Source: a virus (taxonomy: Duplodnaviria; Heunggongvirae; Uroviricota; Caudoviricetes). Taken from it: 47,222 nt of DNA. Location: positions 1 through 47,222 of IMG/VR virus record IMGVR_UViG_3300000976_000008. The stretch is one strand, 5' to 3'. Below, one piece after another: positions 1-47,222 of the stretch. Made by a program: the position numbers and the translations under genes. Numbering within the stretch: position 1 is the stretch's first letter; the number at the start of each line of letters is the position of its first letter. The notes below the pieces were generated by a model, which saw only the letters and a list, made by a program, of their open reading frames with translations, did no database searches and had not been told where the DNA came from.

Positions 1-50
1 CTGAAGAGGAAGCACCTGCTGAAGAGGAAGCACCTGCTGAAGAGGAAGCT
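1..50 (+). repeat. 18-nt tandem repeat (GCTGAAGAGGAAGCACCT unit, ~2.7 copies visible) encoding AEEEAP
   Basis: Direct repeats ctgaagaggaagcacctg at 1-18 and 19-36, partial third copy from 37. Confidence 0.9.
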
Positions 51-95
51 GCTCCAGAAGTAGCCGAAGAAGGTGGCGAGAGCGAAGTCGCTTAA
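1..95 (+). CDS. 3' end of an acidic low-complexity protein (truncated by window start)
   Basis: Frame starting at nt 3 reads EEEAPAEEEAPAEEEAAPEVAEEGGESEVA then TAA at 93-95; a hairpin follows. Confidence 0.7.
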   Translation, partial: EEEAPAEEEAPAEEEAAPEVAEEGGESEVA

Positions 96-122
96 TAGCG
101 TCTAGTTTAGCCCAGATCCAGT

Positions 123-157
123 TTGAGGCCCAAGTGGTGGTACTGCTTGGGCCTCAA
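123..157. terminator. Hairpin between convergent genes, probable terminator
   Basis: TTGAGGCCCAAG (123-134) pairs perfectly with CTTGGGCCTCAA (146-157); lies between the stop at 95 (+) and the stop at 172 (-). Confidence 0.7.
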
Positions 158-171
158 GCATAGGTTGCTGA

Positions 172-651
172 TTATTTTGTTAACTCTGTGAATGTCTCAA
201 ATAGAAAAGCGATAGTAAATTCGCCAATCCCCGGAGAGCTTTTCTCTGAGTTTCCCGCCACATTGAGAGTTCGCACCTTCCAAGACTTCAACCATTGGAC
301 GAGAATCAAAGGAGATACACTTTCGTCCAACGGATCGATATCAAAGAATGGTTTACCATACTGAGCGATCATCCTCTCAGTTAATTTCTCTCCAGCGGAA
401 TAGAAATTAGTGGCTATTCTGATCGTCGCGTCAGAATCCTTGACATTCATCGCAGTTCTTGGGGGATACCTGGGACTCTCGTGCTCGACTACACCATAAA
501 GACCAGCATATTCAGGTTTTGGACCATCTTGGGTTTTGAAACCATTCGGCATCCACCCACCAGTTTGAAGACCAACTTTTTTAGCTGCTATCAATCCACC
601 AATATCAGCACCGGTCTGTCCACCCGAAATCACTTTTTGAATCATACTCAT
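172..651 (-). CDS. SLOG-superfamily protein (putative molybdenum carrier / YpsA-like)
   Basis: N-terminal ISGGQTGADIGGLIAA..GLQTGGW.P, middle RTAMNVKDSDAT, C-terminal LNVAGN..S; these match the MoCo_carrier-type SLOG family. Confidence 0.85.
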   Translation of the reverse strand: MSMIQKVISGGQTGADIGGLIAAKKVGLQTGGWMPNGFKTQDGPKPEYAGLYGVVEHESPRYPPRTAMNVKDSDATIRIATNFYSAGEKLTERMIAQYGKPFFDIDPLDESVSPLILVQWLKSWKVRTLNVAGNSEKSSPGIGEFTIAFLFETFTELTK

Positions 652-666
652 ACAGCTAAAATACAG

Positions 667-1026
667 CTATTGAGTAGGTTGCTGTTGGTTCCGATCTTTT
701 AGCTTCTTCTTCAATCGTCTCTTAACCAGCTTCTGAGTATCTTCTGGTTCAAGACCGAACAATTTTCTGGCGGTATTTATATCTTCAATTGGTAATCTAT
801 CATTAATTACCCCACCAATTATTTGCTCAAGATAGGTGCTGCCAAAATCGCAAGCACTAGTACCAAGACATCGTCGAGTTTTAATCGCTTTAATGATTCC
901 AGGTAGATTAATCTCACCAGTTGATAGAGGTCTGGAAATATCACTGTTCCCATCCGTCACGCCAGCATATACGGCAGTCAGTATATCCTGAACACCAGCT
1001 GATTCTATTATGCTGTTGAGCTTCAT
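667..1026 (-). CDS. Hypothetical protein; start probably 1026 (MKLNSIIES) or 1074 rather than 1176
   Basis: Open frame 667-1176; starts above 1118 would overlap the divergent + gene, which has a perfect SD. Confidence 0.6.
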   Translation of the reverse strand: MKLNSIIESAGVQDILTAVYAGVTDGNSDISRPLSTGEINLPGIIKAIKTRRCLGTSACDFGSTYLEQIIGGVINDRLPIEDINTARKLFGLEPEDTQKLVKRRLKKKLKDRNQQQPTQ

Positions 1027-1117
1027 ACAGTATCTTTGCACAAATCGATCAAATATATACTGGTTTAACCACATGGGTGGTTTGTCAATTTTTGGTCTGC
1101 TTAGGAGGTTCCTAGTT

Positions 1118-1774
1118 ATGTTAGGTAAGTTACACACATCTACTATTCGCCGCTTCATCCCTTGTCTCAAATTCAAAGAGAAAGGGATCTACCAAATAGA
1201 TTGGCAACCGGTCGATCAATATAAAGCTGACGAATACGCTAAGAACAAAGAAGAATACTGGAAAAGAACAAATTCCTGTAGCTCTGCTAGGCCAGGAACT
1301 TTACCAGATGATCTAGACCAAAAGGTCAAAGATCTCCACTTCAAGCTCAATAAATCTTACAAAGACGAAATAGAACATTTCACACGTCTCTTTGTATCCG
1401 AAAGCACCAGATCTAGAAATTTCGATACATGTGTTCGTGATAAATGTCACCAGACAGCAGTGGCAGCATTGAATACTGCATTCTATCTCCTATCGGATTG
1501 CATTTATAGTATTGAAAGCCAAGAGTGGTATCATGGGCCATATAAGAAGATTTACTACCACCTAATATCTTATAAGTTTTGGAGGCTCTACACTGGTCGA
1601 GGGCTTGTATGGTATCATTCTGGTTTACAGGGCTTAGAGAACCAGATAAGAATATTACTTGATAAAGGGTCAGAAGAGCAAGCAAAATTGTATAGTATTA
1701 CAACAGTTCAAATGAGACGGTGGGAAGAAGAACAAGAGAAGTTCTGGGCACATACTGCGATCCCTGAGAACTAA
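1118..1774 (+). CDS. Hypothetical protein (218 aa)
   Basis: AGGAGG at 1103-1108, 9 nt before ATG 1118; long ORF ending just before a strong hairpin. No family recognised. Confidence 0.7.
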   Translation: MLGKLHTSTIRRFIPCLKFKEKGIYQIDWQPVDQYKADEYAKNKEEYWKRTNSCSSARPGTLPDDLDQKVKDLHFKLNKSYKDEIEHFTRLFVSESTRSRNFDTCVRDKCHQTAVAALNTAFYLLSDCIYSIESQEWYHGPYKKIYYHLISYKFWRLYTGRGLVWYHSGLQGLENQIRILLDKGSEEQAKLYSITTVQMRRWEEEQEKFWAHTAIPEN

Positions 1775-1786
1775 ATATCTATAGAG

Positions 1787-1820
1787 AAAGCCCGGTCGAA
1801 AATTTCGACCGGGCTTTTCT
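1787..1820. terminator. Bidirectional Rho-independent terminator downstream of the capsid gene
   Basis: AAAGCCCGGTCGAA (1787-1800) / AAT loop / TTCGACCGGGCTTT (1804-1817); A/T runs on both flanks; between convergent genes. Confidence 0.9.
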
Positions 1821-1855
1821 ATCGCAACTCGGGAGGGGTCGCAGAGGCAGAAGGC

Positions 1856-3460
1856 TTACAGGTTGCTTACGTTAACAACACCGTAGTAAAGACCACCATC
1901 TTCAATCAGCTTCTTGCCGTATCGAGTCATCACGCCCTTGTTAGGTGTGAAGCTGTTCGGGTCAAGAACTGTTGGCGTACTCAACAGTGGAATGTACGGA
2001 GCGTAGAAGTAACCAGCATCGAGAACTGAGTTGCCCTTGAAGCCCATCAGAATCTTGCAATTCGGGAAGAGTGGATCTTTGTAGATCTTCATCTTGCCCT
2101 GAATCGTACCGATGTTCATGATTCCGATATCAACGCCTTCAGTCGTGAATGCGTCACTAGCACGGAAATCATTGAGCTGCTCGAACTTCGAGCAGATGTC
2201 AGACGACATCACCATCCAGTTAGCAGGACCACGCAGTGTAGTTCTGTGGATGATGTTCGCGACTTCAAGAACCTTGTACATCAGGGCGATGTTGCGGTCA
2301 GTGAAGTTAACAGAGGCACCAGCCGCTGTTGCGAAGTTGTGATCGGCACGGATAGCAGAAGCAATGATCAGGTCGTTGATGATTTCACGGTCGATTTCGG
2401 CGACCATTTCATCAGCCATCAGATCTGTCAACGTCGATTCAGCATCGATGTTGTGAACAGCCTTAAGGTCCTGAGCAGCTTCAAGACTCCAGCTAGTCTT
2501 CAGCTTACGAGTAATAGCAGCAACAGAATCACTGTCGATGCTCATCGTAACTTCTGGCTGGAATGGGTTAGATTCCAAGTCGTACTCGTAGTTCACACGA
2601 GCAACGGCACCAGCAGGGAAAGCACCACCATCGAGGGTAACCTGAACGGCACCTGAAGAGTGGCTAAACTCAGTAGCACCAGCAGTCGCTGTGTCAACTG
2701 AAAGAGTGTTCGTGAAGTTAGTACAATCACCAACCAGAACAACTTCAGGAGCACCATCAGCATCGAAACTGACGCGAAGGCAAGGAACAGCGTCGTCACA
2801 GTTTGGACTTGCGTCTTCTTCTGTTTCGTAAACTTCAACAACAACAGTACCGGCGAGAACTGGACGGTGTGCCAGTGTCGCAGCAACTACTGTGTTGCCA
2901 GTCACAGTCGCATCTTCGCCGCGAACTTCCTGTGAACTGTAGTACGGGTCGAGTGCCCAACCATTCTGACGTGCGAATGTTTGAGACGTGTTCTGCCGCA
3001 TGATCTGAGTACCAGCAACAGTCTGACCCTTAGTCAGAGCGTATCGGTATCGGATGTAGAAGATGAGGCTGGCAGGTTGACTCATTGGCTGAACACCAAC
3101 AAGGTTGTCAGCAATCAACTTCGGATATGACTTTCGGATCAGCGGCAATGCGAATCGCGTGAAGTCGGCGATATTCGCAGTAGTCGTTTGATCTTCGAGG
3201 ATGACTGATCGGTTCTCAGGATTCCAGCAGTTGTACTGGTTCTCAAGAATCGCAGCCATCAAGCCGAATTTCTGAGGCGAGACTTCGCGGCACTTCTTGA
3301 GGACTGGCGACCATCTCTTGACGAGCTGATTCTTCTTGCTCTCATGAATCACTGACGCTTGGTGCATGTCAGATGCACCTTCAGTGATTGGCCGACGTCC
3401 TGCCGCACCCTCTACGAGGTGCTGGCGACCGCCAAATCGTTGTTGTCTAGTAGGAAGCAT
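1856..3460 (-). CDS. gp23: Major capsid protein, T4 gp23-like
   Basis: LVGVQPMSQPASLIFYIRYRY, TRKLKTSWSLEAAQDLKAVH..DAE, EIDREII, GYFYAPYIPL, GVMTRYG motifs; SD CCAGGAG upstream. Confidence 0.97.
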   Translation of the reverse strand: MLPTRQQRFGGRQHLVEGAAGRRPITEGASDMHQASVIHESKKNQLVKRWSPVLKKCREVSPQKFGLMAAILENQYNCWNPENRSVILEDQTTTANIADFTRFALPLIRKSYPKLIADNLVGVQPMSQPASLIFYIRYRYALTKGQTVAGTQIMRQNTSQTFARQNGWALDPYYSSQEVRGEDATVTGNTVVAATLAHRPVLAGTVVVEVYETEEDASPNCDDAVPCLRVSFDADGAPEVVLVGDCTNFTNTLSVDTATAGATEFSHSSGAVQVTLDGGAFPAGAVARVNYEYDLESNPFQPEVTMSIDSDSVAAITRKLKTSWSLEAAQDLKAVHNIDAESTLTDLMADEMVAEIDREIINDLIIASAIRADHNFATAAGASVNFTDRNIALMYKVLEVANIIHRTTLRGPANWMVMSSDICSKFEQLNDFRASDAFTTEGVDIGIMNIGTIQGKMKIYKDPLFPNCKILMGFKGNSVLDAGYFYAPYIPLLSTPTVLDPNSFTPNKGVMTRYGKKLIEDGGLYYGVVNVSNL

Positions 3461-3512
3461 GTATGGTAACTCCTGGAATTGTTCGATCGTAATCGAATTT
3501 GGTTCAAAAGGT

Positions 3513-4262
3513 CTAGATCAGATCTTCATCAACCTGATTTGCAATGTTGCCCATATCCCACTGGTTGCCACTACCGGTACCAGTAACATGTGGCTGCTTC
3601 GATTGCGGAGGTGTCCGTCGATCTTGGCTTTCAACAAGTGTTGGTTGTGATGAAACTCGCTTAGCAGATTTTCGACGTTGACCATCGATTCTTCTGCTCT
3701 GTTGTTTGCGTGATTCAGAAACAGTCTTCTTCGGCTTTTGAGTGCCTTCAGAAATCTGTTTTTTAAGGCGAGCATTAATAGCAGCAAGTTCTCTGTTTTT
3801 CTTCAGAGCCTTTTCTGCAATTGCTGTTTGACGGTTAGCAACCGTGACAGCTTTGTTTCGTCCCTCAACCGCAAGTTGGGCCTGCTTTTTGACCTTTTCC
3901 AATCCAGCTTGAGCTGTGCCGTTTGGCCCCGCATGAAGTGTGACGCCTTCGAGCAATGCTCGGAGTTCCGTCAACTTCGCAGTGGCTTCGGATTCGCTAA
4001 GTGCCGATTGTTTAGCAAGGTGTGCTTCTACTGCAGCTCCCTTTGTCTCGCAAAAAATTTGTACGCGACGAGAAAGTTCTCGTTTGTGTGCTTCAGTTTC
4101 TTCGATACAAACCTTCTTGGCTTGATCAACCTTAGCAGCGTACTCCACTTCAAACTGCTCACGAAGAGTAGTCCTATATTGCTCAAGTGAATTGACAATA
4201 TTAGAAGCAAGTTCTTCACTCACGTTTGCTTTAAGCAACAGTTCATGAATTTTACCACTCAT
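3513..4262 (-). CDS. Prohead core scaffold protein, gp22-like
   Basis: Between protease and MCP as in T4; long charged coiled coil; many (I/L/V)xE-S/G motifs. Positional call. Confidence 0.7.
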   Translation of the reverse strand: MSGKIHELLLKANVSEELASNIVNSLEQYRTTLREQFEVEYAAKVDQAKKVCIEETEAHKRELSRRVQIFCETKGAAVEAHLAKQSALSESEATAKLTELRALLEGVTLHAGPNGTAQAGLEKVKKQAQLAVEGRNKAVTVANRQTAIAEKALKKNRELAAINARLKKQISEGTQKPKKTVSESRKQQSRRIDGQRRKSAKRVSSQPTLVESQDRRTPPQSKQPHVTGTGSGNQWDMGNIANQVDEDLI

Positions 4263-4328
4263 CAGACGACTCCCTCACGAACATTGTGTCGTGTTGTAGT
4301 TATTTTTGCTTGAAAATTTGAATTCTGA

Positions 4329-5078
4329 TTACTTCAAACCGAAATAATCATTAATCTCTGAAACAAGCATCTTCTCATAAGCCTGTGGTGAGAATTTACT
4401 TCTTTGTCGAGATATTGGCTTAATTCGTTTAGTGAGACCTTCTTGAATGTTCAGAATAGCACCATTCACAGAAGGTTCCGCAACAGCATCCCATGTTACA
4501 AATGAGTAACCAGGCATCACACGATAAACTTCGTGTCCACCTTGTTCGATAACTTCCATGTCACCAACGCCACGAGATGAAATTCCTACTCGAACCTTAT
4601 GTTCGAATAATCCTCTCAAGCAAGCACCCATTGGTAGACTATGCAAGACTTCAGCTTCACCATAGACCTTACGACCATCCATCCAAACTTTTGAGATTAG
4701 ATGGCTAACTCGATCCAAGTGAATCTTAGCATCAGCGGGGTGATCAAATTCACCCATCACAGCTCTACTAGAAACATCTTCCTGGATCTGTCGAACAGCA
4801 GGGCTAAGAACATCGCCAGTAGAGTATAATCTACCGTTAGCATTCTCTTTATCACCCATCTGAAACAGACCAGTAACTCTAAGAACAGGGATACCATTCC
4901 CATTCTTGCCTTCCATGACAGCATTCTTGGCGTCAATTACTTCAAAAGGAAATGTATCCCTCAAAAGTTGAAGACCAACAGGAATATTGCCAGTCTCAGC
5001 AATTACGCCACGATTGAAATAAGCAGGATTATTACTGTCTTCAGAAATAACCCTACCACCTCTTCTGCTAGGTAGCAT
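4329..5078 (-). CDS. gp21: Prohead maturation protease, T4 gp21-like
   Basis: ENANGRLY, MGEFDHP, VSHLI, VGISSRGVG (catalytic His/Ser motifs), WDAVAEPS; SD AGGAG before ATG 5078. Confidence 0.95.
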   Translation of the reverse strand: MLPSRRGGRVISEDSNNPAYFNRGVIAETGNIPVGLQLLRDTFPFEVIDAKNAVMEGKNGNGIPVLRVTGLFQMGDKENANGRLYSTGDVLSPAVRQIQEDVSSRAVMGEFDHPADAKIHLDRVSHLISKVWMDGRKVYGEAEVLHSLPMGACLRGLFEHKVRVGISSRGVGDMEVIEQGGHEVYRVMPGYSFVTWDAVAEPSVNGAILNIQEGLTKRIKPISRQRSKFSPQAYEKMLVSEINDYFGLK

Positions 5079-5090
5079 CTTCAACTCCTA

Positions 5091-8057
5091 CTATTTCTTG
5101 CTGATAGCTTTAGCTGTTGGTGGCTTTGTACCAGATCCATCGTCAACTTTCAGATCAGGCCCAATAGAATCGAGCTTGTCATCAGTTGTTTTTGTAATCT
5201 TGTGAGCTGGCATATCTCGCTTGTTGTCTCCAACATGCTTGGAATATTTTGACGACGAAGGTTCAGTAATGTCCTTATCTTCAAAGGCCATTTCTTCCTC
5301 TTCTTCAGCAGGTGGGGCACCCATTTCCATGCCTTCTCCGCCCATCTCGTCTCCCATGCCGCCTTCCATACCCATTTCACCCTCCATGCCGCCTTCCATG
5401 CCCATCTCACCTTCCATGCCGCCCGCTTCGTAATCAGGCATTTCTTCACCGATTTCGCCGACTACATCGGCGACTTCGCCACCTTCCATGTCTTCCATTT
5501 CGCCTTCGTCAACAGCACCAACTGGCTCCATGCCTTCACCGGCTTCTTCTTCGCCTTCCATGCCCATTCCGAGTTCACCAACTTCAGCATCATCGCTGAC
5601 TTCAACCGCTAATCCACCATCTGGTGTAGTAGTGATCTTAGCCATTGCTTCATTCAAAGCAGCGTCCTCAGCATCAGAAATAGGTCTCAACTGTTCGGTC
5701 GATTGAGCCAACCAATCCGTGAATCTTTCAGGATGACCTTCTTCAATCATCCCAGCGGCAGCAAACGCATCATTGTAAAGTTCTGCTGGGACTGGAATTT
5801 CAACAGAACCATCCTCACTCATGATAATCGGCTTGAGACTTTCGTCCGCACCACCATGATCAAAGATGAATCCTACTCCGCCAATTTGGCCAGCAATAGC
5901 ATCTGACTGACTCTCGCCCCACTCAATTGATTCATTTTTCAATTCACGTGGTTTGTAAGCAGTCTTCTTGAAGCCACGACCGCGATATCTCGGACCTTTG
6001 AATTGGTCTTCTGCGAAATCGCCATCGTCTCCAACGTCAAGGACGTCTTCGTCATCATCTTCATCATCACCCCCACCACCGATAGTATCAGCGATACCGG
6101 CAGTAGAAGTCATTTCAGAGAACAACTCGATCGCTTGCTCCAAAGCCTTTGGCATCCTACCAGGTGGAACCCGAAGGCCGACTGCTTCAATGCTAGCTTC
6201 GGCCATTGACTCAAGATTTTCAGCTAAAGCCTTGCCAGTAAGATTGTGATCTTCTGCAAGACGGCTCATAATATTAACAATCTTCTGTAGTTGACCCTTG
6301 TCATTGATGACTGGAGCACCATAAGAAGCAATGTTAATATCCCCTTCAGAAACCATTTCACCCTTACGAATAGCGTAAGGATCGCTGCTTTCTTCCAGTT
6401 CTTCTGTTTCGTCACCAGCTTGGTCATCGTCCTCATCAGTCTTCATCTCATAATGAGTCGGACGTGACTCGTTAACTGCTGTACCCTTATTCTGCTTGCT
6501 AGCAAGGTCTAGACCACCAGCAGGAGGAGCACCGCCACCATCACCGAGAAGTGCCGCAAGGTCACCTTCTTCAGCAGCAGGATCACCACCCATAGCTGGA
6601 TCTTCCATAGGAGGTTCAGCACCTAAGTCGTCTTCAAGACCACCAAGCCCATCTTCTCCGCCAGCAGAACTTGAACCACCAACCTGAATCAATGGTGAAT
6701 TGATGACAATGCTAGGTTGTCCTTCACCACCACCCAAATCATCAGCAAGTCCAAGACCATCATCTTCCCCGCCTGGGATTTGATCGAAATCACCCAGTGT
6801 TTCAGTCGCAGACAATTCTTCTTGAATCGTAGCGATAAGATCCTCAGCCTCATAAATTGCAGCATCGTCAAAGTTTGGATCTTTGAGACGGATAATCAAA
6901 TTCTCAAGCTTAGAAGAAAGATCATGAGACTCTTTAATCTTTGGAGTCTTGTCTTTCAGCACTGAAAGTGTAGTTGCAAGTGCTTCAGCAGTCACTTCCT
7001 TGTTCGAAATCGCTTCGAAGATCAATTCAAGGAATTTGTCATAAGCAGCTTCGAAGTTCTTTGAACTTTCAAGAATTTGAACATTCTCTGCAAGAACAGG
7101 ATGTTCAGATTTCTTAGCAATATTTCGCCACTCATCAATAACCTTACGTCTATTGATCTTCAAGTTCGTTCTGTGAAATAAAGTAGCAACATCATTACAT
7201 AGATCTTGATTGAAAACGGCAACAGCTGCCAAAGAATTTTCAACCAATGTCTGAGTCATAGGACGTGAGAGGAGAGTAAATTCTTCCATTTCATCTACGA
7301 ACGGTGAAATGAATTTTACTGCTTCTTCGATGTTTCCTTCAGAGACTAATCGAGCAGTGTGCTTGATTCTCTTCTGGAATCCCTCAGACCAATAAGCATT
7401 TTCTGCAGCTGATCGCAACTTCTTGGCAACCAACTTCCGAGCAGCCCACTTGGTGACAGGAAGTCGGACAGGATCTCCACTTTCAAACGAAGCAGAAACG
7501 ACCTCACCATTCTCAACAATCACTTGATCACGAAGACCTTCAGTAATTGCTGCAACCAAACGGCATCTTGTGTTTTCAGAGAGAGAGTCTTTACTCTCTA
7601 CTTGAATTCTTCGAGTTACCTTATCGCGGCACTTAACAAAACCAGAATAAGGAACTGAACGACCAGAGAATCGGTGACTCTTCATCCGATTGAAAGAGGT
7701 TTGCATCCCCTTTTGATCGTTTTCCTCGATAGCTTCGATCAGCTTGTAGCAAGCTTCGCCGAAGACTTGCTGTTTCTCACCTTCTTGGATCTGAATGGTG
7801 CGAATATTCTTGATCGAAACCTTGCCGCGTTCTGTCTTGTGATCCGCGACGAAATAGGAATTATTCTCAACGTCTTCAAAATAAAGACTATCAGATTTGA
7901 GAGCTGTTAGCCGGAAATTTTTCCCAGCCTTATCACCCATCTGAGAGATGTGGTGTTCAAATTCAGCAACTTTAGATTGTGCAGAATCATTCAACGCACC
8001 AAGAAATTTTCGGCTGTCCATAACAACCGTAGATTCTTCACTAGATCTCGCCATCAT
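5091..8057 (-). CDS. Large (~988 aa) acidic putative prohead-core / internal head protein
   Basis: Sits between portal and protease (T4 gp67/gp68 position); helical N-terminal ~420 aa, very acidic low-complexity C-terminal half; SD GGGAG before ATG 8057. Confidence 0.6.
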   Translation of the reverse strand: MMARSSEESTVVMDSRKFLGALNDSAQSKVAEFEHHISQMGDKAGKNFRLTALKSDSLYFEDVENNSYFVADHKTERGKVSIKNIRTIQIQEGEKQQVFGEACYKLIEAIEENDQKGMQTSFNRMKSHRFSGRSVPYSGFVKCRDKVTRRIQVESKDSLSENTRCRLVAAITEGLRDQVIVENGEVVSASFESGDPVRLPVTKWAARKLVAKKLRSAAENAYWSEGFQKRIKHTARLVSEGNIEEAVKFISPFVDEMEEFTLLSRPMTQTLVENSLAAVAVFNQDLCNDVATLFHRTNLKINRRKVIDEWRNIAKKSEHPVLAENVQILESSKNFEAAYDKFLELIFEAISNKEVTAEALATTLSVLKDKTPKIKESHDLSSKLENLIIRLKDPNFDDAAIYEAEDLIATIQEELSATETLGDFDQIPGGEDDGLGLADDLGGGEGQPSIVINSPLIQVGGSSSAGGEDGLGGLEDDLGAEPPMEDPAMGGDPAAEEGDLAALLGDGGGAPPAGGLDLASKQNKGTAVNESRPTHYEMKTDEDDDQAGDETEELEESSDPYAIRKGEMVSEGDINIASYGAPVINDKGQLQKIVNIMSRLAEDHNLTGKALAENLESMAEASIEAVGLRVPPGRMPKALEQAIELFSEMTSTAGIADTIGGGGDDEDDDEDVLDVGDDGDFAEDQFKGPRYRGRGFKKTAYKPRELKNESIEWGESQSDAIAGQIGGVGFIFDHGGADESLKPIIMSEDGSVEIPVPAELYNDAFAAAGMIEEGHPERFTDWLAQSTEQLRPISDAEDAALNEAMAKITTTPDGGLAVEVSDDAEVGELGMGMEGEEEAGEGMEPVGAVDEGEMEDMEGGEVADVVGEIGEEMPDYEAGGMEGEMGMEGGMEGEMGMEGGMGDEMGGEGMEMGAPPAEEEEEMAFEDKDITEPSSSKYSKHVGDNKRDMPAHKITKTTDDKLDSIGPDLKVDDGSGTKPPTAKAISKK
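5341..5423 (-). repeat. 30-nt imperfect tandem repeat (~2.8 copies) encoding GGMEGEMGME
   Basis: Units at 5341-5370, 5371-5400 and 5401-5423 share cccat.tc.....ccatgccgcc. Confidence 0.85.
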
Positions 8058-8162
8058 AAACTCCCATTGCTCGACTCTCAATTAACAGATTAGTGCTGTT
8101 AATATCAATTCATCGATAGCAATTAATATGTCCAGTAACTTATACTAATTTTGCACGAGCGA

Positions 8163-10121
8163 CTACAGATTGCTAACATTTGCTACAGGCAAATCATCTT
8201 CTGTAATGACTTCTTTTTGGTTTTGGTTGCCTTCAGAGCTAGTAGAAGAACCAGCAGTAATGACATCTCTAACTTCTTTAATAGCTTGGTCCCTCGTCTC
8301 TTCATCGATAGACCATTCAACAAGAAGTCCTTTATCATTATTTGGATTATGTATTCCATCAGATGCTGTAGGGTTATCTACTGACAAACCATCTAATTCT
8401 TTACTTTCCAACAAATAAGTATATCCGCTAAGCGGTCTTGATTCTGTCGGGTCCGAATCTTTGCCAAGTCTAGTTCTCCATCGCTGAACTATTTCCATAA
8501 CCTTAGCACGTTTACCCTGTTTCTTATATTCTTGAAGGAGACGTTTCTCAGCTTCGTAATCATAACCTTCAAGATTAGGTATTGGACCTGGCTCATCAGG
8601 TTCTTCCTCACCACCTAATTCATCTCCACCCGCAGGATCACCACCTAATCCTAGGTCATCTTCTCCGCCTTCTAGTCCTGCATCAGCCATATCTGGTTCT
8701 ATGTCGAGACCACCAGGAACTCCGCCACCAGGACCACCTTGGGACTCCTCAGCTTCCACATCTTCAAGTTCTTCAATCTCATCAGGAGAAAGGTCCGTAA
8801 AGTGTGTCACAATCCATTGCTTAGGGAACCAACCCAAATCTTTCAACTCAGCCATGACACCAACTCTGGTCTGCCATGTTTCAATCCTATATAATTCTTC
8901 CATGGCGGAAGTAGCTGTTAGAGCGATCTCGAATCCCTTCAGATCCTCCACAGAATAACCACGAAGGGCCAGATGGATTATTGCAACCTTAGTGAGACCA
9001 GTCGCAACTTCTCTCTGAACCCATTGCACAGCTTTGGCAAATTCAGAATGTGATTGAGATAATGATTTCTCACTCGATTCACCAGATCCTTCACCAATCC
9101 CTACCCTAGCAAAAGGAATTTTAGTAGGTGCGATCATTTTCTTCTTGAAGTATTCAATATCAGCAATCTGGTCAAGGTTCTCAGCACCTGGGAGTGACTC
9201 AATATCAGGTCCAGTACCATCTGGTCTCCTAGGTAAGAAGAAATCATCCTCTTGAATAAGAGGAGAATATCGCTCATCGAAAGTACCAGTGGTAGGATTG
9301 TAGAATCGTTGCCTTTTGAAGTTCCTAGCAATCATTTGCATATATTCTGGAACTTCTTTAGGTGGAATTAATCCCACCGGAATAGTAAATTTCCTCTTCT
9401 CAGGAGCACGAGTAATTCTATAAATAAGTGCTGCATCTTCCATAAGACGCAACTGTTTGAATGCCTTTCGCCCACCATCCAGAATAGCTCTTCCATATGG
9501 ATGATAAATGTTCTCAAATGAAGTTAGACGCAAATGCATCACTTGCCATGGATGCATAAATTGCGGTTCTGGAATCATAGCATCCTGGTAGAAGAATCCT
9601 ACAAGATCGCCAAATCTCGTCTCAATTCGAGTGAAATTATAGACATTCATAAATCGCAATGATGAAACACCATTACGATTGGTTGTAGGGAGAACTTCAA
9701 ATGGCAGATCGCCATACTTGCAGAGATATCTGATTGAAGGTCTACAGAAATTATCCCATAATAGAGTATCAAAGAAAAGCGTTTCTAGCTCTTTCTTCAA
9801 ACGTCTATTTCTAGCACGAATAATTAGTGTATGCTTACGTTCAGGATCAACGAGGCTAGCCTCGTCAGCATATAGGTCCAATGCTAGAGAAATTTCTCCA
9901 GTTTGGTCCATCTGCTCATAATCCTTATACCTCTCCAACCTATTAATTTGTAGATTCGTTTGATCAAGGATAGCGGCTTGCGAATTAAAATCTAGAAATT
10001 CACCGCCAGCAGTCAACTTATCAAGAGCAGGCTGATTCTGAAATACACGTTCTGCTGTGTATATCTGATTAGTTCGAGTCAAAGCCCGAATTCTATCAAA
10101 AACCAGCCAATTGCTAGGCAT
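8163..10121 (-). CDS. gp20: Portal protein, T4 gp20-like
   Basis: RYKDYEQMD..GEISLALDLYADEA, QLRLMEDAALIYRITRAPEKRKF, EDDFFLPRR.G.G..IESLPG.NL.QIADIEYF motifs. Confidence 0.96.
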   Translation of the reverse strand: MPSNWLVFDRIRALTRTNQIYTAERVFQNQPALDKLTAGGEFLDFNSQAAILDQTNLQINRLERYKDYEQMDQTGEISLALDLYADEASLVDPERKHTLIIRARNRRLKKELETLFFDTLLWDNFCRPSIRYLCKYGDLPFEVLPTTNRNGVSSLRFMNVYNFTRIETRFGDLVGFFYQDAMIPEPQFMHPWQVMHLRLTSFENIYHPYGRAILDGGRKAFKQLRLMEDAALIYRITRAPEKRKFTIPVGLIPPKEVPEYMQMIARNFKRQRFYNPTTGTFDERYSPLIQEDDFFLPRRPDGTGPDIESLPGAENLDQIADIEYFKKKMIAPTKIPFARVGIGEGSGESSEKSLSQSHSEFAKAVQWVQREVATGLTKVAIIHLALRGYSVEDLKGFEIALTATSAMEELYRIETWQTRVGVMAELKDLGWFPKQWIVTHFTDLSPDEIEELEDVEAEESQGGPGGGVPGGLDIEPDMADAGLEGGEDDLGLGGDPAGGDELGGEEEPDEPGPIPNLEGYDYEAEKRLLQEYKKQGKRAKVMEIVQRWRTRLGKDSDPTESRPLSGYTYLLESKELDGLSVDNPTASDGIHNPNNDKGLLVEWSIDEETRDQAIKEVRDVITAGSSTSSEGNQNQKEVITEDDLPVANVSNL

Positions 10122-10148
10122 TTATATCATTCCCAAAAAGTCTCTGCG

Positions 10149-10158
10149 AGTATATTTA
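10149..10158 (-). promoter_or_regulatory. Candidate late-promoter element TAAATATACT upstream of portal
   Basis: 28 nt upstream of ATG 10121; near-identical elements precede several other late genes (see finding). Confidence 0.5.
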
Positions 10159-10200
10159 CCTAGCACTGATATTATTAGCAAGGATAAATCCTCGAAATTC

Positions 10201-12189
10201 TTACTTTTCTTTACGCTGGTAAAAGAATTTCGGAGGAACAACAGTAGGTCCTTGCTGCCCCATCGGGACACCGCCAAGTTGTAAAGTATAAGCATCAATT
10301 TGGCGTTGTGCAGAAACTTCCGGAACATCAGCTGGTGCTAAAGCAACTGGCATCAGTAAGTGCTGCCCACCCTCAGATACATACTTCTGTTGGGCATTTA
10401 GAACAGCTTGGTCAGAAAGGATAACAGGACCGTCCTGACTCTTGAAATTATCGCCAGCACCGAATGGCAATAGGTTACCAGAGTCTATTTGGAATGCGTC
10501 CTGGGTTCCAATCAGGGCTAAACCGCATGCGATCACCAAGTCATCGAAGTTACCAGCACCTTCTTCAGCCTCAGTTTTACCAGTATCCTTACCCATCCTA
10601 TCGCGTTTACGAACATAAGTCTGAAACTGTTTCAACAGTCTCTTACTTCTAATCTGATACCCATCTCCCGGCTTATCTCGAATGAAGTCAAGGAGGAATT
10701 TGTTCATAGCAGGCTTACTGGCCATCGTGGTGGCAAAACCATAAGGAGCAACCTGCATCGCACGAGCATTGCCCTTAGATCCAGGTGCCATAGGCTTATC
10801 ATTGATTCCTTTCTTCCGCCACAATCGAGGATACATCACATCGTATCTCAATTGGTCAATGATAATATCACCACCATTATTACGTTCCACAACAGCCAAA
10901 GCACTATTGTACCACCTACCAATTCTATCAACATACTTGATTAAATCTCTAGGCAAGCATCGAGCCATGAATTCAGCAACTTGCTCCATCGTCTGGATAT
11001 CGAAGACTTCAATAGCACTGTAGTCTCTACCTTTACCAGTCGCAATGTCAACACCCATCACATATGAGTGTGCTGCTTTCCCTCTCTCTATAATCTGATC
11101 TCCTCTCCTCTTTTCAGCGACTGCAGGAACAGGTGGTTCCCACACCCAAAGACCTTCGTCAGGCTGATCAAAGGAGAAATTCAATTCTTCAATATTATGC
11201 GATACTGGGTGCACATAAGTCTGGTGACCAGTCACCACTTGAGGAGCGTCTACCACTGTAGAAGTCATGTAACTCAAGACTTCTGGTGACAAGATAGTAT
11301 TACCAGAACCGATGAAAGAAGCTAGAATTTCCTGCTGGAACTTCCAAGCCTCGCCTTGTTCTTGCAAAGCATCATACTGCTCTTGAAGCCAAGGAGACCA
11401 AAATTGGCCAAATTTCCGAATTTCATCTTTAGTGCGGCATTCTCTAATGCCGTCTCGTGGTGCAATACGCTTTAATTGTCTAGATAGTGGGTCTTTATAT
11501 TCAATGGACCAATCCATGTCCCACCAATTTACAACGATTGGATTGAAACCATTCACGCCAGCTTCAGCATCAGTCATCGTAGACCAATACCAATTACCGA
11601 GACCGTTGGTCGTGCTAATGCAAATAACATTACCACCGTGCTGCAGTGTAGGCCATCCACCAGCCCACATAACATCCATGCCTTGAATGAACGCCGCTTC
11701 GTCAATGATATTCAAAGATGATGCGTTACCACGAAGAACATCAGGGTGGCTAGTAAGAGATTGTATCCTCGACCCGTTAGGGAAAATAATCTCGTGCTCG
11801 TTAGCCTTTTCTGGTTCCCAAACTTCTTGCATCCATTCAGGTAGATGCTCAAATAGAAATTTAACATGGTCTCTTAGAAATCCCATCGCATCTTCATTAC
11901 GACGAGAAACGATGAGAACAGTTTTATGTGGGTGGAACATGGCGAACCAAGTCGCAAATGCTCCAGAGACCTTACTAATACCTGACTGACGACATTTTCT
12001 GAAAATGTTCAGTCTATTCTGACGGAAACACTTAATCGCTCTCCGCTGATAACTAAATGGATAGAATGGTAATATACCAGCAGATGGGTGCTTAAGCTTG
12101 CCAAAGTTTCTAAGAAACCAAGTAGCAGATTTCTGGCAACGCCTGATAACTTCGCGTTGCTGAGAATTTACTTTTTTGCCTTTTCCCAT
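10201..12189 (-). CDS. gp17: Terminase large subunit, T4 gp17-like
   Basis: Walker A region KCRQSGIS, Walker B IIDEAAF, coupling motif ISTTNG, nuclease motif MGVDIATGKGRDYS, VERNN, DDLVIA. Confidence 0.95.
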   Translation of the reverse strand: MGKGKKVNSQQREVIRRCQKSATWFLRNFGKLKHPSAGILPFYPFSYQRRAIKCFRQNRLNIFRKCRQSGISKVSGAFATWFAMFHPHKTVLIVSRRNEDAMGFLRDHVKFLFEHLPEWMQEVWEPEKANEHEIIFPNGSRIQSLTSHPDVLRGNASSLNIIDEAAFIQGMDVMWAGGWPTLQHGGNVICISTTNGLGNWYWSTMTDAEAGVNGFNPIVVNWWDMDWSIEYKDPLSRQLKRIAPRDGIRECRTKDEIRKFGQFWSPWLQEQYDALQEQGEAWKFQQEILASFIGSGNTILSPEVLSYMTSTVVDAPQVVTGHQTYVHPVSHNIEELNFSFDQPDEGLWVWEPPVPAVAEKRRGDQIIERGKAAHSYVMGVDIATGKGRDYSAIEVFDIQTMEQVAEFMARCLPRDLIKYVDRIGRWYNSALAVVERNNGGDIIIDQLRYDVMYPRLWRKKGINDKPMAPGSKGNARAMQVAPYGFATTMASKPAMNKFLLDFIRDKPGDGYQIRSKRLLKQFQTYVRKRDRMGKDTGKTEAEEGAGNFDDLVIACGLALIGTQDAFQIDSGNLLPFGAGDNFKSQDGPVILSDQAVLNAQQKYVSEGGQHLLMPVALAPADVPEVSAQRQIDAYTLQLGGVPMGQQGPTVVPPKFFYQRKEK

Positions 12190-12191
12190 CT

Positions 12192-13040
12192 TTAATACTC
12201 ATCATCTTCCGATAAGCCCTTAGATAGGACGCTTGTTAAATCCTCGCTACCACCACCACCCGCAACATTGATCTGCTGGTTGAAGCCACCACCAGCTTTA
12301 GTCGCAGAAAGCATCTTAGAAATAGAATCCAGTGCTTTAATAGCATTGGTACTAATACCAGCTTTCACTTCGACCGCTTTGACAAGTCCATCGACCCACA
12401 TTCTAGATGGAGATTTAGAAGCACTATGTGCATCTTCAACAGCTTGTTTGCACAAATCGATGACTGTTTGAGTTTCTTGCCGATCAGAGCGGCAAGAATC
12501 TAAAACTTCCTTCGTAATATCATCTAGTGTGTCGAGATATTTTTGTAAATCAACAGCAGGCGTTGGAGGAGCTTCTTCTTTCTTCGGTACTGCCGCAATC
12601 TCATCAATATCAAATCTTCTAGCATCTTCAGCAACCAGATCATCTGCTCTCAAAGTAATTTCTGGAGGAGCAAATTCTGGTACTTCAGCTGATGTTTCTA
12701 GCGGCTCTTCTTGCTTCTTTTCTTGCGGTTGTTCTGATTGCTGTTCTTTCTGCTTTTCTTGCTGCCCTTCTTGCTGCCCTTCTTTCAGCTCTCCGAGCTG
12801 TTCGTCGAGCTGTCCGTCGAGCGATCCTTCTTGCGGTTCGTCGCTCGGTTCTTCTTTGGACCCTTTCGGCGATTTCTTCTGGGGTTTCGATTTTACTTCC
12901 TCCATTTCTTCAGCTACGGTTTCAGTGAGAGATGCTATTTCATCTGAAATATCATCATCGTCATCTCCGTCACCCATCTGATCTAGAAGGTTCTGAAGTT
13001 CTTCATCCAAGATATCATCGTCTATTTTATCGTCTGGCAT
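12192..13040 (-). CDS. Acidic protein, candidate terminase small subunit
   Basis: Directly upstream of terL (2-nt gap); acidic disordered N-half, helical/coiled-coil C-half. Position only. Confidence 0.4.
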   Translation of the reverse strand: MPDDKIDDDILDEELQNLLDQMGDGDDDDDISDEIASLTETVAEEMEEVKSKPQKKSPKGSKEEPSDEPQEGSLDGQLDEQLGELKEGQQEGQQEKQKEQQSEQPQEKKQEEPLETSAEVPEFAPPEITLRADDLVAEDARRFDIDEIAAVPKKEEAPPTPAVDLQKYLDTLDDITKEVLDSCRSDRQETQTVIDLCKQAVEDAHSASKSPSRMWVDGLVKAVEVKAGISTNAIKALDSISKMLSATKAGGGFNQQINVAGGGGSEDLTSVLSKGLSEDDEY

Positions 13041-13618
13041 GATATTCCTATATTATTGCATATGTCATGAAGCCAATCACGATTAGCACCAGGTTTAAGC
13101 ATTAGCTTACGTGCTACCGCCGCAATCGCTGATTTGTCTTCAATCTCACCCAATAATCTATTGTACTCATCAAATGGTTTGCCATACCATTCGAGTATGA
13201 AGTCTAAAGCATCGGCGAATCGCCCAGTAGATTCACGGAAGGATTTAGACATAGTCCTCTTTTGAGTTCGAGCACTTTTCCTATGTCCTTGTTTCCCTCT
13301 ACCATGATTTTGAGTCCTTCCTTCTCTCTCACGTTTCGGTTGGACTCTACCCGCAAATTTTGGAGGTTTAATATCTGAATGGCCATCTTCATCTTGATGA
13401 CTTCTGACGGTATTCTGATTTGCGTTTTGACGTCTCCTCACACGGTCCCGCATTGACTCTGGTGTCGCTTCGGCCAACATCCTGCTTAGATCATCTATAG
13501 ATGTTATATTATATTCTTCCACAACATCTTCCTCTACAGGTAGAAGCATCATGGTCCCAGGACAACCGGGACAATCTTCAATTGGCCTATCGCAGCAACT
13601 AGTTCTGAATTTCTTCAT
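13022..13618 (-). CDS. Hypothetical late protein with N-terminal Cys cluster (CC..C..C) and basic central region
   Basis: ORF 13022-13639; first ATG at 13618, 29 nt below a CAAATATACT element. Confidence 0.65.
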   Translation of the reverse strand: MKKFRTSCCDRPIEDCPGCPGTMMLLPVEEDVVEEYNITSIDDLSRMLAEATPESMRDRVRRRQNANQNTVRSHQDEDGHSDIKPPKFAGRVQPKREREGRTQNHGRGKQGHRKSARTQKRTMSKSFRESTGRFADALDFILEWYGKPFDEYNRLLGEIEDKSAIAAVARKLMLKPGANRDWLHDICNNIGISCQTIK

Positions 13619-13646
13619 ATTCAGCTCTAAGAGACACAAATCTCAT

Positions 13647-13656
13647 AGTATATTTG
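13647..13656 (-). promoter_or_regulatory. Candidate late-promoter element CAAATATACT
   Basis: 9/10 match to the portal element, with similar spacing (29 nt) to the next ATG. Confidence 0.5.
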
Positions 13657-13672
13657 TGGAGCTGAATTACTG

Positions 13673-14680
13673 CTAATCTTCGTCGAAGTCAACCGTACTT
13701 TGACGTCTCTTATCAACTCGTTTGCTCGCATCACCAATACTCCTATTTATCGGAGAGTCAGTAAATTCTAAACTGCGAAGCTTGACAAATTTCATAAAAC
13801 CAGTGACAGTAGTCCTAGATAAATTAGATCTCTGCACTAATTTACCAATAATTCCATCATGTGGCCTATCATCGTTCTGCATCATCCATTCAAGAGAATT
13901 AAGAATCAACAGATAATCATCATTATACTGACACATCTCCCTAGCTTCTTCCATGAAGCGGAGCATAATATCATTTATTGGTCTGGTTCTAGTAGACAAA
14001 TGAGTCATGTAGGAACCAGAATTCTTCCTATCTCTTCCTTCCTTCTTAATGTAGGCAAGGATTACAGTTCTTGCAATCTGTGACCACATATTGAAGACTT
14101 TGGACATTCCCCTATAAATAATTGTCTCAGAACCGCCGTATCTTTCTTGAGTCGGTTCCAACATCACTTTAGATTCCAAGGCAGCACCACATTTCGGGCA
14201 CTTCTTGTGCATCTTGATCACTTCTTCGATAGTCTTAATACCATATTCTCTACCGGCAGGATTATATAATAGAGAATCTGAAGGTCTATCGTAACTGAAG
14301 CAAGCTCTGCAATGCGGACGAGCACGGTACTTGTAAAGAGTACGCTCAATTTGCACCCAGGCGGTTTGAAGAAGATCACCAAATGCGGATTCTTCTTGGC
14401 CAGGGTATATTGTGTGGAGACCCTGTTTTCGAATTATTTGTCGAATCAACTCAGTAGCATGTGACATAATTTGGTCACGAAGAACTACTTTAGTGCAGCC
14501 AGTCCACAAATACTGGGTCAACTGCCATTCGACAATCTCGTTTATAAAATAAAGTTTACGCTTGGCATCAGGTGAGACCGAGCCGCTTCTGGGTTTTTCC
14601 TCCGTTGGACTTTCCTCCGCTTGATTTACTGAGGAGTCGTTTTCCAACTTGGAATCTGCTTTTGATGAGTTGGGCACCAT
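13673..14680 (-). CDS. Late-transcription sigma factor, T4 gp55-like, with Zn-ribbon insertion
   Basis: N-terminal LYFINE, region-2-like GDLLQTAWVQIERTLYKY...SKVFNMWSQIARTVILAYIKKE (compare gp55 DMIS.G.ENC.QY..NF...KNPFAYFTQI...AFLRRI.KEK); lies between uvsW and terminase. Confidence 0.7.
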   Translation of the reverse strand: MVPNSSKADSKLENDSSVNQAEESPTEEKPRSGSVSPDAKRKLYFINEIVEWQLTQYLWTGCTKVVLRDQIMSHATELIRQIIRKQGLHTIYPGQEESAFGDLLQTAWVQIERTLYKYRARPHCRACFSYDRPSDSLLYNPAGREYGIKTIEEVIKMHKKCPKCGAALESKVMLEPTQERYGGSETIIYRGMSKVFNMWSQIARTVILAYIKKEGRDRKNSGSYMTHLSTRTRPINDIMLRFMEEAREMCQYNDDYLLILNSLEWMMQNDDRPHDGIIGKLVQRSNLSRTTVTGFMKFVKLRSLEFTDSPINRSIGDASKRVDKRRQSTVDFDED

Positions 14681-16208
14681 CGATACTCCCGCCAGGAAAC
14701 ACAACCGAAGTTCGGTACCCAGCCTGCACCATCGTCTTCAATCGTTCTTTTGAATGGTCATACAAATATCTGTTGCATCTGAAATAGAAATCAAAGACTC
14801 GACTTTGACCTCTTTTGTTGTGCCGTAATGCACGGCCAACTTTCTGAATGAAATCAGAACGCAACTTGCCACCAGTAGCTATAATTAAATTTTCACAGCC
14901 ACCTTTGAGATCCAGACCACGATTAATAATCTTGCCTCCAATAAGTACGTCGTATTCCCGTTCCTCGAACGAACGCAATAACTCTGTGCGACGACGTTTT
15001 GGAGTTTTACCATAGATAAAATGGGTTTTTAGACCAGAATCATTGAGTTCTTTCTCAAGATTCTCGCCAAGTTTGATGCTATCAACAAGCACTAATGTGC
15101 CGTCACCCTTATATTTATGGCAAATAGAACTAATCAAACGATGGAATTTCACGCTATCGGTCATGTGTTCAGTTCGAGCAATATCATAGGCAGATCCCTC
15201 TTTAATGCTCCCATCAACACCGTAAGCCATCATCCAATATGTGCATGGGATAATCCTACCAATCTTTTCCAGATTCTGTCTAGTTTCCTTCGCAATCACA
15301 GAACCAAGATGTTCTTGCATCACAAGACCTTCTACAGGCTTTGAGACATCAAATGGTGTGCCAGAGAAACCGTAGCGTCTTCTACCCTTAAACCACCTCC
15401 TAAACAAATTCTTGAATGGAACTGAAGCAGCCTTATCGCACTCATCTACCAAAATCATTTCGGCAGTTTTGACATAAGATTGTAGGAATTTAGCATTTTT
15501 CTTCCTAGTCTTATGCCCCCTCATTCGTTGTTCCCACTTGGCTATCCTTTTCTCATATGCAGCATCCGTCTCTTTAAGCTTCCTCTCAGGAAGTTGAGGT
15601 ATTTTCGTTGGGCTTTGTAGGGATTGTATGGAGCCAACCACAATCTTCTGACCATTGGGTTTCTGACCAGAATAAAATAATCCAACTTCCTCAGCGATAT
15701 CTCTAAGTTCCAATCTACTCTTCAACTGATCGATCACAACAGTCTGATCAGCAATAATAACAGTTGGACAATCTATCGCCTTAGTGATGCCACATATAAT
15801 CTCGCCTTTGCCGCCACCAGTGGGAATATCAAAAATCCCACATTCTATTCTGCACGCAGCTCGCACAGATCTAAGCTGGTGTGGGTCGAAAGTGATCCCA
15901 GGCAACAAATCAAGCCCAACATCGTCAGGCTTCATTGGTTTATAATCCCACTTTGGTCTCTCATCCTTGATATCCAGCGGGAATCCGTGCTTTTTGCAAA
16001 CCCCTCTAAGCATACTCAGCAAGGGTCTAGCCATCCTCTGCTTGGCACGGTTATATTTCCTATATACTCCATCCCAGTGACTCATCTGACTTACATCAAT
16101 GTAAGTTCCAGGAGATGCAACACTGAATTCAACCCAAAGAATTTCTTCCTCGGCAGTTGTGATATTATCAAACCACAACCATTGATTATCATGGAGCACT
16201 ACACGCAT
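14568..16208 (-). CDS. uvsW: SF2 DNA helicase, UvsW-like
   Basis: Walker A IPTGGGKG, ILVDECD, GFSGTP, IINRGLDL, IQKVGRALR, VFDF motifs. Confidence 0.92.
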   Translation of the reverse strand: MRVVLHDNQWLWFDNITTAEEEILWVEFSVASPGTYIDVSQMSHWDGVYRKYNRAKQRMARPLLSMLRGVCKKHGFPLDIKDERPKWDYKPMKPDDVGLDLLPGITFDPHQLRSVRAACRIECGIFDIPTGGGKGEIICGITKAIDCPTVIIADQTVVIDQLKSRLELRDIAEEVGLFYSGQKPNGQKIVVGSIQSLQSPTKIPQLPERKLKETDAAYEKRIAKWEQRMRGHKTRKKNAKFLQSYVKTAEMILVDECDKAASVPFKNLFRRWFKGRRRYGFSGTPFDVSKPVEGLVMQEHLGSVIAKETRQNLEKIGRIIPCTYWMMAYGVDGSIKEGSAYDIARTEHMTDSVKFHRLISSICHKYKGDGTLVLVDSIKLGENLEKELNDSGLKTHFIYGKTPKRRRTELLRSFEEREYDVLIGGKIINRGLDLKGGCENLIIATGGKLRSDFIQKVGRALRHNKRGQSRVFDFYFRCNRYLYDHSKERLKTMVQAGYRTSVVFPGGSIDGAQLIKSRFQVGKRLLSKSSGGKSNGGKTQKRLGLT

Positions 16209-16219
16209 AATTCATCCGA

Positions 16220-16432
16220 CTAAGGCATGACTTCTAACAAATACGATGGCATTCCTTCCGGACCTCGACCACCAATATTTACATCAACCCAATACCCCGG
16301 ATGGTTGACAGTCCGTGAATCTGTCAAGGAAACAACAACGGCTTGTCTTGTATCATCATCTTGGTGAACTAGAACATTCTGACGTTCTTTGATCGCCACA
16401 CCATTCCGATCAACAATCCTAAAACTGGTCAT
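16220..16432 (-). CDS. Small hypothetical protein, possibly SH3/YopX-like beta fold
   Basis: ATG at 16432 overlaps the end of the upstream gene; DRNGVAIKE resembles the DKNGKEIYE motif. Confidence 0.5.
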
Positions 16433-17306
16433 ACAATTCGTCTCTATGAGCTGGTTCTGAAAGCCTTTCTCCAACGAATCCAAGCTTACGCTCGTTCATA
16501 AGATCAAGTTGTTGCTGAGATACAAAGTTCGGACCTGGAGTCTCAACATAAGTATCGAAAGCAACCGACTCAACATGCCCATCAAGAAAACCGACATTTG
16601 CAGAGCCAGTGTGTCTAAAATGCACAGTTGGGTAATTGCGGCTAGGAGGATCTAGGAGCCAATTCTCTTCAAAACTGAAAGCCGGTGGAGAGAACGACGT
16701 CAACTTTACCTGTGCACTATCAGCAAACACAATCGTCCGAGATGTAGATCTAAATTCAGCGAAAGAACGAGAAACCAAATTTTCAGACAATACAGCCCTG
16801 TAACTTGGAGGAGGGTATTCAACACCCGACGCACGTGAAAGATAATAGCCATTATACCCAAAGCCGCTCGCTGGTTTACCAAATCTGACATTATCCAACA
16901 GCGAAGTCGTAAGATTAGGACACTGGTAACTTGTTCTATTCGACTCCATGAAAGGAGCCAGAGGACCAGCACTGAAATCTAATTGTTCTTTGGGATCAGA
17001 TTTATCGTAGTCAATTTTGCCGAACCAAAAGTTTGATGTCCCTTGAGGCCCGGAAAAAGATTGCAGATAGCTCAATCTTTCCTTATCTTCGACTACATAT
17101 GGCACCATCAATTCACCATGTATGTCAGCGTAGTTATGTAGAGCAATTAGAAGTTGTTTCACCCTGTTCTTACACTGCGTCCTCCGTGCCGCTTCTCTCG
17201 CTGCTTGAACTGCTGGAAGTAGTAAAGCTAAAAGTATCGAAATGATCCCGATCACAACCAGAAGTTCAATTATAGTAAAAGCCCGCTTCGATCTACGTAT
17301 ATTCAT
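16419..17306 (-). CDS. DUF1559 family prepilin-type N-terminal cleavage/methylation protein with H-X9-DG C-terminal motif
   Basis: RRSKRA|[48 protein letters not shown] and [17 protein letters not shown]. Confidence 0.95.
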
Positions 17307-17367
17307 ATCAACCTGAACAAGGAATTGCCACAAGAATTTGTGGAAAGGAAGTTACCGCTGCCGCACC

Positions 17368-19575
17368 CTAGATAGTGCAGCTGTCATTATCACAATACTT
17401 AGAGCCAGCCGCTTCCATTACATAACTCGCATAATCTGCATTCTTCAGATTACTATTATAGTCAGCAACTTCTTCAGGAGTACACGCTTCATACGGAGCC
17501 TGAGCATACCCATGGTCTTCAGCAGGCAAGAAACTAATACCCTTAATCTTGTCTTCGAAAGCTTCCAAGACCAATGGGATCTCCGCAGCTTCTTCCTTCT
17601 TGAAAGTAATCGTACAAGAGACTTGATTATCAGCCCAGAACGCCTGGTAATCAGCAACATTCTGCATTTGTTCCCAAATGCTAACATCTTGAACAGCCCT
17701 AACCCTCTCATCGGTCACCGCAAACTTCACAACAACCGTACGTTCCTTATCACTCACAGAAGGTTCAACATGGAAGCCAGCATCTTTAAGGATACCAACC
17801 AATGGTGAATCCAAAGCAACGCGAACACGACGCCAATAAGTGCTAGCAACAGGATGGTGAATACCAGGGGTTGCACCAGCGACCAAAGAAACAGTACCAC
17901 TAGGCTTGACGGACGTCACCTTGATAGATCTGTTGACGCAGAGCCATTCTGAATAGATCTCGTCCCATCTCTTGATCTCAGTGTATCCAGCATCACAGAA
18001 ATTCGTCAGAACTTCTCGTCGACCAAACTTCGCAAACGCTTGAACAATCCCACTCTGAGACAACCCAATTCGACGATTACGAAGAGTAACTTGATTAGTT
18101 CGTCTATTGTGAGTCGGTAGCAAAGTGACCGCTTTCGCATACAAATATGCGAATTTCAAGGTCCGAGAATAATCGTCTGCGTCATCATGGTTAGCAGGGA
18201 AAGTCTCAACCAAGTTACATAGTTCATATGACTCAAGAGATTGTTCTAAACATGGATTACCACCCATGACTCGACCATCAATACCAGGTTGAGGTCCATC
18301 AGCCATTCGGCCAAAATCTCTCATGTTGTCAAGATACATCAATCCTGGCTCACCATTCATGGCAATATGTTCGCCAATCTTCGAATAATCTTGGCCAATT
18401 GTAGCGAAGATCGAATTATTCGAAACCCAACGATGGTGGTTCAATGCATTCCAAGTCTCAATCGCAGGGCAAAGACGATCCAAAGGAATACCAGTGTCTT
18501 TGAAATCTTCATTCGTGCCAGTATAACGACCATCAGCATAGATAGCGTTCACAGCATCAAAGAATTTGTCCTTCTCGTCTTCATTCAACGTCTCTGCGGG
18601 GTTCTTCATACCGCAGTAAGCGTCATCGTCAGGCTCGCCAAAAGCTATCTCAGCAGTTCGACGGACATTGCCAGCAACAACACATCTACCAACATAATTC
18701 ATCAAATCAACAATATCAACACTAGTCAGAGTATCATTGACTCGACGATCTAAATGCTGACGAATGAGATCATGTAACTCAACAAGGATAGTTGGTCCGG
18801 AAGCACTCCCGCCAAATCCCGCAATATCAGAGCCAGCAGGTCTAATACTATCATAATCAAAAGTTACTGCACCTGCACCAGAGTTGATGGTGTAAGAATG
18901 GATCAATTGACGAACAGAATCAACCCAACCTTCTCTCGAATCTGGAACAACGTATTTCCAGATTTTATTTGCTGGTTGGTTAATCTTAATCCGACCAGCC
19001 CCTTTGGTGTCGAAACCAACGCCAACACCCAGCATTGACATGTCCATCAGGAAGCAGAATGGCTCGGCAGGATCTGTTTCAATCTTATCGTGCGTCGAAA
19101 CGAAACCACAATTATTGAGAGCAGCACTTCCCCGCTCCCACATAAAATCAGTTCCCATCATCCAGAATCCACGACCTGGAGGGGTAAACTTAAAATCCCA
19201 AATCCGTTGAAACATCTCTTGGGCGGCTGGTTGTGCCTCTTCATAATCCCAAGGCAAGTGTAATGATCGTTGGTGCCGTCTTTGAATCTCAAAGCAACCT
19301 TCAACTACTCGCTGGACACAATCACAAAATGTTTCTTTGTTTCCGTCCGGCTTAATACGGGAATATGTTCTATAGAAGATGAATTCGCCGAGACCGTTGA
19401 AACCAAAGTCTGGTTTCTTCCCGTCGAATTGCTTAAGGAATCCCGGATCTAGCCTAAAGTAGTCCTTATCATCATGATGTCGAAAGTACGTCTTCGATAT
19501 ATTCTCAACATTTGTGTTGGGATTCTCAACTTTAGTACCATCAGTGGTCGCTGTCAATGACACAATCGTCTCCAA
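17368..19575 (-). CDS. nrdJ: Class II (adenosylcobalamin-dependent) monomeric ribonucleotide reductase
   Basis: PPGRGFW.MG, ALNNC, GGNPCLEQSLESYELCNLVE, RRIGLSQSG, TSVKPSGTVS, C-terminal CDNDSC; TTG start with GGAG. Confidence 0.95.
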   Translation of the reverse strand: METIVSLTATTDGTKVENPNTNVENISKTYFRHHDDKDYFRLDPGFLKQFDGKKPDFGFNGLGEFIFYRTYSRIKPDGNKETFCDCVQRVVEGCFEIQRRHQRSLHLPWDYEEAQPAAQEMFQRIWDFKFTPPGRGFWMMGTDFMWERGSAALNNCGFVSTHDKIETDPAEPFCFLMDMSMLGVGVGFDTKGAGRIKINQPANKIWKYVVPDSREGWVDSVRQLIHSYTINSGAGAVTFDYDSIRPAGSDIAGFGGSASGPTILVELHDLIRQHLDRRVNDTLTSVDIVDLMNYVGRCVVAGNVRRTAEIAFGEPDDDAYCGMKNPAETLNEDEKDKFFDAVNAIYADGRYTGTNEDFKDTGIPLDRLCPAIETWNALNHHRWVSNNSIFATIGQDYSKIGEHIAMNGEPGLMYLDNMRDFGRMADGPQPGIDGRVMGGNPCLEQSLESYELCNLVETFPANHDDADDYSRTLKFAYLYAKAVTLLPTHNRRTNQVTLRNRRIGLSQSGIVQAFAKFGRREVLTNFCDAGYTEIKRWDEIYSEWLCVNRSIKVTSVKPSGTVSLVAGATPGIHHPVASTYWRRVRVALDSPLVGILKDAGFHVEPSVSDKERTVVVKFAVTDERVRAVQDVSIWEQMQNVADYQAFWADNQVSCTITFKKEEAAEIPLVLEAFEDKIKGISFLPAEDHGYAQAPYEACTPEEVADYNSNLKNADYASYVMEAAGSKYCDNDSCTI

Positions 19576-20222
19576 TCTTCTCCGAGAATTTTCCGTGCTT
19601 CTTTAAGTGATTTTGTATCTTCTTGAAAGTTCGCTCTTATCAGATACAGTTGAGTAGCTTTTGGTAAGAAATTGCAGTCATCACTACCGCTCTTCTTAAG
19701 TCTTGCCAACGCTTTTGAACAAGATTTTGATAGGGCAATGTATAATGACGGTATTTTATTCGCCTGATGCCACATTGCTAAGTTGCAAAGGGCATCAGGC
19801 GATTTCCGACGCATTAGAAATCCAATTGTATCATCACCATCAACCATTCTTAATAGCCACTTATTAGTATCTGCTAAAGAATCGATTGATTGGGCATCGC
19901 CCTGGTTCTCCTTCTGCAGCCTCTTATATACGATTTCGAGCATGTTCTTCTGATGGAAGATAGCCATGCCTTTTCTCAAAGCACTAGGACCAGAGGATTT
20001 AACATGTTTCAATGTCAAATCGATGAAACGAATAGCTGTTTCATCATCAAATTCCCAACCATCAATCTTCTCAGCAAGAGATCGGCAGTAACGCCATTGA
20101 TAAGTTTTCTGAGGATCGGTATTGTCAGGAAATGATAACCTAATGTTATGGCGTAAATAAGAATCTAAGCACCAATTCCAAACTTTCCAAATCCGCTTGT
20201 CATCCACTTTGCATGTTTTCAT
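19554..20222 (-). CDS. Putative helicase loader, T4 gp59-like (222 aa)
   Basis: Size and spaced motifs resemble gp59 (see finding); ATG 20222 avoids overlap with the divergent gene. Confidence 0.5.
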   Translation of the reverse strand: MKTCKVDDKRIWKVWNWCLDSYLRHNIRLSFPDNTDPQKTYQWRYCRSLAEKIDGWEFDDETAIRFIDLTLKHVKSSGPSALRKGMAIFHQKNMLEIVYKRLQKENQGDAQSIDSLADTNKWLLRMVDGDDTIGFLMRRKSPDALCNLAMWHQANKIPSLYIALSKSCSKALARLKKSGSDDCNFLPKATQLYLIRANFQEDTKSLKEARKILGEDWRRLCH

Positions 20223-20247
20223 GTTAGTGGCAATACAAGGAGAGAAA

Positions 20248-20562
20248 ATGGCTGATGAAATTGAATCTATAGAGCAAAAAGATGCTTCCAACGAAGATGC
20301 ACAAAGCATTTTTGAACAGCAATTCCATGAACTGACAAATGAATTTGGCAAAAAATGCGAAAAAATGGGCGTACAAACTGCCATTATGGTCGCAATGCTG
20401 CCGAAGCCAGAAGATGCAACTGAAGAAGACGCTGAAGCCTTTAGTCACCCAGTAGTATTCTATAAAGGCAACATCTTAGAAGCAATGAGTATGTCAGCAG
20501 AAGTGCTAAGAGAATTTAAATCCAACGTCATGACATCGTTAGACACGAATCCTAGACGTTGA
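20248..20562 (+). CDS. Hypothetical acidic protein (104 aa)
   Basis: SD AAGGAG 5' of ATG 20248; protein-like composition. Confidence 0.7.
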   Translation: MADEIESIEQKDASNEDAQSIFEQQFHELTNEFGKKCEKMGVQTAIMVAMLPKPEDATEEDAEAFSHPVVFYKGNILEAMSMSAEVLREFKSNVMTSLDTNPRR

Positions 20563-20911
20563 CACTATCACAAAATAGAGAACTAATTCTCTGCCTCATA
20601 GTATCATCAACCTGATTATAACAATCAATCAACAACTTGTGTAGTTGATTTGTTTTTTCAATCTCTATTCTATATACAACAATAGTCAAAGAGTGATACT
20701 TAATTGGTATAATGGGATTGTACCCAGCCTCTTTGACCATATCTATGGCTTGACGATAAGCATCTTCAGCACGATCAGAATCATCACCAGCATAGCCTCT
20801 AATAGATGATTCCACAGAAGCAAGCATCTTCTCATAATTAGATGTCGAGTATGCTGTATCAAAATCATTATCGTATACTATGAGCCAAATTGGAACTATT
20901 TGATCATTCAT
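20552..20911 (-). CDS. Hypothetical protein
   Basis: Overlaps the end of the upstream cupin gene by 8 nt, suggesting coupling. Confidence 0.65.
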   Translation of the reverse strand: MNDQIVPIWLIVYDNDFDTAYSTSNYEKMLASVESSIRGYAGDDSDRAEDAYRQAIDMVKEAGYNPIIPIKYHSLTIVVYRIEIEKTNQLHKLLIDCYNQVDDTMRQRISSLFCDSVNV

Positions 20912-21305
20912 TTATTTGATCTATGAGATTATAAGGCAAATTCTGCAATTCAGAAGCAGATGACATACCGCCTTGAACAAATCGAATTATGTCGTTTTTA
21001 TCTACAGATCCGCCACGATCAGCATAATACTCTTCAATCATCGTACCAGCTTCATGAACCAAAAACATATGAGGCACAAGTGAAGGGACATCATGTACAT
21101 TGTCAGGTCCAAGTATCAGACGTTTGCATTTAGGTCCGTAGAACTCAATAACCTCTACCAATCCCTTCTCGATAATAAATCTATTAGCTCGACTTTGATG
21201 ATAATGAATAGAGCAATAACCGTACTGAATCAATTGTAGTTCATGCCTAGAATAAAACTCAGAACAAACTACTTCTTTTGTTTTACCCCAACATTTCTCT
21301 ATCAT
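20904..21305 (-). CDS. Cupin-domain protein (mannose-6-phosphate isomerase / Cupin_2-like)
   Basis: WG start, CSIHYH...F...G, L.P....VP..VPHMF, IE..; D..R end: the two cupin metal-binding motifs. Confidence 0.72.
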   Translation of the reverse strand: MIEKCWGKTKEVVCSEFYSRHELQLIQYGYCSIHYHQSRANRFIIEKGLVEVIEFYGPKCKRLILGPDNVHDVPSLVPHMFLVHEAGTMIEEYYADRGGSVDKNDIIRFVQGGMSSASELQNLPYNLIDQINE

Positions 21306-22891
21306 TGATTCTTCTCATAGTAATATTGAGTTTTGCGGTCGCCTTCTATGATAATCTGATCCAAGCCAATTCCGTCTCCATCCTCACTCTCATTTGACAA
21401 TTTGCCAGTCCGTAAAATGTTATTGACGGGGGCAAACAAATCAACTCTAGAAATGCCATCGATAGCTTCAATAGCTTCAATCAGATTAGAAACATAAAAT
21501 TCTTGACCCAATTCCCACTCAGAAATATTGAAATAATCAGTCAAAACTTGTTCTGATTGTTCTTTAATGACTGAAGCATCAGCATTTCTGTTAATGATCA
21601 CCGTCATATCAATATTTACAGGCAGAACCGAACCATCAAGTATGACAACATGGTCAGTGAGGACATTCAAATCCTCAAAGTAAGTCCGTAAACCAGCCTT
21701 CAAACCAGCATTTGGAGCAATAGGAACATTATCTGGACCAAGAGCCAAAGCGTAGATATCCACCCTATTAGCATTCAAACTAGATCGCAAAGTCGCAACC
21801 GACTTAACAACCGACCCATAAACAGGGTGTGAGAATGATGCTGCAGTCTGTGCATAATCATCAGCAGTCACAATACTATTATGAGTAGCAAAATCCCTAG
21901 GTGCTCGCTTCTTAGCTTGAGTAAGAGATTCACCATCTACACCTCCCGCAGAAGGTGAAATATTCCTAAATCGAACAGATGTTGACGAATTCGCTGGCGG
22001 CAAAGGAGTAATCGGTCTAGTAGAATCAATCTGAGCGACACCAATCCTGCCTCTGATACCGCCACCAGTTCTATATCTGAATGCAATATTCGATCCAGCT
22101 TGTGGAGATCTGCCAGTAACATCATCTCCAAATCGGAAAATCGCCGAATCCTCTAAGAAATTGACCTCAACAACCTTATCGTTCGGACCATATCGTTCAA
22201 TCGGTTCAGAAATCACATCCCATGATTCAGTAGACCCACCCACTGTAACATCAACAAAAATTGGGTCCTCTAAGATATTAGGTTCATCAATAGTTATGAT
22301 CTGATTAGCACCACCAGCACTTACGGCATTAAAAGGAGACGCAAAGTTTCCTTCAACTCCCCAAGCAATAACGCCTCGCTTACCGGCAGGGATTACAATA
22401 TTGCTATTCCAATCACCAGGCGATCTGAAGACCTCATACTTTATTTCTGCACCATCTGGACCACCAAAGGCAGAAAAAGTCAAACCTGGATCAATCTCAA
22501 TATCAGTGAAAACAGGCTGATCAACTGTGATTTCAATATCGCAAATAGCTGGGGTCTGTCTTTTGATTCTCTGATTAATCAAAGCCAAATGATTTACCAC
22601 AGCTTCTTCAGTCTGTGCTGTTGGTAAAAATCCTTCATTCGCCAAGATATCTGCTCTAAGAGACAGTTTAGCTGTTGTCGCAGCAATTATCTCCATAATC
22701 ATCATGATTCCGTTACTTGCAACAAAATCATTAAAATCATCCGGATAGTAAGTGCGGATATACTCAATAATCGATTTTCTAGCAGTGGTGTAGTCTAAAC
22801 CGCTAAAATTAAGCCTACGCAGATTACTTGGAGGTAAAACAACCCCAAATTCATCGGGCGTGTTCGGCAAGTCAAAAAGAGTTTCTTCCAT
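21302..22891 (-). CDS. gp6: Baseplate wedge protein, gp6 / baseplate J-like
   Basis: LNFSGLDY...K..I..Y....F.DF..S, NEGFLPTAQ, VNFGDDVTG-like FRFGDDVTG, YRTGGG, GG.DGES...KKRAP, VTADDY. Confidence 0.9.
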   Translation of the reverse strand: MEETLFDLPNTPDEFGVVLPPSNLRRLNFSGLDYTTARKSIIEYIRTYYPDDFNDFVASNGIMMIMEIIAATTAKLSLRADILANEGFLPTAQTEEAVVNHLALINQRIKRQTPAICDIEITVDQPVFTDIEIDPGLTFSAFGGPDGAEIKYEVFRSPGDWNSNIVIPAGKRGVIAWGVEGNFASPFNAVSAGGANQIITIDEPNILEDPIFVDVTVGGSTESWDVISEPIERYGPNDKVVEVNFLEDSAIFRFGDDVTGRSPQAGSNIAFRYRTGGGIRGRIGVAQIDSTRPITPLPPANSSTSVRFRNISPSAGGVDGESLTQAKKRAPRDFATHNSIVTADDYAQTAASFSHPVYGSVVKSVATLRSSLNANRVDIYALALGPDNVPIAPNAGLKAGLRTYFEDLNVLTDHVVILDGSVLPVNIDMTVIINRNADASVIKEQSEQVLTDYFNISEWELGQEFYVSNLIEAIEAIDGISRVDLFAPVNNILRTGKLSNESEDGDGIGLDQIIIEGDRKTQYYYEKNQ

Positions 22892-23277
22892 TATACACTC
22901 GAATTCTCAAGGAACAATTCTACACTGACATCTCTGGTTGGATCACGTTTCAATCTGGCTTGAACAGAAACGCTAATCTTGTTGCTGTCAGGAATTTCTC
23001 TTATGTGTACTAAGTCAACAATCACTCTAGGCTCTTGTCTATTAACTTCAGAAATAATGTCTGCTTCCAGAAGAGACAAATCAGAACTAACCAATTGTTC
23101 AAAGACAAAATTCCGAAGATTTACACCAAAATTCGGCCTCATTACACGCTCACCCGGTATAGTGAGCAGTAGCTGTAAAAGATCATTCTTAATCAGACGA
23201 ATGTCCTCTTGGCGAGACATCACATTTTGTACACCACCAATAAATGGCGGGTTGAAACCGAAAAAAGTGGCTGTCAT
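22891..23277 (-). CDS. gp25: Baseplate wedge protein, gp25 / GPW-like
   Basis: IKNDLLQLLLTIPGERVMRPNFG..L..FVFE, EPRV. Confidence 0.93.
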   Translation of the reverse strand: MTATFFGFNPPFIGGVQNVMSRQEDIRLIKNDLLQLLLTIPGERVMRPNFGVNLRNFVFEQLVSSDLSLLEADIISEVNRQEPRVIVDLVHIREIPDSNKISVSVQARLKRDPTRDVSVELFLENSSV

Positions 23278-23999
23278 TTCAGCACCGTTGCTACAGTTCT
23301 AAGTTTCGTGACAATATCTTCAGCTTGTTCAGCATAGAGATTTGCTTCTGCAACAGCAGCATCTCTAGTGTCAAATGCCAGCTGTCGTGTCTCACGCAAT
23401 TTATCAACTAAGAGCAAAAGATCAACATTATCAGAAGTATTCTCAGCCATGATTACCATAGCATCAATATTTCTATTCGCCTCATTGATTCTCTTCTGTT
23501 GAACATTGATCACGACTTCAGTATTTGCTCTAAGTTCTTTCAATCGATTCAATTCGATCATCAAGTTATCATGGACAACTAAAGAATTATCAGCAATTAA
23601 TTGTTGTTCTGCTTCTGAGACACCCAAAGATTCATAATCGAAGCGATTCAAATCATGCTGTGTCTCAGTAACAGGAGATACGAGCATAGGATCAACAGTT
23701 TGAAGCGGTGCATCACTAAAGTCAAGAATTTGACCAAGTTCAAATTGTTTAGCGTTATTGCCTTCAGTGTTTCTGGATGCTCTAGAAACACTGAATACTA
23801 GATCCCCTACGCTTCCTCTACGTTCCTTTAAGGCTAAGTCTCTCGGAACCCGTTTCCTAGAATTCAAACCATCTGGAATTTTGGGATATACAAGGTTGGT
23901 CCTTGGAGGTCTCTCATTACTGACCGTAAAAGTAACACTAGTATTATTAGATGGATCACTAGGAAGATCATATAAGCCAGTAGGGAATTTAATAATCAT
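23274..23999 (-). CDS. Hypothetical baseplate-cluster protein with C-terminal coiled coil
   Basis: Overlaps both the gp5 and gp25 genes by 4 nt; heptad pattern in the last ~110 aa. Confidence 0.7.
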   Translation of the reverse strand: MIIKFPTGLYDLPSDPSNNTSVTFTVSNERPPRTNLVYPKIPDGLNSRKRVPRDLALKERRGSVGDLVFSVSRASRNTEGNNAKQFELGQILDFSDAPLQTVDPMLVSPVTETQHDLNRFDYESLGVSEAEQQLIADNSLVVHDNLMIELNRLKELRANTEVVINVQQKRINEANRNIDAMVIMAENTSDNVDLLLLVDKLRETRQLAFDTRDAAVAEANLYAEQAEDIVTKLRTVATVLK

Positions 24000-26152
24000 T
24001 CTATTCTTTCTGCTTCCTCAAATGGCTTATTGTATGTCTTGGCTCTATCTGTCGGTTCTCTTTTGGTCGGCAATCTCGGTCTCACAACTCGATCAACACT
24101 CGCACCTCCAGGACTCGGACACCCAGCACCAGGACCAGGGAATACACCACAAACAAAAGCATTCACTCGACTACCGAAGTATTCAGCATTTGTTTGGATA
24201 TTACCATTTACTAATGTAAATTTGGTGCCCCCTGCCTGCATTCTTATTGATTTACCGGCTTTGATAAATATATGCTCATCAGCTCGGAGATTCATATTCC
24301 CATTTGTAATAACATTGACTTCACGATTGGCATAGATTTCTATTTTCCCATTCGCTTCATCGTTGAATATTACAATTTTCTTTTCACGATCATCCATCCA
24401 TTGGTACATCTTGCGATCTTTTTTGGCTCGCCAGATGCCAATTTGATTCTGTTTACTAAACCACATTCCTCTACGTTGGCAGTCAACAATTTCAGCCCAA
24501 GGACCATCACCCTTCTGACCGTCGCGGGCTTCCACTCCTTGGTTGATTTCTTGTCTCCCAACCCCTGAGGGATTTGCCGGTTGATCTGGTGCAACACCGC
24601 TCCCAGCCCTAGTCTTGAACCTGATATATTCATTATCATGGTCAAGCTTTATATGGTGAGATGTCTTCTCAGGGTCTTTCAGCATGGTAGGCTTTCGGAT
24701 AAATTCATTATCCTTGACATGCATCCATTTTGGGACCCACTTCTTACCAAGAGAAGCAGTCATCATCATATACTGGTAACGGTCATTTAGTTCGATAGCC
24801 TGACCCATCGGAGAGCACCACATACTGTGATTGGCATCATCTCTCTCGTTGAACTCCCATTGGAAACCTCGCGAGTTGCCTCTCGTGGGTCTTTTCTTGA
24901 CTCCGGGCGTCCTTCTTCCCTTTACGAGGTATCCAACGCCTCTCGGCACTTCGAGTTTACGGGCTTGCCTGTCGTGGCTTCCGCGATCATCCCAGACTGA
25001 TTTGATTCCATACCTAGTGATCATCCTCATCCATCGAGCATCTCGGTCACCCCAATGCTTATCCTCCATCTCGCTTTTCGAACCAGATTCTTCAAGGAGT
25101 TTTCTTTTGACGAATGTATCCTCTTGTGGGTGGAATCCCTTATCATATGCCTGGAATAACATTCCTCCCTTGGTTCTAATCTTAATCCACCTATAGTCAT
25201 TTGTGGATTCTTTAGAAACGATTCGTGGTTCGATTCCAAATTCATCAGGACGAGTTTTGGATTCAATCGGTCCTTGTTGTGCCCAGCCTGTATCTCTCAT
25301 CTCAATTCGGTTTCCATACCGAGTCAGCATTAGTTGCTTACGCTGATCTCCATCTTTATCAGAAGCTCTAGGAACTCCATCGTTCAGAAGTCTCTGAACA
25401 TAGAGATATCTCTTAATCTCAAATTCTTCATCTTCTTTAAAATCGCCCTCAAATTCTCCTAATGATCCTTCTTTCTTCCAATGATAACCTTGATCTCCCA
25501 TCAGGAAGACATTTCCGTATTTGGTAACCCTAGCCATATACTTCTTATCGGGATCATTTACCTCTGGAGCGTTTTGTGTCTGTTCAAAGTCACCTCCCTG
25601 AATGGCATCATGATCTGGCGGTGGTGGCGTGACTTCATGCTCTTTTGGGAAGAATCCCACTGATGAATGTATATCTAGATTGCCGTATCTGTCAGACCAA
25701 CCATGAGCCATTGGTCTACCATCTTTAGGCAGATAGTCTTCATCATAATCTACTGGTCTATCTGCTGGTCTTCCATCCTCATTTACACTAAGTGGGCTAG
25801 GTAGTGATATCTGTGGATAAGCGTAGAATTTCCTTCTAGTCGGATCGGCGAATCCAGTCCAGATAGGCCCATACGGATGATTTCTTTCGAATGTGACCCA
25901 AACCCAATCACCAATCACTGGATTGGAGAATCGTCCCGATCTCTTTCCACCTAAGTCCTGACATGGTACGGCCCAAGGACATTGGTCTGGCAAAAGATCG
26001 TGGTTGTGCATATCAGGACACTTAAAACGTACCCTCCCGATATTCAAAGGATCATTCGTTTCAACTACTTCAGCACGATAACTAGCTGGGAATCTTTCTC
26101 GTAGAGGCTTTACTCGCTCTTCGAAGAATTTATTCCACACAACATCAGACAT
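23996..26152 (-). CDS. Baseplate central spike, gp5/VgrG-like (OB-fold plus beta-repeats)
   Basis: YRAEVVETNDPLNIGRVR, WA.P, P.IGDWVWVTFE...P..PIWTG OB-fold; C-terminal beta-helix-like stretch; SD AGGAG before ATG 26152. Confidence 0.88.
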   Translation of the reverse strand: MSDVVWNKFFEERVKPLRERFPASYRAEVVETNDPLNIGRVRFKCPDMHNHDLLPDQCPWAVPCQDLGGKRSGRFSNPVIGDWVWVTFERNHPYGPIWTGFADPTRRKFYAYPQISLPSPLSVNEDGRPADRPVDYDEDYLPKDGRPMAHGWSDRYGNLDIHSSVGFFPKEHEVTPPPPDHDAIQGGDFEQTQNAPEVNDPDKKYMARVTKYGNVFLMGDQGYHWKKEGSLGEFEGDFKEDEEFEIKRYLYVQRLLNDGVPRASDKDGDQRKQLMLTRYGNRIEMRDTGWAQQGPIESKTRPDEFGIEPRIVSKESTNDYRWIKIRTKGGMLFQAYDKGFHPQEDTFVKRKLLEESGSKSEMEDKHWGDRDARWMRMITRYGIKSVWDDRGSHDRQARKLEVPRGVGYLVKGRRTPGVKKRPTRGNSRGFQWEFNERDDANHSMWCSPMGQAIELNDRYQYMMMTASLGKKWVPKWMHVKDNEFIRKPTMLKDPEKTSHHIKLDHDNEYIRFKTRAGSGVAPDQPANPSGVGRQEINQGVEARDGQKGDGPWAEIVDCQRRGMWFSKQNQIGIWRAKKDRKMYQWMDDREKKIVIFNDEANGKIEIYANREVNVITNGNMNLRADEHIFIKAGKSIRMQAGGTKFTLVNGNIQTNAEYFGSRVNAFVCGVFPGPGAGCPSPGGASVDRVVRPRLPTKREPTDRAKTYNKPFEEAERIE

Positions 26153-26166
26153 AGTCAACTCCTACT

Positions 26167-26451
26167 CTATTTACTAAATGGTGTCTTATACTCTTGAGCA
26201 GAAACAACATTTTTCTGAATCAATGATCGTAGAGCTGGAACAGCGGTAGGACAAAATCTCTTGATCCATCGCAATTTAGAATCTAAGGACATATCTGGCA
26301 AAGTAGAATTCGACATAATCATATTCCTAGATCTGTCATCGACTAATTTCGTGTCTAGTCCAACAATTTTACCATCCTTGGTACCCAAATCTAGGAAAAG
26401 TATGTATCTAGTCCTCTTTTTGCCTTTATAATGAATCCAAAGTAATTTCAT
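26167..26451 (-). CDS. Small basic protein, weakly reminiscent of a minimal T4 gp2 (DNA end protector) core
   Basis: SD GGAG upstream; Y...K..RYILFL....G.I.GLD..L...R pattern. The family call is weak. Confidence 0.45.
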   Translation of the reverse strand: MKLLWIHYKGKKRTRYILFLDLGTKDGKIVGLDTKLVDDRSRNMIMSNSTLPDMSLDSKLRWIKRFCPTAVPALRSLIQKNVVSAQEYKTPFSK

Positions 26452-27751
26452 GGCTAAAACTCCAGAGCAACAAGGCCGTCCTCAACTAAGACTAATGTTT
26501 GACATTGGGGGATTAGGGGATACTGATTTTGGGGATAAATTCTCGAAGTTCGAATTCAAATCAATGCTGAACGGTGGATATATCGTTCGATGCACATTGT
26601 TTGATACTCACTTCAACCTTCTTAGCTTACTTATAGAGAACGGATATCTTGAGAAATCAAGAAGCCAAATTCTGCCCATACGTTTTCAAATGAAATGGAG
26701 CAAAGAAGCTTCAAATCCCAAATCTGCAACAAGATTACAAAAAGCTATTGTATTATCTTTAAAGGCAATAGGTAGCGGACCAGATAAGGGACAATTAGAA
26801 TTCATAGCGATGGACCCACCATCTTGGTACTTGAACACCGGTGACGCTTCTGGGGAAGTATACGAAGGGAAAGTAAGCCAAGTAATAGAACAAGTAATTA
26901 CTAAATATGCACCAGATGTAAGTTTGGATATCAGTAGTACAATTGACAATGAGAAAAATAAATTCTGGATGATGAGACAAGATCCAAAAACGTTCATCTC
27001 TAGTTTAGTCGATTGGTCATCAGCAGTAACAAGAAATAAAACCCATTGGGTTATTGCTATGGATGGAGATAAATTATCCATCAAAGAACAAGCAGAACTC
27101 CAATCCAAACCGCGTGCATATTATCGTTATTGGAAAGGAGCTGGAGGTATGGACACCATCAAATCGTGGGAATTCTTGGCAAACAACGCATTATCAATCA
27201 TAGAAACAAAGATTATCACTCAAGGTCTAAGTGCGATCTCAGGTCAATATCTAGATAAGATTACCGACGAAAAAGAAAGAAAAGTATTCGCCAAGGATAC
27301 TACAACACCGAATAAAAAGACAGCACAAACAAGTAGAAGAGAATCATTCAAAAAGCCAGATGACTCACCAGCCCAAGAAATTGGGTGGACCTCAGTGCCT
27401 GGTATACCAGAAGTCTACTCCGCAGGGGATCTAGGTTTACCATACGAAAGATATATAGATGGCAGACCAAGAGGAATGTGGCTTAACATGACCAACAACC
27501 TAATGAGAATCAAACTCAAGGTTTTGGGACACGGAGAATGGTCTGACGGCATCGGTCTTGGTTGCGACACAGTCTATTTAAAGTGGCTCACAGCTGGTGG
27601 TGAGGCTAATAAGAAATACTTCTTAAATGGAAACTGGATAGTTTATGGTTTCCATCATGTTGCCACAAGAAGAATGTGGGACACTAATTTGTTCTTAGCA
27701 AGATACGATTTCGATTCAGCATCTCGAAAAGTTGGTGGCGATCCTGGTTAA
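26450..27751 (+). CDS. Baseplate hub protein, gp27 / Mu gp44-like, on the opposite strand
   Basis: Beta-rich N-domain, VSQVIEQVITKY, WMMRQD..TFI..L, IKLKVLG..., LNGNWIVYGFHH; embedded in the baseplate cluster. Confidence 0.7.
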   Translation: MAKTPEQQGRPQLRLMFDIGGLGDTDFGDKFSKFEFKSMLNGGYIVRCTLFDTHFNLLSLLIENGYLEKSRSQILPIRFQMKWSKEASNPKSATRLQKAIVLSLKAIGSGPDKGQLEFIAMDPPSWYLNTGDASGEVYEGKVSQVIEQVITKYAPDVSLDISSTIDNEKNKFWMMRQDPKTFISSLVDWSSAVTRNKTHWVIAMDGDKLSIKEQAELQSKPRAYYRYWKGAGGMDTIKSWEFLANNALSIIETKIITQGLSAISGQYLDKITDEKERKVFAKDTTTPNKKTAQTSRRESFKKPDDSPAQEIGWTSVPGIPEVYSAGDLGLPYERYIDGRPRGMWLNMTNNLMRIKLKVLGHGEWSDGIGLGCDTVYLKWLTAGGEANKKYFLNGNWIVYGFHHVATRRMWDTNLFLARYDFDSASRKVGGDPG

Positions 27752-28062
27752 TCAATAACCGGAAATACTATACTATCGATCGGATACTCTATCGTATCCC
27801 CAGCACGTGGCCAGTTCAATGGATCACGAACTCCATTGAACGCTATCAATACCCAATCTAAAAGTGGTGTCCCATATAGTTGATTAGAGATAAGGTCTGG
27901 TTTACCTTCTGTGCGAGATGTGACCCTATATCTATCTATCTTATCCTCACTTGGCCTGGTCTTCAAAAAAGAAGGTCTATTCCAGACACCAAATGTTTCA
28001 TTTCCATCTACTATCAATTCTTCAGTCTGGAAGAATCGAGAAAAGTCATCTAAATCAGCCAT
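27748..28062 (-). CDS. Baseplate wedge protein, gp53 / LysM-like
   Basis: YRV....GKPDLISNQLYGTPLLDWVLIAFN...DPLNWP.AGDTI.YP; TAATG coupling with the upstream gene. Confidence 0.85.
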   Translation of the reverse strand: MADLDDFSRFFQTEELIVDGNETFGVWNRPSFLKTRPSEDKIDRYRVTSRTEGKPDLISNQLYGTPLLDWVLIAFNGVRDPLNWPRAGDTIEYPIDSIVFPVID

Positions 28063-28664
28063 TAGTACCAAGCCTGATTCTCTCTATCGGCGAGTTTGGT
28101 GATATTTTGGACAGTATCACCACCGTCTTCACTAGTTGCTTTGGTCCAGATTCTAAAATCGATGGTGACATCGCTGCGTAGTGGGAAGGCACTGCCTGGA
28201 TCACCGGGTGGGTAAACCAAAGTCTCACTAGGTTTAACATCAATCGATTTCAAACGACCCGTAGCAATTTGCCCAGCAGCAGGAAGAAGACACCATAAGG
28301 TAGCCTCGACAACCAAGTTAACACGAGCAGCACCAGGGTCACGAATCAAAGCAAAATAACCACGCAAAGTTCTTAATTGTGCTGATATTCTACCAATATT
28401 CCATTCACCACCATCAACAACATAGGTCGTTTGAATCGTTATCTCACGCGGTCCAGATGTTGAGAAAACAGCAACAGGTTCTACACCTCTGAGTTCACCC
28501 TCTTCCCATGTACCTTTACGAGAATCATTAACAACTTTTGGCGGAAATTGGAAATCAATTTGCCCAGAACTTCCACCACCGCCACAACCAGGTACTCCAT
28601 CGGAGAGTCTGAATACAACAGCATTTGTAAGTGCTAGGTCGCTAGGTGTGTATTGCCAAGCCAT
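28062..28664 (-). CDS. Tail tube initiator-like protein (gp48/gp54 or gpU-type)
   Basis: FQFPP....DSRK..WE....G.EP...F..SGPREI; directly after the tape measure and before the gp53-like gene. Confidence 0.7.
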   Translation of the reverse strand: MAWQYTPSDLALTNAVVFRLSDGVPGCGGGGSSGQIDFQFPPKVVNDSRKGTWEEGELRGVEPVAVFSTSGPREITIQTTYVVDGGEWNIGRISAQLRTLRGYFALIRDPGAARVNLVVEATLWCLLPAAGQIATGRLKSIDVKPSETLVYPPGDPGSAFPLRSDVTIDFRIWTKATSEDGGDTVQNITKLADRENQAWY

Positions 28665-28665
28665 G

Positions 28666-31600
28666 TTATCGACCCCACTGGTTCATCTCAGATTCCAAAC
28701 CTTGCTGCTTATCAGCCAGAACTGGAAGATATTGTTGAAGTAACTCGGCAATTGAAGCCATTTCTGATTCACCAGAGCCTGAGATACCCTCAACCTTACT
28801 ATTCAAATCATGTAATTCTTTAGCAATAGTAGCTAATAGAACCGTGTCCGCAGTTTCTTCTATCTCCGCACCAGTATCATTTGCAACTTGAATCTGAGTG
28901 ATAGCTTCAGATTTGATAACTTCATCAATTCCAGCATCTGAAGCAGCCGCCATAGCTGGGACAGCTTTAGTCTCAACAGCAGTTTGAATTCTTTGAGATG
29001 CCGCTTCCAATCGGAATGAGTATTTGTCTAAGGTGTTTGAAACACTTTCCATTTCAGCAGAAAGACTCTGACCAACACCATCAAATTTTAAGATCGCGTC
29101 ACCAAGATTATTCAGAATTTGAGCTAATTCATTAGCTGGTCCTGCTAGTTTCTCAGTCGCACTCTTCATCGATTCAGCAACAGCAGGTAATCTCTTGGCG
29201 AATTTCTCCATCTGCGGGATTGCCAAAATACCTGTTTCTGCCGCTTCTTTCATCGAATTGAACGGGGCATCTTTCATCACTTGGAATGCGTGAGCAATTT
29301 TGCTAACTGCATTACCAATTTTCTCGATCGTTGGGATCGACTTTCTAAACTTATCAAGAGAAGTTTCAAGCCACCACATGCCAGTGTAAATCGCCATCGA
29401 AGCTGGCACTAACCAAATACCAGCTTTGGTCAACATCAATGCAGCTTCTATCAACAAGAATGAAGCCCACGTCACACTTGCTGATCCAGACGCAAGCAAT
29501 GGTCCAGCGGCCATCAAAGCCCCACCAGAATAGTACAACCTATTCGCCGACTCTATGATAAATCTCGTCGAAGATATCATACTAACAGAAGCAAGAGTTA
29601 ACAACAGCACAGCAGAATTGAGAATTACTCCAGCCGATAACAATAACGAAGAACCAAAGATAAGAGCAAATGCCATTTGAATTATTGCGGGAGAGAGTGC
29701 AAAAGCACCGATCACAGCAAACAGTAGAGCACCAACACCGATCGCAAGTCTTACCGCTCCAGCCAAGATCAAAGTACCAGCAGAGATGAAGTTCTGGCCC
29801 ACCGCAACAAAGAGTAAACCAGCCGTGTTCAACATATTTGCAGAAGCGGATATTACTTCAGCACCACCCCACAAAATATTGGATGCAGAAACCAAGATTA
29901 TAGCACCAATCAATAATCCAGTAGAACCAGCAGTTAACCAAACACCAGCTAAAGCAAGAGTCACACTAGCATTGTAAAGTGCATTAATTGAATTAGTGTC
30001 TAACTTTTGGATAGCTTCACTAAGACGCTCCAACGCATCATCTAAAGCACCGCCAGCTTGACCAATCAAATTAGCGGCACGCATTATCGCCTGAGTACCA
30101 GCTAATAACGCAGCACCACCTTCGCCAACCTTCACACCATTATTATAAATAGTGTTCGCAGCACTACTCAAGAAGAACGCACCAACAGCAAACATTGCTG
30201 CACCAGCGACTAATGCAGGACCAGCTACAAGCATCAAGCCAGCAGCTACCGTAATCATCGGAACACCAGCCATCAACATCGACGCACTTGAAAGAATCAT
30301 TTGGCTTGATTCTAACAATGATGATGCAGCAGGTGCTAACATATTAGCTGCGGCTTGCATCGATGTCGCACCACCCAGTAGAAGAGTTCCACCAAGAGTT
30401 AACATACCACCAACAGCAATTGACAATGGTGCAGCAATAGCTAACGCATACATCCCAGCGAGCATCGCAAATGAAGCCGGAACAAAAGCAATTGCAGCAG
30501 CTAATAAGATACCAGAGGCAACCAACATCAACGAAGAACCTATAACCATGCCCCTACCGACATCGATTATAGTTCCAGAATCGAAACTCCCAATAGCTTC
30601 AACAATAGAAGCAAAAGCTGGAGCCAATGCCCATGCAGCCAATGCTACTACGAATAATGCTGCACCAAGGATCAATAAACCAGGAGCACCAATCAACGCA
30701 GCGGCTGAAACAAGCAATAAGCCAGCAGCTACCATAGGTAAGGCTACCCACATAGCCGGAGAGTGTGGACCAATAGCGTCGTGAATCAATTCAAAAGCTT
30801 CAGCGGCCATCTTAAGACCAGCACCCATCAACCAAGCTGCGGCACCAATCATCAAGACAGCGGCACCAATAGCCAATAAAGCAGGTATCACAGGCATCGC
30901 AAGATAGGCTAATCCTACCAGCACCAAGCCCAGAAGTCCAACAGCGGCAACCATCATTAAGATGCCACCAGCCATTTGACCCCAACCAAATTGGAGTAAC
31001 TCTCCGACACCTTTAGCGAAGAAGTAGGCTCCAACACCAGCCATCATTAAAGCCGCACCAAGAGCCAACAATGGAAGCATTACTGGTTGAACAGATTTTC
31101 CAAGAGCACCTAATCCTTGGCCGATAGATGTAAGTAGTTGTGCTATTACAGTTCCAACTGATTGTGCAACAGAAGAGATTATCCCACCAATACTAGCTGC
31201 CATTGATCCCATGGCACTAAACATCGAGGTCAATGCGGCACCAGCACCAGCTAAGCCAGCAAAAGCTGAACCAACAGCTACGATTGAAATAATTATCGCA
31301 CCTAGGAGTCCTAAGAACTCTTCACCAAGCTGTATTATGTCACCAATAATCCAAAGGTTTCGCAACCAATCATAGAATGAAGTAATCCAACCGATTACTG
31401 TGGCGATTGCTCCGGCTAATCTAGCCATCCATTTCAGCATTGGGACTAGAACAATGCCGATCAAAGAAGCAAAGTTCTTGAATATAAGACCTACATTCTC
31501 ATATAAATCTTCTAGAACTCTATTGAACCTTTGAGTAGCTGTAAAACTATCTTCTAAATTCTTTTGGGCTTGCTTCATTATGTCATTGAATGGAACATTT

Positions 31601-32982
31601 CCGCCACCCATTTGGTCACGGAGTTTATCCATCTCAATAGAAAGCATCATGGCTTCAGTAGAAGCGAAGCCCATCGATTTAGAAACAGCCTGAAGTTCTT
31701 TTTGTTTCTCAGCAGAATCCATGCCTGAATTCTGAATTCTATTAAATTCCTTAGAAGCTGCATCACCAGCCTCTACCATAGCACGTTGCATATCTTCAAC
31801 AGAATTGATGGCATCCATACCAGCAGCATCAGCTAATTTATAACTTGCAACCATATCTGTGGCCAACAAGTTCATCTGTGCTCTTGCAACTTCAGCATTA
31901 TAACCAACAGATTCGGCAAATCCACCCATCTGTACTTGGAGTTCGGTGAATTTTTCAACACCAGTATCGCCAAACATAGCCTTCAAATCGGCTACAGATA
32001 CAGTAGAATCACCTAATATATTATTCATCGCCGCAGCTGATAATCCAAATTTCCGCATAGATTCTTGGATTTTATTAAAAGCCAGTTCAGCAGAACCAGC
32101 GTCACCACCTGCTGCTCTCAATCTGCGGGAGTATTCAGCCAATGTATCAATACTGACTCCAGTAACGCGATTCAGCATTACTATCTGTTTAGCATACTTC
32201 CCTATTTCTTCGCGGGGAGTACGCACATCAGCAAGTGCTTTATATGCCGCTACCGATTCAGATTCCAGAATTCCTTGATCAGCAGCCAATTGTCTCGTTT
32301 GTTGAGCTAAGCCTTCCATAGAGCCATATGCCCTATAATTATTCTCAACAAATTGTTCTTGAATTTCGGTGGCTGCAGCAATTGTGTTAGCAATTCTTTC
32401 AAAAGCACGACCTAAGAATCTAACTACAGATAATGATGCCCCAACGGCTTTCGCAACATCATCAAAGGCACTTCCCAGATCCCGGACACTGCCTACTTCA
32501 TCTTCGACAAGACCTAATTCCTCCCTATGAAGGATATTCTTAGTCCTAATCGCATCGCTAATATCTTCGATGCCACTCAGTATATCAGAGGCACCTTCTT
32601 TTTCATTTAGTATATCATCGAGACCTTTTTCTCGAAGATCAGCATGTTCTTCGAGAATTTTCAAAGCTTCTCTCAACGTTCCTAATTGATCTTCAGAAAC
32701 GTCATTCATTTCTCCAAATGATGAAGCAATCGCTTGAGATGTACTATTTATATCACTAGAAATAGAATTTACTGTAACTGCGGAAGCTGCTGCAGCGTTC
32801 AAAGAACTGTCAAGACCCGCTGCAACATCAGTAATACTCCCTAGAGCAGATTGTGCCGCTCCAGATACCTGTTGCTCAACGTCCGTCGCTGATTGCCCAA
32901 ATTGATCCAAAGTGGAAAAGGCTTCTCGCGAATCCAATGCCATCTGAATTGAAAGGGCGTATACGTTTGGGTCAATAGCCAT
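28666..32982 (-). CDS. Tape measure protein (1438 aa)
   Basis: Long Ala/Gly/Leu-rich helical protein with an extended hydrophobic repeat region; immediately upstream of tube initiator and baseplate genes. Confidence 0.88.
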   Translation of the reverse strand: MAIDPNVYALSIQMALDSREAFSTLDQFGQSATDVEQQVSGAAQSALGSITDVAAGLDSSLNAAAASAVTVNSISSDINSTSQAIASSFGEMNDVSEDQLGTLREALKILEEHADLREKGLDDILNEKEGASDILSGIEDISDAIRTKNILHREELGLVEDEVGSVRDLGSAFDDVAKAVGASLSVVRFLGRAFERIANTIAAATEIQEQFVENNYRAYGSMEGLAQQTRQLAADQGILESESVAAYKALADVRTPREEIGKYAKQIVMLNRVTGVSIDTLAEYSRRLRAAGGDAGSAELAFNKIQESMRKFGLSAAAMNNILGDSTVSVADLKAMFGDTGVEKFTELQVQMGGFAESVGYNAEVARAQMNLLATDMVASYKLADAAGMDAINSVEDMQRAMVEAGDAASKEFNRIQNSGMDSAEKQKELQAVSKSMGFASTEAMMLSIEMDKLRDQMGGGNVPFNDIMKQAQKNLEDSFTATQRFNRVLEDLYENVGLIFKNFASLIGIVLVPMLKWMARLAGAIATVIGWITSFYDWLRNLWIIGDIIQLGEEFLGLLGAIIISIVAVGSAFAGLAGAGAALTSMFSAMGSMAASIGGIISSVAQSVGTVIAQLLTSIGQGLGALGKSVQPVMLPLLALGAALMMAGVGAYFFAKGVGELLQFGWGQMAGGILMMVAAVGLLGLVLVGLAYLAMPVIPALLAIGAAVLMIGAAAWLMGAGLKMAAEAFELIHDAIGPHSPAMWVALPMVAAGLLLVSAAALIGAPGLLILGAALFVVALAAWALAPAFASIVEAIGSFDSGTIIDVGRGMVIGSSLMLVASGILLAAAIAFVPASFAMLAGMYALAIAAPLSIAVGGMLTLGGTLLLGGATSMQAAANMLAPAASSLLESSQMILSSASMLMAGVPMITVAAGLMLVAGPALVAGAAMFAVGAFFLSSAANTIYNNGVKVGEGGAALLAGTQAIMRAANLIGQAGGALDDALERLSEAIQKLDTNSINALYNASVTLALAGVWLTAGSTGLLIGAIILVSASNILWGGAEVISASANMLNTAGLLFVAVGQNFISAGTLILAGAVRLAIGVGALLFAVIGAFALSPAIIQMAFALIFGSSLLLSAGVILNSAVLLLTLASVSMISSTRFIIESANRLYYSGGALMAAGPLLASGSASVTWASFLLIEAALMLTKAGIWLVPASMAIYTGMWWLETSLDKFRKSIPTIEKIGNAVSKIAHAFQVMKDAPFNSMKEAAETGILAIPQMEKFAKRLPAVAESMKSATEKLAGPANELAQILNNLGDAILKFDGVGQSLSAEMESVSNTLDKYSFRLEAASQRIQTAVETKAVPAMAAASDAGIDEVIKSEAITQIQVANDTGAEIEETADTVLLATIAKELHDLNSKVEGISGSGESEMASIAELLQQYLPVLADKQQGLESEMNQWGR

Positions 32983-33136
32983 TAGCGTCTCAGAAAGTTC
33001 TGACTTATTTATCTTCGCTTTAGAATTGACCTACAAGTATATCTTATTGTATTTAAACGTAAGGTATGGCTATTGAAGTATCCTCAAATTAACGATATAG
33101 GATAATTCTGCAACAGAAGTATAGAAAGGCAGAATA

Positions 33137-33628
33137 ATGACTAGCAACTTACCCTGGACAGAAGAAGAACTCAAAGTCTGGGTTGATTCATTGGATGCAA
33201 TAACTGGTGCCAAAGTAGCAAAGATGGCGAAATTGTGCAAAGCCGATGGTATGAGCACTTTTGAAGCCGTCACTGCGATCAGATACGACATGGAAACAAA
33301 GAAGGCAAAGAAACCAAGTGCCCTCGATGCATTCGCCGAAGAAAATACTCCAAGCTGGACTGAAGAAGAATTAGTCGCTTGGGTCAAAAAGCAAAATCCT
33401 AAGATGCAAGCAGAAATTGCTAGTAAAATCAAAGAATATAGAAGAAGAGGAATGGACCCAGTGATATTCCTCACAAAGGCAAGAGTCGCAGTAGAAGCCA
33501 AACAGGCAGATGAATCAGGACTTAAAGGTCTCTGGAAAATCTTCATGGCGGGTTGGGACGGATGGACAGAAGGTTCAGTCCGAGCCAACAAAGCTGCTGC
33601 TTACCGGAATCTGGCTAACATGAAGTAG
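33137..33628 (+). CDS. Hypothetical protein with two tandem ~65-aa WTEEEL..WV repeats
   Basis: SD-like GAAAGG upstream; LPWTEEELKVWV and PSWTEEELVAWV repeats. Confidence 0.75.
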   Translation: MTSNLPWTEEELKVWVDSLDAITGAKVAKMAKLCKADGMSTFEAVTAIRYDMETKKAKKPSALDAFAEENTPSWTEEELVAWVKKQNPKMQAEIASKIKEYRRRGMDPVIFLTKARVAVEAKQADESGLKGLWKIFMAGWDGWTEGSVRANKAAAYRNLANMK

Positions 33629-34385
33629 GCTGGTCAGCTTTCTTCGGCTTACAAACCCAACATCTTGTTGGTGCTTTGTAACCACTCATTTCGCGTTCTA
33701 CCTGGCACGTGACACAACGCCAACTCCGCGTTGTGTCACCAACTGCGATGCATTCCCAATTGCCTTCTAATCTGCCAATGCATTTACTTGTTTTTGTCTT
33801 ACGCATCTCTCTGCGTGTTATTTTAGCTTGTTCACGACCAAGCCGGTATCTCTCTTTAATGGGAAGACTTAAATACTCCCCTATAACCTGCATATCTTGA
33901 TGCTTGTCATATAATTGGCGAACCCGCTCTCTGGTGACGCCGAAATGCTTGGCCCATCCTGCCATATTATGGGTTTCGCCATTGAATTTCAACAGATTCC
34001 CACATTCGTCGGTTGTTTTCAAGAATCGCCAAGCACCTGGTTTAGGTTTCTCACCATTAAGACCAGTGATCTTCTTACATACAGAATCTTCTTCTTTCCA
34101 AGCGTCTATAACTTCCTTTTTAAATGCTTCACTAGAAGGCCATTCAGAACCTTCATTTGAAAAGATTTTACACCATGCAGAAGGTAAGCCAGTAAGTGGA
34201 TTACAAGTATAACATCGCGGTGCGTTATATACAAATTGCAATGCCGTTGTCTTCTCAGTTTGACATGTGACACAACTAATCACACAAGGAACAGATGTAC
34301 CACCACGTTCGCGATCGATTGAAACAATCTTGAAGTTGTGATAAACATCACCAACAAAATATTTGTAACGACCTGCATTTGTCAT
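33615..34385 (-). CDS. Zn-finger/HTH protein resembling a degenerate HNH homing-endonuclease scaffold
   Basis: Two CxxC..CxxC modules, FNGETHNMAGWAKHFGVTRERVRQL HTH, no intact HNH motif; starts 1 nt after the K+ channel stop. Confidence 0.6.
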   Translation of the reverse strand: MTNAGRYKYFVGDVYHNFKIVSIDRERGGTSVPCVISCVTCQTEKTTALQFVYNAPRCYTCNPLTGLPSAWCKIFSNEGSEWPSSEAFKKEVIDAWKEEDSVCKKITGLNGEKPKPGAWRFLKTTDECGNLLKFNGETHNMAGWAKHFGVTRERVRQLYDKHQDMQVIGEYLSLPIKERYRLGREQAKITRREMRKTKTSKCIGRLEGNWECIAVGDTTRSWRCVTCQVEREMSGYKAPTRCWVCKPKKADQPTSC

Positions 34386-35204
34386 CTATTCATCCATATG
34401 ATAATCGCGTTCCGCCTTCTTCATGAGACGCACTCTCTCGCGTTCTTTCTTCCACTCGTCTAGAGGGTCAACACTTGGGTCGTCCTCTAATGCCTGGACC
34501 GATTCGTGGGCCGAGGAAAAAGCGGAAATCCACATTCCAATAGCCGCAATCATCGGGACCAACATCACTCCCACAAATAACTTCCCACCAAGGGTCACAG
34601 GATAAGCATCACCATATCCAACAGTCGTACCCGTAACCATAGTGAACCAAGCAGCATCAAACAATCCACTAAATGTCTCTGGTTGCGAATCCCTCTCAAG
34701 TTCTAAGCAAACCACGGCAAAGAACAGGTAGAAAATACCCACCGACACCAGTAGTCCCTTGATCGCATAATAAGCCCGATAGAATTTCAAAGCAGTCAAT
34801 TGTAAACCACGACTGTATCTGAAGAATTTCAAAGCCCTCAAAATCCTCAAAGTCCTAACAAGACCGAGATATTCTATTGGGCAGATGAATCCAACCCAAA
34901 AAGGGATAATGGCGATTACATCGATCATACCCATAATATTGAACGGGTAACTTGTGTCCGGAGCATCGTAGTAGAAAGGATTTGATCTCCACCATCTTAC
35001 AAAGACTTCGACCGTAAACAAAATTGCGATGAATCGTTCAGACCATAAGAAAATGTGAGGGGATTCAAAACTGTTCTTCCATCCATTCCGGATACTAAGT
35101 TCTTCCTCGACCAGAAACATTACGATACTGATAATAACCAGCGGTTTCGCCAGCATATCAATAACTCGAATTGTCTTATCCCAAATATCAGCATCGTCGT
35201 ACAT
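34386..35204 (-). CDS. Voltage-gated potassium channel (6-TM, KvAP-like ion transport protein)
   Basis: Selectivity filter TTVGYGD, pore helix AAWFTMVT, S4 VRTLRILRALKFFRYSR, S2 ILFTVEVFVR, S3 IDVIAIIPF. Confidence 0.95.
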   Translation of the reverse strand: MYDDADIWDKTIRVIDMLAKPLVIISIVMFLVEEELSIRNGWKNSFESPHIFLWSERFIAILFTVEVFVRWWRSNPFYYDAPDTSYPFNIMGMIDVIAIIPFWVGFICPIEYLGLVRTLRILRALKFFRYSRGLQLTALKFYRAYYAIKGLLVSVGIFYLFFAVVCLELERDSQPETFSGLFDAAWFTMVTGTTVGYGDAYPVTLGGKLFVGVMLVPMIAAIGMWISAFSSAHESVQALEDDPSVDPLDEWKKERERVRLMKKAERDYHMDE

Positions 35205-35475
35205 TTAAGCATCCCGAATGGACCCTGTCGTATATCATCTGTAGTGATTCAGGGTCATATAGATCGATTGACAATTTATGACCAGCACAGCATGCACACT
35301 GCAAAGTAATGGTATTATTCTCAGCATCAGGTACTAGAAAGTATGGAACAAACTTCATATTGTATGAAGCAGCCATAGCTTTACCATCAGGGTCCCAACA
35401 CATCATTATTCCACTCTCGGCCATCAACCGAAAGTAGAAGTTTATAGTCTTATCTTGAGTGGACTGATAGAGCAT
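35188..35475 (-). CDS. Small hypothetical protein (CACC motif)
   Basis: TAATG coupling at 35473-35477; overlaps the channel start. Confidence 0.6.
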   Translation of the reverse strand: MLYQSTQDKTINFYFRLMAESGIMMCWDPDGKAMAASYNMKFVPYFLVPDAENNTITLQCACCAGHKLSIDLYDPESLQMIYDRVHSGCLNVRRC

Positions 35476-35969
35476 TAAACAGGTTGACCACAGCAATAAG
35501 CGGCAGGTTGTAAAAGCATATCAAATTCCATATTGCAGGATCTGCATTTCCGTTTACTTAATCCTGAATTTGCTAAGATAGTGTGGGACACAGATTGTAC
35601 GAATTGATTTGTAACAGAAGATGCTAGCTGAGCCAGAACACCTTTAAGAAAACCCTCCGCATTCGCGTTCAAATAATCCGTCGCAATTTTCTCAACATCA
35701 AGTTCAGTCATCCATTTGTTAGTAAGCTGGACGACAGATTCTTGCAATCTTGTATTCAATTCCTTGTAAATCATGGCAGTCAGGGGGGACTGTCGAGCGA
35801 TCCAAGGATCTCTGCCATTGTTATGGTTAATGTTTGTCTTGGTGAAATGAGCTAGGACAAGATTTATATGCTTGTCCCATTCATCATCGGTCATCAAATC
35901 AGTATACTTCTGTTTGATTTGAGCAGCGACTCTTTGCTCGATTGATAATGGTTCTTCTTTATCAGTCAT
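35475..35969 (-). CDS. Hypothetical protein with C-terminal Zn-ribbon (CRSC...CC)
   Basis: Coupled to the upstream gene at 35969; terminal CRSCNMEF...YCCGQP. Confidence 0.7.
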   Translation of the reverse strand: MTDKEEPLSIEQRVAAQIKQKYTDLMTDDEWDKHINLVLAHFTKTNINHNNGRDPWIARQSPLTAMIYKELNTRLQESVVQLTNKWMTELDVEKIATDYLNANAEGFLKGVLAQLASSVTNQFVQSVSHTILANSGLSKRKCRSCNMEFDMLLQPAAYCCGQPV

Positions 35970-36817
35970 TATCCGGCAATCTTAAGAAAGGTGATAATAC
36001 TAACGACAGCAAGTATAGCAAAAATGAACCAACCTGAACCACTAGCACCACCACCAATCACGATACTTGGTGCACTCGGTTTCGAGACGGCTATTGGATC
36101 AATCTCATCGAAACCGACCAATTCAACTTCCGCGTCGGTAGCGACTCTTAATTCGCCAGGTGTGATCGTAATATCTGAAAGGCCGATGGAATTCTCAACA
36201 TCGCCATTTTCATTGAGGGATTCGAAAAAGACGGTGGAAGTCTTTTCTGCCGCTCCATCCTCATCGACCTCATCAGGCATGCTAGTAGTCATCGCACCTT
36301 TCAAAACTTCGACGAGTTTATCGTCAAATGTGACTTCAGCCTCTTGAAGCAAAAGCCGTAATGCTGCGAAAGAGTAATTCGCTTTAATCTTCCCGGTAGC
36401 GACATAATTCGTCGTAGTAGTGCCAATCCCCAAGACGCCACCGCGTTTCTTTGCAAATAGAATCTTGAAAGAACGATCATAAGTGTCAGGATAGACCGTG
36501 AATTGCCGACTCTCTTCATCATTTCGAACGAAAATCGGCGATCTCATGAAGCGAGATTCAATATCATATCCCAGACCTACTTCGTCGGGATCTCTCTTAA
36601 CGTCTGGTTTCGGATTTGGTTCAGATGATGACTTTCCAGTTTCGTCAACGACTGTGACGATCTCATCGGAGATCAATTCATGTCGTTCGATGCCAAAAAT
36701 GTAGTAAAACAGTGGAGCAAGAATAACTAGAACCACAGTTCCGCAAACTTTCATGAATTGTCTGCCACCTTCTTCAGCAGCCCCTTCTTTGAAAGCATCT
36801 GTTACATTTTTCGGCAT
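35969..36817 (-). CDS. Membrane protein with N- and C-terminal hydrophobic anchors
   Basis: VCGTVVLVILAPLFYYIFGI and WFIFAILAVVSIITFLKI segments flank an acidic soluble domain. Confidence 0.75.
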   Translation of the reverse strand: MPKNVTDAFKEGAAEEGGRQFMKVCGTVVLVILAPLFYYIFGIERHELISDEIVTVVDETGKSSSEPNPKPDVKRDPDEVGLGYDIESRFMRSPIFVRNDEESRQFTVYPDTYDRSFKILFAKKRGGVLGIGTTTTNYVATGKIKANYSFAALRLLLQEAEVTFDDKLVEVLKGAMTTSMPDEVDEDGAAEKTSTVFFESLNENGDVENSIGLSDITITPGELRVATDAEVELVGFDEIDPIAVSKPSAPSIVIGGGASGSGWFIFAILAVVSIITFLKIAG

Positions 36818-36876
36818 CTTGTTCTTTCTGTTTGTTTGGATATAGAACGACCCCCATTATCGGGGGTCGGTCCATA

Positions 36877-37203
36877 TCAGCCTTCAATAGCTGGTGGGTG
36901 TATCGCAGAGGGAATCTCTGGTGCGACACCGCCAATTTGAACCAAACCCTTTTCCCCAAGCTTCATTCCAGGAACGAAGGTGACGGACTCATCCATCGCT
37001 TCAATGGGGACCTTGCTAATCATCTGTTGCAAGGGCATAGGGTCGGTTAAACTCTGACCAGGATTGGCGGCTACTTCAACATCGGCGAAGACCGTAGTCG
37101 ACACCAACACCAAGCAGCCCATATCGCCCATGTTCTTAGCGAACATTTGGCGGACGACTCTACCATCCCGATCAGTACCAACAATCTTGAAACCGGTCTG
37201 CAC
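36877..37203 (-). CDS. Hypothetical protein coupled to pspA
   Basis: GTG start overlaps the pspA TAG stop (TAGTG at 37201-37205). Confidence 0.65.
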   Translation of the reverse strand: MQTGFKIVGTDRDGRVVRQMFAKNMGDMGCLVLVSTTVFADVEVAANPGQSLTDPMPLQQMISKVPIEAMDESVTFVPGMKLGEKGLVQIGGVAPEIPSAIHPPAIEG

Positions 37204-37883
37204 TAGACCGCACCCTTGTCAGAAGAAGCAGAAGCAGCAGCCATCAGACGTGCAACCTCATCATCGACAGATGCGTCTCCGCTTCCGTACTTCTCTTCGA
37301 GATTCTCAGTATCGTCGGAGCGAAGTTCTTCCCAAGCTTCGGCATCACTCTCAGCGTCTCTCGCAGCTTCTTCGAGATTACCGAGTCGAGCCAGAGGGCC
37401 ACCATCCATACCACTTGCCGACTTGGCGAGATTGGTACGAAGTTGACCACCTGAAATCCGTGCAGCCAGAGTTGCCTGGTTGCTCTTCGCTTTGGCGATC
37501 TTGTTTCTCGCCTGACCAAGTTGCTTCCGGAGACTAGCAACGACATCGTCATTCTTCTGGATCTCGCTAGCGTAGGTCTTCGATTGTGCATCTGCGGCTT
37601 GCTTCTTAGCCACAGCAGAACTCACGTCGGCCTCATTCCCAGCCGCCGCCGCCTTTTGTGCGAGATTACTCCACTTGTCGGCTTCCTTCTCGGAATCCTC
37701 AAGTTGCTTCTTGCGAGTATAGTTCTCTTTCATCAGACGCTGAATGTCAGATTCAAAACCGTTGATCTGCTTCTCAGAGTCGATGATGTCGTACTTTGCA
37801 TCTCGCACAGGATCTCCAATTGCCTCAGCAGCTTCATCCGTCTTTTCACGGAAAAAATTGCCCAATGCTCTAAACAAACTCAT
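37203..37883 (-). CDS. pspA: PspA/IM30 (Vipp1, YjfJ) family protein
   Basis: Amphipathic N-helix MSLFRALGNFFR, DP...L...I.D.EK, long coiled coil, A.KA...GNE, C-terminal L..LE....E..AEA..EL and SVDDEVARL; 226 aa. Confidence 0.9.
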   Translation of the reverse strand: MSLFRALGNFFREKTDEAAEAIGDPVRDAKYDIIDSEKQINGFESDIQRLMKENYTRKKQLEDSEKEADKWSNLAQKAAAAGNEADVSSAVAKKQAADAQSKTYASEIQKNDDVVASLRKQLGQARNKIAKAKSNQATLAARISGGQLRTNLAKSASGMDGGPLARLGNLEEAARDAESDAEAWEELRSDDTENLEEKYGSGDASVDDEVARLMAAASASSDKGAV

Positions 37884-37943
37884 GTTGTGTACCTTTGAAG
37901 GTTTTGTTGATTAACTCGTAGCGTCATCGATCAGCAGATCAAC

Positions 37944-38387
37944 TTAAGCTGCGACAGGTGCCTCGCATCCGACTGCAATGACTTCACGTGAACCCTCAAT
38001 CGCCGTGAGAAGCGATTGCATCGCAGCCACGAGTTCTGATTGTTCGAAATCACCCAGAGGAACAGAATCGACAAGAGTGACGACGTACTCCGAAGGACTT
38101 GTGATAGTCCTGTCATCTTTCTCGGTGATCAGCGAAATCGCATAAGGCGAAATCCGGCTGTTCGCGTCCAACGCGGCGAATGCGAATTCGAGCATTCGTT
38201 CTTCGTTGAGTTCTCCCAAAGTTGCCAATTGACACGTGATCTGGAGGTTTTCTCCATCACTCGTCAGAACAACCGGAATTCCTCCATCAAGTCGAACCAG
38301 AACACAAGTATCATCTTGCTTGGCAACGTAGCCAGCTTGTTCAAGTCCAGTGCAAATCTGCGTCAAATTGTCCATCGTCATTCCCAT
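37944..38387 (-). CDS. YjfI (DUF2170) / YbjN-type chaperone-fold protein
   Basis: About 145 aa with the pattern IPVVLT..GE.LQI...L, ALD.N..I.P...I.L, .VPLGD....EL......L; adjacent to pspA as yjfI is to yjfJ. Confidence 0.7.
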   Translation of the reverse strand: MGMTMDNLTQICTGLEQAGYVAKQDDTCVLVRLDGGIPVVLTSDGENLQITCQLATLGELNEERMLEFAFAALDANSRISPYAISLITEKDDRTITSPSEYVVTLVDSVPLGDFEQSELVAAMQSLLTAIEGSREVIAVGCEAPVAA

Positions 38388-38394
38388 TTCGATT

Positions 38395-39075
38395 TCACTT
38401 CTTCACAAGAGTAATGTCGGTTAGGTTGATATTGCTGCCCTGATAGAATGAAACTACCCCACCGACCGATAGAGTTTCACCATATTCGTCAAGCCCGCCA
38501 ACTTCGAGAATCAACAATTCTGGGTCTTCAACCTCAGACATTGTGTGCAATTCTACAACCGTCGCAGGTTGGGGCATTGAAAGACCAGATGGCTTCGGAT
38601 ATTCCCGATATTCGCCGTGCAATTCTCCACATTTCGTGTCGTATTCCACTGGACCATTATCAGAATCCTGTTCCACAAATTCGGTAAACTCCAAGTCGCA
38701 AGGCTTGAAATCGAACTTGTTTTCTGGTTCCTTAAATAACCAACGCATGTCAGCATTCAGCAGATCACCACGAGACATCGGAACTTCGAAGTCATCTGGT
38801 GCCCAATAAATTCTAACATCCTGTTCTTCCCCAACAATCTTCACCAACAAATGCAATTGTGGTGAAGATTCTGGTTGCCCTTTTAAATCTGCAATAATCC
38901 ATTCGCAGATGTTAGTCTGTTCACGTATCTTTCGAATACGCTCAACTTCTAACTGCAACCCCTCCGTGGCACCCGCGACTCCAGCCTCCATCAAATCCTT
39001 GATGGTCTGCTCATCTGAGAGACAAACAAAATCCCCCACAGCCACTTCTGCCACACGTTCTTTAGTCTCAGCCAT
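38395..39075 (-). CDS. DUF4178 / YjfK (DUF2491)-like protein
   Basis: Acidic beta-rich 226 aa starting VAVGDFV.L; ends G..I.L.DI.L; in the pspA/DUF350 context. SD GAGG before ATG 39075. Confidence 0.6.
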   Translation of the reverse strand: MAETKERVAEVAVGDFVCLSDEQTIKDLMEAGVAGATEGLQLEVERIRKIREQTNICEWIIADLKGQPESSPQLHLLVKIVGEEQDVRIYWAPDDFEVPMSRGDLLNADMRWLFKEPENKFDFKPCDLEFTEFVEQDSDNGPVEYDTKCGELHGEYREYPKPSGLSMPQPATVVELHTMSEVEDPELLILEVGGLDEYGETLSVGGVVSFYQGSNINLTDITLVKK

Positions 39076-39083
39076 CGTTACCT

Positions 39084-39797
39084 CTAGTTGAAAAGGATAG
39101 CACCAATAACAATGCAAACGATCAGAGCAAGTCCGAGGATCACGAGAAAACTAAGAGCACCAGACCCACTATCGACATAGGTCACAGAACCAGGCCGGTC
39201 GTAATAATAATTATTCCTGCTCATGAGAGTATTCATCATTACCATATCAGACATTGCGTCGTACATCATCCAAGACCCACTCGGACCCATGTAACCGTAC
39301 CCACCGTACTGTTGATTATATGACACATTGTAGGTATTCCCGCCAACTTTCGTAGATTGCGGGATGTGCGAAGGACGAGTAGCAGGCTTCGAAGTGTACT
39401 TGGATTTGTACTTGCCAGCATTCTTCGCCTTGAACGACGCAGTCGCATCAGCTTTGGACTTGTAGGCAGTACCAGAAGCCTTTGCTTTGTTGTAGGCTTT
39501 CGTGTCGGCAGCACTTCGTTTCGCCGTCCTAGATGAAGAAGAACCTGACCGAGAAGTAGCACTGCTACTTCGCTTACTACCCCAGGTAGATGATGTCGAT
39601 TTCTTCGAACCACCCCAACTGGACGTCCTAGAGCTACTGCTTCGACGACTGCTGCTTCGACCCCAACCGCTGCTTCGGCTACTGCTTCGACTGAAACTGC
39701 TTCGACCTCTGCCGCGTGCGAATGCGTCACCGACGCCCATCGCACCAATAAAGATGGCAAAAACCAAAACGAACTTAAAGAATTTCATGAATCTCAT
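39084..39797 (-). CDS. Exported Ser/Arg-rich membrane protein, YjfM (DUF1190)-like
   Basis: Signal peptide ending AFA, RSSS-repeat region, WMMY.AM..M.MMN.LM motif, C-terminal TM helix; SD AAGGA. Confidence 0.6.
   Translation of the reverse strand: MRFMKFFKFVLVFAIFIGAMGVGDAFARGRGRSSFSRSSSRSSGWGRSSSRRSSSSRTSSWGGSKKSTSSTWGSKRSSSATSRSGSSSSRTAKRSAADTKAYNKAKASGTAYKSKADATASFKAKNAGKYKSKYTSKPATRPSHIPQSTKVGGNTYNVSYNQQYGGYGYMGPSGSWMMYDAMSDMVMMNTLMSRNNYYYDRPGSVTYVDSGSGALSFLVILGLALIVCIVIGAILFN
39626..39707 (-). repeat. Short CTGCTTCG repeats (5 copies, + strand) encoding Arg-Ser-Ser units
   Basis: ctgcttcg recurs within 39637-39707 inside the SR-rich gene. Confidence 0.75.
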
Positions 39798-39844
39798 GTG
39801 TGTTTCCTTCCGGAGTTTGAGTTGCTTATAACGGTAGCAACTAA

Positions 39845-40720
39845 TTAGATGGCCACGGCGACCGAGAAAGCCCAAGAGAGGGCAACGAAAGTGGCAGCGG
39901 CGACAGCACCAGCCGCAGGATTCTTATCAATAGCAATTTCCTTCGAAAGCTTCTCCGAAGGCAAGAAGAGTTTATCAGCAATGACTCGCATCGAAACGAG
40001 CAACAACATACCGACAGCAGCGATTGAGACCGTAGGAATCAGTTCGGCGACAATGTTGCTACCAGCACCAACCAGAGCCGTCTTCATGATGATTCCACAA
40101 CCGACCAAGAAACCGCCGAAAGAGAGACCAGCAGCTAAATTGTCGTCGTTTTCAATCACGTCATGAACGTCGTAAGAAGTGATCTTCTGGAAGACGAAGC
40201 CTCCAAGAACCAGCATCACTTGTCCGATAGCCCAATAAACCAAAAGATCGACGATACCGTGGCCCCACGAGAGTGAATCACCCGTCAAAGCACCGGCGAT
40301 AATCAACCCTGTCGCAATAGAGCTACCCGCCACCACGAAAGCAGTTCCGCAATTCCGATCAGTTGTGATCTCTTTCTGAATGCTGAACTTGTACAAAATC
40401 GATTTGTCGTTCACCCAAACACTCAGTCTCAGTAAGACGACTGAGAGAAGACCGTAAACCCCAAGTGAAAGGAAAGATTCCCCAACCGAATCGCCACCGA
40501 CACCGTAAGTTGTTCCGCCGAGTGCGATAACGAGTCCGATCATGTAACCAGCAAATGCGATCCCGAAAGCAGGATTGTCCCGCTCAGTGAGTTCGTCATC
40601 GAACGAGAAGCTTGTAGTCTTGTCGAAAACAATTCGACTCAGAAGAATGAATCCGACGATCACCGAGAAAAACGGCACCGCGTAGAAAATCTTCTGCAAA
40701 GTAATCCAAAAATCGCCCAT
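39845..40720 (-). CDS. DUF350 (YjfL / UPF0719) inner-membrane protein, tandem-domain form
   Basis: Multiple TM helices with repeated EL/EI....DN.A.G....G motifs (DELTERDNPAFG, KEITTDRNCGTA, DVIENDDNLAAG, KEIAIDKNPAAG); AGGA before ATG 40720. Confidence 0.88.
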   Translation of the reverse strand: MGDFWITLQKIFYAVPFFSVIVGFILLSRIVFDKTTSFSFDDELTERDNPAFGIAFAGYMIGLVIALGGTTYGVGGDSVGESFLSLGVYGLLSVVLLRLSVWVNDKSILYKFSIQKEITTDRNCGTAFVVAGSSIATGLIIAGALTGDSLSWGHGIVDLLVYWAIGQVMLVLGGFVFQKITSYDVHDVIENDDNLAAGLSFGGFLVGCGIIMKTALVGAGSNIVAELIPTVSIAAVGMLLLVSMRVIADKLFLPSEKLSKEIAIDKNPAAGAVAAATFVALSWAFSVAVAI

Positions 40721-40848
40721 GTCGAGAGTCCTGTTCATCCTATTAGAGTTGGTTTGTGGAATAGTTGTTCGCCCCATGTTGCGAGCAAACGATCCCCGTA
40801 AACCTTAGAGATAGGCGAGTAGGGGAATTGTACCCCTAAAATACACCG

Positions 40849-41979
40849 TCATTTCTTCTTTTGTAATCTCTTCCTCAAGGCAACCAATTGGGAAGGATTC
40901 AACTTCTTGATATTGTCATCATGGACCTTCCTGATCTCAGACAATGACATTTCTAACTTGACGAATAATTCATTCCAATCTTTGATGGTTCTTTCCTCAC
41001 CATCCTCTATATACTTCAATTTTGGAGGGAGTGAAAAGAAAATGTCAAATCCCTCTCTTGAAAACAATGCGTAATTGTCAAGAACGCTTTTAATCCCAGC
41101 CTTATCATTATCAGGAGAAAGTATGATCCCATCTTTCGGACCAAGAATCTTGATTTTACCAATTTGATTAGCAGTAAGAACCGCTCCCCCAGATGCAAGA
41201 GCTTGAGAACCAAGAGTATTCTGATCGAAAATTGCTTCAGTAATGATAACGTATGAAGCGGGTTCGATATCATCAAAGCCGTAAAGAAAATCACCCTTCG
41301 ATCCCTCAGTCATCCCAACAACTTCTCCAGATTTATTACGCACTTCAATATCTGGGAAATTGAATCTCTTATTCAAACGAGATCTACTCTGCCAATAAAC
41401 TAGTGTGTCGAATTCATAATAAGGCCAAAAAACATCCATTCCAAAATGGAATAATTCTGAGCTTTCGATAGATTCAGCAGTATATCCCCTGGTCTTCAGC
41501 CACTTGATCAAGATACTAGCTTGACGATCTTCCGATTCAGCCAAAATCTCCGCACCCTTCGGAAGAGCCACCGCTACCTTTCTCTTGGCCTTCTGATCAG
41601 TGATGCGGCCCTCTGGTCTCAGATAAGAAGAGAGATCCGTAGAGACTCCGAGAACCTCAGAAAGGGCTTCTTTATAAGAGCACTTTTTATAAAGACGAAC
41701 AAGCTTTATGAAGGAACAATTCCTCTTGCCGGTGTCTGGATTTATCGGCCCAGCCCACTCATTACCACGCCAATCGTGGCAACCGCCTTTCTCAGGATTT
41801 ATATTGAAATTGAAACCAGTATCATTATCGAAAGGATTATTGATGCAATACTCGGCACCACCTTTACGATTCTTGAATTCGAAATTAGCTTCAATCCAAG
41901 CTTCAATCTTAGCTTCTGGAAGTTTCTTATATCCGCCGCCAAGTTTGGTTCGATAATCTCTCGCGTTATATTCTGCCAT
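40849..41979 (-). CDS. DNA primase (TOPRIM, gp61/DnaG-like)
   Basis: VIITEAIFD, IILSPDNDKAG (DxD), IKDWNE, WLKTRG; SD GAGGAG before ATG 41979. Confidence 0.88.
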   Translation of the reverse strand: MAEYNARDYRTKLGGGYKKLPEAKIEAWIEANFEFKNRKGGAEYCINNPFDNDTGFNFNINPEKGGCHDWRGNEWAGPINPDTGKRNCSFIKLVRLYKKCSYKEALSEVLGVSTDLSSYLRPEGRITDQKAKRKVAVALPKGAEILAESEDRQASILIKWLKTRGYTAESIESSELFHFGMDVFWPYYEFDTLVYWQSRSRLNKRFNFPDIEVRNKSGEVVGMTEGSKGDFLYGFDDIEPASYVIITEAIFDQNTLGSQALASGGAVLTANQIGKIKILGPKDGIILSPDNDKAGIKSVLDNYALFSREGFDIFFSLPPKLKYIEDGEERTIKDWNELFVKLEMSLSEIRKVHDDNIKKLNPSQLVALRKRLQKKK

Positions 41980-41998
41980 ACTCCTCAAATACAAGAGG

Positions 41999-42898
41999 TT
42001 ATGAGATTGTGAAAATGAACTTTCTACTAACTCTAGTCTGCCCATTAGGCAAGTGTAGAGTAATCTGATACTGGTAAGTTCCTCGCAAGAAATTACTAGT
42101 ATCCAATAAGTATTTCACAACCCATGGATTAGACCGAAATGAACCATGGCGAATAGCAATTTCACATGGTTCATCAGTCGCAAGCACTTCACCATTCTGA
42201 GTCTCAATAGTAATAGTAGGACGCAAGAATGGGATAATCGGATTCACAAGATTGAAATTATAATCATATAATGGAAGAGGCATCAAACCAACTTCCAAAG
42301 GACGAATTTCAGGAGAATTGAAACTCTGATCCAAAGGTTCAAAACCAAACCGAATCGTCTGAAGATCATCATCGCAATACCACTCATCTGGGTAAACCCA
42401 GAAACGATGGCAACACTTCAGCATCTTATGTTCAAACTCAGGATTATCTAGATCGCAATCCTCAAATGCAGTACCCTCTTCACAAGGGTTTTCTGCAAAA
42501 TAGCACCACACATCAAAATAGACGCCAGGAACCGAGAAATCGTCTGGGATGGCGAATGGGAGATGATACCTACCAGGAATAGGTTCACCCTCACCTGGTG
42601 CAGGTGGTTCTGTTCCACATACTCCTATTTCAGTATCTGAACCCTCTTCCTCCTGGCACAGTGGTGCAGGGTATAATGGGACATCATTATTAGTCCCAAC
42701 AAATTCGGATGGGTCCGTAATTGGGATAGTTGAGACTAAGTTATGTGGTACAACTTGATCCTTAAATATTTCAACTTTCCTAATGGCGAAAGGATCAGTT
42801 CCTACACCATTTCTCAAGAAGTCAACATTCAGGTCCACTACCTGCCCTCTTCGAGCAGAAATTCGTGGAAATGCACCATCCAATTGTGAACATATCAT
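41999..42898 (-). CDS. Cys-rich beta-sheet protein of unknown function, possibly a virion component
   Basis: Follows the tail-chaperone locus; Ig-like beta pattern; about 9 Cys; CAAAGATAAG element upstream. Confidence 0.6.
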   Translation of the reverse strand: MICSQLDGAFPRISARRGQVVDLNVDFLRNGVGTDPFAIRKVEIFKDQVVPHNLVSTIPITDPSEFVGTNNDVPLYPAPLCQEEEGSDTEIGVCGTEPPAPGEGEPIPGRYHLPFAIPDDFSVPGVYFDVWCYFAENPCEEGTAFEDCDLDNPEFEHKMLKCCHRFWVYPDEWYCDDDLQTIRFGFEPLDQSFNSPEIRPLEVGLMPLPLYDYNFNLVNPIIPFLRPTITIETQNGEVLATDEPCEIAIRHGSFRSNPWVVKYLLDTSNFLRGTYQYQITLHLPNGQTRVSRKFIFTIS

Positions 42899-42963
42899 TT
42901 CGTATCCTCAATTCTCCCTTATCTTTGATAGGAAGAAGAAGATAAATAGAATTAATATGACAA

Positions 42964-43191
42964 TTAGCGACGACGAGGTCTAGGTATAGAACCCACCGAT
43001 TTCTTTTCTCTCTCAGCTTTATCTTTAAACTCTTTTTCCAATCTCTTCAGGTACCAAGTCCTATCTTCGGCAACCATCTGAGATTGTTCAAACAGAGTAA
43101 ATCGTCCATGATATTTCAGCTGAAATTGTTGCTCCATCAACTGATTATATTGCTTTTCGAATTCTTCGTTAGTTTGACGGGCGAAAAAAGC
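42964..43191 (-). CDS. gp51-like C-terminal chaperone extension, probably reached by frameshift from the upstream gene
   Basis: QLMEQQFQLKYHGRFTLFEQSQM.AEDRTWYLKRL resembles the gp51 C-terminus; no SD-led start; the frame overlaps the upstream gene at a U6 run. Confidence 0.65.
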   Translation of the reverse strand, partial: AFFARQTNEEFEKQYNQLMEQQFQLKYHGRFTLFEQSQMVAEDRTWYLKRLEKEFKDKAEREKKSVGSIPRPRRR

Positions 43192-44221
43192 TCTCCGTAA
43201 TCGGAAGCTCCGTCGTGAATTCATTACCACAATCAGGGCAAGTGACTGTCACAGTATTATCAATACCAGGTGTGTTATCGCGAAGCCATTCACGAATTGT
43301 GGCAGTGTCCTGAGAGTGTAGTTTCTTAATAACATCACGAATCGTGAAAGTATCAGCGACACCCATCACATTGACAATAATCTTTTCCATGTTGTCAGTG
43401 ATAGTATCATCGATTCGCTCCAACTTAGTAGGAGCTGCACCGCGTGGACCACGTGTCTTATTCTTATCACGATTCCTCACGCCACCGGGACGTACCATTT
43501 TGTCTCGTGACTTCTTCTTCGCCAACATATTATTGGCATCGACAGCTCTCAAGAATCTAACAGCCACCCAAAATTCTCTACCCATAGCCTCTGAAAGGTA
43601 AGGCAGAACAATCTTAAATGGTTCATTACCCAATGATTTGTTCGCCCAAGTGATCGTTTTAGCCAGCTCATTCAAATCATAAGCGTGAGTAGAAATCGAG
43701 CCACAATTGGTATTCGGGCAAGTGATGGCAAATTCATAAACATTGCCATGAGTAATACCTCTCAAGTAATAGAGCAAAAAGGTTCTATCACCAAGAAGAA
43801 GGTTAGCAGGATCGAATCCATCTGGGAATTTGCAACATTCCCTAAACAGATAATCCAAAGATTGACCACTCTGAGCTAGACGTTGAGTAGCGAGAATCTT
43901 TTCAGCAGTCTGGCCCATAGCCTTGACTTGGACATTACCATCAGGCCAGCCGTAGTAGATACCCATCGAAGGCAGTTGGCAAGTTTCCCATGGTATCAAC
44001 TTCTCATCTGGTGCATTAAGGAATGCTTGGAGCAAATCCTCATTGCTGGCACCAGGCTCAACAAGATCTTTGAGATTCGCTACGTGCGTCTCAATCTTGT
44101 TAACATCTTCTTCCATTACCTCGGTAGCTGCTTCACCGACTGTAGTCGAAGGTACTGAAGTGTCAGGCCCATCAATATTCAGTTCTTCTTCTGAACCGCT
44201 ATCCTTCTTATCGTCTGACAT
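43169..44221 (-). CDS. Baseplate hub / tail assembly chaperone, T4 gp26-like
   Basis: LPSMG..Y, V.AM....EKIL, LLLGDRTFLLYYLRGITHG..Y.F...CP..C, C-terminal VTCPDCG..F..ELPI..SFF.P. Confidence 0.85.
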   Translation of the reverse strand: MSDDKKDSGSEEELNIDGPDTSVPSTTVGEAATEVMEEDVNKIETHVANLKDLVEPGASNEDLLQAFLNAPDEKLIPWETCQLPSMGIYYGWPDGNVQVKAMGQTAEKILATQRLAQSGQSLDYLFRECCKFPDGFDPANLLLGDRTFLLYYLRGITHGNVYEFAITCPNTNCGSISTHAYDLNELAKTITWANKSLGNEPFKIVLPYLSEAMGREFWVAVRFLRAVDANNMLAKKKSRDKMVRPGGVRNRDKNKTRGPRGAAPTKLERIDDTITDNMEKIIVNVMGVADTFTIRDVIKKLHSQDTATIREWLRDNTPGIDNTVTVTCPDCGNEFTTELPITESFFRPSN

Positions 44222-44269
44222 CTTCAATTCCTGAGAATAATGATTTTATTGTCAGGATATTTACTCTGC

Positions 44270-44800
44270 CTAAGTTTCCTCTGCCCAATCATATGCTACA
44301 GTAACTTCAACTAACTTAACGTTACTCTGCGTATAAGTCAGTTCACCGTGCTTAATCATCTTGGGCCAACTATTATTAAGTTTCCAATTCACCGCCTTAT
44401 CATCATCCCAAGTCGGTAAATGAACATTCAATAGAGAAATCTTCTTATAATCATTCGCCATCTGTAGACCATCTTCAGGAGTCCAAACTGTGCTCCTCCA
44501 TCTCTGCATATGGTCAATCAATCCAACACTATCATACCAAACAAATTTCACATCTTCCCAAACAACACCTTTGGCCCATTTATACTCCAAACTAGAACCG
44601 ACATATGAATCTGTTACAGCGGTAAATGTAGGAAGAGTAGCATCTTTTAACAAGACTATCGAAGAATCTCTGAAACTCACTTCTTCAAAAAGATCAAAAA
44701 CTTCCCATGTATATGAATAGAAGAATTCAGTTCTACCAGGTACTGCAGTAGGATTACCACCAATAGCACCATTAGGACCTGGAACAACAAAACCTGGCAT
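44270..44800 (-). CDS. Tail tube paralog 3 (gp19-fold)
   Basis: A.LP.F, WEDV....YD, W, W.L...WP, GEL.Y....V..V.VT..YDW. Confidence 0.8.
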   Translation of the reverse strand: MPGFVVPGPNGAIGGNPTAVPGRTEFFYSYTWEVFDLFEEVSFRDSSIVLLKDATLPTFTAVTDSYVGSSLEYKWAKGVVWEDVKFVWYDSVGLIDHMQRWRSTVWTPEDGLQMANDYKKISLLNVHLPTWDDDKAVNWKLNNSWPKMIKHGELTYTQSNVKLVEVTVAYDWAEET

Positions 44801-45402
44801 TATACTCTTCCTTCCACAGCTTTTTGGAATCGAAGAGTGACAGATGTGTCTGCTATATCAGTGGAGGCATAACTCAATTCAGATGGTTCTACCTTCACTG
44901 GCCAGCAATCTAACAGGTGGTAATTCCATACAGAATTACCAACCCCATCCAACATCGATAATTGACCACGTGCTAAATAATTCTCAGGCACAGCATGTGA
45001 AGAAGTCTGCAGATCTAGCATAATTGAAGACCACCAATTATACATCAACTCGGTGCAGTTATCATAGAAATTCCCTAAATCACCGCCGAGAGTTTCGTAG
45101 AAGGTCAGATTAATTGGCTTCCATCTGTTTTTGCCGGGTCTGTATATCTCATCCTGACCATTATGAATTACGATTTCATCCAATTCAGGTGAAGGTCTAG
45201 AAGCCTTGTAGCAATACAATAAGATCCCAGAAGCATCATCCCCAAAAAGCTGAGTTCCGTTAGTTTGCATCAATTCTAATTTATATCGATGCTTCCTAGC
45301 GGATTCTATCGCAAAATCAGCCCCAGCAAAAGCTGGTGGTTCCGTGAATGCATTATCGTCATGACATCCAACGGAAATTTGTGGAATATTGAACCCAGGC
45401 AT
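44800..45402 (-). CDS. Tail tube paralog 2 (gp19-fold)
   Basis: ASRPS, PGK..W.PI.LTFYE, L.MLDG.G, Y.L..CWP, ELSY, VTLRF. Confidence 0.85.
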   Translation of the reverse strand: MPGFNIPQISVGCHDDNAFTEPPAFAGADFAIESARKHRYKLELMQTNGTQLFGDDASGILLYCYKASRPSPELDEIVIHNGQDEIYRPGKNRWKPINLTFYETLGGDLGNFYDNCTELMYNWWSSIMLDLQTSSHAVPENYLARGQLSMLDGVGNSVWNYHLLDCWPVKVEPSELSYASTDIADTSVTLRFQKAVEGRV

Positions 45403-45418
45403 GTTATACCTACGATAT

Positions 45419-45452
45419 GAGAATGGCCTGGCGTAACCACCAGGCCATTCTC
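45419..45452 (-). promoter_or_regulatory. 13-bp stem-loop after the main tube gene (terminator, attenuator or mRNA stabiliser)
   Basis: GAGAATGGCCTGG (45419-45431) / 8-nt loop / CCAGGCCATTCTC (45440-45452); no U-tract on the minus strand. Confidence 0.65.
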
Positions 45453-45485
45453 TAGCTCACGCTCAAGGGGGGACTCTGAAAGAGC

Positions 45486-46085
45486 TTAGTTCTGCGGGCA
45501 GTTCGGTGAAATTGGAACTGGTGCAGGAGTCTGAACACAAGAACCATCAGATTGACCACGAACGGCACGGTCAAATCTCATAGTTGCTTCGCAAGTCATC
45601 AATTCAGTAGATGAGTAATCGAGTTCCTGCCAATTACATTCTGCAGGCCAAGTACCCATCATCGACCATTGCTCTGTTGTTTGGCCTGAGCCATCAAGCA
45701 TTAGCAATGCAGCTGTTCGCTTATAGAATCGAGGGTGTGCCACTGAAACAGACTGCATGTTAACAACAGTCTCAATCCAGTGATAAATCCCACGTGAGAT
45801 GTCGGGATCTTGTTCAGCATCATACCAAACCAAAGAAATTGGTTCCCAGTCTTGCTTACCGGCAAAACGAGCAACTTCTTGATTGTGGTGCATCTCAGGC
45901 TGTTCAAACTTGAAACTAGGCCGAGAAGCGGATTGCAAAACAAGCAATTCTGATTGGGAGAAAGTACCAGTACCGCGACCCAACGTTTCAAACACCCAAC
46001 GGTGCTTACGTCTGATCTCGATGGTATTTGCTGGCCCTTGGTCAGAATACCCACCTCCGAATGGATTAATATTAAAGCCAGGCAT
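45486..46085 (-). CDS. gp19: Major tail tube protein, gp19-like
   Basis: RKHRW, ASRPS, FAGKQDWEPISL..YD, Y.WIE, L.MLDG.G...EQW...GTWP, ELDYSS....E.TMRFD; SD GGAGG. Confidence 0.9.
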   Translation of the reverse strand: MPGFNINPFGGGYSDQGPANTIEIRRKHRWVFETLGRGTGTFSQSELLVLQSASRPSFKFEQPEMHHNQEVARFAGKQDWEPISLVWYDAEQDPDISRGIYHWIETVVNMQSVSVAHPRFYKRTAALLMLDGSGQTTEQWSMMGTWPAECNWQELDYSSTELMTCEATMRFDRAVRGQSDGSCVQTPAPVPISPNCPQN

Positions 46086-46139
46086 TACAGTCCTCCAATG
46101 GATTCAATTCTATGATATCTTTGACAGAAAGATTGTGGT

Positions 46140-46754
46140 CTAGGAAATTTTAATTGCCTCAAACCAATTCTCGTCACCGACACCACTATACCCTTTGTGT
46201 GATACAACTATTTCATTTGGAAACATTGCTTGAAGTTCTGGCAGATTCTTAGCCATCCAAACATGTCTCTCGTTGCACGGTTCTGCCGAGAGAGGCGTCG
46301 ATAGGAAGATCTTACCACCAACCTTCAACTTCTTATTGAATTGATCCGTGACAGTCTTTATTTGTTCTGGGTAGATGTGTTCTATCACATCAAACATGAT
46401 TATATTATCGAATGCTACATCCAAATGAGGTAGAAAATCAACAAAGTCTGCAATTATTATTGCCACTTTATCCGATAATTTTGGTTCTTTCTCAAGACTC
46501 TCCATAAAGAGCTTGCCAGCATCGTAACTGTAATCGAAAGCCCACACAGACTTAACTTTAGGATTCCTAGCGGTTTTGATAGATAATTCACCTCTACCAA
46601 AACCAATATCTGCAACCACTCCCTCTATTTGTGGTCCTATCCAAGTATCGTATATCTTCAATCTAGGACTTGGATTATCGATTGTGAAATCGAAGCCTTC
46701 ACACGATGATTTATAATATTCAATATCGTATAAAGTTCTCGGAGGACTTTTCAT
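46140..46754 (-). CDS. Class I SAM-dependent methyltransferase
   Basis: Motif I VADIGFGRG, motif II FDYS, FDNIIMFDVIEHI, LKVGGKIFLSTP. Confidence 0.9.
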   Translation of the reverse strand: MKSPPRTLYDIEYYKSSCEGFDFTIDNPSPRLKIYDTWIGPQIEGVVADIGFGRGELSIKTARNPKVKSVWAFDYSYDAGKLFMESLEKEPKLSDKVAIIIADFVDFLPHLDVAFDNIIMFDVIEHIYPEQIKTVTDQFNKKLKVGGKIFLSTPLSAEPCNERHVWMAKNLPELQAMFPNEIVVSHKGYSGVGDENWFEAIKIS

Positions 46755-46756
46755 AT

Positions 46757-46794
46757 ATAAAAAGAGGAGCCAACTACGGGACGCTGGCTCCTCT
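46757..46794 (-). terminator. Rho-independent terminator after the tail sheath gene
   Basis: AGAGGAGCCA (46763-46772) pairs with TGGCTCCTCT (46785-46794); minus-strand read continues TTTTAT. Confidence 0.75.
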
Positions 46795-46813
46795 CCTCTC
46801 ACTCAACAGTCTT

Positions 46814-47222
46814 CTATGTCGAAGTCTGAGCAGTAACAATACCACCAGCAGCCAGAATTTCTTCAGCAGAGAAACTAGCACCAGTTCTCAGAACAGTAAG
46901 ATTCAAAACAACGAATTCAACTGTTTTAGTGGGCTGCAAGAAGACAGATACCCAAAGTTCGTTGCGATCAATTCGCTCTGGAGTGTTATTCGTTTGGTCA
47001 ACAACCACTTTGTAAGCAGTCAAGCCACGTCGAGACTGAACATCAGCCAAGAACGGTTCAATAGTCGCAGATACTTGCTTCCACAAGACACGATCGTTTG
47101 GTTCGAAGATGAAGTTTCGGAGCAAACGAATCAAATTCTTCTTAACGAAGATCAACATCATTCGGACGTTAACCCGGTCAAGAGCAGATGATGTTCGTTG
47201 TAAGGTTCTTTGACCCCAAACT
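46814..47222 (-). CDS. gp18: Tail sheath protein, gp18-like (C-terminal part; continues beyond the window)
   Basis: VWGQRTL....ALDRVNVRMML.F, FIFEPND..LW, F...V...RG...Y.VVVD..NNTP..IDRNEL...V.LQPTK..EF..L. Confidence 0.96.
   Translation of the reverse strand, partial: VWGQRTLQRTSSALDRVNVRMMLIFVKKNLIRLLRNFIFEPNDRVLWKQVSATIEPFLADVQSRRGLTAYKVVVDQTNNTPERIDRNELWVSVFLQPTKTVEFVVLNLTVLRTGASFSAEEILAAGGIVTAQTST

Follow-up and report, generated by a model that had tools for sequence, protein, structure and literature searches.

A host-related DUF1559 prepilin-like gene in a 408-kb phage genome and its possible place in planctomycete surface fibres

Why would a large phage carry a gene for a DUF1559 protein, a type of pilin-like protein found in great numbers in planctomycetes? 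We know of no function for any DUF1559 protein, nor of the machinery that would assemble one, and a literature search returned no paper mentioning DUF1559 together with phage. The question is raised by a protein, here P0001, encoded in a stretch of 47,222 nucleotides (the window) that forms the first 47 kb of a 408,349-bp IMG/VR record with a CheckV completeness of 100%. The window also encodes major capsid, portal, large terminase (TerL), baseplate, tape-measure-like and primase proteins. The original prediction, made from the letters of the window, had suggested that P0001 could be processed by the host and either built into host pili or used to jam them. In order to assess this, we set out what the protein looks like, how its gene sits in the phage, where it came from and which role best accounts for it.

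The prepilin-like protein P0001

The open reading frame (ORF) of P0001 starts with ATG and encodes 295 residues with zero internal stops. A longer form starting at a TTG (17333) is possible; the ATG start gives a 9-residue basic leader, equal in length to that of the nearest homologue, P0002. The leader meets the hydrophobic segment at a class III signal junction, in which MNIRRSKRA is followed by FTIIE, with F10 at +1, E14 at +5 and P31 at +22. Residue -1, as read from the sequence, is Ala as opposed to the canonical Gly. This position is Gly in 109 of 119 orthologues and Ala in 10 of the 119, and the Ala is common to P0002, P0004 and P0005. Because the closest cellular homologues share it and it is found in those 10 orthologues, we regard Ala at -1 as a lineage trait and not as a lesion of the phage copy. 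Ala at this position is tolerated in Pseudomonas PilD work. The features of the locus are collected in Table 1.

Table 1 Features of the DUF1559 locus (positions in the window)
Feature	Position	Strand	Basis
SF2 DNA helicase, downstream neighbour	14568..16208	-	Pfam ResIII, Helicase_C; phrog_16 E 6e-54
Lineage-specific insert, ~1.16 kb, nrdJ-helicase junction	16209..17367	-	Kin comparison
70-codon ORFan, part of insert	16220..16432	-	Sequence; absent at kin loci
DUF1559-type prepilin gene P0001	16419..17306	-	295-aa ORF; Pfam, NCBIfam; cellular homologues
H-X9-DG motif, H232-x9-D242-G243	16578..16613	-	TIGR04294
Hydrophobic alpha1-N, residues 10-34, F+1/E+5/P+22	17205..17279	-	N_methyl/TIGR02532; PDB profile; AF2
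Basic leader peptide MNIRRSKRA, residues 1-9, Ala at -1	17280..17306	-	Sequence
Small hairpin CCACAA-ATTC-TTGTGG, 22 nt 5' of DUF1559 ATG	17328..17343	-	Sequence; not scored as terminator
Class II (NrdJ-like, B12-type) ribonucleotide reductase, upstream neighbour	17368..19575	-	Pfam RNR_Alpha, RNR-II_ins_dom, Ribonuc_red_lgC; phrog_367 E 6e-129

P0001 exceeded the thresholds of four profiles: Pfam N_methyl (27.8 bits against a cut-off of 21.2), TIGR02532 (22.6 against 16.3), PF07596 (DUF1559/SBP_bac_10; 56.6 against a gathering score of 23.3) and the NCBIfam H-X9-DG profile TIGR04294 (21.8 against 19, at residues 229-248). The 19-residue DUF1559 N-motif is present in the sequence, and H232, D242 and G243 are invariant among 76 aligned orthologues. 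The full architecture that had been described from the letters, namely a class III signal with Glu at +5, the motif and the H-X9-DG domain, is therefore borne out by the Pfam and NCBIfam thresholds as well as by the residues themselves. The match to PF07596 covers profile positions 1-46 to 1-61 only, of 268. When the P0001 orthogroup was compared with a typical DUF1559 family by hhalign, residues 6-139 were aligned with a probability of 99.9, while the head past approximately residue 140 was aligned neither by the Pfam profile nor by hhalign; H-X9-DG occurs in both families. On these alignments, the remainder of the head is specific to the P0001 subgroup.

The AlphaFold2 model of P0001, computed with the alignment of 76 orthologues (pLDDT 88, pTM 0.83), predicts a helix from residue 12 to 62 followed by a mixed beta head. 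Matches in a profile search of the PDB were confined to alpha1, and all of them were type IV pilins or pseudopilins. Foldseek returned no significant match for the model, with pilins on top of the list (best E 0.07), and a structural search of BFVD gave no match at E <= 0.001 (best 0.6). The exhaustive structural search with VIA-align placed almost exclusively type IV pilins and pseudopilins among its top 25, with Z values of 5.9 for PilA4 (the best), 4.7 for ComP and 4.5 for EpsG, all of which are under the level of a safe fold match. C45 (alpha1-C) and C129 (head) are invariant in the orthologues, which suggests a disulfide and therefore export of P0001. We read P0001 as a type IV pilin-like protein whose head is enlarged and specific to its family.

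The insert at a variable junction of the phage genome

The tight packing of the gene between nrdJ and a helicase, also part of the original prediction, was confirmed, with 61 nt separating the DUF1559 gene from its upstream neighbour, the ORFan overlapping its 3' end by 14 nt and then ending 11 nt ahead of the ATG of the helicase, an SF2 enzyme with ResIII and Helicase_C domains. Among 5.8 billion proteins the ORFan had no homologue but itself, and a longer 87-aa form of it (16220-16483) matched neither Pfam nor PHROG. A promoter and terminator scan returned zero sites on the coding strand from nrdJ to the helicase; as the insert is without any predicted promoter-like or terminator-like site on that strand, the DUF1559 gene is likely to be co-transcribed with nrdJ and the helicase.

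A cassette repeat of this phage was considered at the DUF1559 locus and rejected, since an nhmmer profile built from 14 copies found 47 sites in the genome and none near 16-18 kb. A partial resemblance to the repeat, AATTCCTT...CAGG, occurs 4 times in the genome versus 0.4 times in shuffles, too few to use. The repeat itself is an element of ~65 nt composed of TTAAC, a hairpin with a GCAACA loop, CAGGA and ATG. Its 47 nhmmer sites, most of which belong to a single array, share the minus strand; they lie at G000:C1:183000-198000, 210000-214000 and 239000-240000, with one weak copy at 40770-40800 of the window. At the ends of the record (window 1-100 and G000:C1:407965-408349) we observed a single CDS on the plus strand coding for an acidic tandem repeat of the EEAPA type, the frame of which leaves the 3' end, resumes at the 5' end and stops near base 95. 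Because this frame spans both ends, the 408-kb record seems to represent a circular or permuted genome that was opened within the repeat, with no true linear end.

The capsid protein of this phage has relatives on 171 IMG/VR contigs, the best 80 of the 171 being 73-91% identical to it, and the complete genomes among these 80 measure 341-395 kb. The order of the genes flanking the insert (a 276-aa ORF, nrdJ, the helicase and a 343-aa ORF) is conserved in the kin. In the closest of them, L047, L048 and L055, whose helicase and nrdJ are ~77% identical to those of this phage, nrdJ is separated from the helicase by ~110 nt holding neither a DUF1559 gene nor the 70-codon ORF; more distant kin have unrelated ORFs at the junction, which there spans 0.4 to 3.4 kb. 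A PF07596 search of ten kin records, of which five are 98-100% complete, found no DUF1559 gene in any, the same search having found P0001 in the present phage. As the kin lack DUF1559 and the contents of their junction vary, the block formed by the DUF1559 gene and the ORFan is, by this comparison, a lineage-specific insert in a variable junction, and DUF1559 was not found in the kin searched.

Several further observations were made on the kin genomes. The spacer between nrdJ and the helicase contains a GC-rich, terminator-like hairpin with a T-rich tail in the closest kin (L047:7900-8000, L055:7900-8000 and L048:1200-1300). This hairpin is replaced by the DUF1559 insert in our phage, where no terminator is predicted. 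The junction of L051 encodes a 302-aa ORF with a twin-arginine-like signal (RRSILKGIGAA; L051:4625-5533), together with a 641-aa ORF and a 145-aa membrane ORF, so that other exported or envelope proteins also appear to occupy this hotspot. Lastly, nrdJ is split by an insert of ~1.1-1.2 kb in L049, L050, L052, L053 and L057, and an insert of ~1.2-1.3 kb splits the helicase in L056 and the 343-aa ORF in L053. Such gene-splitting inserts could be inteins or else introns that carry homing endonucleases; in the window, none of the three genes is interrupted.

A family-restricted host orthologue and other phage DUF1559 genes

The best matches to P0001, which has thousands of DUF1559 relatives, are full-length cellular proteins of Planctomycetaceae of ~298 aa and 60-74% identity. 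The closest four, P0002-P0005, are 71-74% identical to P0001 (P0002 74%, P0004 and P0005 71-72%), and their contigs are cellular, with purA, pyruvate kinase (pyk), planctomycete PSCyt/PSD and Tad/secretin genes nearby. In a tree of 119 members, P0001 is sister to P0002 (SH-aLRT 97) within a P0001-P0005 clade (SH-aLRT 100); a phylogeny against planctomycete proteins, which had been advised along with the original prediction, thus nests the phage protein among cellular ones. Based on these data the gene is evidently host-derived and comes from a planctomycete of the family that contains Fuerstiella.

Despite this ancestry the gene has the base composition of the phage. Its GC content is 43.4% and its GC3 36%, against 42.9% GC for the phage genome and similar values for the neighbouring genes, whereas the nearest cellular homologues have 50-57% GC and 52-69% GC3. 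The terminal branch of P0001 (0.31) is not lengthened when compared with that of its cellular sister P0002 (0.43). An alignment of 75 cellular orthologues has 120 columns with a conservation of 90% or more; P0001 keeps 111 of these columns and P0002 110, and the nine deviations of P0001 are either conservative or a one-residue deletion common to P0002. Comparison of the P0001 gene with its nearest cellular counterparts gave a dN of 0.21 and a saturated dS, which precludes a dN/dS ratio for the phage branch. The conserved columns, the branch length and the saturated dS, together with the intact frame, exclude the pseudogenisation that would have spoken against the original prediction. Since its composition is phage-like and its protein conserved in spite of saturated dS, the gene appears to be long resident: it is old enough for full adjustment to the composition of the phage and has been kept under host-like purifying selection.

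The DUF1559 family had been described as hugely expanded in Planctomycetota. The copy numbers agree with this description: Fuerstiella marisgermanici and a related MAG, two Planctomycetaceae genomes, have ~70 DUF1559 paralogues each, and in P. limnophila no paralogue group is larger than DUF1559, which counts 68 members including two essential ones (PMC10632474). Each of the former two genomes holds exactly one full-length match to P0001 (63% identity, ~420 bits), all other paralogues matching the N-terminal 60-130 residues only, at <=87 bits. Counted in samples that are no census, and with only the 15-29 best candidates scored per genome, one match at E <= 1e-50 was present in 58 of 81 genomes of the Fuerstiella GTDB family and two in none, while across the whole phylum matches were restricted to five genomes of that family, with 0 of 146 other Planctomycetota genomes. 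Since there is one match per genome, and in the Fuerstiella family only, the phage captured, on these counts, a conserved, single-copy and family-restricted orthologue and no variable paralogue. The cellular orthologues are isolated genes, ~360-590 nt away from the called gene upstream. A conserved cellular neighbourhood was looked for and rejected: six contexts share no synteny, and the Tad/secretin genes found close to P0004 and P0005 are no general feature.

Because the orthogroup is restricted to one family, the DUF1559 gene is the sharpest host or donor marker found and points to a host in the family of Fuerstiella; G042, the closest species genome searched, encodes a protein 71% identical to P0001. 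A second host-like gene of the phage (39845-40777, minus strand) has matches in 12 of 151 Planctomycota genomes, from all 12 of which the DUF1559 orthogroup is absent, so that the host-like genes of this phage lead to different planctomycete families. At an identity of only 32-41% the signal of this second gene is much weaker than that of the DUF1559 gene and probably older. A PspA-like ORF (37203-37883) gave no match at E <= 1e-20 in the same host cross-check.

Capture of DUF1559 genes is not confined to this phage. A search of viral catalogues, one of the checks proposed with the original prediction, yielded 35 further DUF1559 loci in IMG/VR (L012-L046). These came from the profile scan alone, as scanning IMG/VR with the single P0001 sequence gave nothing, nor did a tblastn search of the cultured phages in INPHARED with P0001. 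The majority of the 35 loci show the full prepilin and H-X9-DG architecture on contigs of low GC (30-39%). Besides a large terminase, complete records such as G012, G013, G015 and G018 have one or two PF07596 genes of full length, and one complete DUF1559-bearing record has direct terminal repeats. Their capsid type differs from that of the present phage, with no phrog_138 capsid. Seventeen viral DUF1559 proteins from low-GC phages form one cluster (L023, L025, L027-L036 and L038-L042), a member of which has relatives of 60-91% identity in many metagenome clusters and a 54% relative on a 2.9-Mb contig, presumably cellular. Cluster records G013, G014, G015 and G018 measure 126-171 kb, and an nrdJ-like gene lies ~4-6 kb upstream of the DUF1559 gene at L027, L031, L034 and L042. 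None of the other viral proteins resembles P0001 over its full length, the likeness being limited to the N-terminal 60-130 residues. As the lineages of these phages differ and the likeness of their DUF1559 proteins stops at the N-terminus, phage capture of DUF1559 is, to judge from these genes, recurrent and independent, with other paralogues taken elsewhere.

Proposed role and comparison with known systems

The phage genome was searched for an A24 prepilin peptidase (PF01478) and for a second N_methyl protein, and neither was found, whereas genomes of the host lineage encode 3-4 A24 prepilin peptidases each. It is therefore a reasonable inference that P0001 would depend on the host enzyme. 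We consider it likely that P0001 works as a processed subunit in a host fibre system. The explanation that we find best, and hold to be fairly probable, is that its gene is a functional, host-derived accessory gene (a 'moron') for a replacement subunit of host surface fibres, analogous to P-FimU and P-PilA. In this scheme a bacterium of the Fuerstiella family would have been the source of the gene, which then entered the variable nrdJ-helicase junction. The gene product would be directed to the inner membrane through the class III signal, where a host A24 prepilin peptidase would cleave after Ala9, and the conserved alpha1 would then enter a host pilus- or pseudopilus-like fibre machinery, replacing or joining the single-copy orthologue of the host. 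The likeliest consequence would be an altered surface fibre that reduces the adsorption of competing or sister phages in the manner of P-FimU-type subunit replacement. That the pay-off should be superinfection exclusion or receptor alteration is put forward by analogy, and only tentatively.

A different benefit, which we judge rather unlikely, is one of maintenance, whereby the phage, in the manner of an auxiliary metabolic gene, would supply a close copy of a core fibre subunit that is short-lived and so keep the uptake, secretion or adhesion fibres of the host working after host shut-off in a long jumbo-phage infection. The very conservative copy and its host-like evolutionary rate favour such a role, as does the presence of the other host-like gene (39845-40777) in the same phage. 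In addition, fibres of the crateriform structures of planctomycetes bind dextran and have been proposed to serve in macromolecule uptake (PMC5394234). The phage copy is indeed conservative and, unlike P-FimU, not visibly diversified, which would fit maintenance equally well. A needed gene would however be expected to be more widespread, while this one is absent from all ten kin records, including the five complete ones, and sits in a variable junction. The absence in kin, the turnover at the junction and the repeated capture of the family by unrelated phages lead us to prefer a competitive role over maintenance, and the sporadic presence fits a competition gene of fast turnover.

The second half of the original prediction, that P0001 could jam host pili, corresponds to a dominant-negative mode of action, in which an overproduced subunit would poison assembly or block the secretin and thereby switch off host pili or type II secretion. 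Overproduced major pseudopilins do disturb type II secretion. Inhibition of assembly has also been raised as possible for truncated PilA-like proteins of phages (PMC12952977). P0001, by contrast, is full-length and keeps the invariant head residues C45, C129 and H-X9-DG, which a pure jammer would not need, and this makes the mode improbable to us. It is more improbable still that the gene is a neutral passenger, recently captured from the host and of no use to the phage, as might be thought from its occurrence in one phage of the lineage only, at an insertion hotspot and adjoining an ORFan; its fully phage-adjusted GC and GC3, the intact frame, a protein conserved in the face of saturated dS and the retention of DUF1559 genes by unrelated phages, among them the 17-member viral cluster, all argue otherwise. 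An assembly chimera or host contamination, named with the original prediction as what would refute it, has nothing in its favour beyond the IMG/VR class of the record ('linear'). The two neighbours of the gene are phage genes that stand in the same order in kin, and the gene itself is on their strand, tightly packed and of phage composition; given this GC, GC3 and synteny of the flanks we consider chimerism excluded for practical purposes.

We return to the replacement subunit as the preferred explanation. A bolder version of it, which strikes us as decidedly unlikely, would have the captured gene encode the one family-wide, single-copy 'core' DUF1559 subunit, such as a primer or base, without which the fibres made of the ~70 variable paralogues could not assemble. 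Were this true, the phage would control the whole fibre and macromolecule-uptake apparatus of the planctomycete, and its gene would be the first genetic handle on the function of DUF1559. More generally, DUF1559 is among the largest families of Planctomycetota, and the capture singles out one subunit for experiment. The repeated capture and the choice of a conserved orthologue suggest that these fibres matter in competition among phages or between phage and host. The gene further provides a marker that would tie a lineage of 340-410 kb phages with no cultured member to the family containing Fuerstiella, and, in concept, it may carry the replacement of pilins by phages into a further phylum and a further pilin-like family.

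Phage-borne homologues of pilins are already known. In Pseudomonas, the prophage protein P-FimU becomes part of a pilus that remains unimpaired, and it blocks tip-binding phages (PMC12952977); PilA-like genes occur in virulent, non-temperate phages (Sztanko et al., Cell Rep 2026, PMC12952977). The points added here to the original prediction are that the captured gene is the single-copy orthologue, that the kin searched lack it, that residue -1 is Ala and that such homologues have an experimental precedent. Like P-FimU and the phage PilA-like proteins, P0001 is a phage-encoded homologue of a host pilin-like protein with a prepilin signal of its own and, as we infer for P0001, a dependence on host machinery. 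It differs from them in belonging to the DUF1559/H-X9-DG family and in being about twice the size of FimU or PilA; unlike P-FimU, it is associated with a planctomycete host and a 408-kb jumbo phage. For P-FimU, experiments have shown both incorporation and defence, whereas P0001 is known from its sequence.

With the cellular DUF1559 proteins P0002 and P0004/P0005, P0001 shares its length, its leader with Ala at -1, the motifs, the two invariant Cys and H-X9-DG, and it is set apart from P0002-P0005 by being phage-encoded and of phage base composition. The other IMG/VR phage DUF1559 genes likewise have intact N_methyl, DUF1559 and H-X9-DG features within phage genomes, yet they show no full-length likeness to P0001 and belong to different lineages, mostly of lower GC. 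Finally, PilA4 (6xxd), EpsG (4lw9) and PulG (5wda) resemble P0001 in the class III signal, in an alpha1 with E+5 and P+22 and in an alpha-beta head that is predicted for P0001; the head of P0001 is much larger than theirs, with Z values of 3-6 and no sequence likeness past alpha1.

Follow-up and report, generated by a model that had tools for sequence, protein, structure and literature searches.

The channel gene and its neighbourhood

The gene studied here lies in a window of 47,222 nucleotides (the whole stretch of DNA that was analysed), and the ends of its open reading frame coincide exactly with positions 34386-35204 on the minus strand. It encodes a Kv-type potassium channel and stands last in a cluster of six genes, which run in the order DUF350 membrane protein, two uncharacterised proteins, CesT-like chaperone, PspA and channel (Table 1). 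Between pspA and the channel gene, both on the minus strand, the window carries four open reading frames, namely orf108 and three that are specific to this window, together with a conserved hairpin that in the related phage contig L002 is found directly upstream of the channel start codon. The product of the 282-aa window-specific frame has hydrophobic N- and C-termini, and none of the three window-specific frames has a homologue in the related loci. The CTATATC element that follows the hairpin was considered as a genome-wide promoter and rejected, since 27 copies on one strand and 42 on the other compare with about 40 expected per strand. The channel gene could not be placed in any class of phage promoter.

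Table 1. Coordinates of the channel gene, its domains and the neighbouring cluster genes in the window.
Feature	Position	Strand	Evidence
Kv-type K+ channel gene (P0001)	34386..35204	-	ORF of 272 aa plus stop; Ion_trans/Ion_trans_2; phrog_7872 5e-25; Kv fold
Charged C-terminal helix, residues 247-267, after the invariant DPxxDP motif (P243, P247)	34404..34466	-	AlphaFold2; alignment of relatives
S4-S5 linker and pore domain S5-P-S6, residues 132-240	34485..34811	-	AlphaFold2/Foldseek; filter and S6 contacts at the tetramer axis
Selectivity filter TVGYGD, residues 194-199	34608..34625	-	Translation
S4 helix, basic at every third position (R117, R120, R123, K126, R129, R132)	34809..34877	-	Translation
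Voltage-sensor domain S1-S4, residues 7-130, including E33, E56, F63, E66, R70 and D95	34815..35186	-	AlphaFold2 helices; residues invariant in relatives
Three window-specific ORFs (282, 164 and 102 aa) between hairpin and channel gene	35188..36817	-	ORF list
GC-rich hairpin followed by CTATATC, terminator-like or regulatory element	36848..36869	-	Conserved in L002
orf108, phage-only insert between pspA and channel gene	36877..37203	-	In L002, L010/L011 and the P0004 contig; not in cellular operons
PspA/IM30 gene, fifth in cluster	37203..37883	-	PF04012 4.1e-14, 53.2 bits (cut-off 33.9); 61-62% identical to PspA of cellular operons
orf147, CesT/YbjN-like chaperone of a CesT/Tir-PspA dyad	37944..38387	-	AlphaFold2 and Foldseek; 62% identical to L173
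orf240, uncharacterised cluster gene	38395..39117	-	53% identical and collinear in L173
orf263, uncharacterised cluster gene (start may be at about 39797)	39084..39875	-	48-58% identical to L173
orf310, DUF350 (YjfL-family) membrane protein, first gene of cluster	39845..40777	-	PF03994 1.9e-53; 61% identical to L173

The product has the sequence and predicted fold of a Kv channel

The channel matches the Pfam family Ion_trans (PF00520) at 2.3e-22 and 79.8 bits (cut-off 25), with residues 22-225 aligned to profile positions 11-225 of 241, and Ion_trans_2 at 5.6e-13. It also gives a full-length match to phrog_7872 (5e-25), in which its residues 14-252 cover positions 14-233 of the 254 in the profile. 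Its nearest solved relatives by sequence, as determined with HMMER, are Kv4.2 (9e-20), Kv1.3, Kv1.2-2.1, Kv2.1 and KvAP. Two other assignments were tried and rejected. The channel is not a member of the MVP-type hyperpolarisation-activated family (NCBIfam NF040645) because its score of 40.3 bits (2.9e-10) compares with a cut-off of 300, and a minimal viral channel of the Kcv type, built of two helices and a pore loop in about 80-130 aa, is ruled out by a length of 272 aa that includes a full S1-S4.

The AlphaFold2 model (mean pLDDT 86.5) contains the helices S1 (7-40), S2 (50-73), S3 (90-107) and S4 (110-130), followed by the S4-S5 linker and S5 (132-170), a pore helix (181-192), S6 (205-240) and a C-terminal helix (247-267). 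Hydropathy agrees with six transmembrane helices and a re-entrant pore helix between S5 and S6. The top Foldseek matches of the model are all Kv4, Kv1 or Shaker structures, with probability 1.00 and a TM-score of about 0.6. In S2 the pattern E56-x6-F63-x2-E66-x3-R70, together with D95 in S3, has the spacing of the charge-transfer centre of Shaker and Kv1.2, and HMMER aligns the FTVE of the channel to the FTVE of Kv4.2. From this alignment and from what is established for Kv1.2, we take F63, E66 and D95, with E56 on the outer side, to be the charge-transfer positions of Kv channels. The S4 charges, the charge-transfer residues of S2 and S3 and the filter are invariant in 33 relatives, and the functional residues are retained in all viral and cellular copies compared. 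The DPxxDP motif is likewise invariant, also in Bremerella copies from genomes that gave no match to the phage PspA query.

A tetramer model of the channel scored 0.63, against 0.00 for the best control, and so passed a mark that was reached by 20 of 30 proteins whose solved structures are pairs of one chain and by one of 23 whose solved structures are single chains. The runs agreed in at least 94% of contacts, with a partner pLDDT of at least 66. In the model, filter residues 193-199 line up at the axis and S1 and S4 of one copy lie against S5 of its neighbour. The channel is thus predicted to assemble as a domain-swapped tetramer around the filter, although the prediction may simply reproduce similar complexes, the Kv tetramers, that have already been solved.

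The channel is encoded by a phage

The source record is 408 kb long with a CheckV estimate of 100%. The window that holds the channel also holds genes for the major head protein, portal, large terminase, baseplate and primase, and the channel locus is situated between the primase and baseplate genes, with phage markers on both flanks. The GC content of the channel gene (0.44) is close to that of the phage (0.43) and differs from that of the host operon loci (0.56). Synteny around the channel is kept in contigs from different samples (L002, L008, L010/L011, L013, L178 and the P0004 contig). Syntenic contigs with the gene come from at least six other assemblies, and the junctions at the locus recur in independent assemblies. 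Host contamination or a chimeric assembly, which could be suspected from nearest named relatives that are proteins of planctomycete metagenome-assembled genomes, is contradicted by phage genes on both sides, by the same junctions in independent assemblies and by the phage-like GC content, and its probability is negligible.

The preliminary description had read this gene as a complete six-helix Kv-type channel of a bacteriophage, with regularly spaced Arg/Lys in S4 and an intact TVGYGD filter. The Ion_trans match, the predicted helices, the Kv fold, the six basic residues of S4 spaced three apart and the filter at residues 194-199 bear out the first part of this reading, and the marker genes, synteny and GC content confirm the phage as its carrier. 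That the gene encodes a Kv-type channel, is phage-borne and belongs to an operon held in common with planctomycetes is in our judgement very probable. When 14.7 kb of structural genes were compared with the INPHARED phages by megablast no match was returned, and the phage is therefore without a close cultured relative. Membership of a jumbo-phage lineage with Pirellulaceae-like Planctomycetota as hosts is the best explanation of its affiliation.

The channel is the last gene of a conserved PspA operon

The cluster has PspA/IM30, a CesT-like gene directly upstream of pspA and a DUF350 protein, which are the components of the CesT/Tir-PspA class. The CesT-like assignment of orf147 comes from structure: its AlphaFold2 model (pLDDT 85.5) has BacA (8q8o, 1.5e-5) as the top Foldseek match, followed by YbjN (6vu7) and Tir-CesT (5wez), and its sequence gave no match in Pfam. 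Domain searches found no polyamine-metabolism genes in the phage operon or in the cellular ones.

All six genes recur, with order and orientation unchanged, on the cellular contigs L173, L175 and L179. L173, which is 1.83 Mb long, encodes Ser/Thr kinases and an ECF sigma factor, and L175 carries PSD/PSCyt genes. From the DUF350 gene to the channel gene, identities to L173 are 61, 48, 53, 62, 61 and 64%. A search of the protein collection also located pspA genes with 56-62% identity next to the channel gene, on L173 and on other cellular contigs. The cellular loci have a GC content of 56%, against 43% in the phage; they lack orf108, and only a spacer of about 185 nt lies between their pspA and channel genes. 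In the more distant viral contig L016, a PspA gene (36% identity) ends 57 bp upstream of the channel gene (38% identity), and a homologue of orf263 is found upstream of pspA there as well. The preliminary description had paired the channel with PspA as co-transcribed genes; the genetic link is real and stronger than was then known, the two being the last genes of a conserved six-gene operon, and co-transcription is at most a possibility in this phage, where orf108, the hairpin and the three window-specific frames separate them.

The operon is patchily distributed among hosts. Against 301 sampled genomes of the order, the phage PspA gave only distant matches (21-27% identity), in 9 of the 301. 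Five channel-bearing planctomycete genomes likewise gave nothing closer, and these results had raised the idea that the phage PspA is not derived from hosts, which was rejected on finding the cellular PspA with 56-62% identity. In many host genomes the channel gene has no pspA in its vicinity (L003, L006 and L009). Conversely, the phage contigs L010/L011 have lost the Psp genes and keep orf108 and the channel gene intact. Relatives of the channel were also found at about 60 further IMG/VR loci with 25-37% identity. No terminase, portal or head homologue of the source phage was found on one IMG/VR contig, L012 (239 kb).

Trees place the channel among planctomycete proteins and interleave phage and cellular copies within a clade supported at 98-99. 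The AU test gave p = 0.414 for a single phage clade (reduced set of 41 rows, from 132 rows), a value that neither establishes nor rejects such a clade, and jumbo-phage contigs elsewhere carry channels from other planctomycete clades. The jumbo-phage lineage most likely took the operon from host chromosomes.

Purifying selection on the channel

Pairs of phage channels have pN values of 0.13-0.22 and pS values of 0.75-0.90, and we report these in place of dN/dS because synonymous sites are saturated. These values indicate strong purifying selection on the channel across phages, and no pseudogenised copies were seen in related phages. They also bear on the possibility that the operon was captured recently and that the channel is a passenger without a role in the phage. 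The channel is 62-67% identical in the cellular operons and cellular copies reach 64-69% (L006, L173 and L179), and the operon can be considered mobile because an integrase and transposases flank the L179 copy. Both points would suit a passenger. However, at least six diverged phage contigs keep the channel, with low pN although their synonymous sites are saturated; its composition is equilibrated to the phage; it is intact where the Psp genes have been deleted; and other jumbo-phage contigs hold channels of other planctomycete clades. A passenger is therefore highly improbable.

Comparison with known channels and operons

With the six-helix Kv channels (KvAP, 1orq/2a0l/6uwm; Kv1.2-2.1, 2r9r; Kv4.2, 7ukf; Shaker, 7sip) the phage channel has in common S1-S6, six S4 charges, the F/E/D centre, TVGYGD, a long S4-S5 linker and, in its model, a domain-swapped tetramer. 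It differs from them in being only 22-28% identical, in having neither T1 nor another cytoplasmic domain, in a single proline (P217) instead of PVP in S6, in its own invariant DPxxDP and charged helix, and in being encoded by a phage within a PspA operon.

The implied uniqueness of a full Kv channel in a phage was an overstatement of the preliminary description. Greiner et al. 2018 (PMC6163359) already listed K+ channels in phages, although these are two-helix ones. Such channels and those of the Kcv type from chloroviruses and other algal viruses (PMC6163359) are likewise virus-encoded, with a canonical GYGD filter, but they have 79-228 aa and no voltage sensor, and Kcv resides in the virion membrane of a eukaryotic virus. 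Closer to the phage channel are the members of phrog_7872, Lactobacillus phage PLE2 gp27 (YP_009282368.1; 2e-111 to the family) and Dulem virus 33 (XCD07631.1). Like the present channel they are phage-encoded Ion_trans proteins, of about 235-260 aa, with a charged S4 and T(V/M)GYGD. Full S4-bearing channels are thus already present, unrecognised, in cultured temperate phages and in phage databases, and the IMG/VR relatives described above count against uniqueness as well. In contrast to the phage channel, to which they are about 27-29% identical, the phrog_7872 members have a separate origin and Firmicutes hosts and reside in small temperate phages, in the lysogeny module beside integrase and repressor, without a PspA operon. 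PLE2 gp27 in addition ends in a SHOCT domain, unlike the planctomycete-phage channel.

CesT/Tir-PspA-DUF350 operons that include a K+ channel were described by Popp, Ravi, Aravind et al. 2024 (PMC11237479). The CesT-like gene directly upstream of pspA is shared by the phage operon with this class and with BacA-BacB of P. aeruginosa (PMC10948618), and the DUF350 membrane protein and the K+ channel are shared with the former. The 'third group' of that study, however, combines polyamine genes with a channel of 'intracellular ligand sensing' (PMC11237479), whereas the phage operon is phage-borne, lacks polyamine genes and has a voltage-sensor channel without a cytoplasmic ligand domain. PspA in huge phages, with membrane-protein neighbours that include DUF350, has been reported by Yuan and Chen (bioRxiv 10.64898/2026.10.24.761521); the other neighbours given there are a Ca2+-ATPase, SPFH, an ABC transporter and others, and the words potassium, voltage and Planctomyc- are absent from the text.

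Possible roles of the channel during infection

An intact Kv channel within a PspA operon shared with hosts suggests control by the phage over the electrical state of the cell during infection. According to the work reviewed in PMC10948618, PspA sustains the proton-motive force. The roles put forward in the preliminary description, tuning of the membrane potential, defence against depolarising abortive-infection effectors and exclusion of superinfection, are hypothetical. We infer the conduction, gating polarity, expression timing and physiological role of the channel, and most likely it would act as a K+ valve opened by depolarisation, which together with PspA maintains the membrane potential in a long infection. 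The channel would be synthesised during infection and enter the cytoplasmic membrane of the cell as a homotetramer. The membrane might then be depolarised by damage that the phage does to the envelope, by the burden of membrane proteins or by a host defence that acts in this way, upon which the S4 charges would pass the F63/E66/D95 transfer centre and the gate would open. K+ would exit down its gradient through TVGYGD and draw the potential back toward the K+ equilibrium potential, while PspA would seal proton leaks. Together the two proteins could keep the cell energised for as long as the jumbo phage needs to complete its lengthy cycle, so that premature lysis or abortive collapse is put off. 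Taken whole, as a functional Kv tetramer in a captured operon with a repolarising role, this explanation falls somewhat short of probable, and the physiological role within it is put forward as tentative and rather doubtful. Several points weigh against it. The sequence does not reveal the polarity of gating, and if the channel were leaky or activated by hyperpolarisation the result would be K+ uptake and not repolarisation; PspA and the channel may not act together, since the hosts L003, L006 and L009 and one phage have the channel without PspA; and the operon may have moved in the other direction, phage and cellular copies being interleaved in the tree.

A wider form of the same idea, which we think possible but on the unlikely side, would make the channel the electrical arm of PspA membrane repair in planctomycetes and jumbo phages alike. 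S4 would sense the lost potential, the K+ current would repolarise the membrane and PspA would seal it; phages, different jumbo-phage lineages having acquired the channel more than once, would use it to keep the infected cell electrically alive and against defences that kill by depolarisation, and the orf108 product would retune the channel.

In most cases the resting potential of bacteria lies on the negative side of the K+ equilibrium potential, and K+ therefore enters through an open K+ channel. The channel might accordingly be a K+ supply, open at a strongly negative rest, with the influx serving as counter-ions and for turgor while hundreds of 408-kb genomes are made. The weak match to NF040645, the model of hyperpolarisation-activated archaeal channels (2.9e-10), would agree with this role, as would the related CesT/Tir-PspA-DUF350 operons that pair a K+ channel with polyamine metabolism (PMC11237479). 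Yet this match amounts to 40 bits against a cut-off of 300, the phage operon has no polyamine genes, and the closest solved relatives, Kv1, Kv4 and KvAP, are depolarisation-activated and domain-swapped like the channel model. We consider this role unlikely.

A role in which voltage sensing has been lost is distinctly improbable. The channel would then be gated by lipid packing, tension, PspA or the orf108 product, or would conduct poorly and serve as a sensor or scaffold of the Psp system. Gating of KvAP depends on lipids, the short phage-specific orf108 always adjoins the channel gene in phages, and the invariant DPxxDP and charged C-terminal helix are without an assigned role. Such a loss is nevertheless hard to accept because copies with only about 40% identity all retain, unchanged, the six S4 charges and the complete charge-transfer centre.

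There is little probability, finally, that the channel deliberately lowers or clamps the potential, thereby blocking the injection of competitor DNA or timing holin triggering and lysis. The chlorovirus Kcv depolarises its host in a manner linked to exclusion (PMC7019647, PMC6163359), and the related channel of temperate Firmicutes phages is found in the lysogeny module, a typical site of exclusion genes. The channel described here, however, travels with PspA, which preserves membrane energisation; the same operon is present in uninfected host cells, where self-depolarisation would have no obvious use; and a tailed phage has no virion membrane with which to deliver a channel at entry.

Significance

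Studies of viral K+ channels have dealt mainly with the minimal two-helix proteins of algal viruses. The compact 272-aa Kv channel without T1 that this phage lineage has kept is a small natural voltage-gated channel for biophysics, and it gives entry to two questions, the role of Kv channels in bacteria and whether phages manage the membrane potential of their hosts. The genetic coupling of Kv and PspA in cells and phages suggests that voltage sensing and membrane repair are functionally connected, which has not been described before. Many abortive-infection systems kill by depolarisation, and a repolarising channel would therefore be a new kind of counter-defence. If the channel is indeed the electrical arm of PspA membrane repair, this would be the first phage to control the membrane voltage of its host through a true voltage-gated channel.

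The channel gene encodes a complete Kv-type protein

The preliminary description had placed a complete voltage-gated K+ channel gene at 34386-35204 of the window, and its position proved exact, with 272 codons on the minus strand followed by a stop. The protein was matched by the Pfam family Ion_trans over residues 22-225 (79.8 bits, cut-off 25) and its pore part by Ion_trans_2, and a PDB sequence search ranked Kv4.2 first (9e-20), followed by Kv4.3, Kv1.3, Kv1.2-2.1, Kv2.1, KvAP, MlotiK and KcsA. The AlphaFold2 monomer model, computed from an alignment of 33 relatives (mean pLDDT 86.5), predicts all six helices, and the top Foldseek matches to this model were all Kv1, Kv4, Kv2, Kv3 or Shaker chains with a probability of 1.00. 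The regular S4 spacing was borne out, with basic residues at positions 117, 120, 123, 126, 129 and 132, and an intact TVGYGD filter was read in the translation. S2 carries the pattern E56-x6-F63-x2-E66-x3-R70 and S3 carries D95. By sequence, Shaker and Kv1.2 show this spacing in their outer acidic residue and their Phe/Glu/Asp charge-transfer centre. Equating the positions relies on established knowledge and on HMMER, which aligned FTVE of the channel with FTVE of Kv4.2.

A four-copy model of the channel passed its controls with a score of 0.63 against 0.00 for the best control, which indicates likeness to Kv tetramers and not proof because such tetramers are already among the solved structures. 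The score used as a mark was reached by 20 of the 30 proteins solved as one-chain pairs and by 1 of the 23 solved as single chains. Runs agreed in at least 94% of contacts with a pLDDT of at least 66, and the model places the filter at the tetramer axis and S1/S4 of one subunit against S5 of the neighbouring subunit. The channel thus shows all the features of sequence and structure that mark voltage-gated K+ conduction, conduction itself being predicted.

Coordinates of features of the channel, its locus and related contigs
Feature	Sequence	Position	Strand	Remark
Major head protein	window	1856-3460
Portal	window	8163-10121
Large terminase	window	10201-12189
1438-aa protein	window	28666-32982	-
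orf256	window	33615-34385	-
Kv channel	window	34386-35204	-
orf282, orf164, orf102	window	35188-36817		specific to the window phage
Hairpin CGACCCCCG...CGGGGGTCG then CTATATC	window	36848-36869	-	conserved between both phages
Same hairpin then CTATATC	L002	9949-9989
Similar 12-bp hairpin + CTATATC + ATG	phage genome	158449	+
orf108	window	36877-37203	-	phage operon versions only
PAS-domain gene	L002	3920-4417		also in P0004 contig
HATPase_c gene	L002	10829-11248		also in P0004 contig
PspA remnant	L010	9329-9538		same in L011
Operon with flanks	L179	1-10300		cellular-looking
PLE2 gp27	L176	3842-4621
S1	AlphaFold2 model	residues 7-40
S2	AlphaFold2 model	residues 50-73
S3	AlphaFold2 model	residues 90-107
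S4	AlphaFold2 model	residues 110-130
S4-S5 linker + S5	AlphaFold2 model	residues 132-170		one continuous helix
Pore helix	AlphaFold2 model	residues 181-192
S6	AlphaFold2 model	residues 205-240
C-terminal helix	AlphaFold2 model	residues 247-267		charged

The channel is carried and retained by phages

Contamination with host DNA, raised in the preliminary description, is contradicted by the phage genes around the channel, its phage-like GC and the repetition of the arrangement in independent assemblies. Besides the head, portal and terminase genes, the window encodes a baseplate wedge and hub, a tape-measure-like giant protein, a helicase, a ribonucleotide reductase and a primase, and the channel gene is flanked by the primase on one side and the tail/baseplate block on the other. 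The 408,349-bp IMG/VR record, whose first 47 kb form the window, is rated complete by CheckV, GC is 0.44 in the channel gene and 0.43 in the phage genome, and the arrangement recurs in the related phage contigs L002 (175 kb), L008, L010/L011, L013, L178 and the contig of the channel relative P0004. Between phages the channel copies differ with a saturated pS of 0.75-0.90 and a pN of 0.13-0.22, and no functional residue is lost across the copies compared. These substitution patterns indicate that the channel is under purifying selection in phages.

Two neighbours deserve mention. The central ~900 residues of the 1438-aa protein form nearly unbroken hydrophobic Ala/Gly/Leu-rich segments; it has a weak tape-measure match only (phrog_167, 4.6e-5), has counterparts of 30-50% identity next to the baseplate genes of every related phage contig, and is a candidate for an unusually membrane-like tape-measure protein. 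orf256, which starts one base past the channel stop codon, is Cys-rich with several CxxC pairs and an HTH-like stretch, and had neither a family match nor a homologue in the related loci.

The phage cluster corresponds to a planctomycete operon

Channel relatives at 53-72% identity form one clade (support 100) in which phage and cellular copies are mixed, cellular status being judged from neighbouring genes. Cellular copies were found in a Rubripirellula MAG contig (neighbours OPT, SDR and PfkB), a 165-kb contig rich in planctomycete-specific PSD/PSCyt domains, a Blastopirellula MAG, a Fuerstiella MAG and, at ~43% identity, complete Bremerella genomes. PspA matches reached no more than 21-27% identity in 301 genomes of the order and in five genomes that carry the channel, and none of these matches stood beside a channel. 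Searching a large protein collection gave PspA relatives at 52-62% identity, on contigs equal in length to those of channel hits. The decisive contexts are those of L173 (1.83 Mb, also encoding Ser/Thr kinases and an ECF sigma factor), L175 (47 kb, with PSD/PSCyt genes) and L179 (50 kb, with the operon between an integrase and IS transposases). All three have the order DUF350, ~235 aa, ~228 aa, ~146 aa, PspA, Ion_trans, and besides these six genes their loci had no phage match. The phage genes are collinear with those of L173, at identities of 61% (orf310), 48% (orf263), 53% (orf240), 62% (orf147), 61% (PspA) and 64% (Kv). From these contexts and the six collinear genes it follows that the phage cluster matches a host operon gene for gene. 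The channel most likely reached the phage lineage as the final gene when the complete operon was taken up; among hosts this operon is itself patchily distributed and mobile. On the L179 contig, a phage-type integrase, an IS91-like transposase and rve/HTH_Tnp_1 transposases surround the operon, and identity to the phage is only 37% for PspA and 67% for the channel; these flanks and unequal identities argue for mobility and mosaicism of the operon among hosts.

The syntenic phage channels fall in one subclade (support 98-99) that also holds the cellular relatives P0018 and P0009 and the Rubripirellula group, and a single phage clade is compatible with the data (AU p = 0.41, reduced 41-row set). 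Because all deep branches hold cellular copies, transfer from host to phage is the more economical reading of the tree, which leaves the direction within the subclade either way.

orf310 is a DUF350 (YjfL-family) protein (1.9e-53). orf147 had no Pfam match, and its model (pLDDT 85.5) has a YbjN/CesT chaperone fold, with P. aeruginosa BacA as best Foldseek match and Tir-CesT also matched; in Pseudomonas, BacA (YjfI family) is encoded upstream of the PspA homologue BacB (PMC10948618). The orf310 family and the orf147 fold therefore put the phage module in the CesT/Tir-PspA operon class (Popp et al. 2024, PMC11237479). One published group of these operons combines polyamine-metabolism genes with a ligand-sensing K+ channel; the phage module instead has a voltage-sensor-type channel and lacks polyamine genes. 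It thus varies a theme already described in cells and places it on a phage.

The spacing of PspA and channel varies among phages

The channel is genetically coupled to a membrane-repair system in phages, and this link is variable. Kv directly follows PspA in L178. The phage-only orf108 (~100 aa) lies between the two in L002, L010/L011 (where only a remnant of PspA is left) and the P0004 contig. It is missing from the cellular operons, matches no known family and may act as a modulator specific to phages. A GC-rich hairpin followed by CTATATC stands immediately upstream of the Kv start codon in L002. In the window the hairpin and CTATATC follow orf108, and after them come three ORFs that abut or overlap one another, the last overlapping the Kv start. 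Since orf108, the hairpin and these ORFs intervene, the co-transcription of Kv with PspA assumed in the preliminary description is only possible. A similar hairpin element was seen elsewhere in the genome, and CTATATC alone showed no genome-wide enrichment.

In L010/L011 the genes from DUF350 to PspA are deleted; what is left of PspA after the primase is a C-terminal stretch of 57 residues that forms no ORF, and orf108 and a 296-aa channel are intact. This persistence without Psp genes indicates that the channel is retained in its own right. In L016, a more distant 120-kb viral contig, PspA (36% identity) ends 57 bp upstream of Kv (38% identity). Two jumbo-size IMG/VR records, L014 (340 kb) and L015 (234 kb), are distant relatives whose terminase and head proteins are 31-43% identical to those of the window phage; their channels belong to other planctomycete clades, with no PspA nearby. 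This phylogenetic placement suggests repeated acquisition of the channel family by large planctomycete phages. Other genes of related phages encode, in L002 and the P0004 contig, a small protein with a PAS domain (gene upstream of the primase) and an anti-sigma-kinase-like HATPase_c protein (gene just downstream of the channel), and, near the channel, a WGR-domain protein in L008, L178 and the P0004 contig.

Possible function and relation to known phage channels

The observation in the preliminary description stands, and its interpretation is supported in part. Depolarisation would move S4 and open the pore, and K+ efflux would draw the potential toward equilibrium for K+ as PspA closes leaks. 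This would shield the energy-requiring stages of a prolonged infection and oppose depolarising defences or premature holin firing. The chief alternative is that K+ enters the cell through a channel open at rest. Less likely are, in falling order, deliberate depolarisation for exclusion or lysis timing, gating by a mode other than voltage, and a passenger gene; contamination comes last.

K+ channels of phages have been reported, almost all of them with two helices (Greiner et al. 2018, PMC6163359). One in that report is a 259-aa protein of Lactobacillus phage PLE, for which four helices were predicted and which was called 'identical' to an ion transporter of the host; the paper does not use the word 'voltage'. 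In the translated genes of phage PLE2 and Dulem virus 33, S4 has Arg or Lys at each third residue and the filter reads T(V/M)GYGD. Both proteins match Ion_trans and phrog_7872 (2e-111 and 6e-36), and their genes lie in the lysogeny module beside integrase and repressor. The protein of PLE2, a cultured temperate phage, is gp27; it has a C-terminal SHOCT domain (PF09851, 3.9e-7), a domain tied to PSP systems (Popp et al. 2024, PMC11237479), and is probably expressed in lysogens given the position of its gene between the integrase and a repressor/metalloprotease pair. Surveying IMG/VR gave ~60 more loci with relatives at 25-37% identity, mostly on 20-50 kb contigs. Contrary to the uniqueness implied in the preliminary description, a complete Kv in a phage therefore has precedents in sequence databases, which already contain S4-bearing phage channels. 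We found no paper in the literature that recognises a complete Kv in a phage, and a preprint survey of phage PspA (October 2026, bioRxiv 10.64898/2026.10.24.761521) makes no mention of potassium, voltage or planctomycetes. New in this case are the phylum of the hosts, a jumbo phage of lytic type, the probable capture of a whole operon, the coupling of Kv to PspA and the evidence for long retention. Rather than the first Kv-like phage gene, this is a well-defined example, open to experiment, of a predicted voltage-gated channel that a phage encodes in association with PspA.

Follow-up and report, generated by a model that had tools for sequence, protein, structure and literature searches.

The window, that is, the whole stretch of 47,222 nucleotides analysed here, belongs to the 408,349-bp virus record of an uncultured phage (CheckV completeness 100%), and PHROG matches to portal, major head, baseplate, tape-measure and primase proteins mark it as phage DNA. 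Between the replication genes (primase) and the tail genes, five intact open reading frames (ORFs) lie in a row on the minus strand (37203-40777), in the following order: (i) a double DUF350 gene; (ii) gene X; (iii) gene Y; (iv) a gene for a CesT-like protein; and (v) pspA (Table 1). The spacers within this five-gene block measure 47, 8, 7 and 60 nt. The initial annotation had correctly seen five consecutive genes but ended them at 40720, an internal Met (and a possible later start) of the DUF350 frame, which opens at 40777. Among the other genes of the phage is one for a DUF1559 pilin-like protein.

Table 1. Features of the PspA cassette and of the region downstream of it, from the channel gene to the DUF350 gene.
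Feature	Position	Strand	Basis or remark
6-TM voltage-gated K+ channel (Kv/KvAP type), 272 aa	34386..35204	-	Pfam Ion_trans
Three ORFs: 282 aa (N- and C-terminal TM spans), 164 aa, 102 aa	35188..36817	-	Between g108 and channel
GC-rich stem-loop directly 3' of g108	36848..36869	-	9 pairs, 7 GC; terminator-like
g108, phage-only ORF	36877..37203	-	Start overlaps pspA stop by 1 nt
PspA/IM30 (bacterial ESCRT-III) homologue, 226 aa	37203..37883	-	Pfam PF04012
CesT/Tir/YbjN-fold (YjfI-like) small acidic protein, 147 aa	37944..38387	-	Atlas structure matches
Protein Y, soluble, beta-rich, large family outside Pfam, 226 aa	38395..39075	-	AF2, Atlas
Protein X: signal peptide, low-complexity stretch, periplasmic domain, C-terminal TM anchor, 237 aa	39084..39797	-	Spans, alignment, AF2
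8-TM inner-membrane protein, two tandem DUF350 (YjfL-type) domains, 310 aa	39845..40777	-	Pfam PF03994

The outer two genes of the block are assigned by profile. The DUF350 protein, with about eight hydrophobic spans, matches PF03994 over two stretches (E 1.9e-53), and a six-frame search places both matches within one open frame; its C-terminal repeat is 35% identical to E. coli YjfL. PspA matches PF04012 (PspA_IM30) with an E-value of 4.1e-14 and 53.2 bits against a cut-off of 33.9, from position 2 to 217 of the 220 of the profile, together with PHROG 26980 and, weakly, TIGR02977. None of the three middle genes matches DUF2170, DUF4178, DUF2491 or DUF1190 in Pfam, NCBIfam or PHROGs, so that, of the families initially proposed, the profiles bear out DUF350 and PspA_IM30 (as well as Ion_trans for the channel) but not these four.

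Protein X has hydrophobic spans at residues 1-28 and 208-237, a signal peptide ending in …AFA/RG, a low-complexity stretch rich in Ser, Arg, Gly and Trp, and a conserved periplasmic domain of ~100 aa. The AF2 model is disordered at residues 26-85 and exceeds pLDDT 90 at residues ~95-200, and the RP…P…Y…GYGY…D positions are invariant in the family alignment (A8). No match was obtained in Pfam, PHROG or NCBIfam, nor in a fold search, and X is a member of a further unnamed family. The likeness to YjfM suggested by its SR-rich segment is one of composition only; kinship to YjfM/DUF1190 is not detectable and the families are unrelated.

Protein Y (AF2 pLDDT 89) has no match in Pfam or in the PDB, and its family comprises 487 cluster representatives at E<=1e-3. 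Atlas TM-scores of 0.60-0.63 to DUF4178 and DUF2491 clusters support a moderate likeness of the predicted fold to these (YjfK) families; at the sequence level, one of 56 sampled representatives weakly matches DUF4178, and hhalign gives a probability of 0.1 for DUF2491. The CesT-like protein (likely start Met5, 38375) likewise has nothing in Pfam, and its Atlas TM-scores to DUF2170 (0.79/0.85), CesT (0.75/0.75) and YbjN (0.77-0.79) clusters support a predicted CesT/YbjN/DUF2170-like fold. An ALDAN.R..P motif is conserved in nine homologues, and pspA lies immediately downstream of this gene in every copy examined.

Downstream of pspA lies g108, an ORF for which no family, Atlas lead or other feature was detected. 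In phages L006 and L003/L004, homologues with ~50% identity sit at the corresponding position, and the bacterial operons have none. The stem-loop after g108 folds at -27.3 kcal/mol (z -5.5), is not a dispersed repeat within the window and has a similar counterpart at the same place in L006 (-30.7 kcal/mol, z -4.1); it is probably a terminator, an attenuator or an RNA-stabilising element. The three ORFs that follow are unique to this phage, since neither the bacterial operons nor the sister phages (L006, L003, L014) have them, and no significant family match (Pfam, PHROGs) was obtained. The channel itself (Ion_trans 2.3e-22, Ion_trans_2 5.6e-13) has a TVGYGD filter, an S4 segment RTLRILRALK and no cytoplasmic ligand domain; its closest solved relatives are Kv4.2, Kv1.3 and KvAP. 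In this phage, hence, pspA and Kv are not adjacent but separated by four ORFs and a strong hairpin. The linkage to Kv claimed by the initial annotation is real, but a single operon running on to it is doubtful here, and co-regulation of pspA and the channel is uncertain because of the conserved hairpin and the three inserted genes.

The bacterial counterpart of the cassette is a six-gene operon with DUF350x2, X, Y, CesT-like, PspA and Kv in the same order, each protein being 50-65% identical. It is found on 1.5-1.8-Mb Pirellulaceae contigs (MAGs CAVOND010000005.1 and CAVYFC010000008.1), on a Rubripirellula sp. contig and on two more contigs whose neighbouring genes are planctomycete-like. The DUF350 protein is 60% identical to its Pirellulaceae homologue, PspA 61-65% to the Pirellulaceae-type PspA of three loci (L005, L012, L008), and the channel 63-64% to the one that closes the operon. 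The phage version adds g108 and the hairpin after pspA, and three more ORFs before the channel. This operon, also without a polyamine gene, displaces the idea that the cassette is the E. coli yjfIJKLM set reordered: HMMs recover only the equivalents of YjfL (DUF350) and YjfJ (PspA), those of YjfI and YjfK are alike at fold level only, and BLAST or profile similarity of the cassette proteins to YjfI, YjfJ, YjfK and YjfM is not significant. The absence of a polyamine synthase from the set had been rightly noted (neither Spermine_synth nor GSP_synth occurs anywhere in the phage), and, since the operon of donor type has none, this absence is inherited and not a phage-specific loss.

Phage copies cluster with Pirellulaceae copies in gene trees (CesT 95/95, PspA 94/93). 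These trees, on which the direction of transfer rests, are unrooted and have 6-9 taxa each; some are discordant, in that the DUF350 of the window falls with Pirellulaceae and not with phage L006, and the Y of L006 likewise falls with Pirellulaceae. Taken together, protein identity, gene order and trees suggest that, most likely, a huge-phage ancestor captured a six-gene Pirellulaceae-type operon as one block.

The sister phages L006/L007 and L014 carry the same cassette on the same backbone (hub, g88, g299, primase, cassette, tape measure), and the PspA of L006 is 78% identical to that of the window. Furthermore, an X-Y-CesT-PspA block occurs on six further huge-phage contigs (92-548 kb); a GluR0-type K+ channel comes next after PspA in five of them, and the sixth stops inside pspA. 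In every readable bacterial or sister-phage copy, a K+ channel follows PspA directly or past g108 (L006), except in L015, where the gene downstream of PspA has no channel-like sequence. A survey of other phages for the cassette plus channel, as initially suggested, thus found Kv in two sister phages and the GluR0 type in five further contigs, and T[VI]GYGD is the filter in all channels compared. The K+ channel belongs to the core of the module, and the first proposal, that the phage carries an envelope module centred on PspA and linked to a Kv channel, is borne out.

The related phage L003/L004 has lost everything from DUF350 through most of pspA, leaving a 3' stump of pspA without start codon and an intact channel, and DUF350 is absent from several other phage versions. 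Such decay would be expected if the cassette were a neutral passenger, picked up from a host not long ago and of no use to the infection. This is very unlikely, however, given that the six ORFs are unbroken across phages at 47-78% protein identity, which argues for purifying selection, that they are intact also in a second, distant phage clade, and that the phage-specific g108 and hairpin are conserved beside it. The losses also weigh against the reading preferred below: the deletion in L003/L004 indicates that the PspA part is dispensable and that the channel is able to serve alone.

Probably, then, the cassette is a host-derived accessory operon that would keep the membrane of the infected cell sealed and polarised, its function and its capture both being read from sequence. 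X and Y may form one transmembrane unit, because many bacteria encode them as one chain (of 30 long bacterial homologues, 27 have X fused to the N-terminal side of the Y domain, 26 of them at E <1e-6), and this unit, with the DUF350 protein, would report or respond to the state of the envelope. The CesT-like protein would handle PspA, either keeping it soluble or delivering it, and PspA would polymerise on the damaged inner membrane and limit ion leak, an established function of its family. On physiological reasoning, depolarisation would open a channel of the Kv type, and a periplasmic ligand one of the GluR0 type present in other phages; the K+ leaving the cell would then shift the membrane potential back in the direction of the K+ equilibrium potential. 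A membrane that stays sealed and polarised would sustain energy supply through a long infection cycle, and the module may protect the cell from premature holin firing set off by depolarisation and from abortive-infection effectors aimed at the membrane.

With the same parts and reasoning, and with the known capacity of PspA-family proteins to counter membrane leaks, the cassette might instead serve mainly as a counter-defence, in which PspA patches and the channel restores the potential after attack by abortive-infection effectors that permeabilise or depolarise the inner membrane (CBASS, retrons, RexAB-like TM effectors). The recurrence of the module across several unrelated huge-phage backbones, as for a selectable accessory trait, and its patchy gain and loss, resembling the turnover of anti-defence genes, fit this reading; it is nevertheless unlikely, as no link to a known defence system was seen and the chromosomal operon has as neighbours ECF sigma factors, Ser/Thr kinases and a cellulase and no defence islands, which points to a housekeeping stress role.

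The channel might also be the main effector, altering potential or K+ content for host take-over or superinfection exclusion while PspA and its partners limit side effects. Chlorovirus K+ channels depolarise their hosts, and for Kcv the blocking of competitor entry or host reprogramming has been proposed; in the phages, one of two types of K+ channel is present in every version readable past pspA, and it survives where the PspA block is deleted. Yet this is quite unlikely: channel and PspA block were inherited jointly from a bacterial operon, where exclusion makes no sense, there is no sign of virion packaging, and a K+-rich cell is polarised, rather than depolarised, by a Kv channel whose K+ filter is intact, since such a channel drives its potential towards E_K.

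PspA/Vipp1 proteins can tubulate and fuse membranes, and planctomycetes have extensive membrane invaginations, which PspA polymers, DUF350 and X-Y might sculpt into a niche for replication or assembly. The place of the cassette between primase and tail genes would agree with this, but such remodelling is hardly credible for a near-unchanged host stress operon that is dispensable in close relatives, and no phage-specific membrane-targeting partner was identified, g108 being featureless. Upkeep of a sealed, polarised membrane remains the preferred reading.

CesT/Tir-PspA dyads have been found alongside 8-TM DUF350, DUF4178 and an exported protein, with K+ channels in related operons (PMC11237479). 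With the 'second group' of such operons (Ravi, Aravind and colleagues, mSystems 2024, e.g. Shewanella AAN56744-AAN56747; PMC11237479) the phage cassette shares the double DUF350 (8-TM), an exported protein, a beta-rich cytoplasmic protein and CesT/Tir directly upstream of pspA. It differs from that group in that: (i) neither the cassette nor the rest of the phage has the defining 7-TM-fused spermidine-synthase-like gene; (ii) a K+ channel is added; (iii) scores do not assign the beta-rich protein to DUF4178; and (iv) X, set apart by its features and not by comparison with the 'Ctha_1186' domain, lacks a lipobox cysteine and has a C-terminal TM anchor. The 'third group', E. coli yjfIJKLMC, combines CesT/Tir-PspA, ATP-grasp YjfC, 4-TM DUF350, DUF1190, DUF2491 and sometimes a K+ channel (PMC11237479). 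Common to this group and the phage cassette are a CesT-fold gene before a PspA paralogue, DUF350 and, in some bacteria, the K+ channel, but in the phage the gene order differs, DUF350 is doubled, YjfC/GSP synthetase is missing and the channel, of plain Kv type, has no intracellular ligand sensor.

Among viruses, chlorovirus Kcv is likewise a virus-encoded K+-selective pore with a canonical filter; it is, however, a minimal 2-TM pore of eukaryotic algal viruses, whereas the phage channel is a 6-TM Kv with an S4 sensor from a bacterial PspA operon. PspA recurs in huge phages, is transcribed in other lineages and has been reported with DUF350 neighbours (Yuan & Chen, bioRxiv 10.64898/2026.10.24.761521, October 2026). 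Here too, PspA is encoded by a phage larger than 200 kb with membrane proteins alongside, while the main examples of that report are gut phages with Ca2+-ATPase or SPFH neighbours. K+ and other ion channels go unmentioned in it, as do partners of CesT type, families X and Y, and an origin in planctomycetes. With phage PspA already known (bioRxiv 10.64898/2026.10.24.761521) and bacterial CesT-PspA-DUF350 operons described since 2024, the present cassette is a further variant.

The phage whose first 47 kb form the window, an IMG/VR virus record of 408,349 bp with a CheckV completeness of 100%, contains matches to portal, major head, baseplate, tape-measure, primase and ribonucleotide reductase proteins, which identify it as a T4-like huge myovirus. 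Nearly all genes of the window lie on the minus strand. The five consecutive genes named in the initial annotation are indeed present between the primase and tape-measure genes, and five further ORFs come after them (see the table below). In the GenBank phage collection, neither the region (by blastn) nor its PspA (by tblastn) found a match. Elsewhere in the window, there is a gene for a DUF1559 (SBP_bac_10) pilin-like protein with an N-terminal methylation motif.

Coordinates of the cassette, its flanks and other features of the window
Feature	Position (nt)	Strand	Length	Remark
Primase	40849-42045			flanks cassette
DUF350 protein	40777-39845	minus	310 aa	ORF call
X, Ser/Arg-rich	39797-39084	minus	237 aa	ORF call
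Y	39075-38395	minus	226 aa	ORF call
CesT-like protein	38387-37944	minus	147 aa	ORF call
PspA	37883-37203	minus	226 aa	ORF call
g108	37203-36877	minus		ORF call; overlaps pspA stop
Hairpin	36848-36869			GC-rich, directly after g108
g282	36817-35969	minus		ORF call
g164	35969-35475	minus		ORF call
g102	35496-35188	minus		ORF call
Kv channel	35204-34386	minus		ORF call
Tape-measure gene	28666-32982			other flank of cassette region
DUF1559 pilin-like protein	16419-17333
Major head gene	1856-3460	minus
Inverted repeat	1787-1817			perfect, 15 nt, 1-nt gap

PspA matches PF04012 over its full length (53.2 bits against a cut-off of 33.9, profile positions 2-217 of 220; 52.6 bits in a six-frame search), and its N-terminus, MSLFRALGNFFRE, is kept in nine homologues and looks amphipathic when judged by eye. 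The DUF350 protein contains two tandem PF03994 units within one ORF (97.5 and 94.5 bits; E = 1.9e-53) and about eight TM spans. This Pfam match, together with 35% identity to E. coli YjfL in BLASTP, bears out its designation as the YjfL equivalent. The Kv protein is a 6-TM voltage-gated K+ channel of the Kv/KvAP type: PF00520 (Ion_trans) matches at 79.8 bits, Ion_trans_2 matches as well, Kv4.2, Kv1.3 and KvAP are its best relatives among solved structures, and the protein has a TVGYGD filter and an S4 segment, RTLRILRALK, with spaced Arg/Lys.

The remaining three cassette members, i.e., the CesT-like protein, the beta-rich protein Y and the exported protein X, had been annotated as YjfI-, YjfK- and YjfM-like, respectively. 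None of them has a match in Pfam, NCBIfam or PHROGs, and, among the five E. coli K-12 Yjf proteins, BLASTP is significant for YjfL alone and not for YjfI (E = 2.3 with the CesT-like protein), YjfJ, YjfK or YjfM. Hence, of the four members other than PspA, only DUF350 is recovered by profile HMMs, and HMM failure for these members, which the initial annotation had named as refuting, applies to three of the four; fold evidence rescues the CesT-like protein and perhaps also Y. With the CesT-like protein, PF09938 (DUF2170/YjfI) gives no match at E ≤ 0.1, nor at E ≤ 10 in a six-frame search. Its model in the Atlas of predicted structures aligns with a DUF2170 cluster (TM 0.79/0.85), a CesT cluster (0.75/0.75) and YbjN clusters (0.77-0.79), with predicted models on both sides of each comparison, and the protein is accordingly modelled as a CesT/Tir-superfamily fold, the fold class to which YjfI belongs (PMC11237479). 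A complex prediction of PspA with the CesT-like protein scored 0.39 against 0.23 for the control, under the required margin, and counts neither for nor against a contact of the two.

Y has 14 close homologues, and searching 1.8 billion proteins with a profile yielded 487 cluster representatives. DUF4178 (PF13785) weakly matches one of 56 sampled family members and found nothing in a six-frame search, and hhalign of a 69-sequence Y profile against YjfK and a 26-sequence DUF2491 (PF10679) profile gave probabilities of 0.1-0.2. Its AF2 model (pLDDT 89) aligns over 166 residues with DUF4178 and DUF2491 clusters at TM 0.60-0.63, the next unrelated rows being at or below 0.38, and language-model features compare at 0.90-0.91 with the same two families; Foldseek of the model against PDB returned nothing at E ≤ 1e-3. 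We would treat Y as a family of its own, whose fold probably resembles that of DUF4178 and DUF2491.

X consists of (i) a cleavable signal peptide without lipobox cysteine; (ii) a Ser/Arg/Gly/Trp-rich stretch conserved in composition; (iii) a well-conserved, confidently modelled domain of ~100 aa; and (iv) a C-terminal TM helix. The DUF1190/YjfM profile (PF06693) does not match it, BLASTP aligns it with YjfM only along short Ser/Arg/Gly-rich stretches that reflect low-complexity composition, and wide Atlas and VIA-align searches with its model gave no convincing fold match (TM ≤ 0.33, Z < 3). The fold matches of X include no DUF1190 cluster, but X may nonetheless be kin to YjfM. Of 30 long members of the Y family, 27, among them P0020, P0023 and P0027, carry X at the N-terminal end of Y in one polypeptide (26 with E < 1e-6). 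This Rosetta-stone fusion, found in many bacteria, runs from a signal peptide through the SR-rich region, the conserved domain, the TM helix and a linker to the Y domain. From this fusion we infer that X and Y act as a single transmembrane unit, in which a TM helix joins the X domain in the periplasm to the Y domain in the cytoplasm. X and Y represent two sizeable protein families without a Pfam entry that occur in PspA operons.

The nearest non-phage homologue of Y lies on a 1.54-Mb contig of a Pirellulaceae metagenome-assembled genome (MAG), in an operon of DUF350 (291 aa), X (234), Y (228), CesT-like (146), PspA (219) and Ion_trans (273) genes. A genome search for related loci, with an alignment of five sequences, gave a second Pirellulaceae MAG copy on a 1.83-Mb contig and a third copy in Rubripirellula. 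The same six genes are present on two more contigs, where their neighbors are of planctomycete type (ECF sigma factors, WD40 Ser/Thr kinases, DUF1501). In all six families, the phage and Pirellulaceae proteins are 50-65% identical by BLASTP, and the genes are collinear, with extra phage ORFs between PspA and Kv. Unrooted gene trees of 6-9 taxa place the phage and Pirellulaceae copies together for CesT (95/95) and PspA (94/93). The cassette is a clear candidate case of the capture of an entire operon by a huge phage, likely from Pirellulaceae-type hosts, and Pirellulaceae would provide a host assignment for this uncultured 408-kb phage lineage. Two gene trees are discordant: in that of DUF350 the window copy groups with Pirellulaceae (95/96) and not with the sister phage L006, and in that of Y the L006 copy groups with Pirellulaceae (92/97) and not with the window copy. 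These trees, in which taxon sampling is thin, may reflect later gene-wise exchange between phage and host copies. On the Rubripirellula contig (L013:1679-2362), Y residues 1-160 and CesT-like residues 52-141 share one stop-free frame, which may stem from an internal deletion or a fusion, or else from faulty assembly.

The absence of the polyamine enzyme, also stated in the initial annotation, holds for the entire 408-kb phage, with neither PF01564 nor PF03738, and for the bacterial loci described above. The cassette thus falls outside the yjf/polyamine-linked PspA operons (groups 2 and 3 of PMC11237479), in which the enzyme is a 7TM-spermidine synthase or the ATP-grasp YjfC. A phage-specific loss was rejected as an explanation, since the donor-type bacterial operon lacks the enzyme too.

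Among related phages, the cassette appears in several states. The same-backbone phages (baseplate hub, g88, g299, primase, cassette and tape measure) include L006/L007, with the full cassette followed by g108 and Kv; L014, with truncated X, Y, CesT-like, PspA and Kv, without DUF350 and g108; and L003/L004, in which everything from DUF350 through most of pspA is deleted, leaving of pspA a stump that lacks a start codon (residues 159-215, 84% identity), followed by g108 and an intact Kv. The stump corresponds to the last ~57 codons (L003:7998-8195, L004:5689-5886; window 37203-37410) and lies between primase and g108. The three extra ORFs between g108 and Kv are specific to the window within this group; g282, found among the relatives examined only in the window's phage, has TM spans at both termini and an acidic middle. 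That the cassette is a neutral passenger is a rival reading. Six further huge-phage contigs (186, 548, 395, 351, 298 and 92 kb), a second set unrelated to the first, carry X-Y-CesT-PspA, and two of them also have DUF350. In one of them, L017, a LAGLIDADG homing endonuclease occupies the place expected for DUF350.

In five of these six contigs (L010/L016, L017, L019, L020 and L022), the gene next after PspA encodes a GluR0-type ligand-gated K+ channel (SBP_bac_3, Lig_chan and Ion_trans_2, with a T[VI]GYGD filter); the 395-kb contig, L018, breaks off inside pspA, so its next gene is not readable. Kv accompanies the cassette in sister phages; in the second set the GluR0-type channel takes its place. 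The succession of PspA and a K+ channel across bacteria and both phage sets indicates that the K+ channel is a conserved member of the module, whose type is interchangeable. Exclusion through ion flux is a rival reading of the cassette that bears on these channels.

From DUF350 to PspA, consecutive genes lie 47, 8, 7 and 60 nt apart, and g108 overlaps pspA by 1 nt. The hairpin after g108 (-27.3 kcal/mol, z -5.5) has a similar counterpart at the corresponding position of L006 (-30.7 kcal/mol, z -4.1), which has g108 as well. The g108 ORF is confined to phages; no family was detectable for it, and an Atlas look-up gave no lead. A role of the hairpin as a dispersed regulatory repeat was rejected, as the window holds no second copy. 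The inverted repeat 3' of the major head gene forms a comparable hairpin and is likely a terminator. Gene spacing and hairpin suggest that DUF350 to g108 would form one transcription unit, ended or attenuated at the hairpin, and that Kv would then be expressed via read-through or from its own promoter. Given the hairpin and the three ORFs before Kv, the claim that the same operon continues to Kv is doubtful for this phage. A search of sequencing runs for the phage listed no RNA run; the one sample listed is an algae metagenome, probably the source of the record.

It is established for these families that PspA/Vipp1 polymers attach to membrane under stress and curb its leakage, that Kv channels are opened by voltage and pass K+, and that CesT-type proteins bind partner proteins. 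Synteny and fusion suggest a division of labor for the rest: X-Y and DUF350 would together sense or anchor from within the membrane, PspA would be handled by the CesT-like protein, and, when the membrane is compromised, the channel would pass K+ out and so restore membrane potential. On the most economical reading, the operon by which the host rescues its own membrane would stay expressed from the phage throughout infection, which would sustain energy supply and avert abortive infection or premature lysis triggered by depolarization. A rival reading sees counter-defence as the cassette's sole purpose, and another sees membrane remodelling. A bolder and rather unlikely reading is a damage-gated "seal and repolarize" circuit of PspA and K+ channel, repeatedly captured by huge phages of planctomycetes and other hosts against depolarization-triggered holin firing and abortive infection in the course of long infections. 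In such a circuit, leakage would open the channel via depolarization (Kv) or via cytoplasmic amino acids in the periplasm (GluR0); K+ efflux would restore the potential, and PspA, freed by the CesT-like protein and placed by X-Y/DUF350, would patch the lesion. Overall, the initial annotation of an E. coli yjfIJKLM-type set with Kv is confirmed in part, and its interpretation as a membrane-maintenance kit is supported in part.

The conserved synteny ties a bacterial ESCRT-III-type repair protein to K+ channels in bacteria and two phage clades, with two channel types, and offers a testable hypothesis on a long-standing question, the purpose of prokaryotic Kv and GluR0 channels. A paper of 2024 described bacterial CesT/Tir-PspA operons that combine an 8-TM DUF350 with DUF4178 and an exported protein, as well as related operons that include a K+ channel (PMC11237479). 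A preprint of October 2026 reported PspA from 184 huge phages and from 667 phages of IMG/VR, with DUF350 as neighbor in 10 cases and a "2-TM transporter substrate-binding protein" in 10; it mentions neither K+ channels nor CesT partners nor planctomycetes (bioRxiv 10.64898/2026.10.24.761521). The "2-TM transporter substrate-binding protein" is probably the GluR0-type K+ channel found here. What is new here is (i) the complete module; (ii) its likely operon-level capture from Pirellulaceae-type hosts; (iii) the constant pairing with a K+ channel, which is of one type or the other; (iv) the X-Y fusion evidence; and (v) the sister-phage decay series. The cassette also sharpens the picture of huge-phage PspA given in the recent preprint (bioRxiv 10.64898/2026.10.24.761521).
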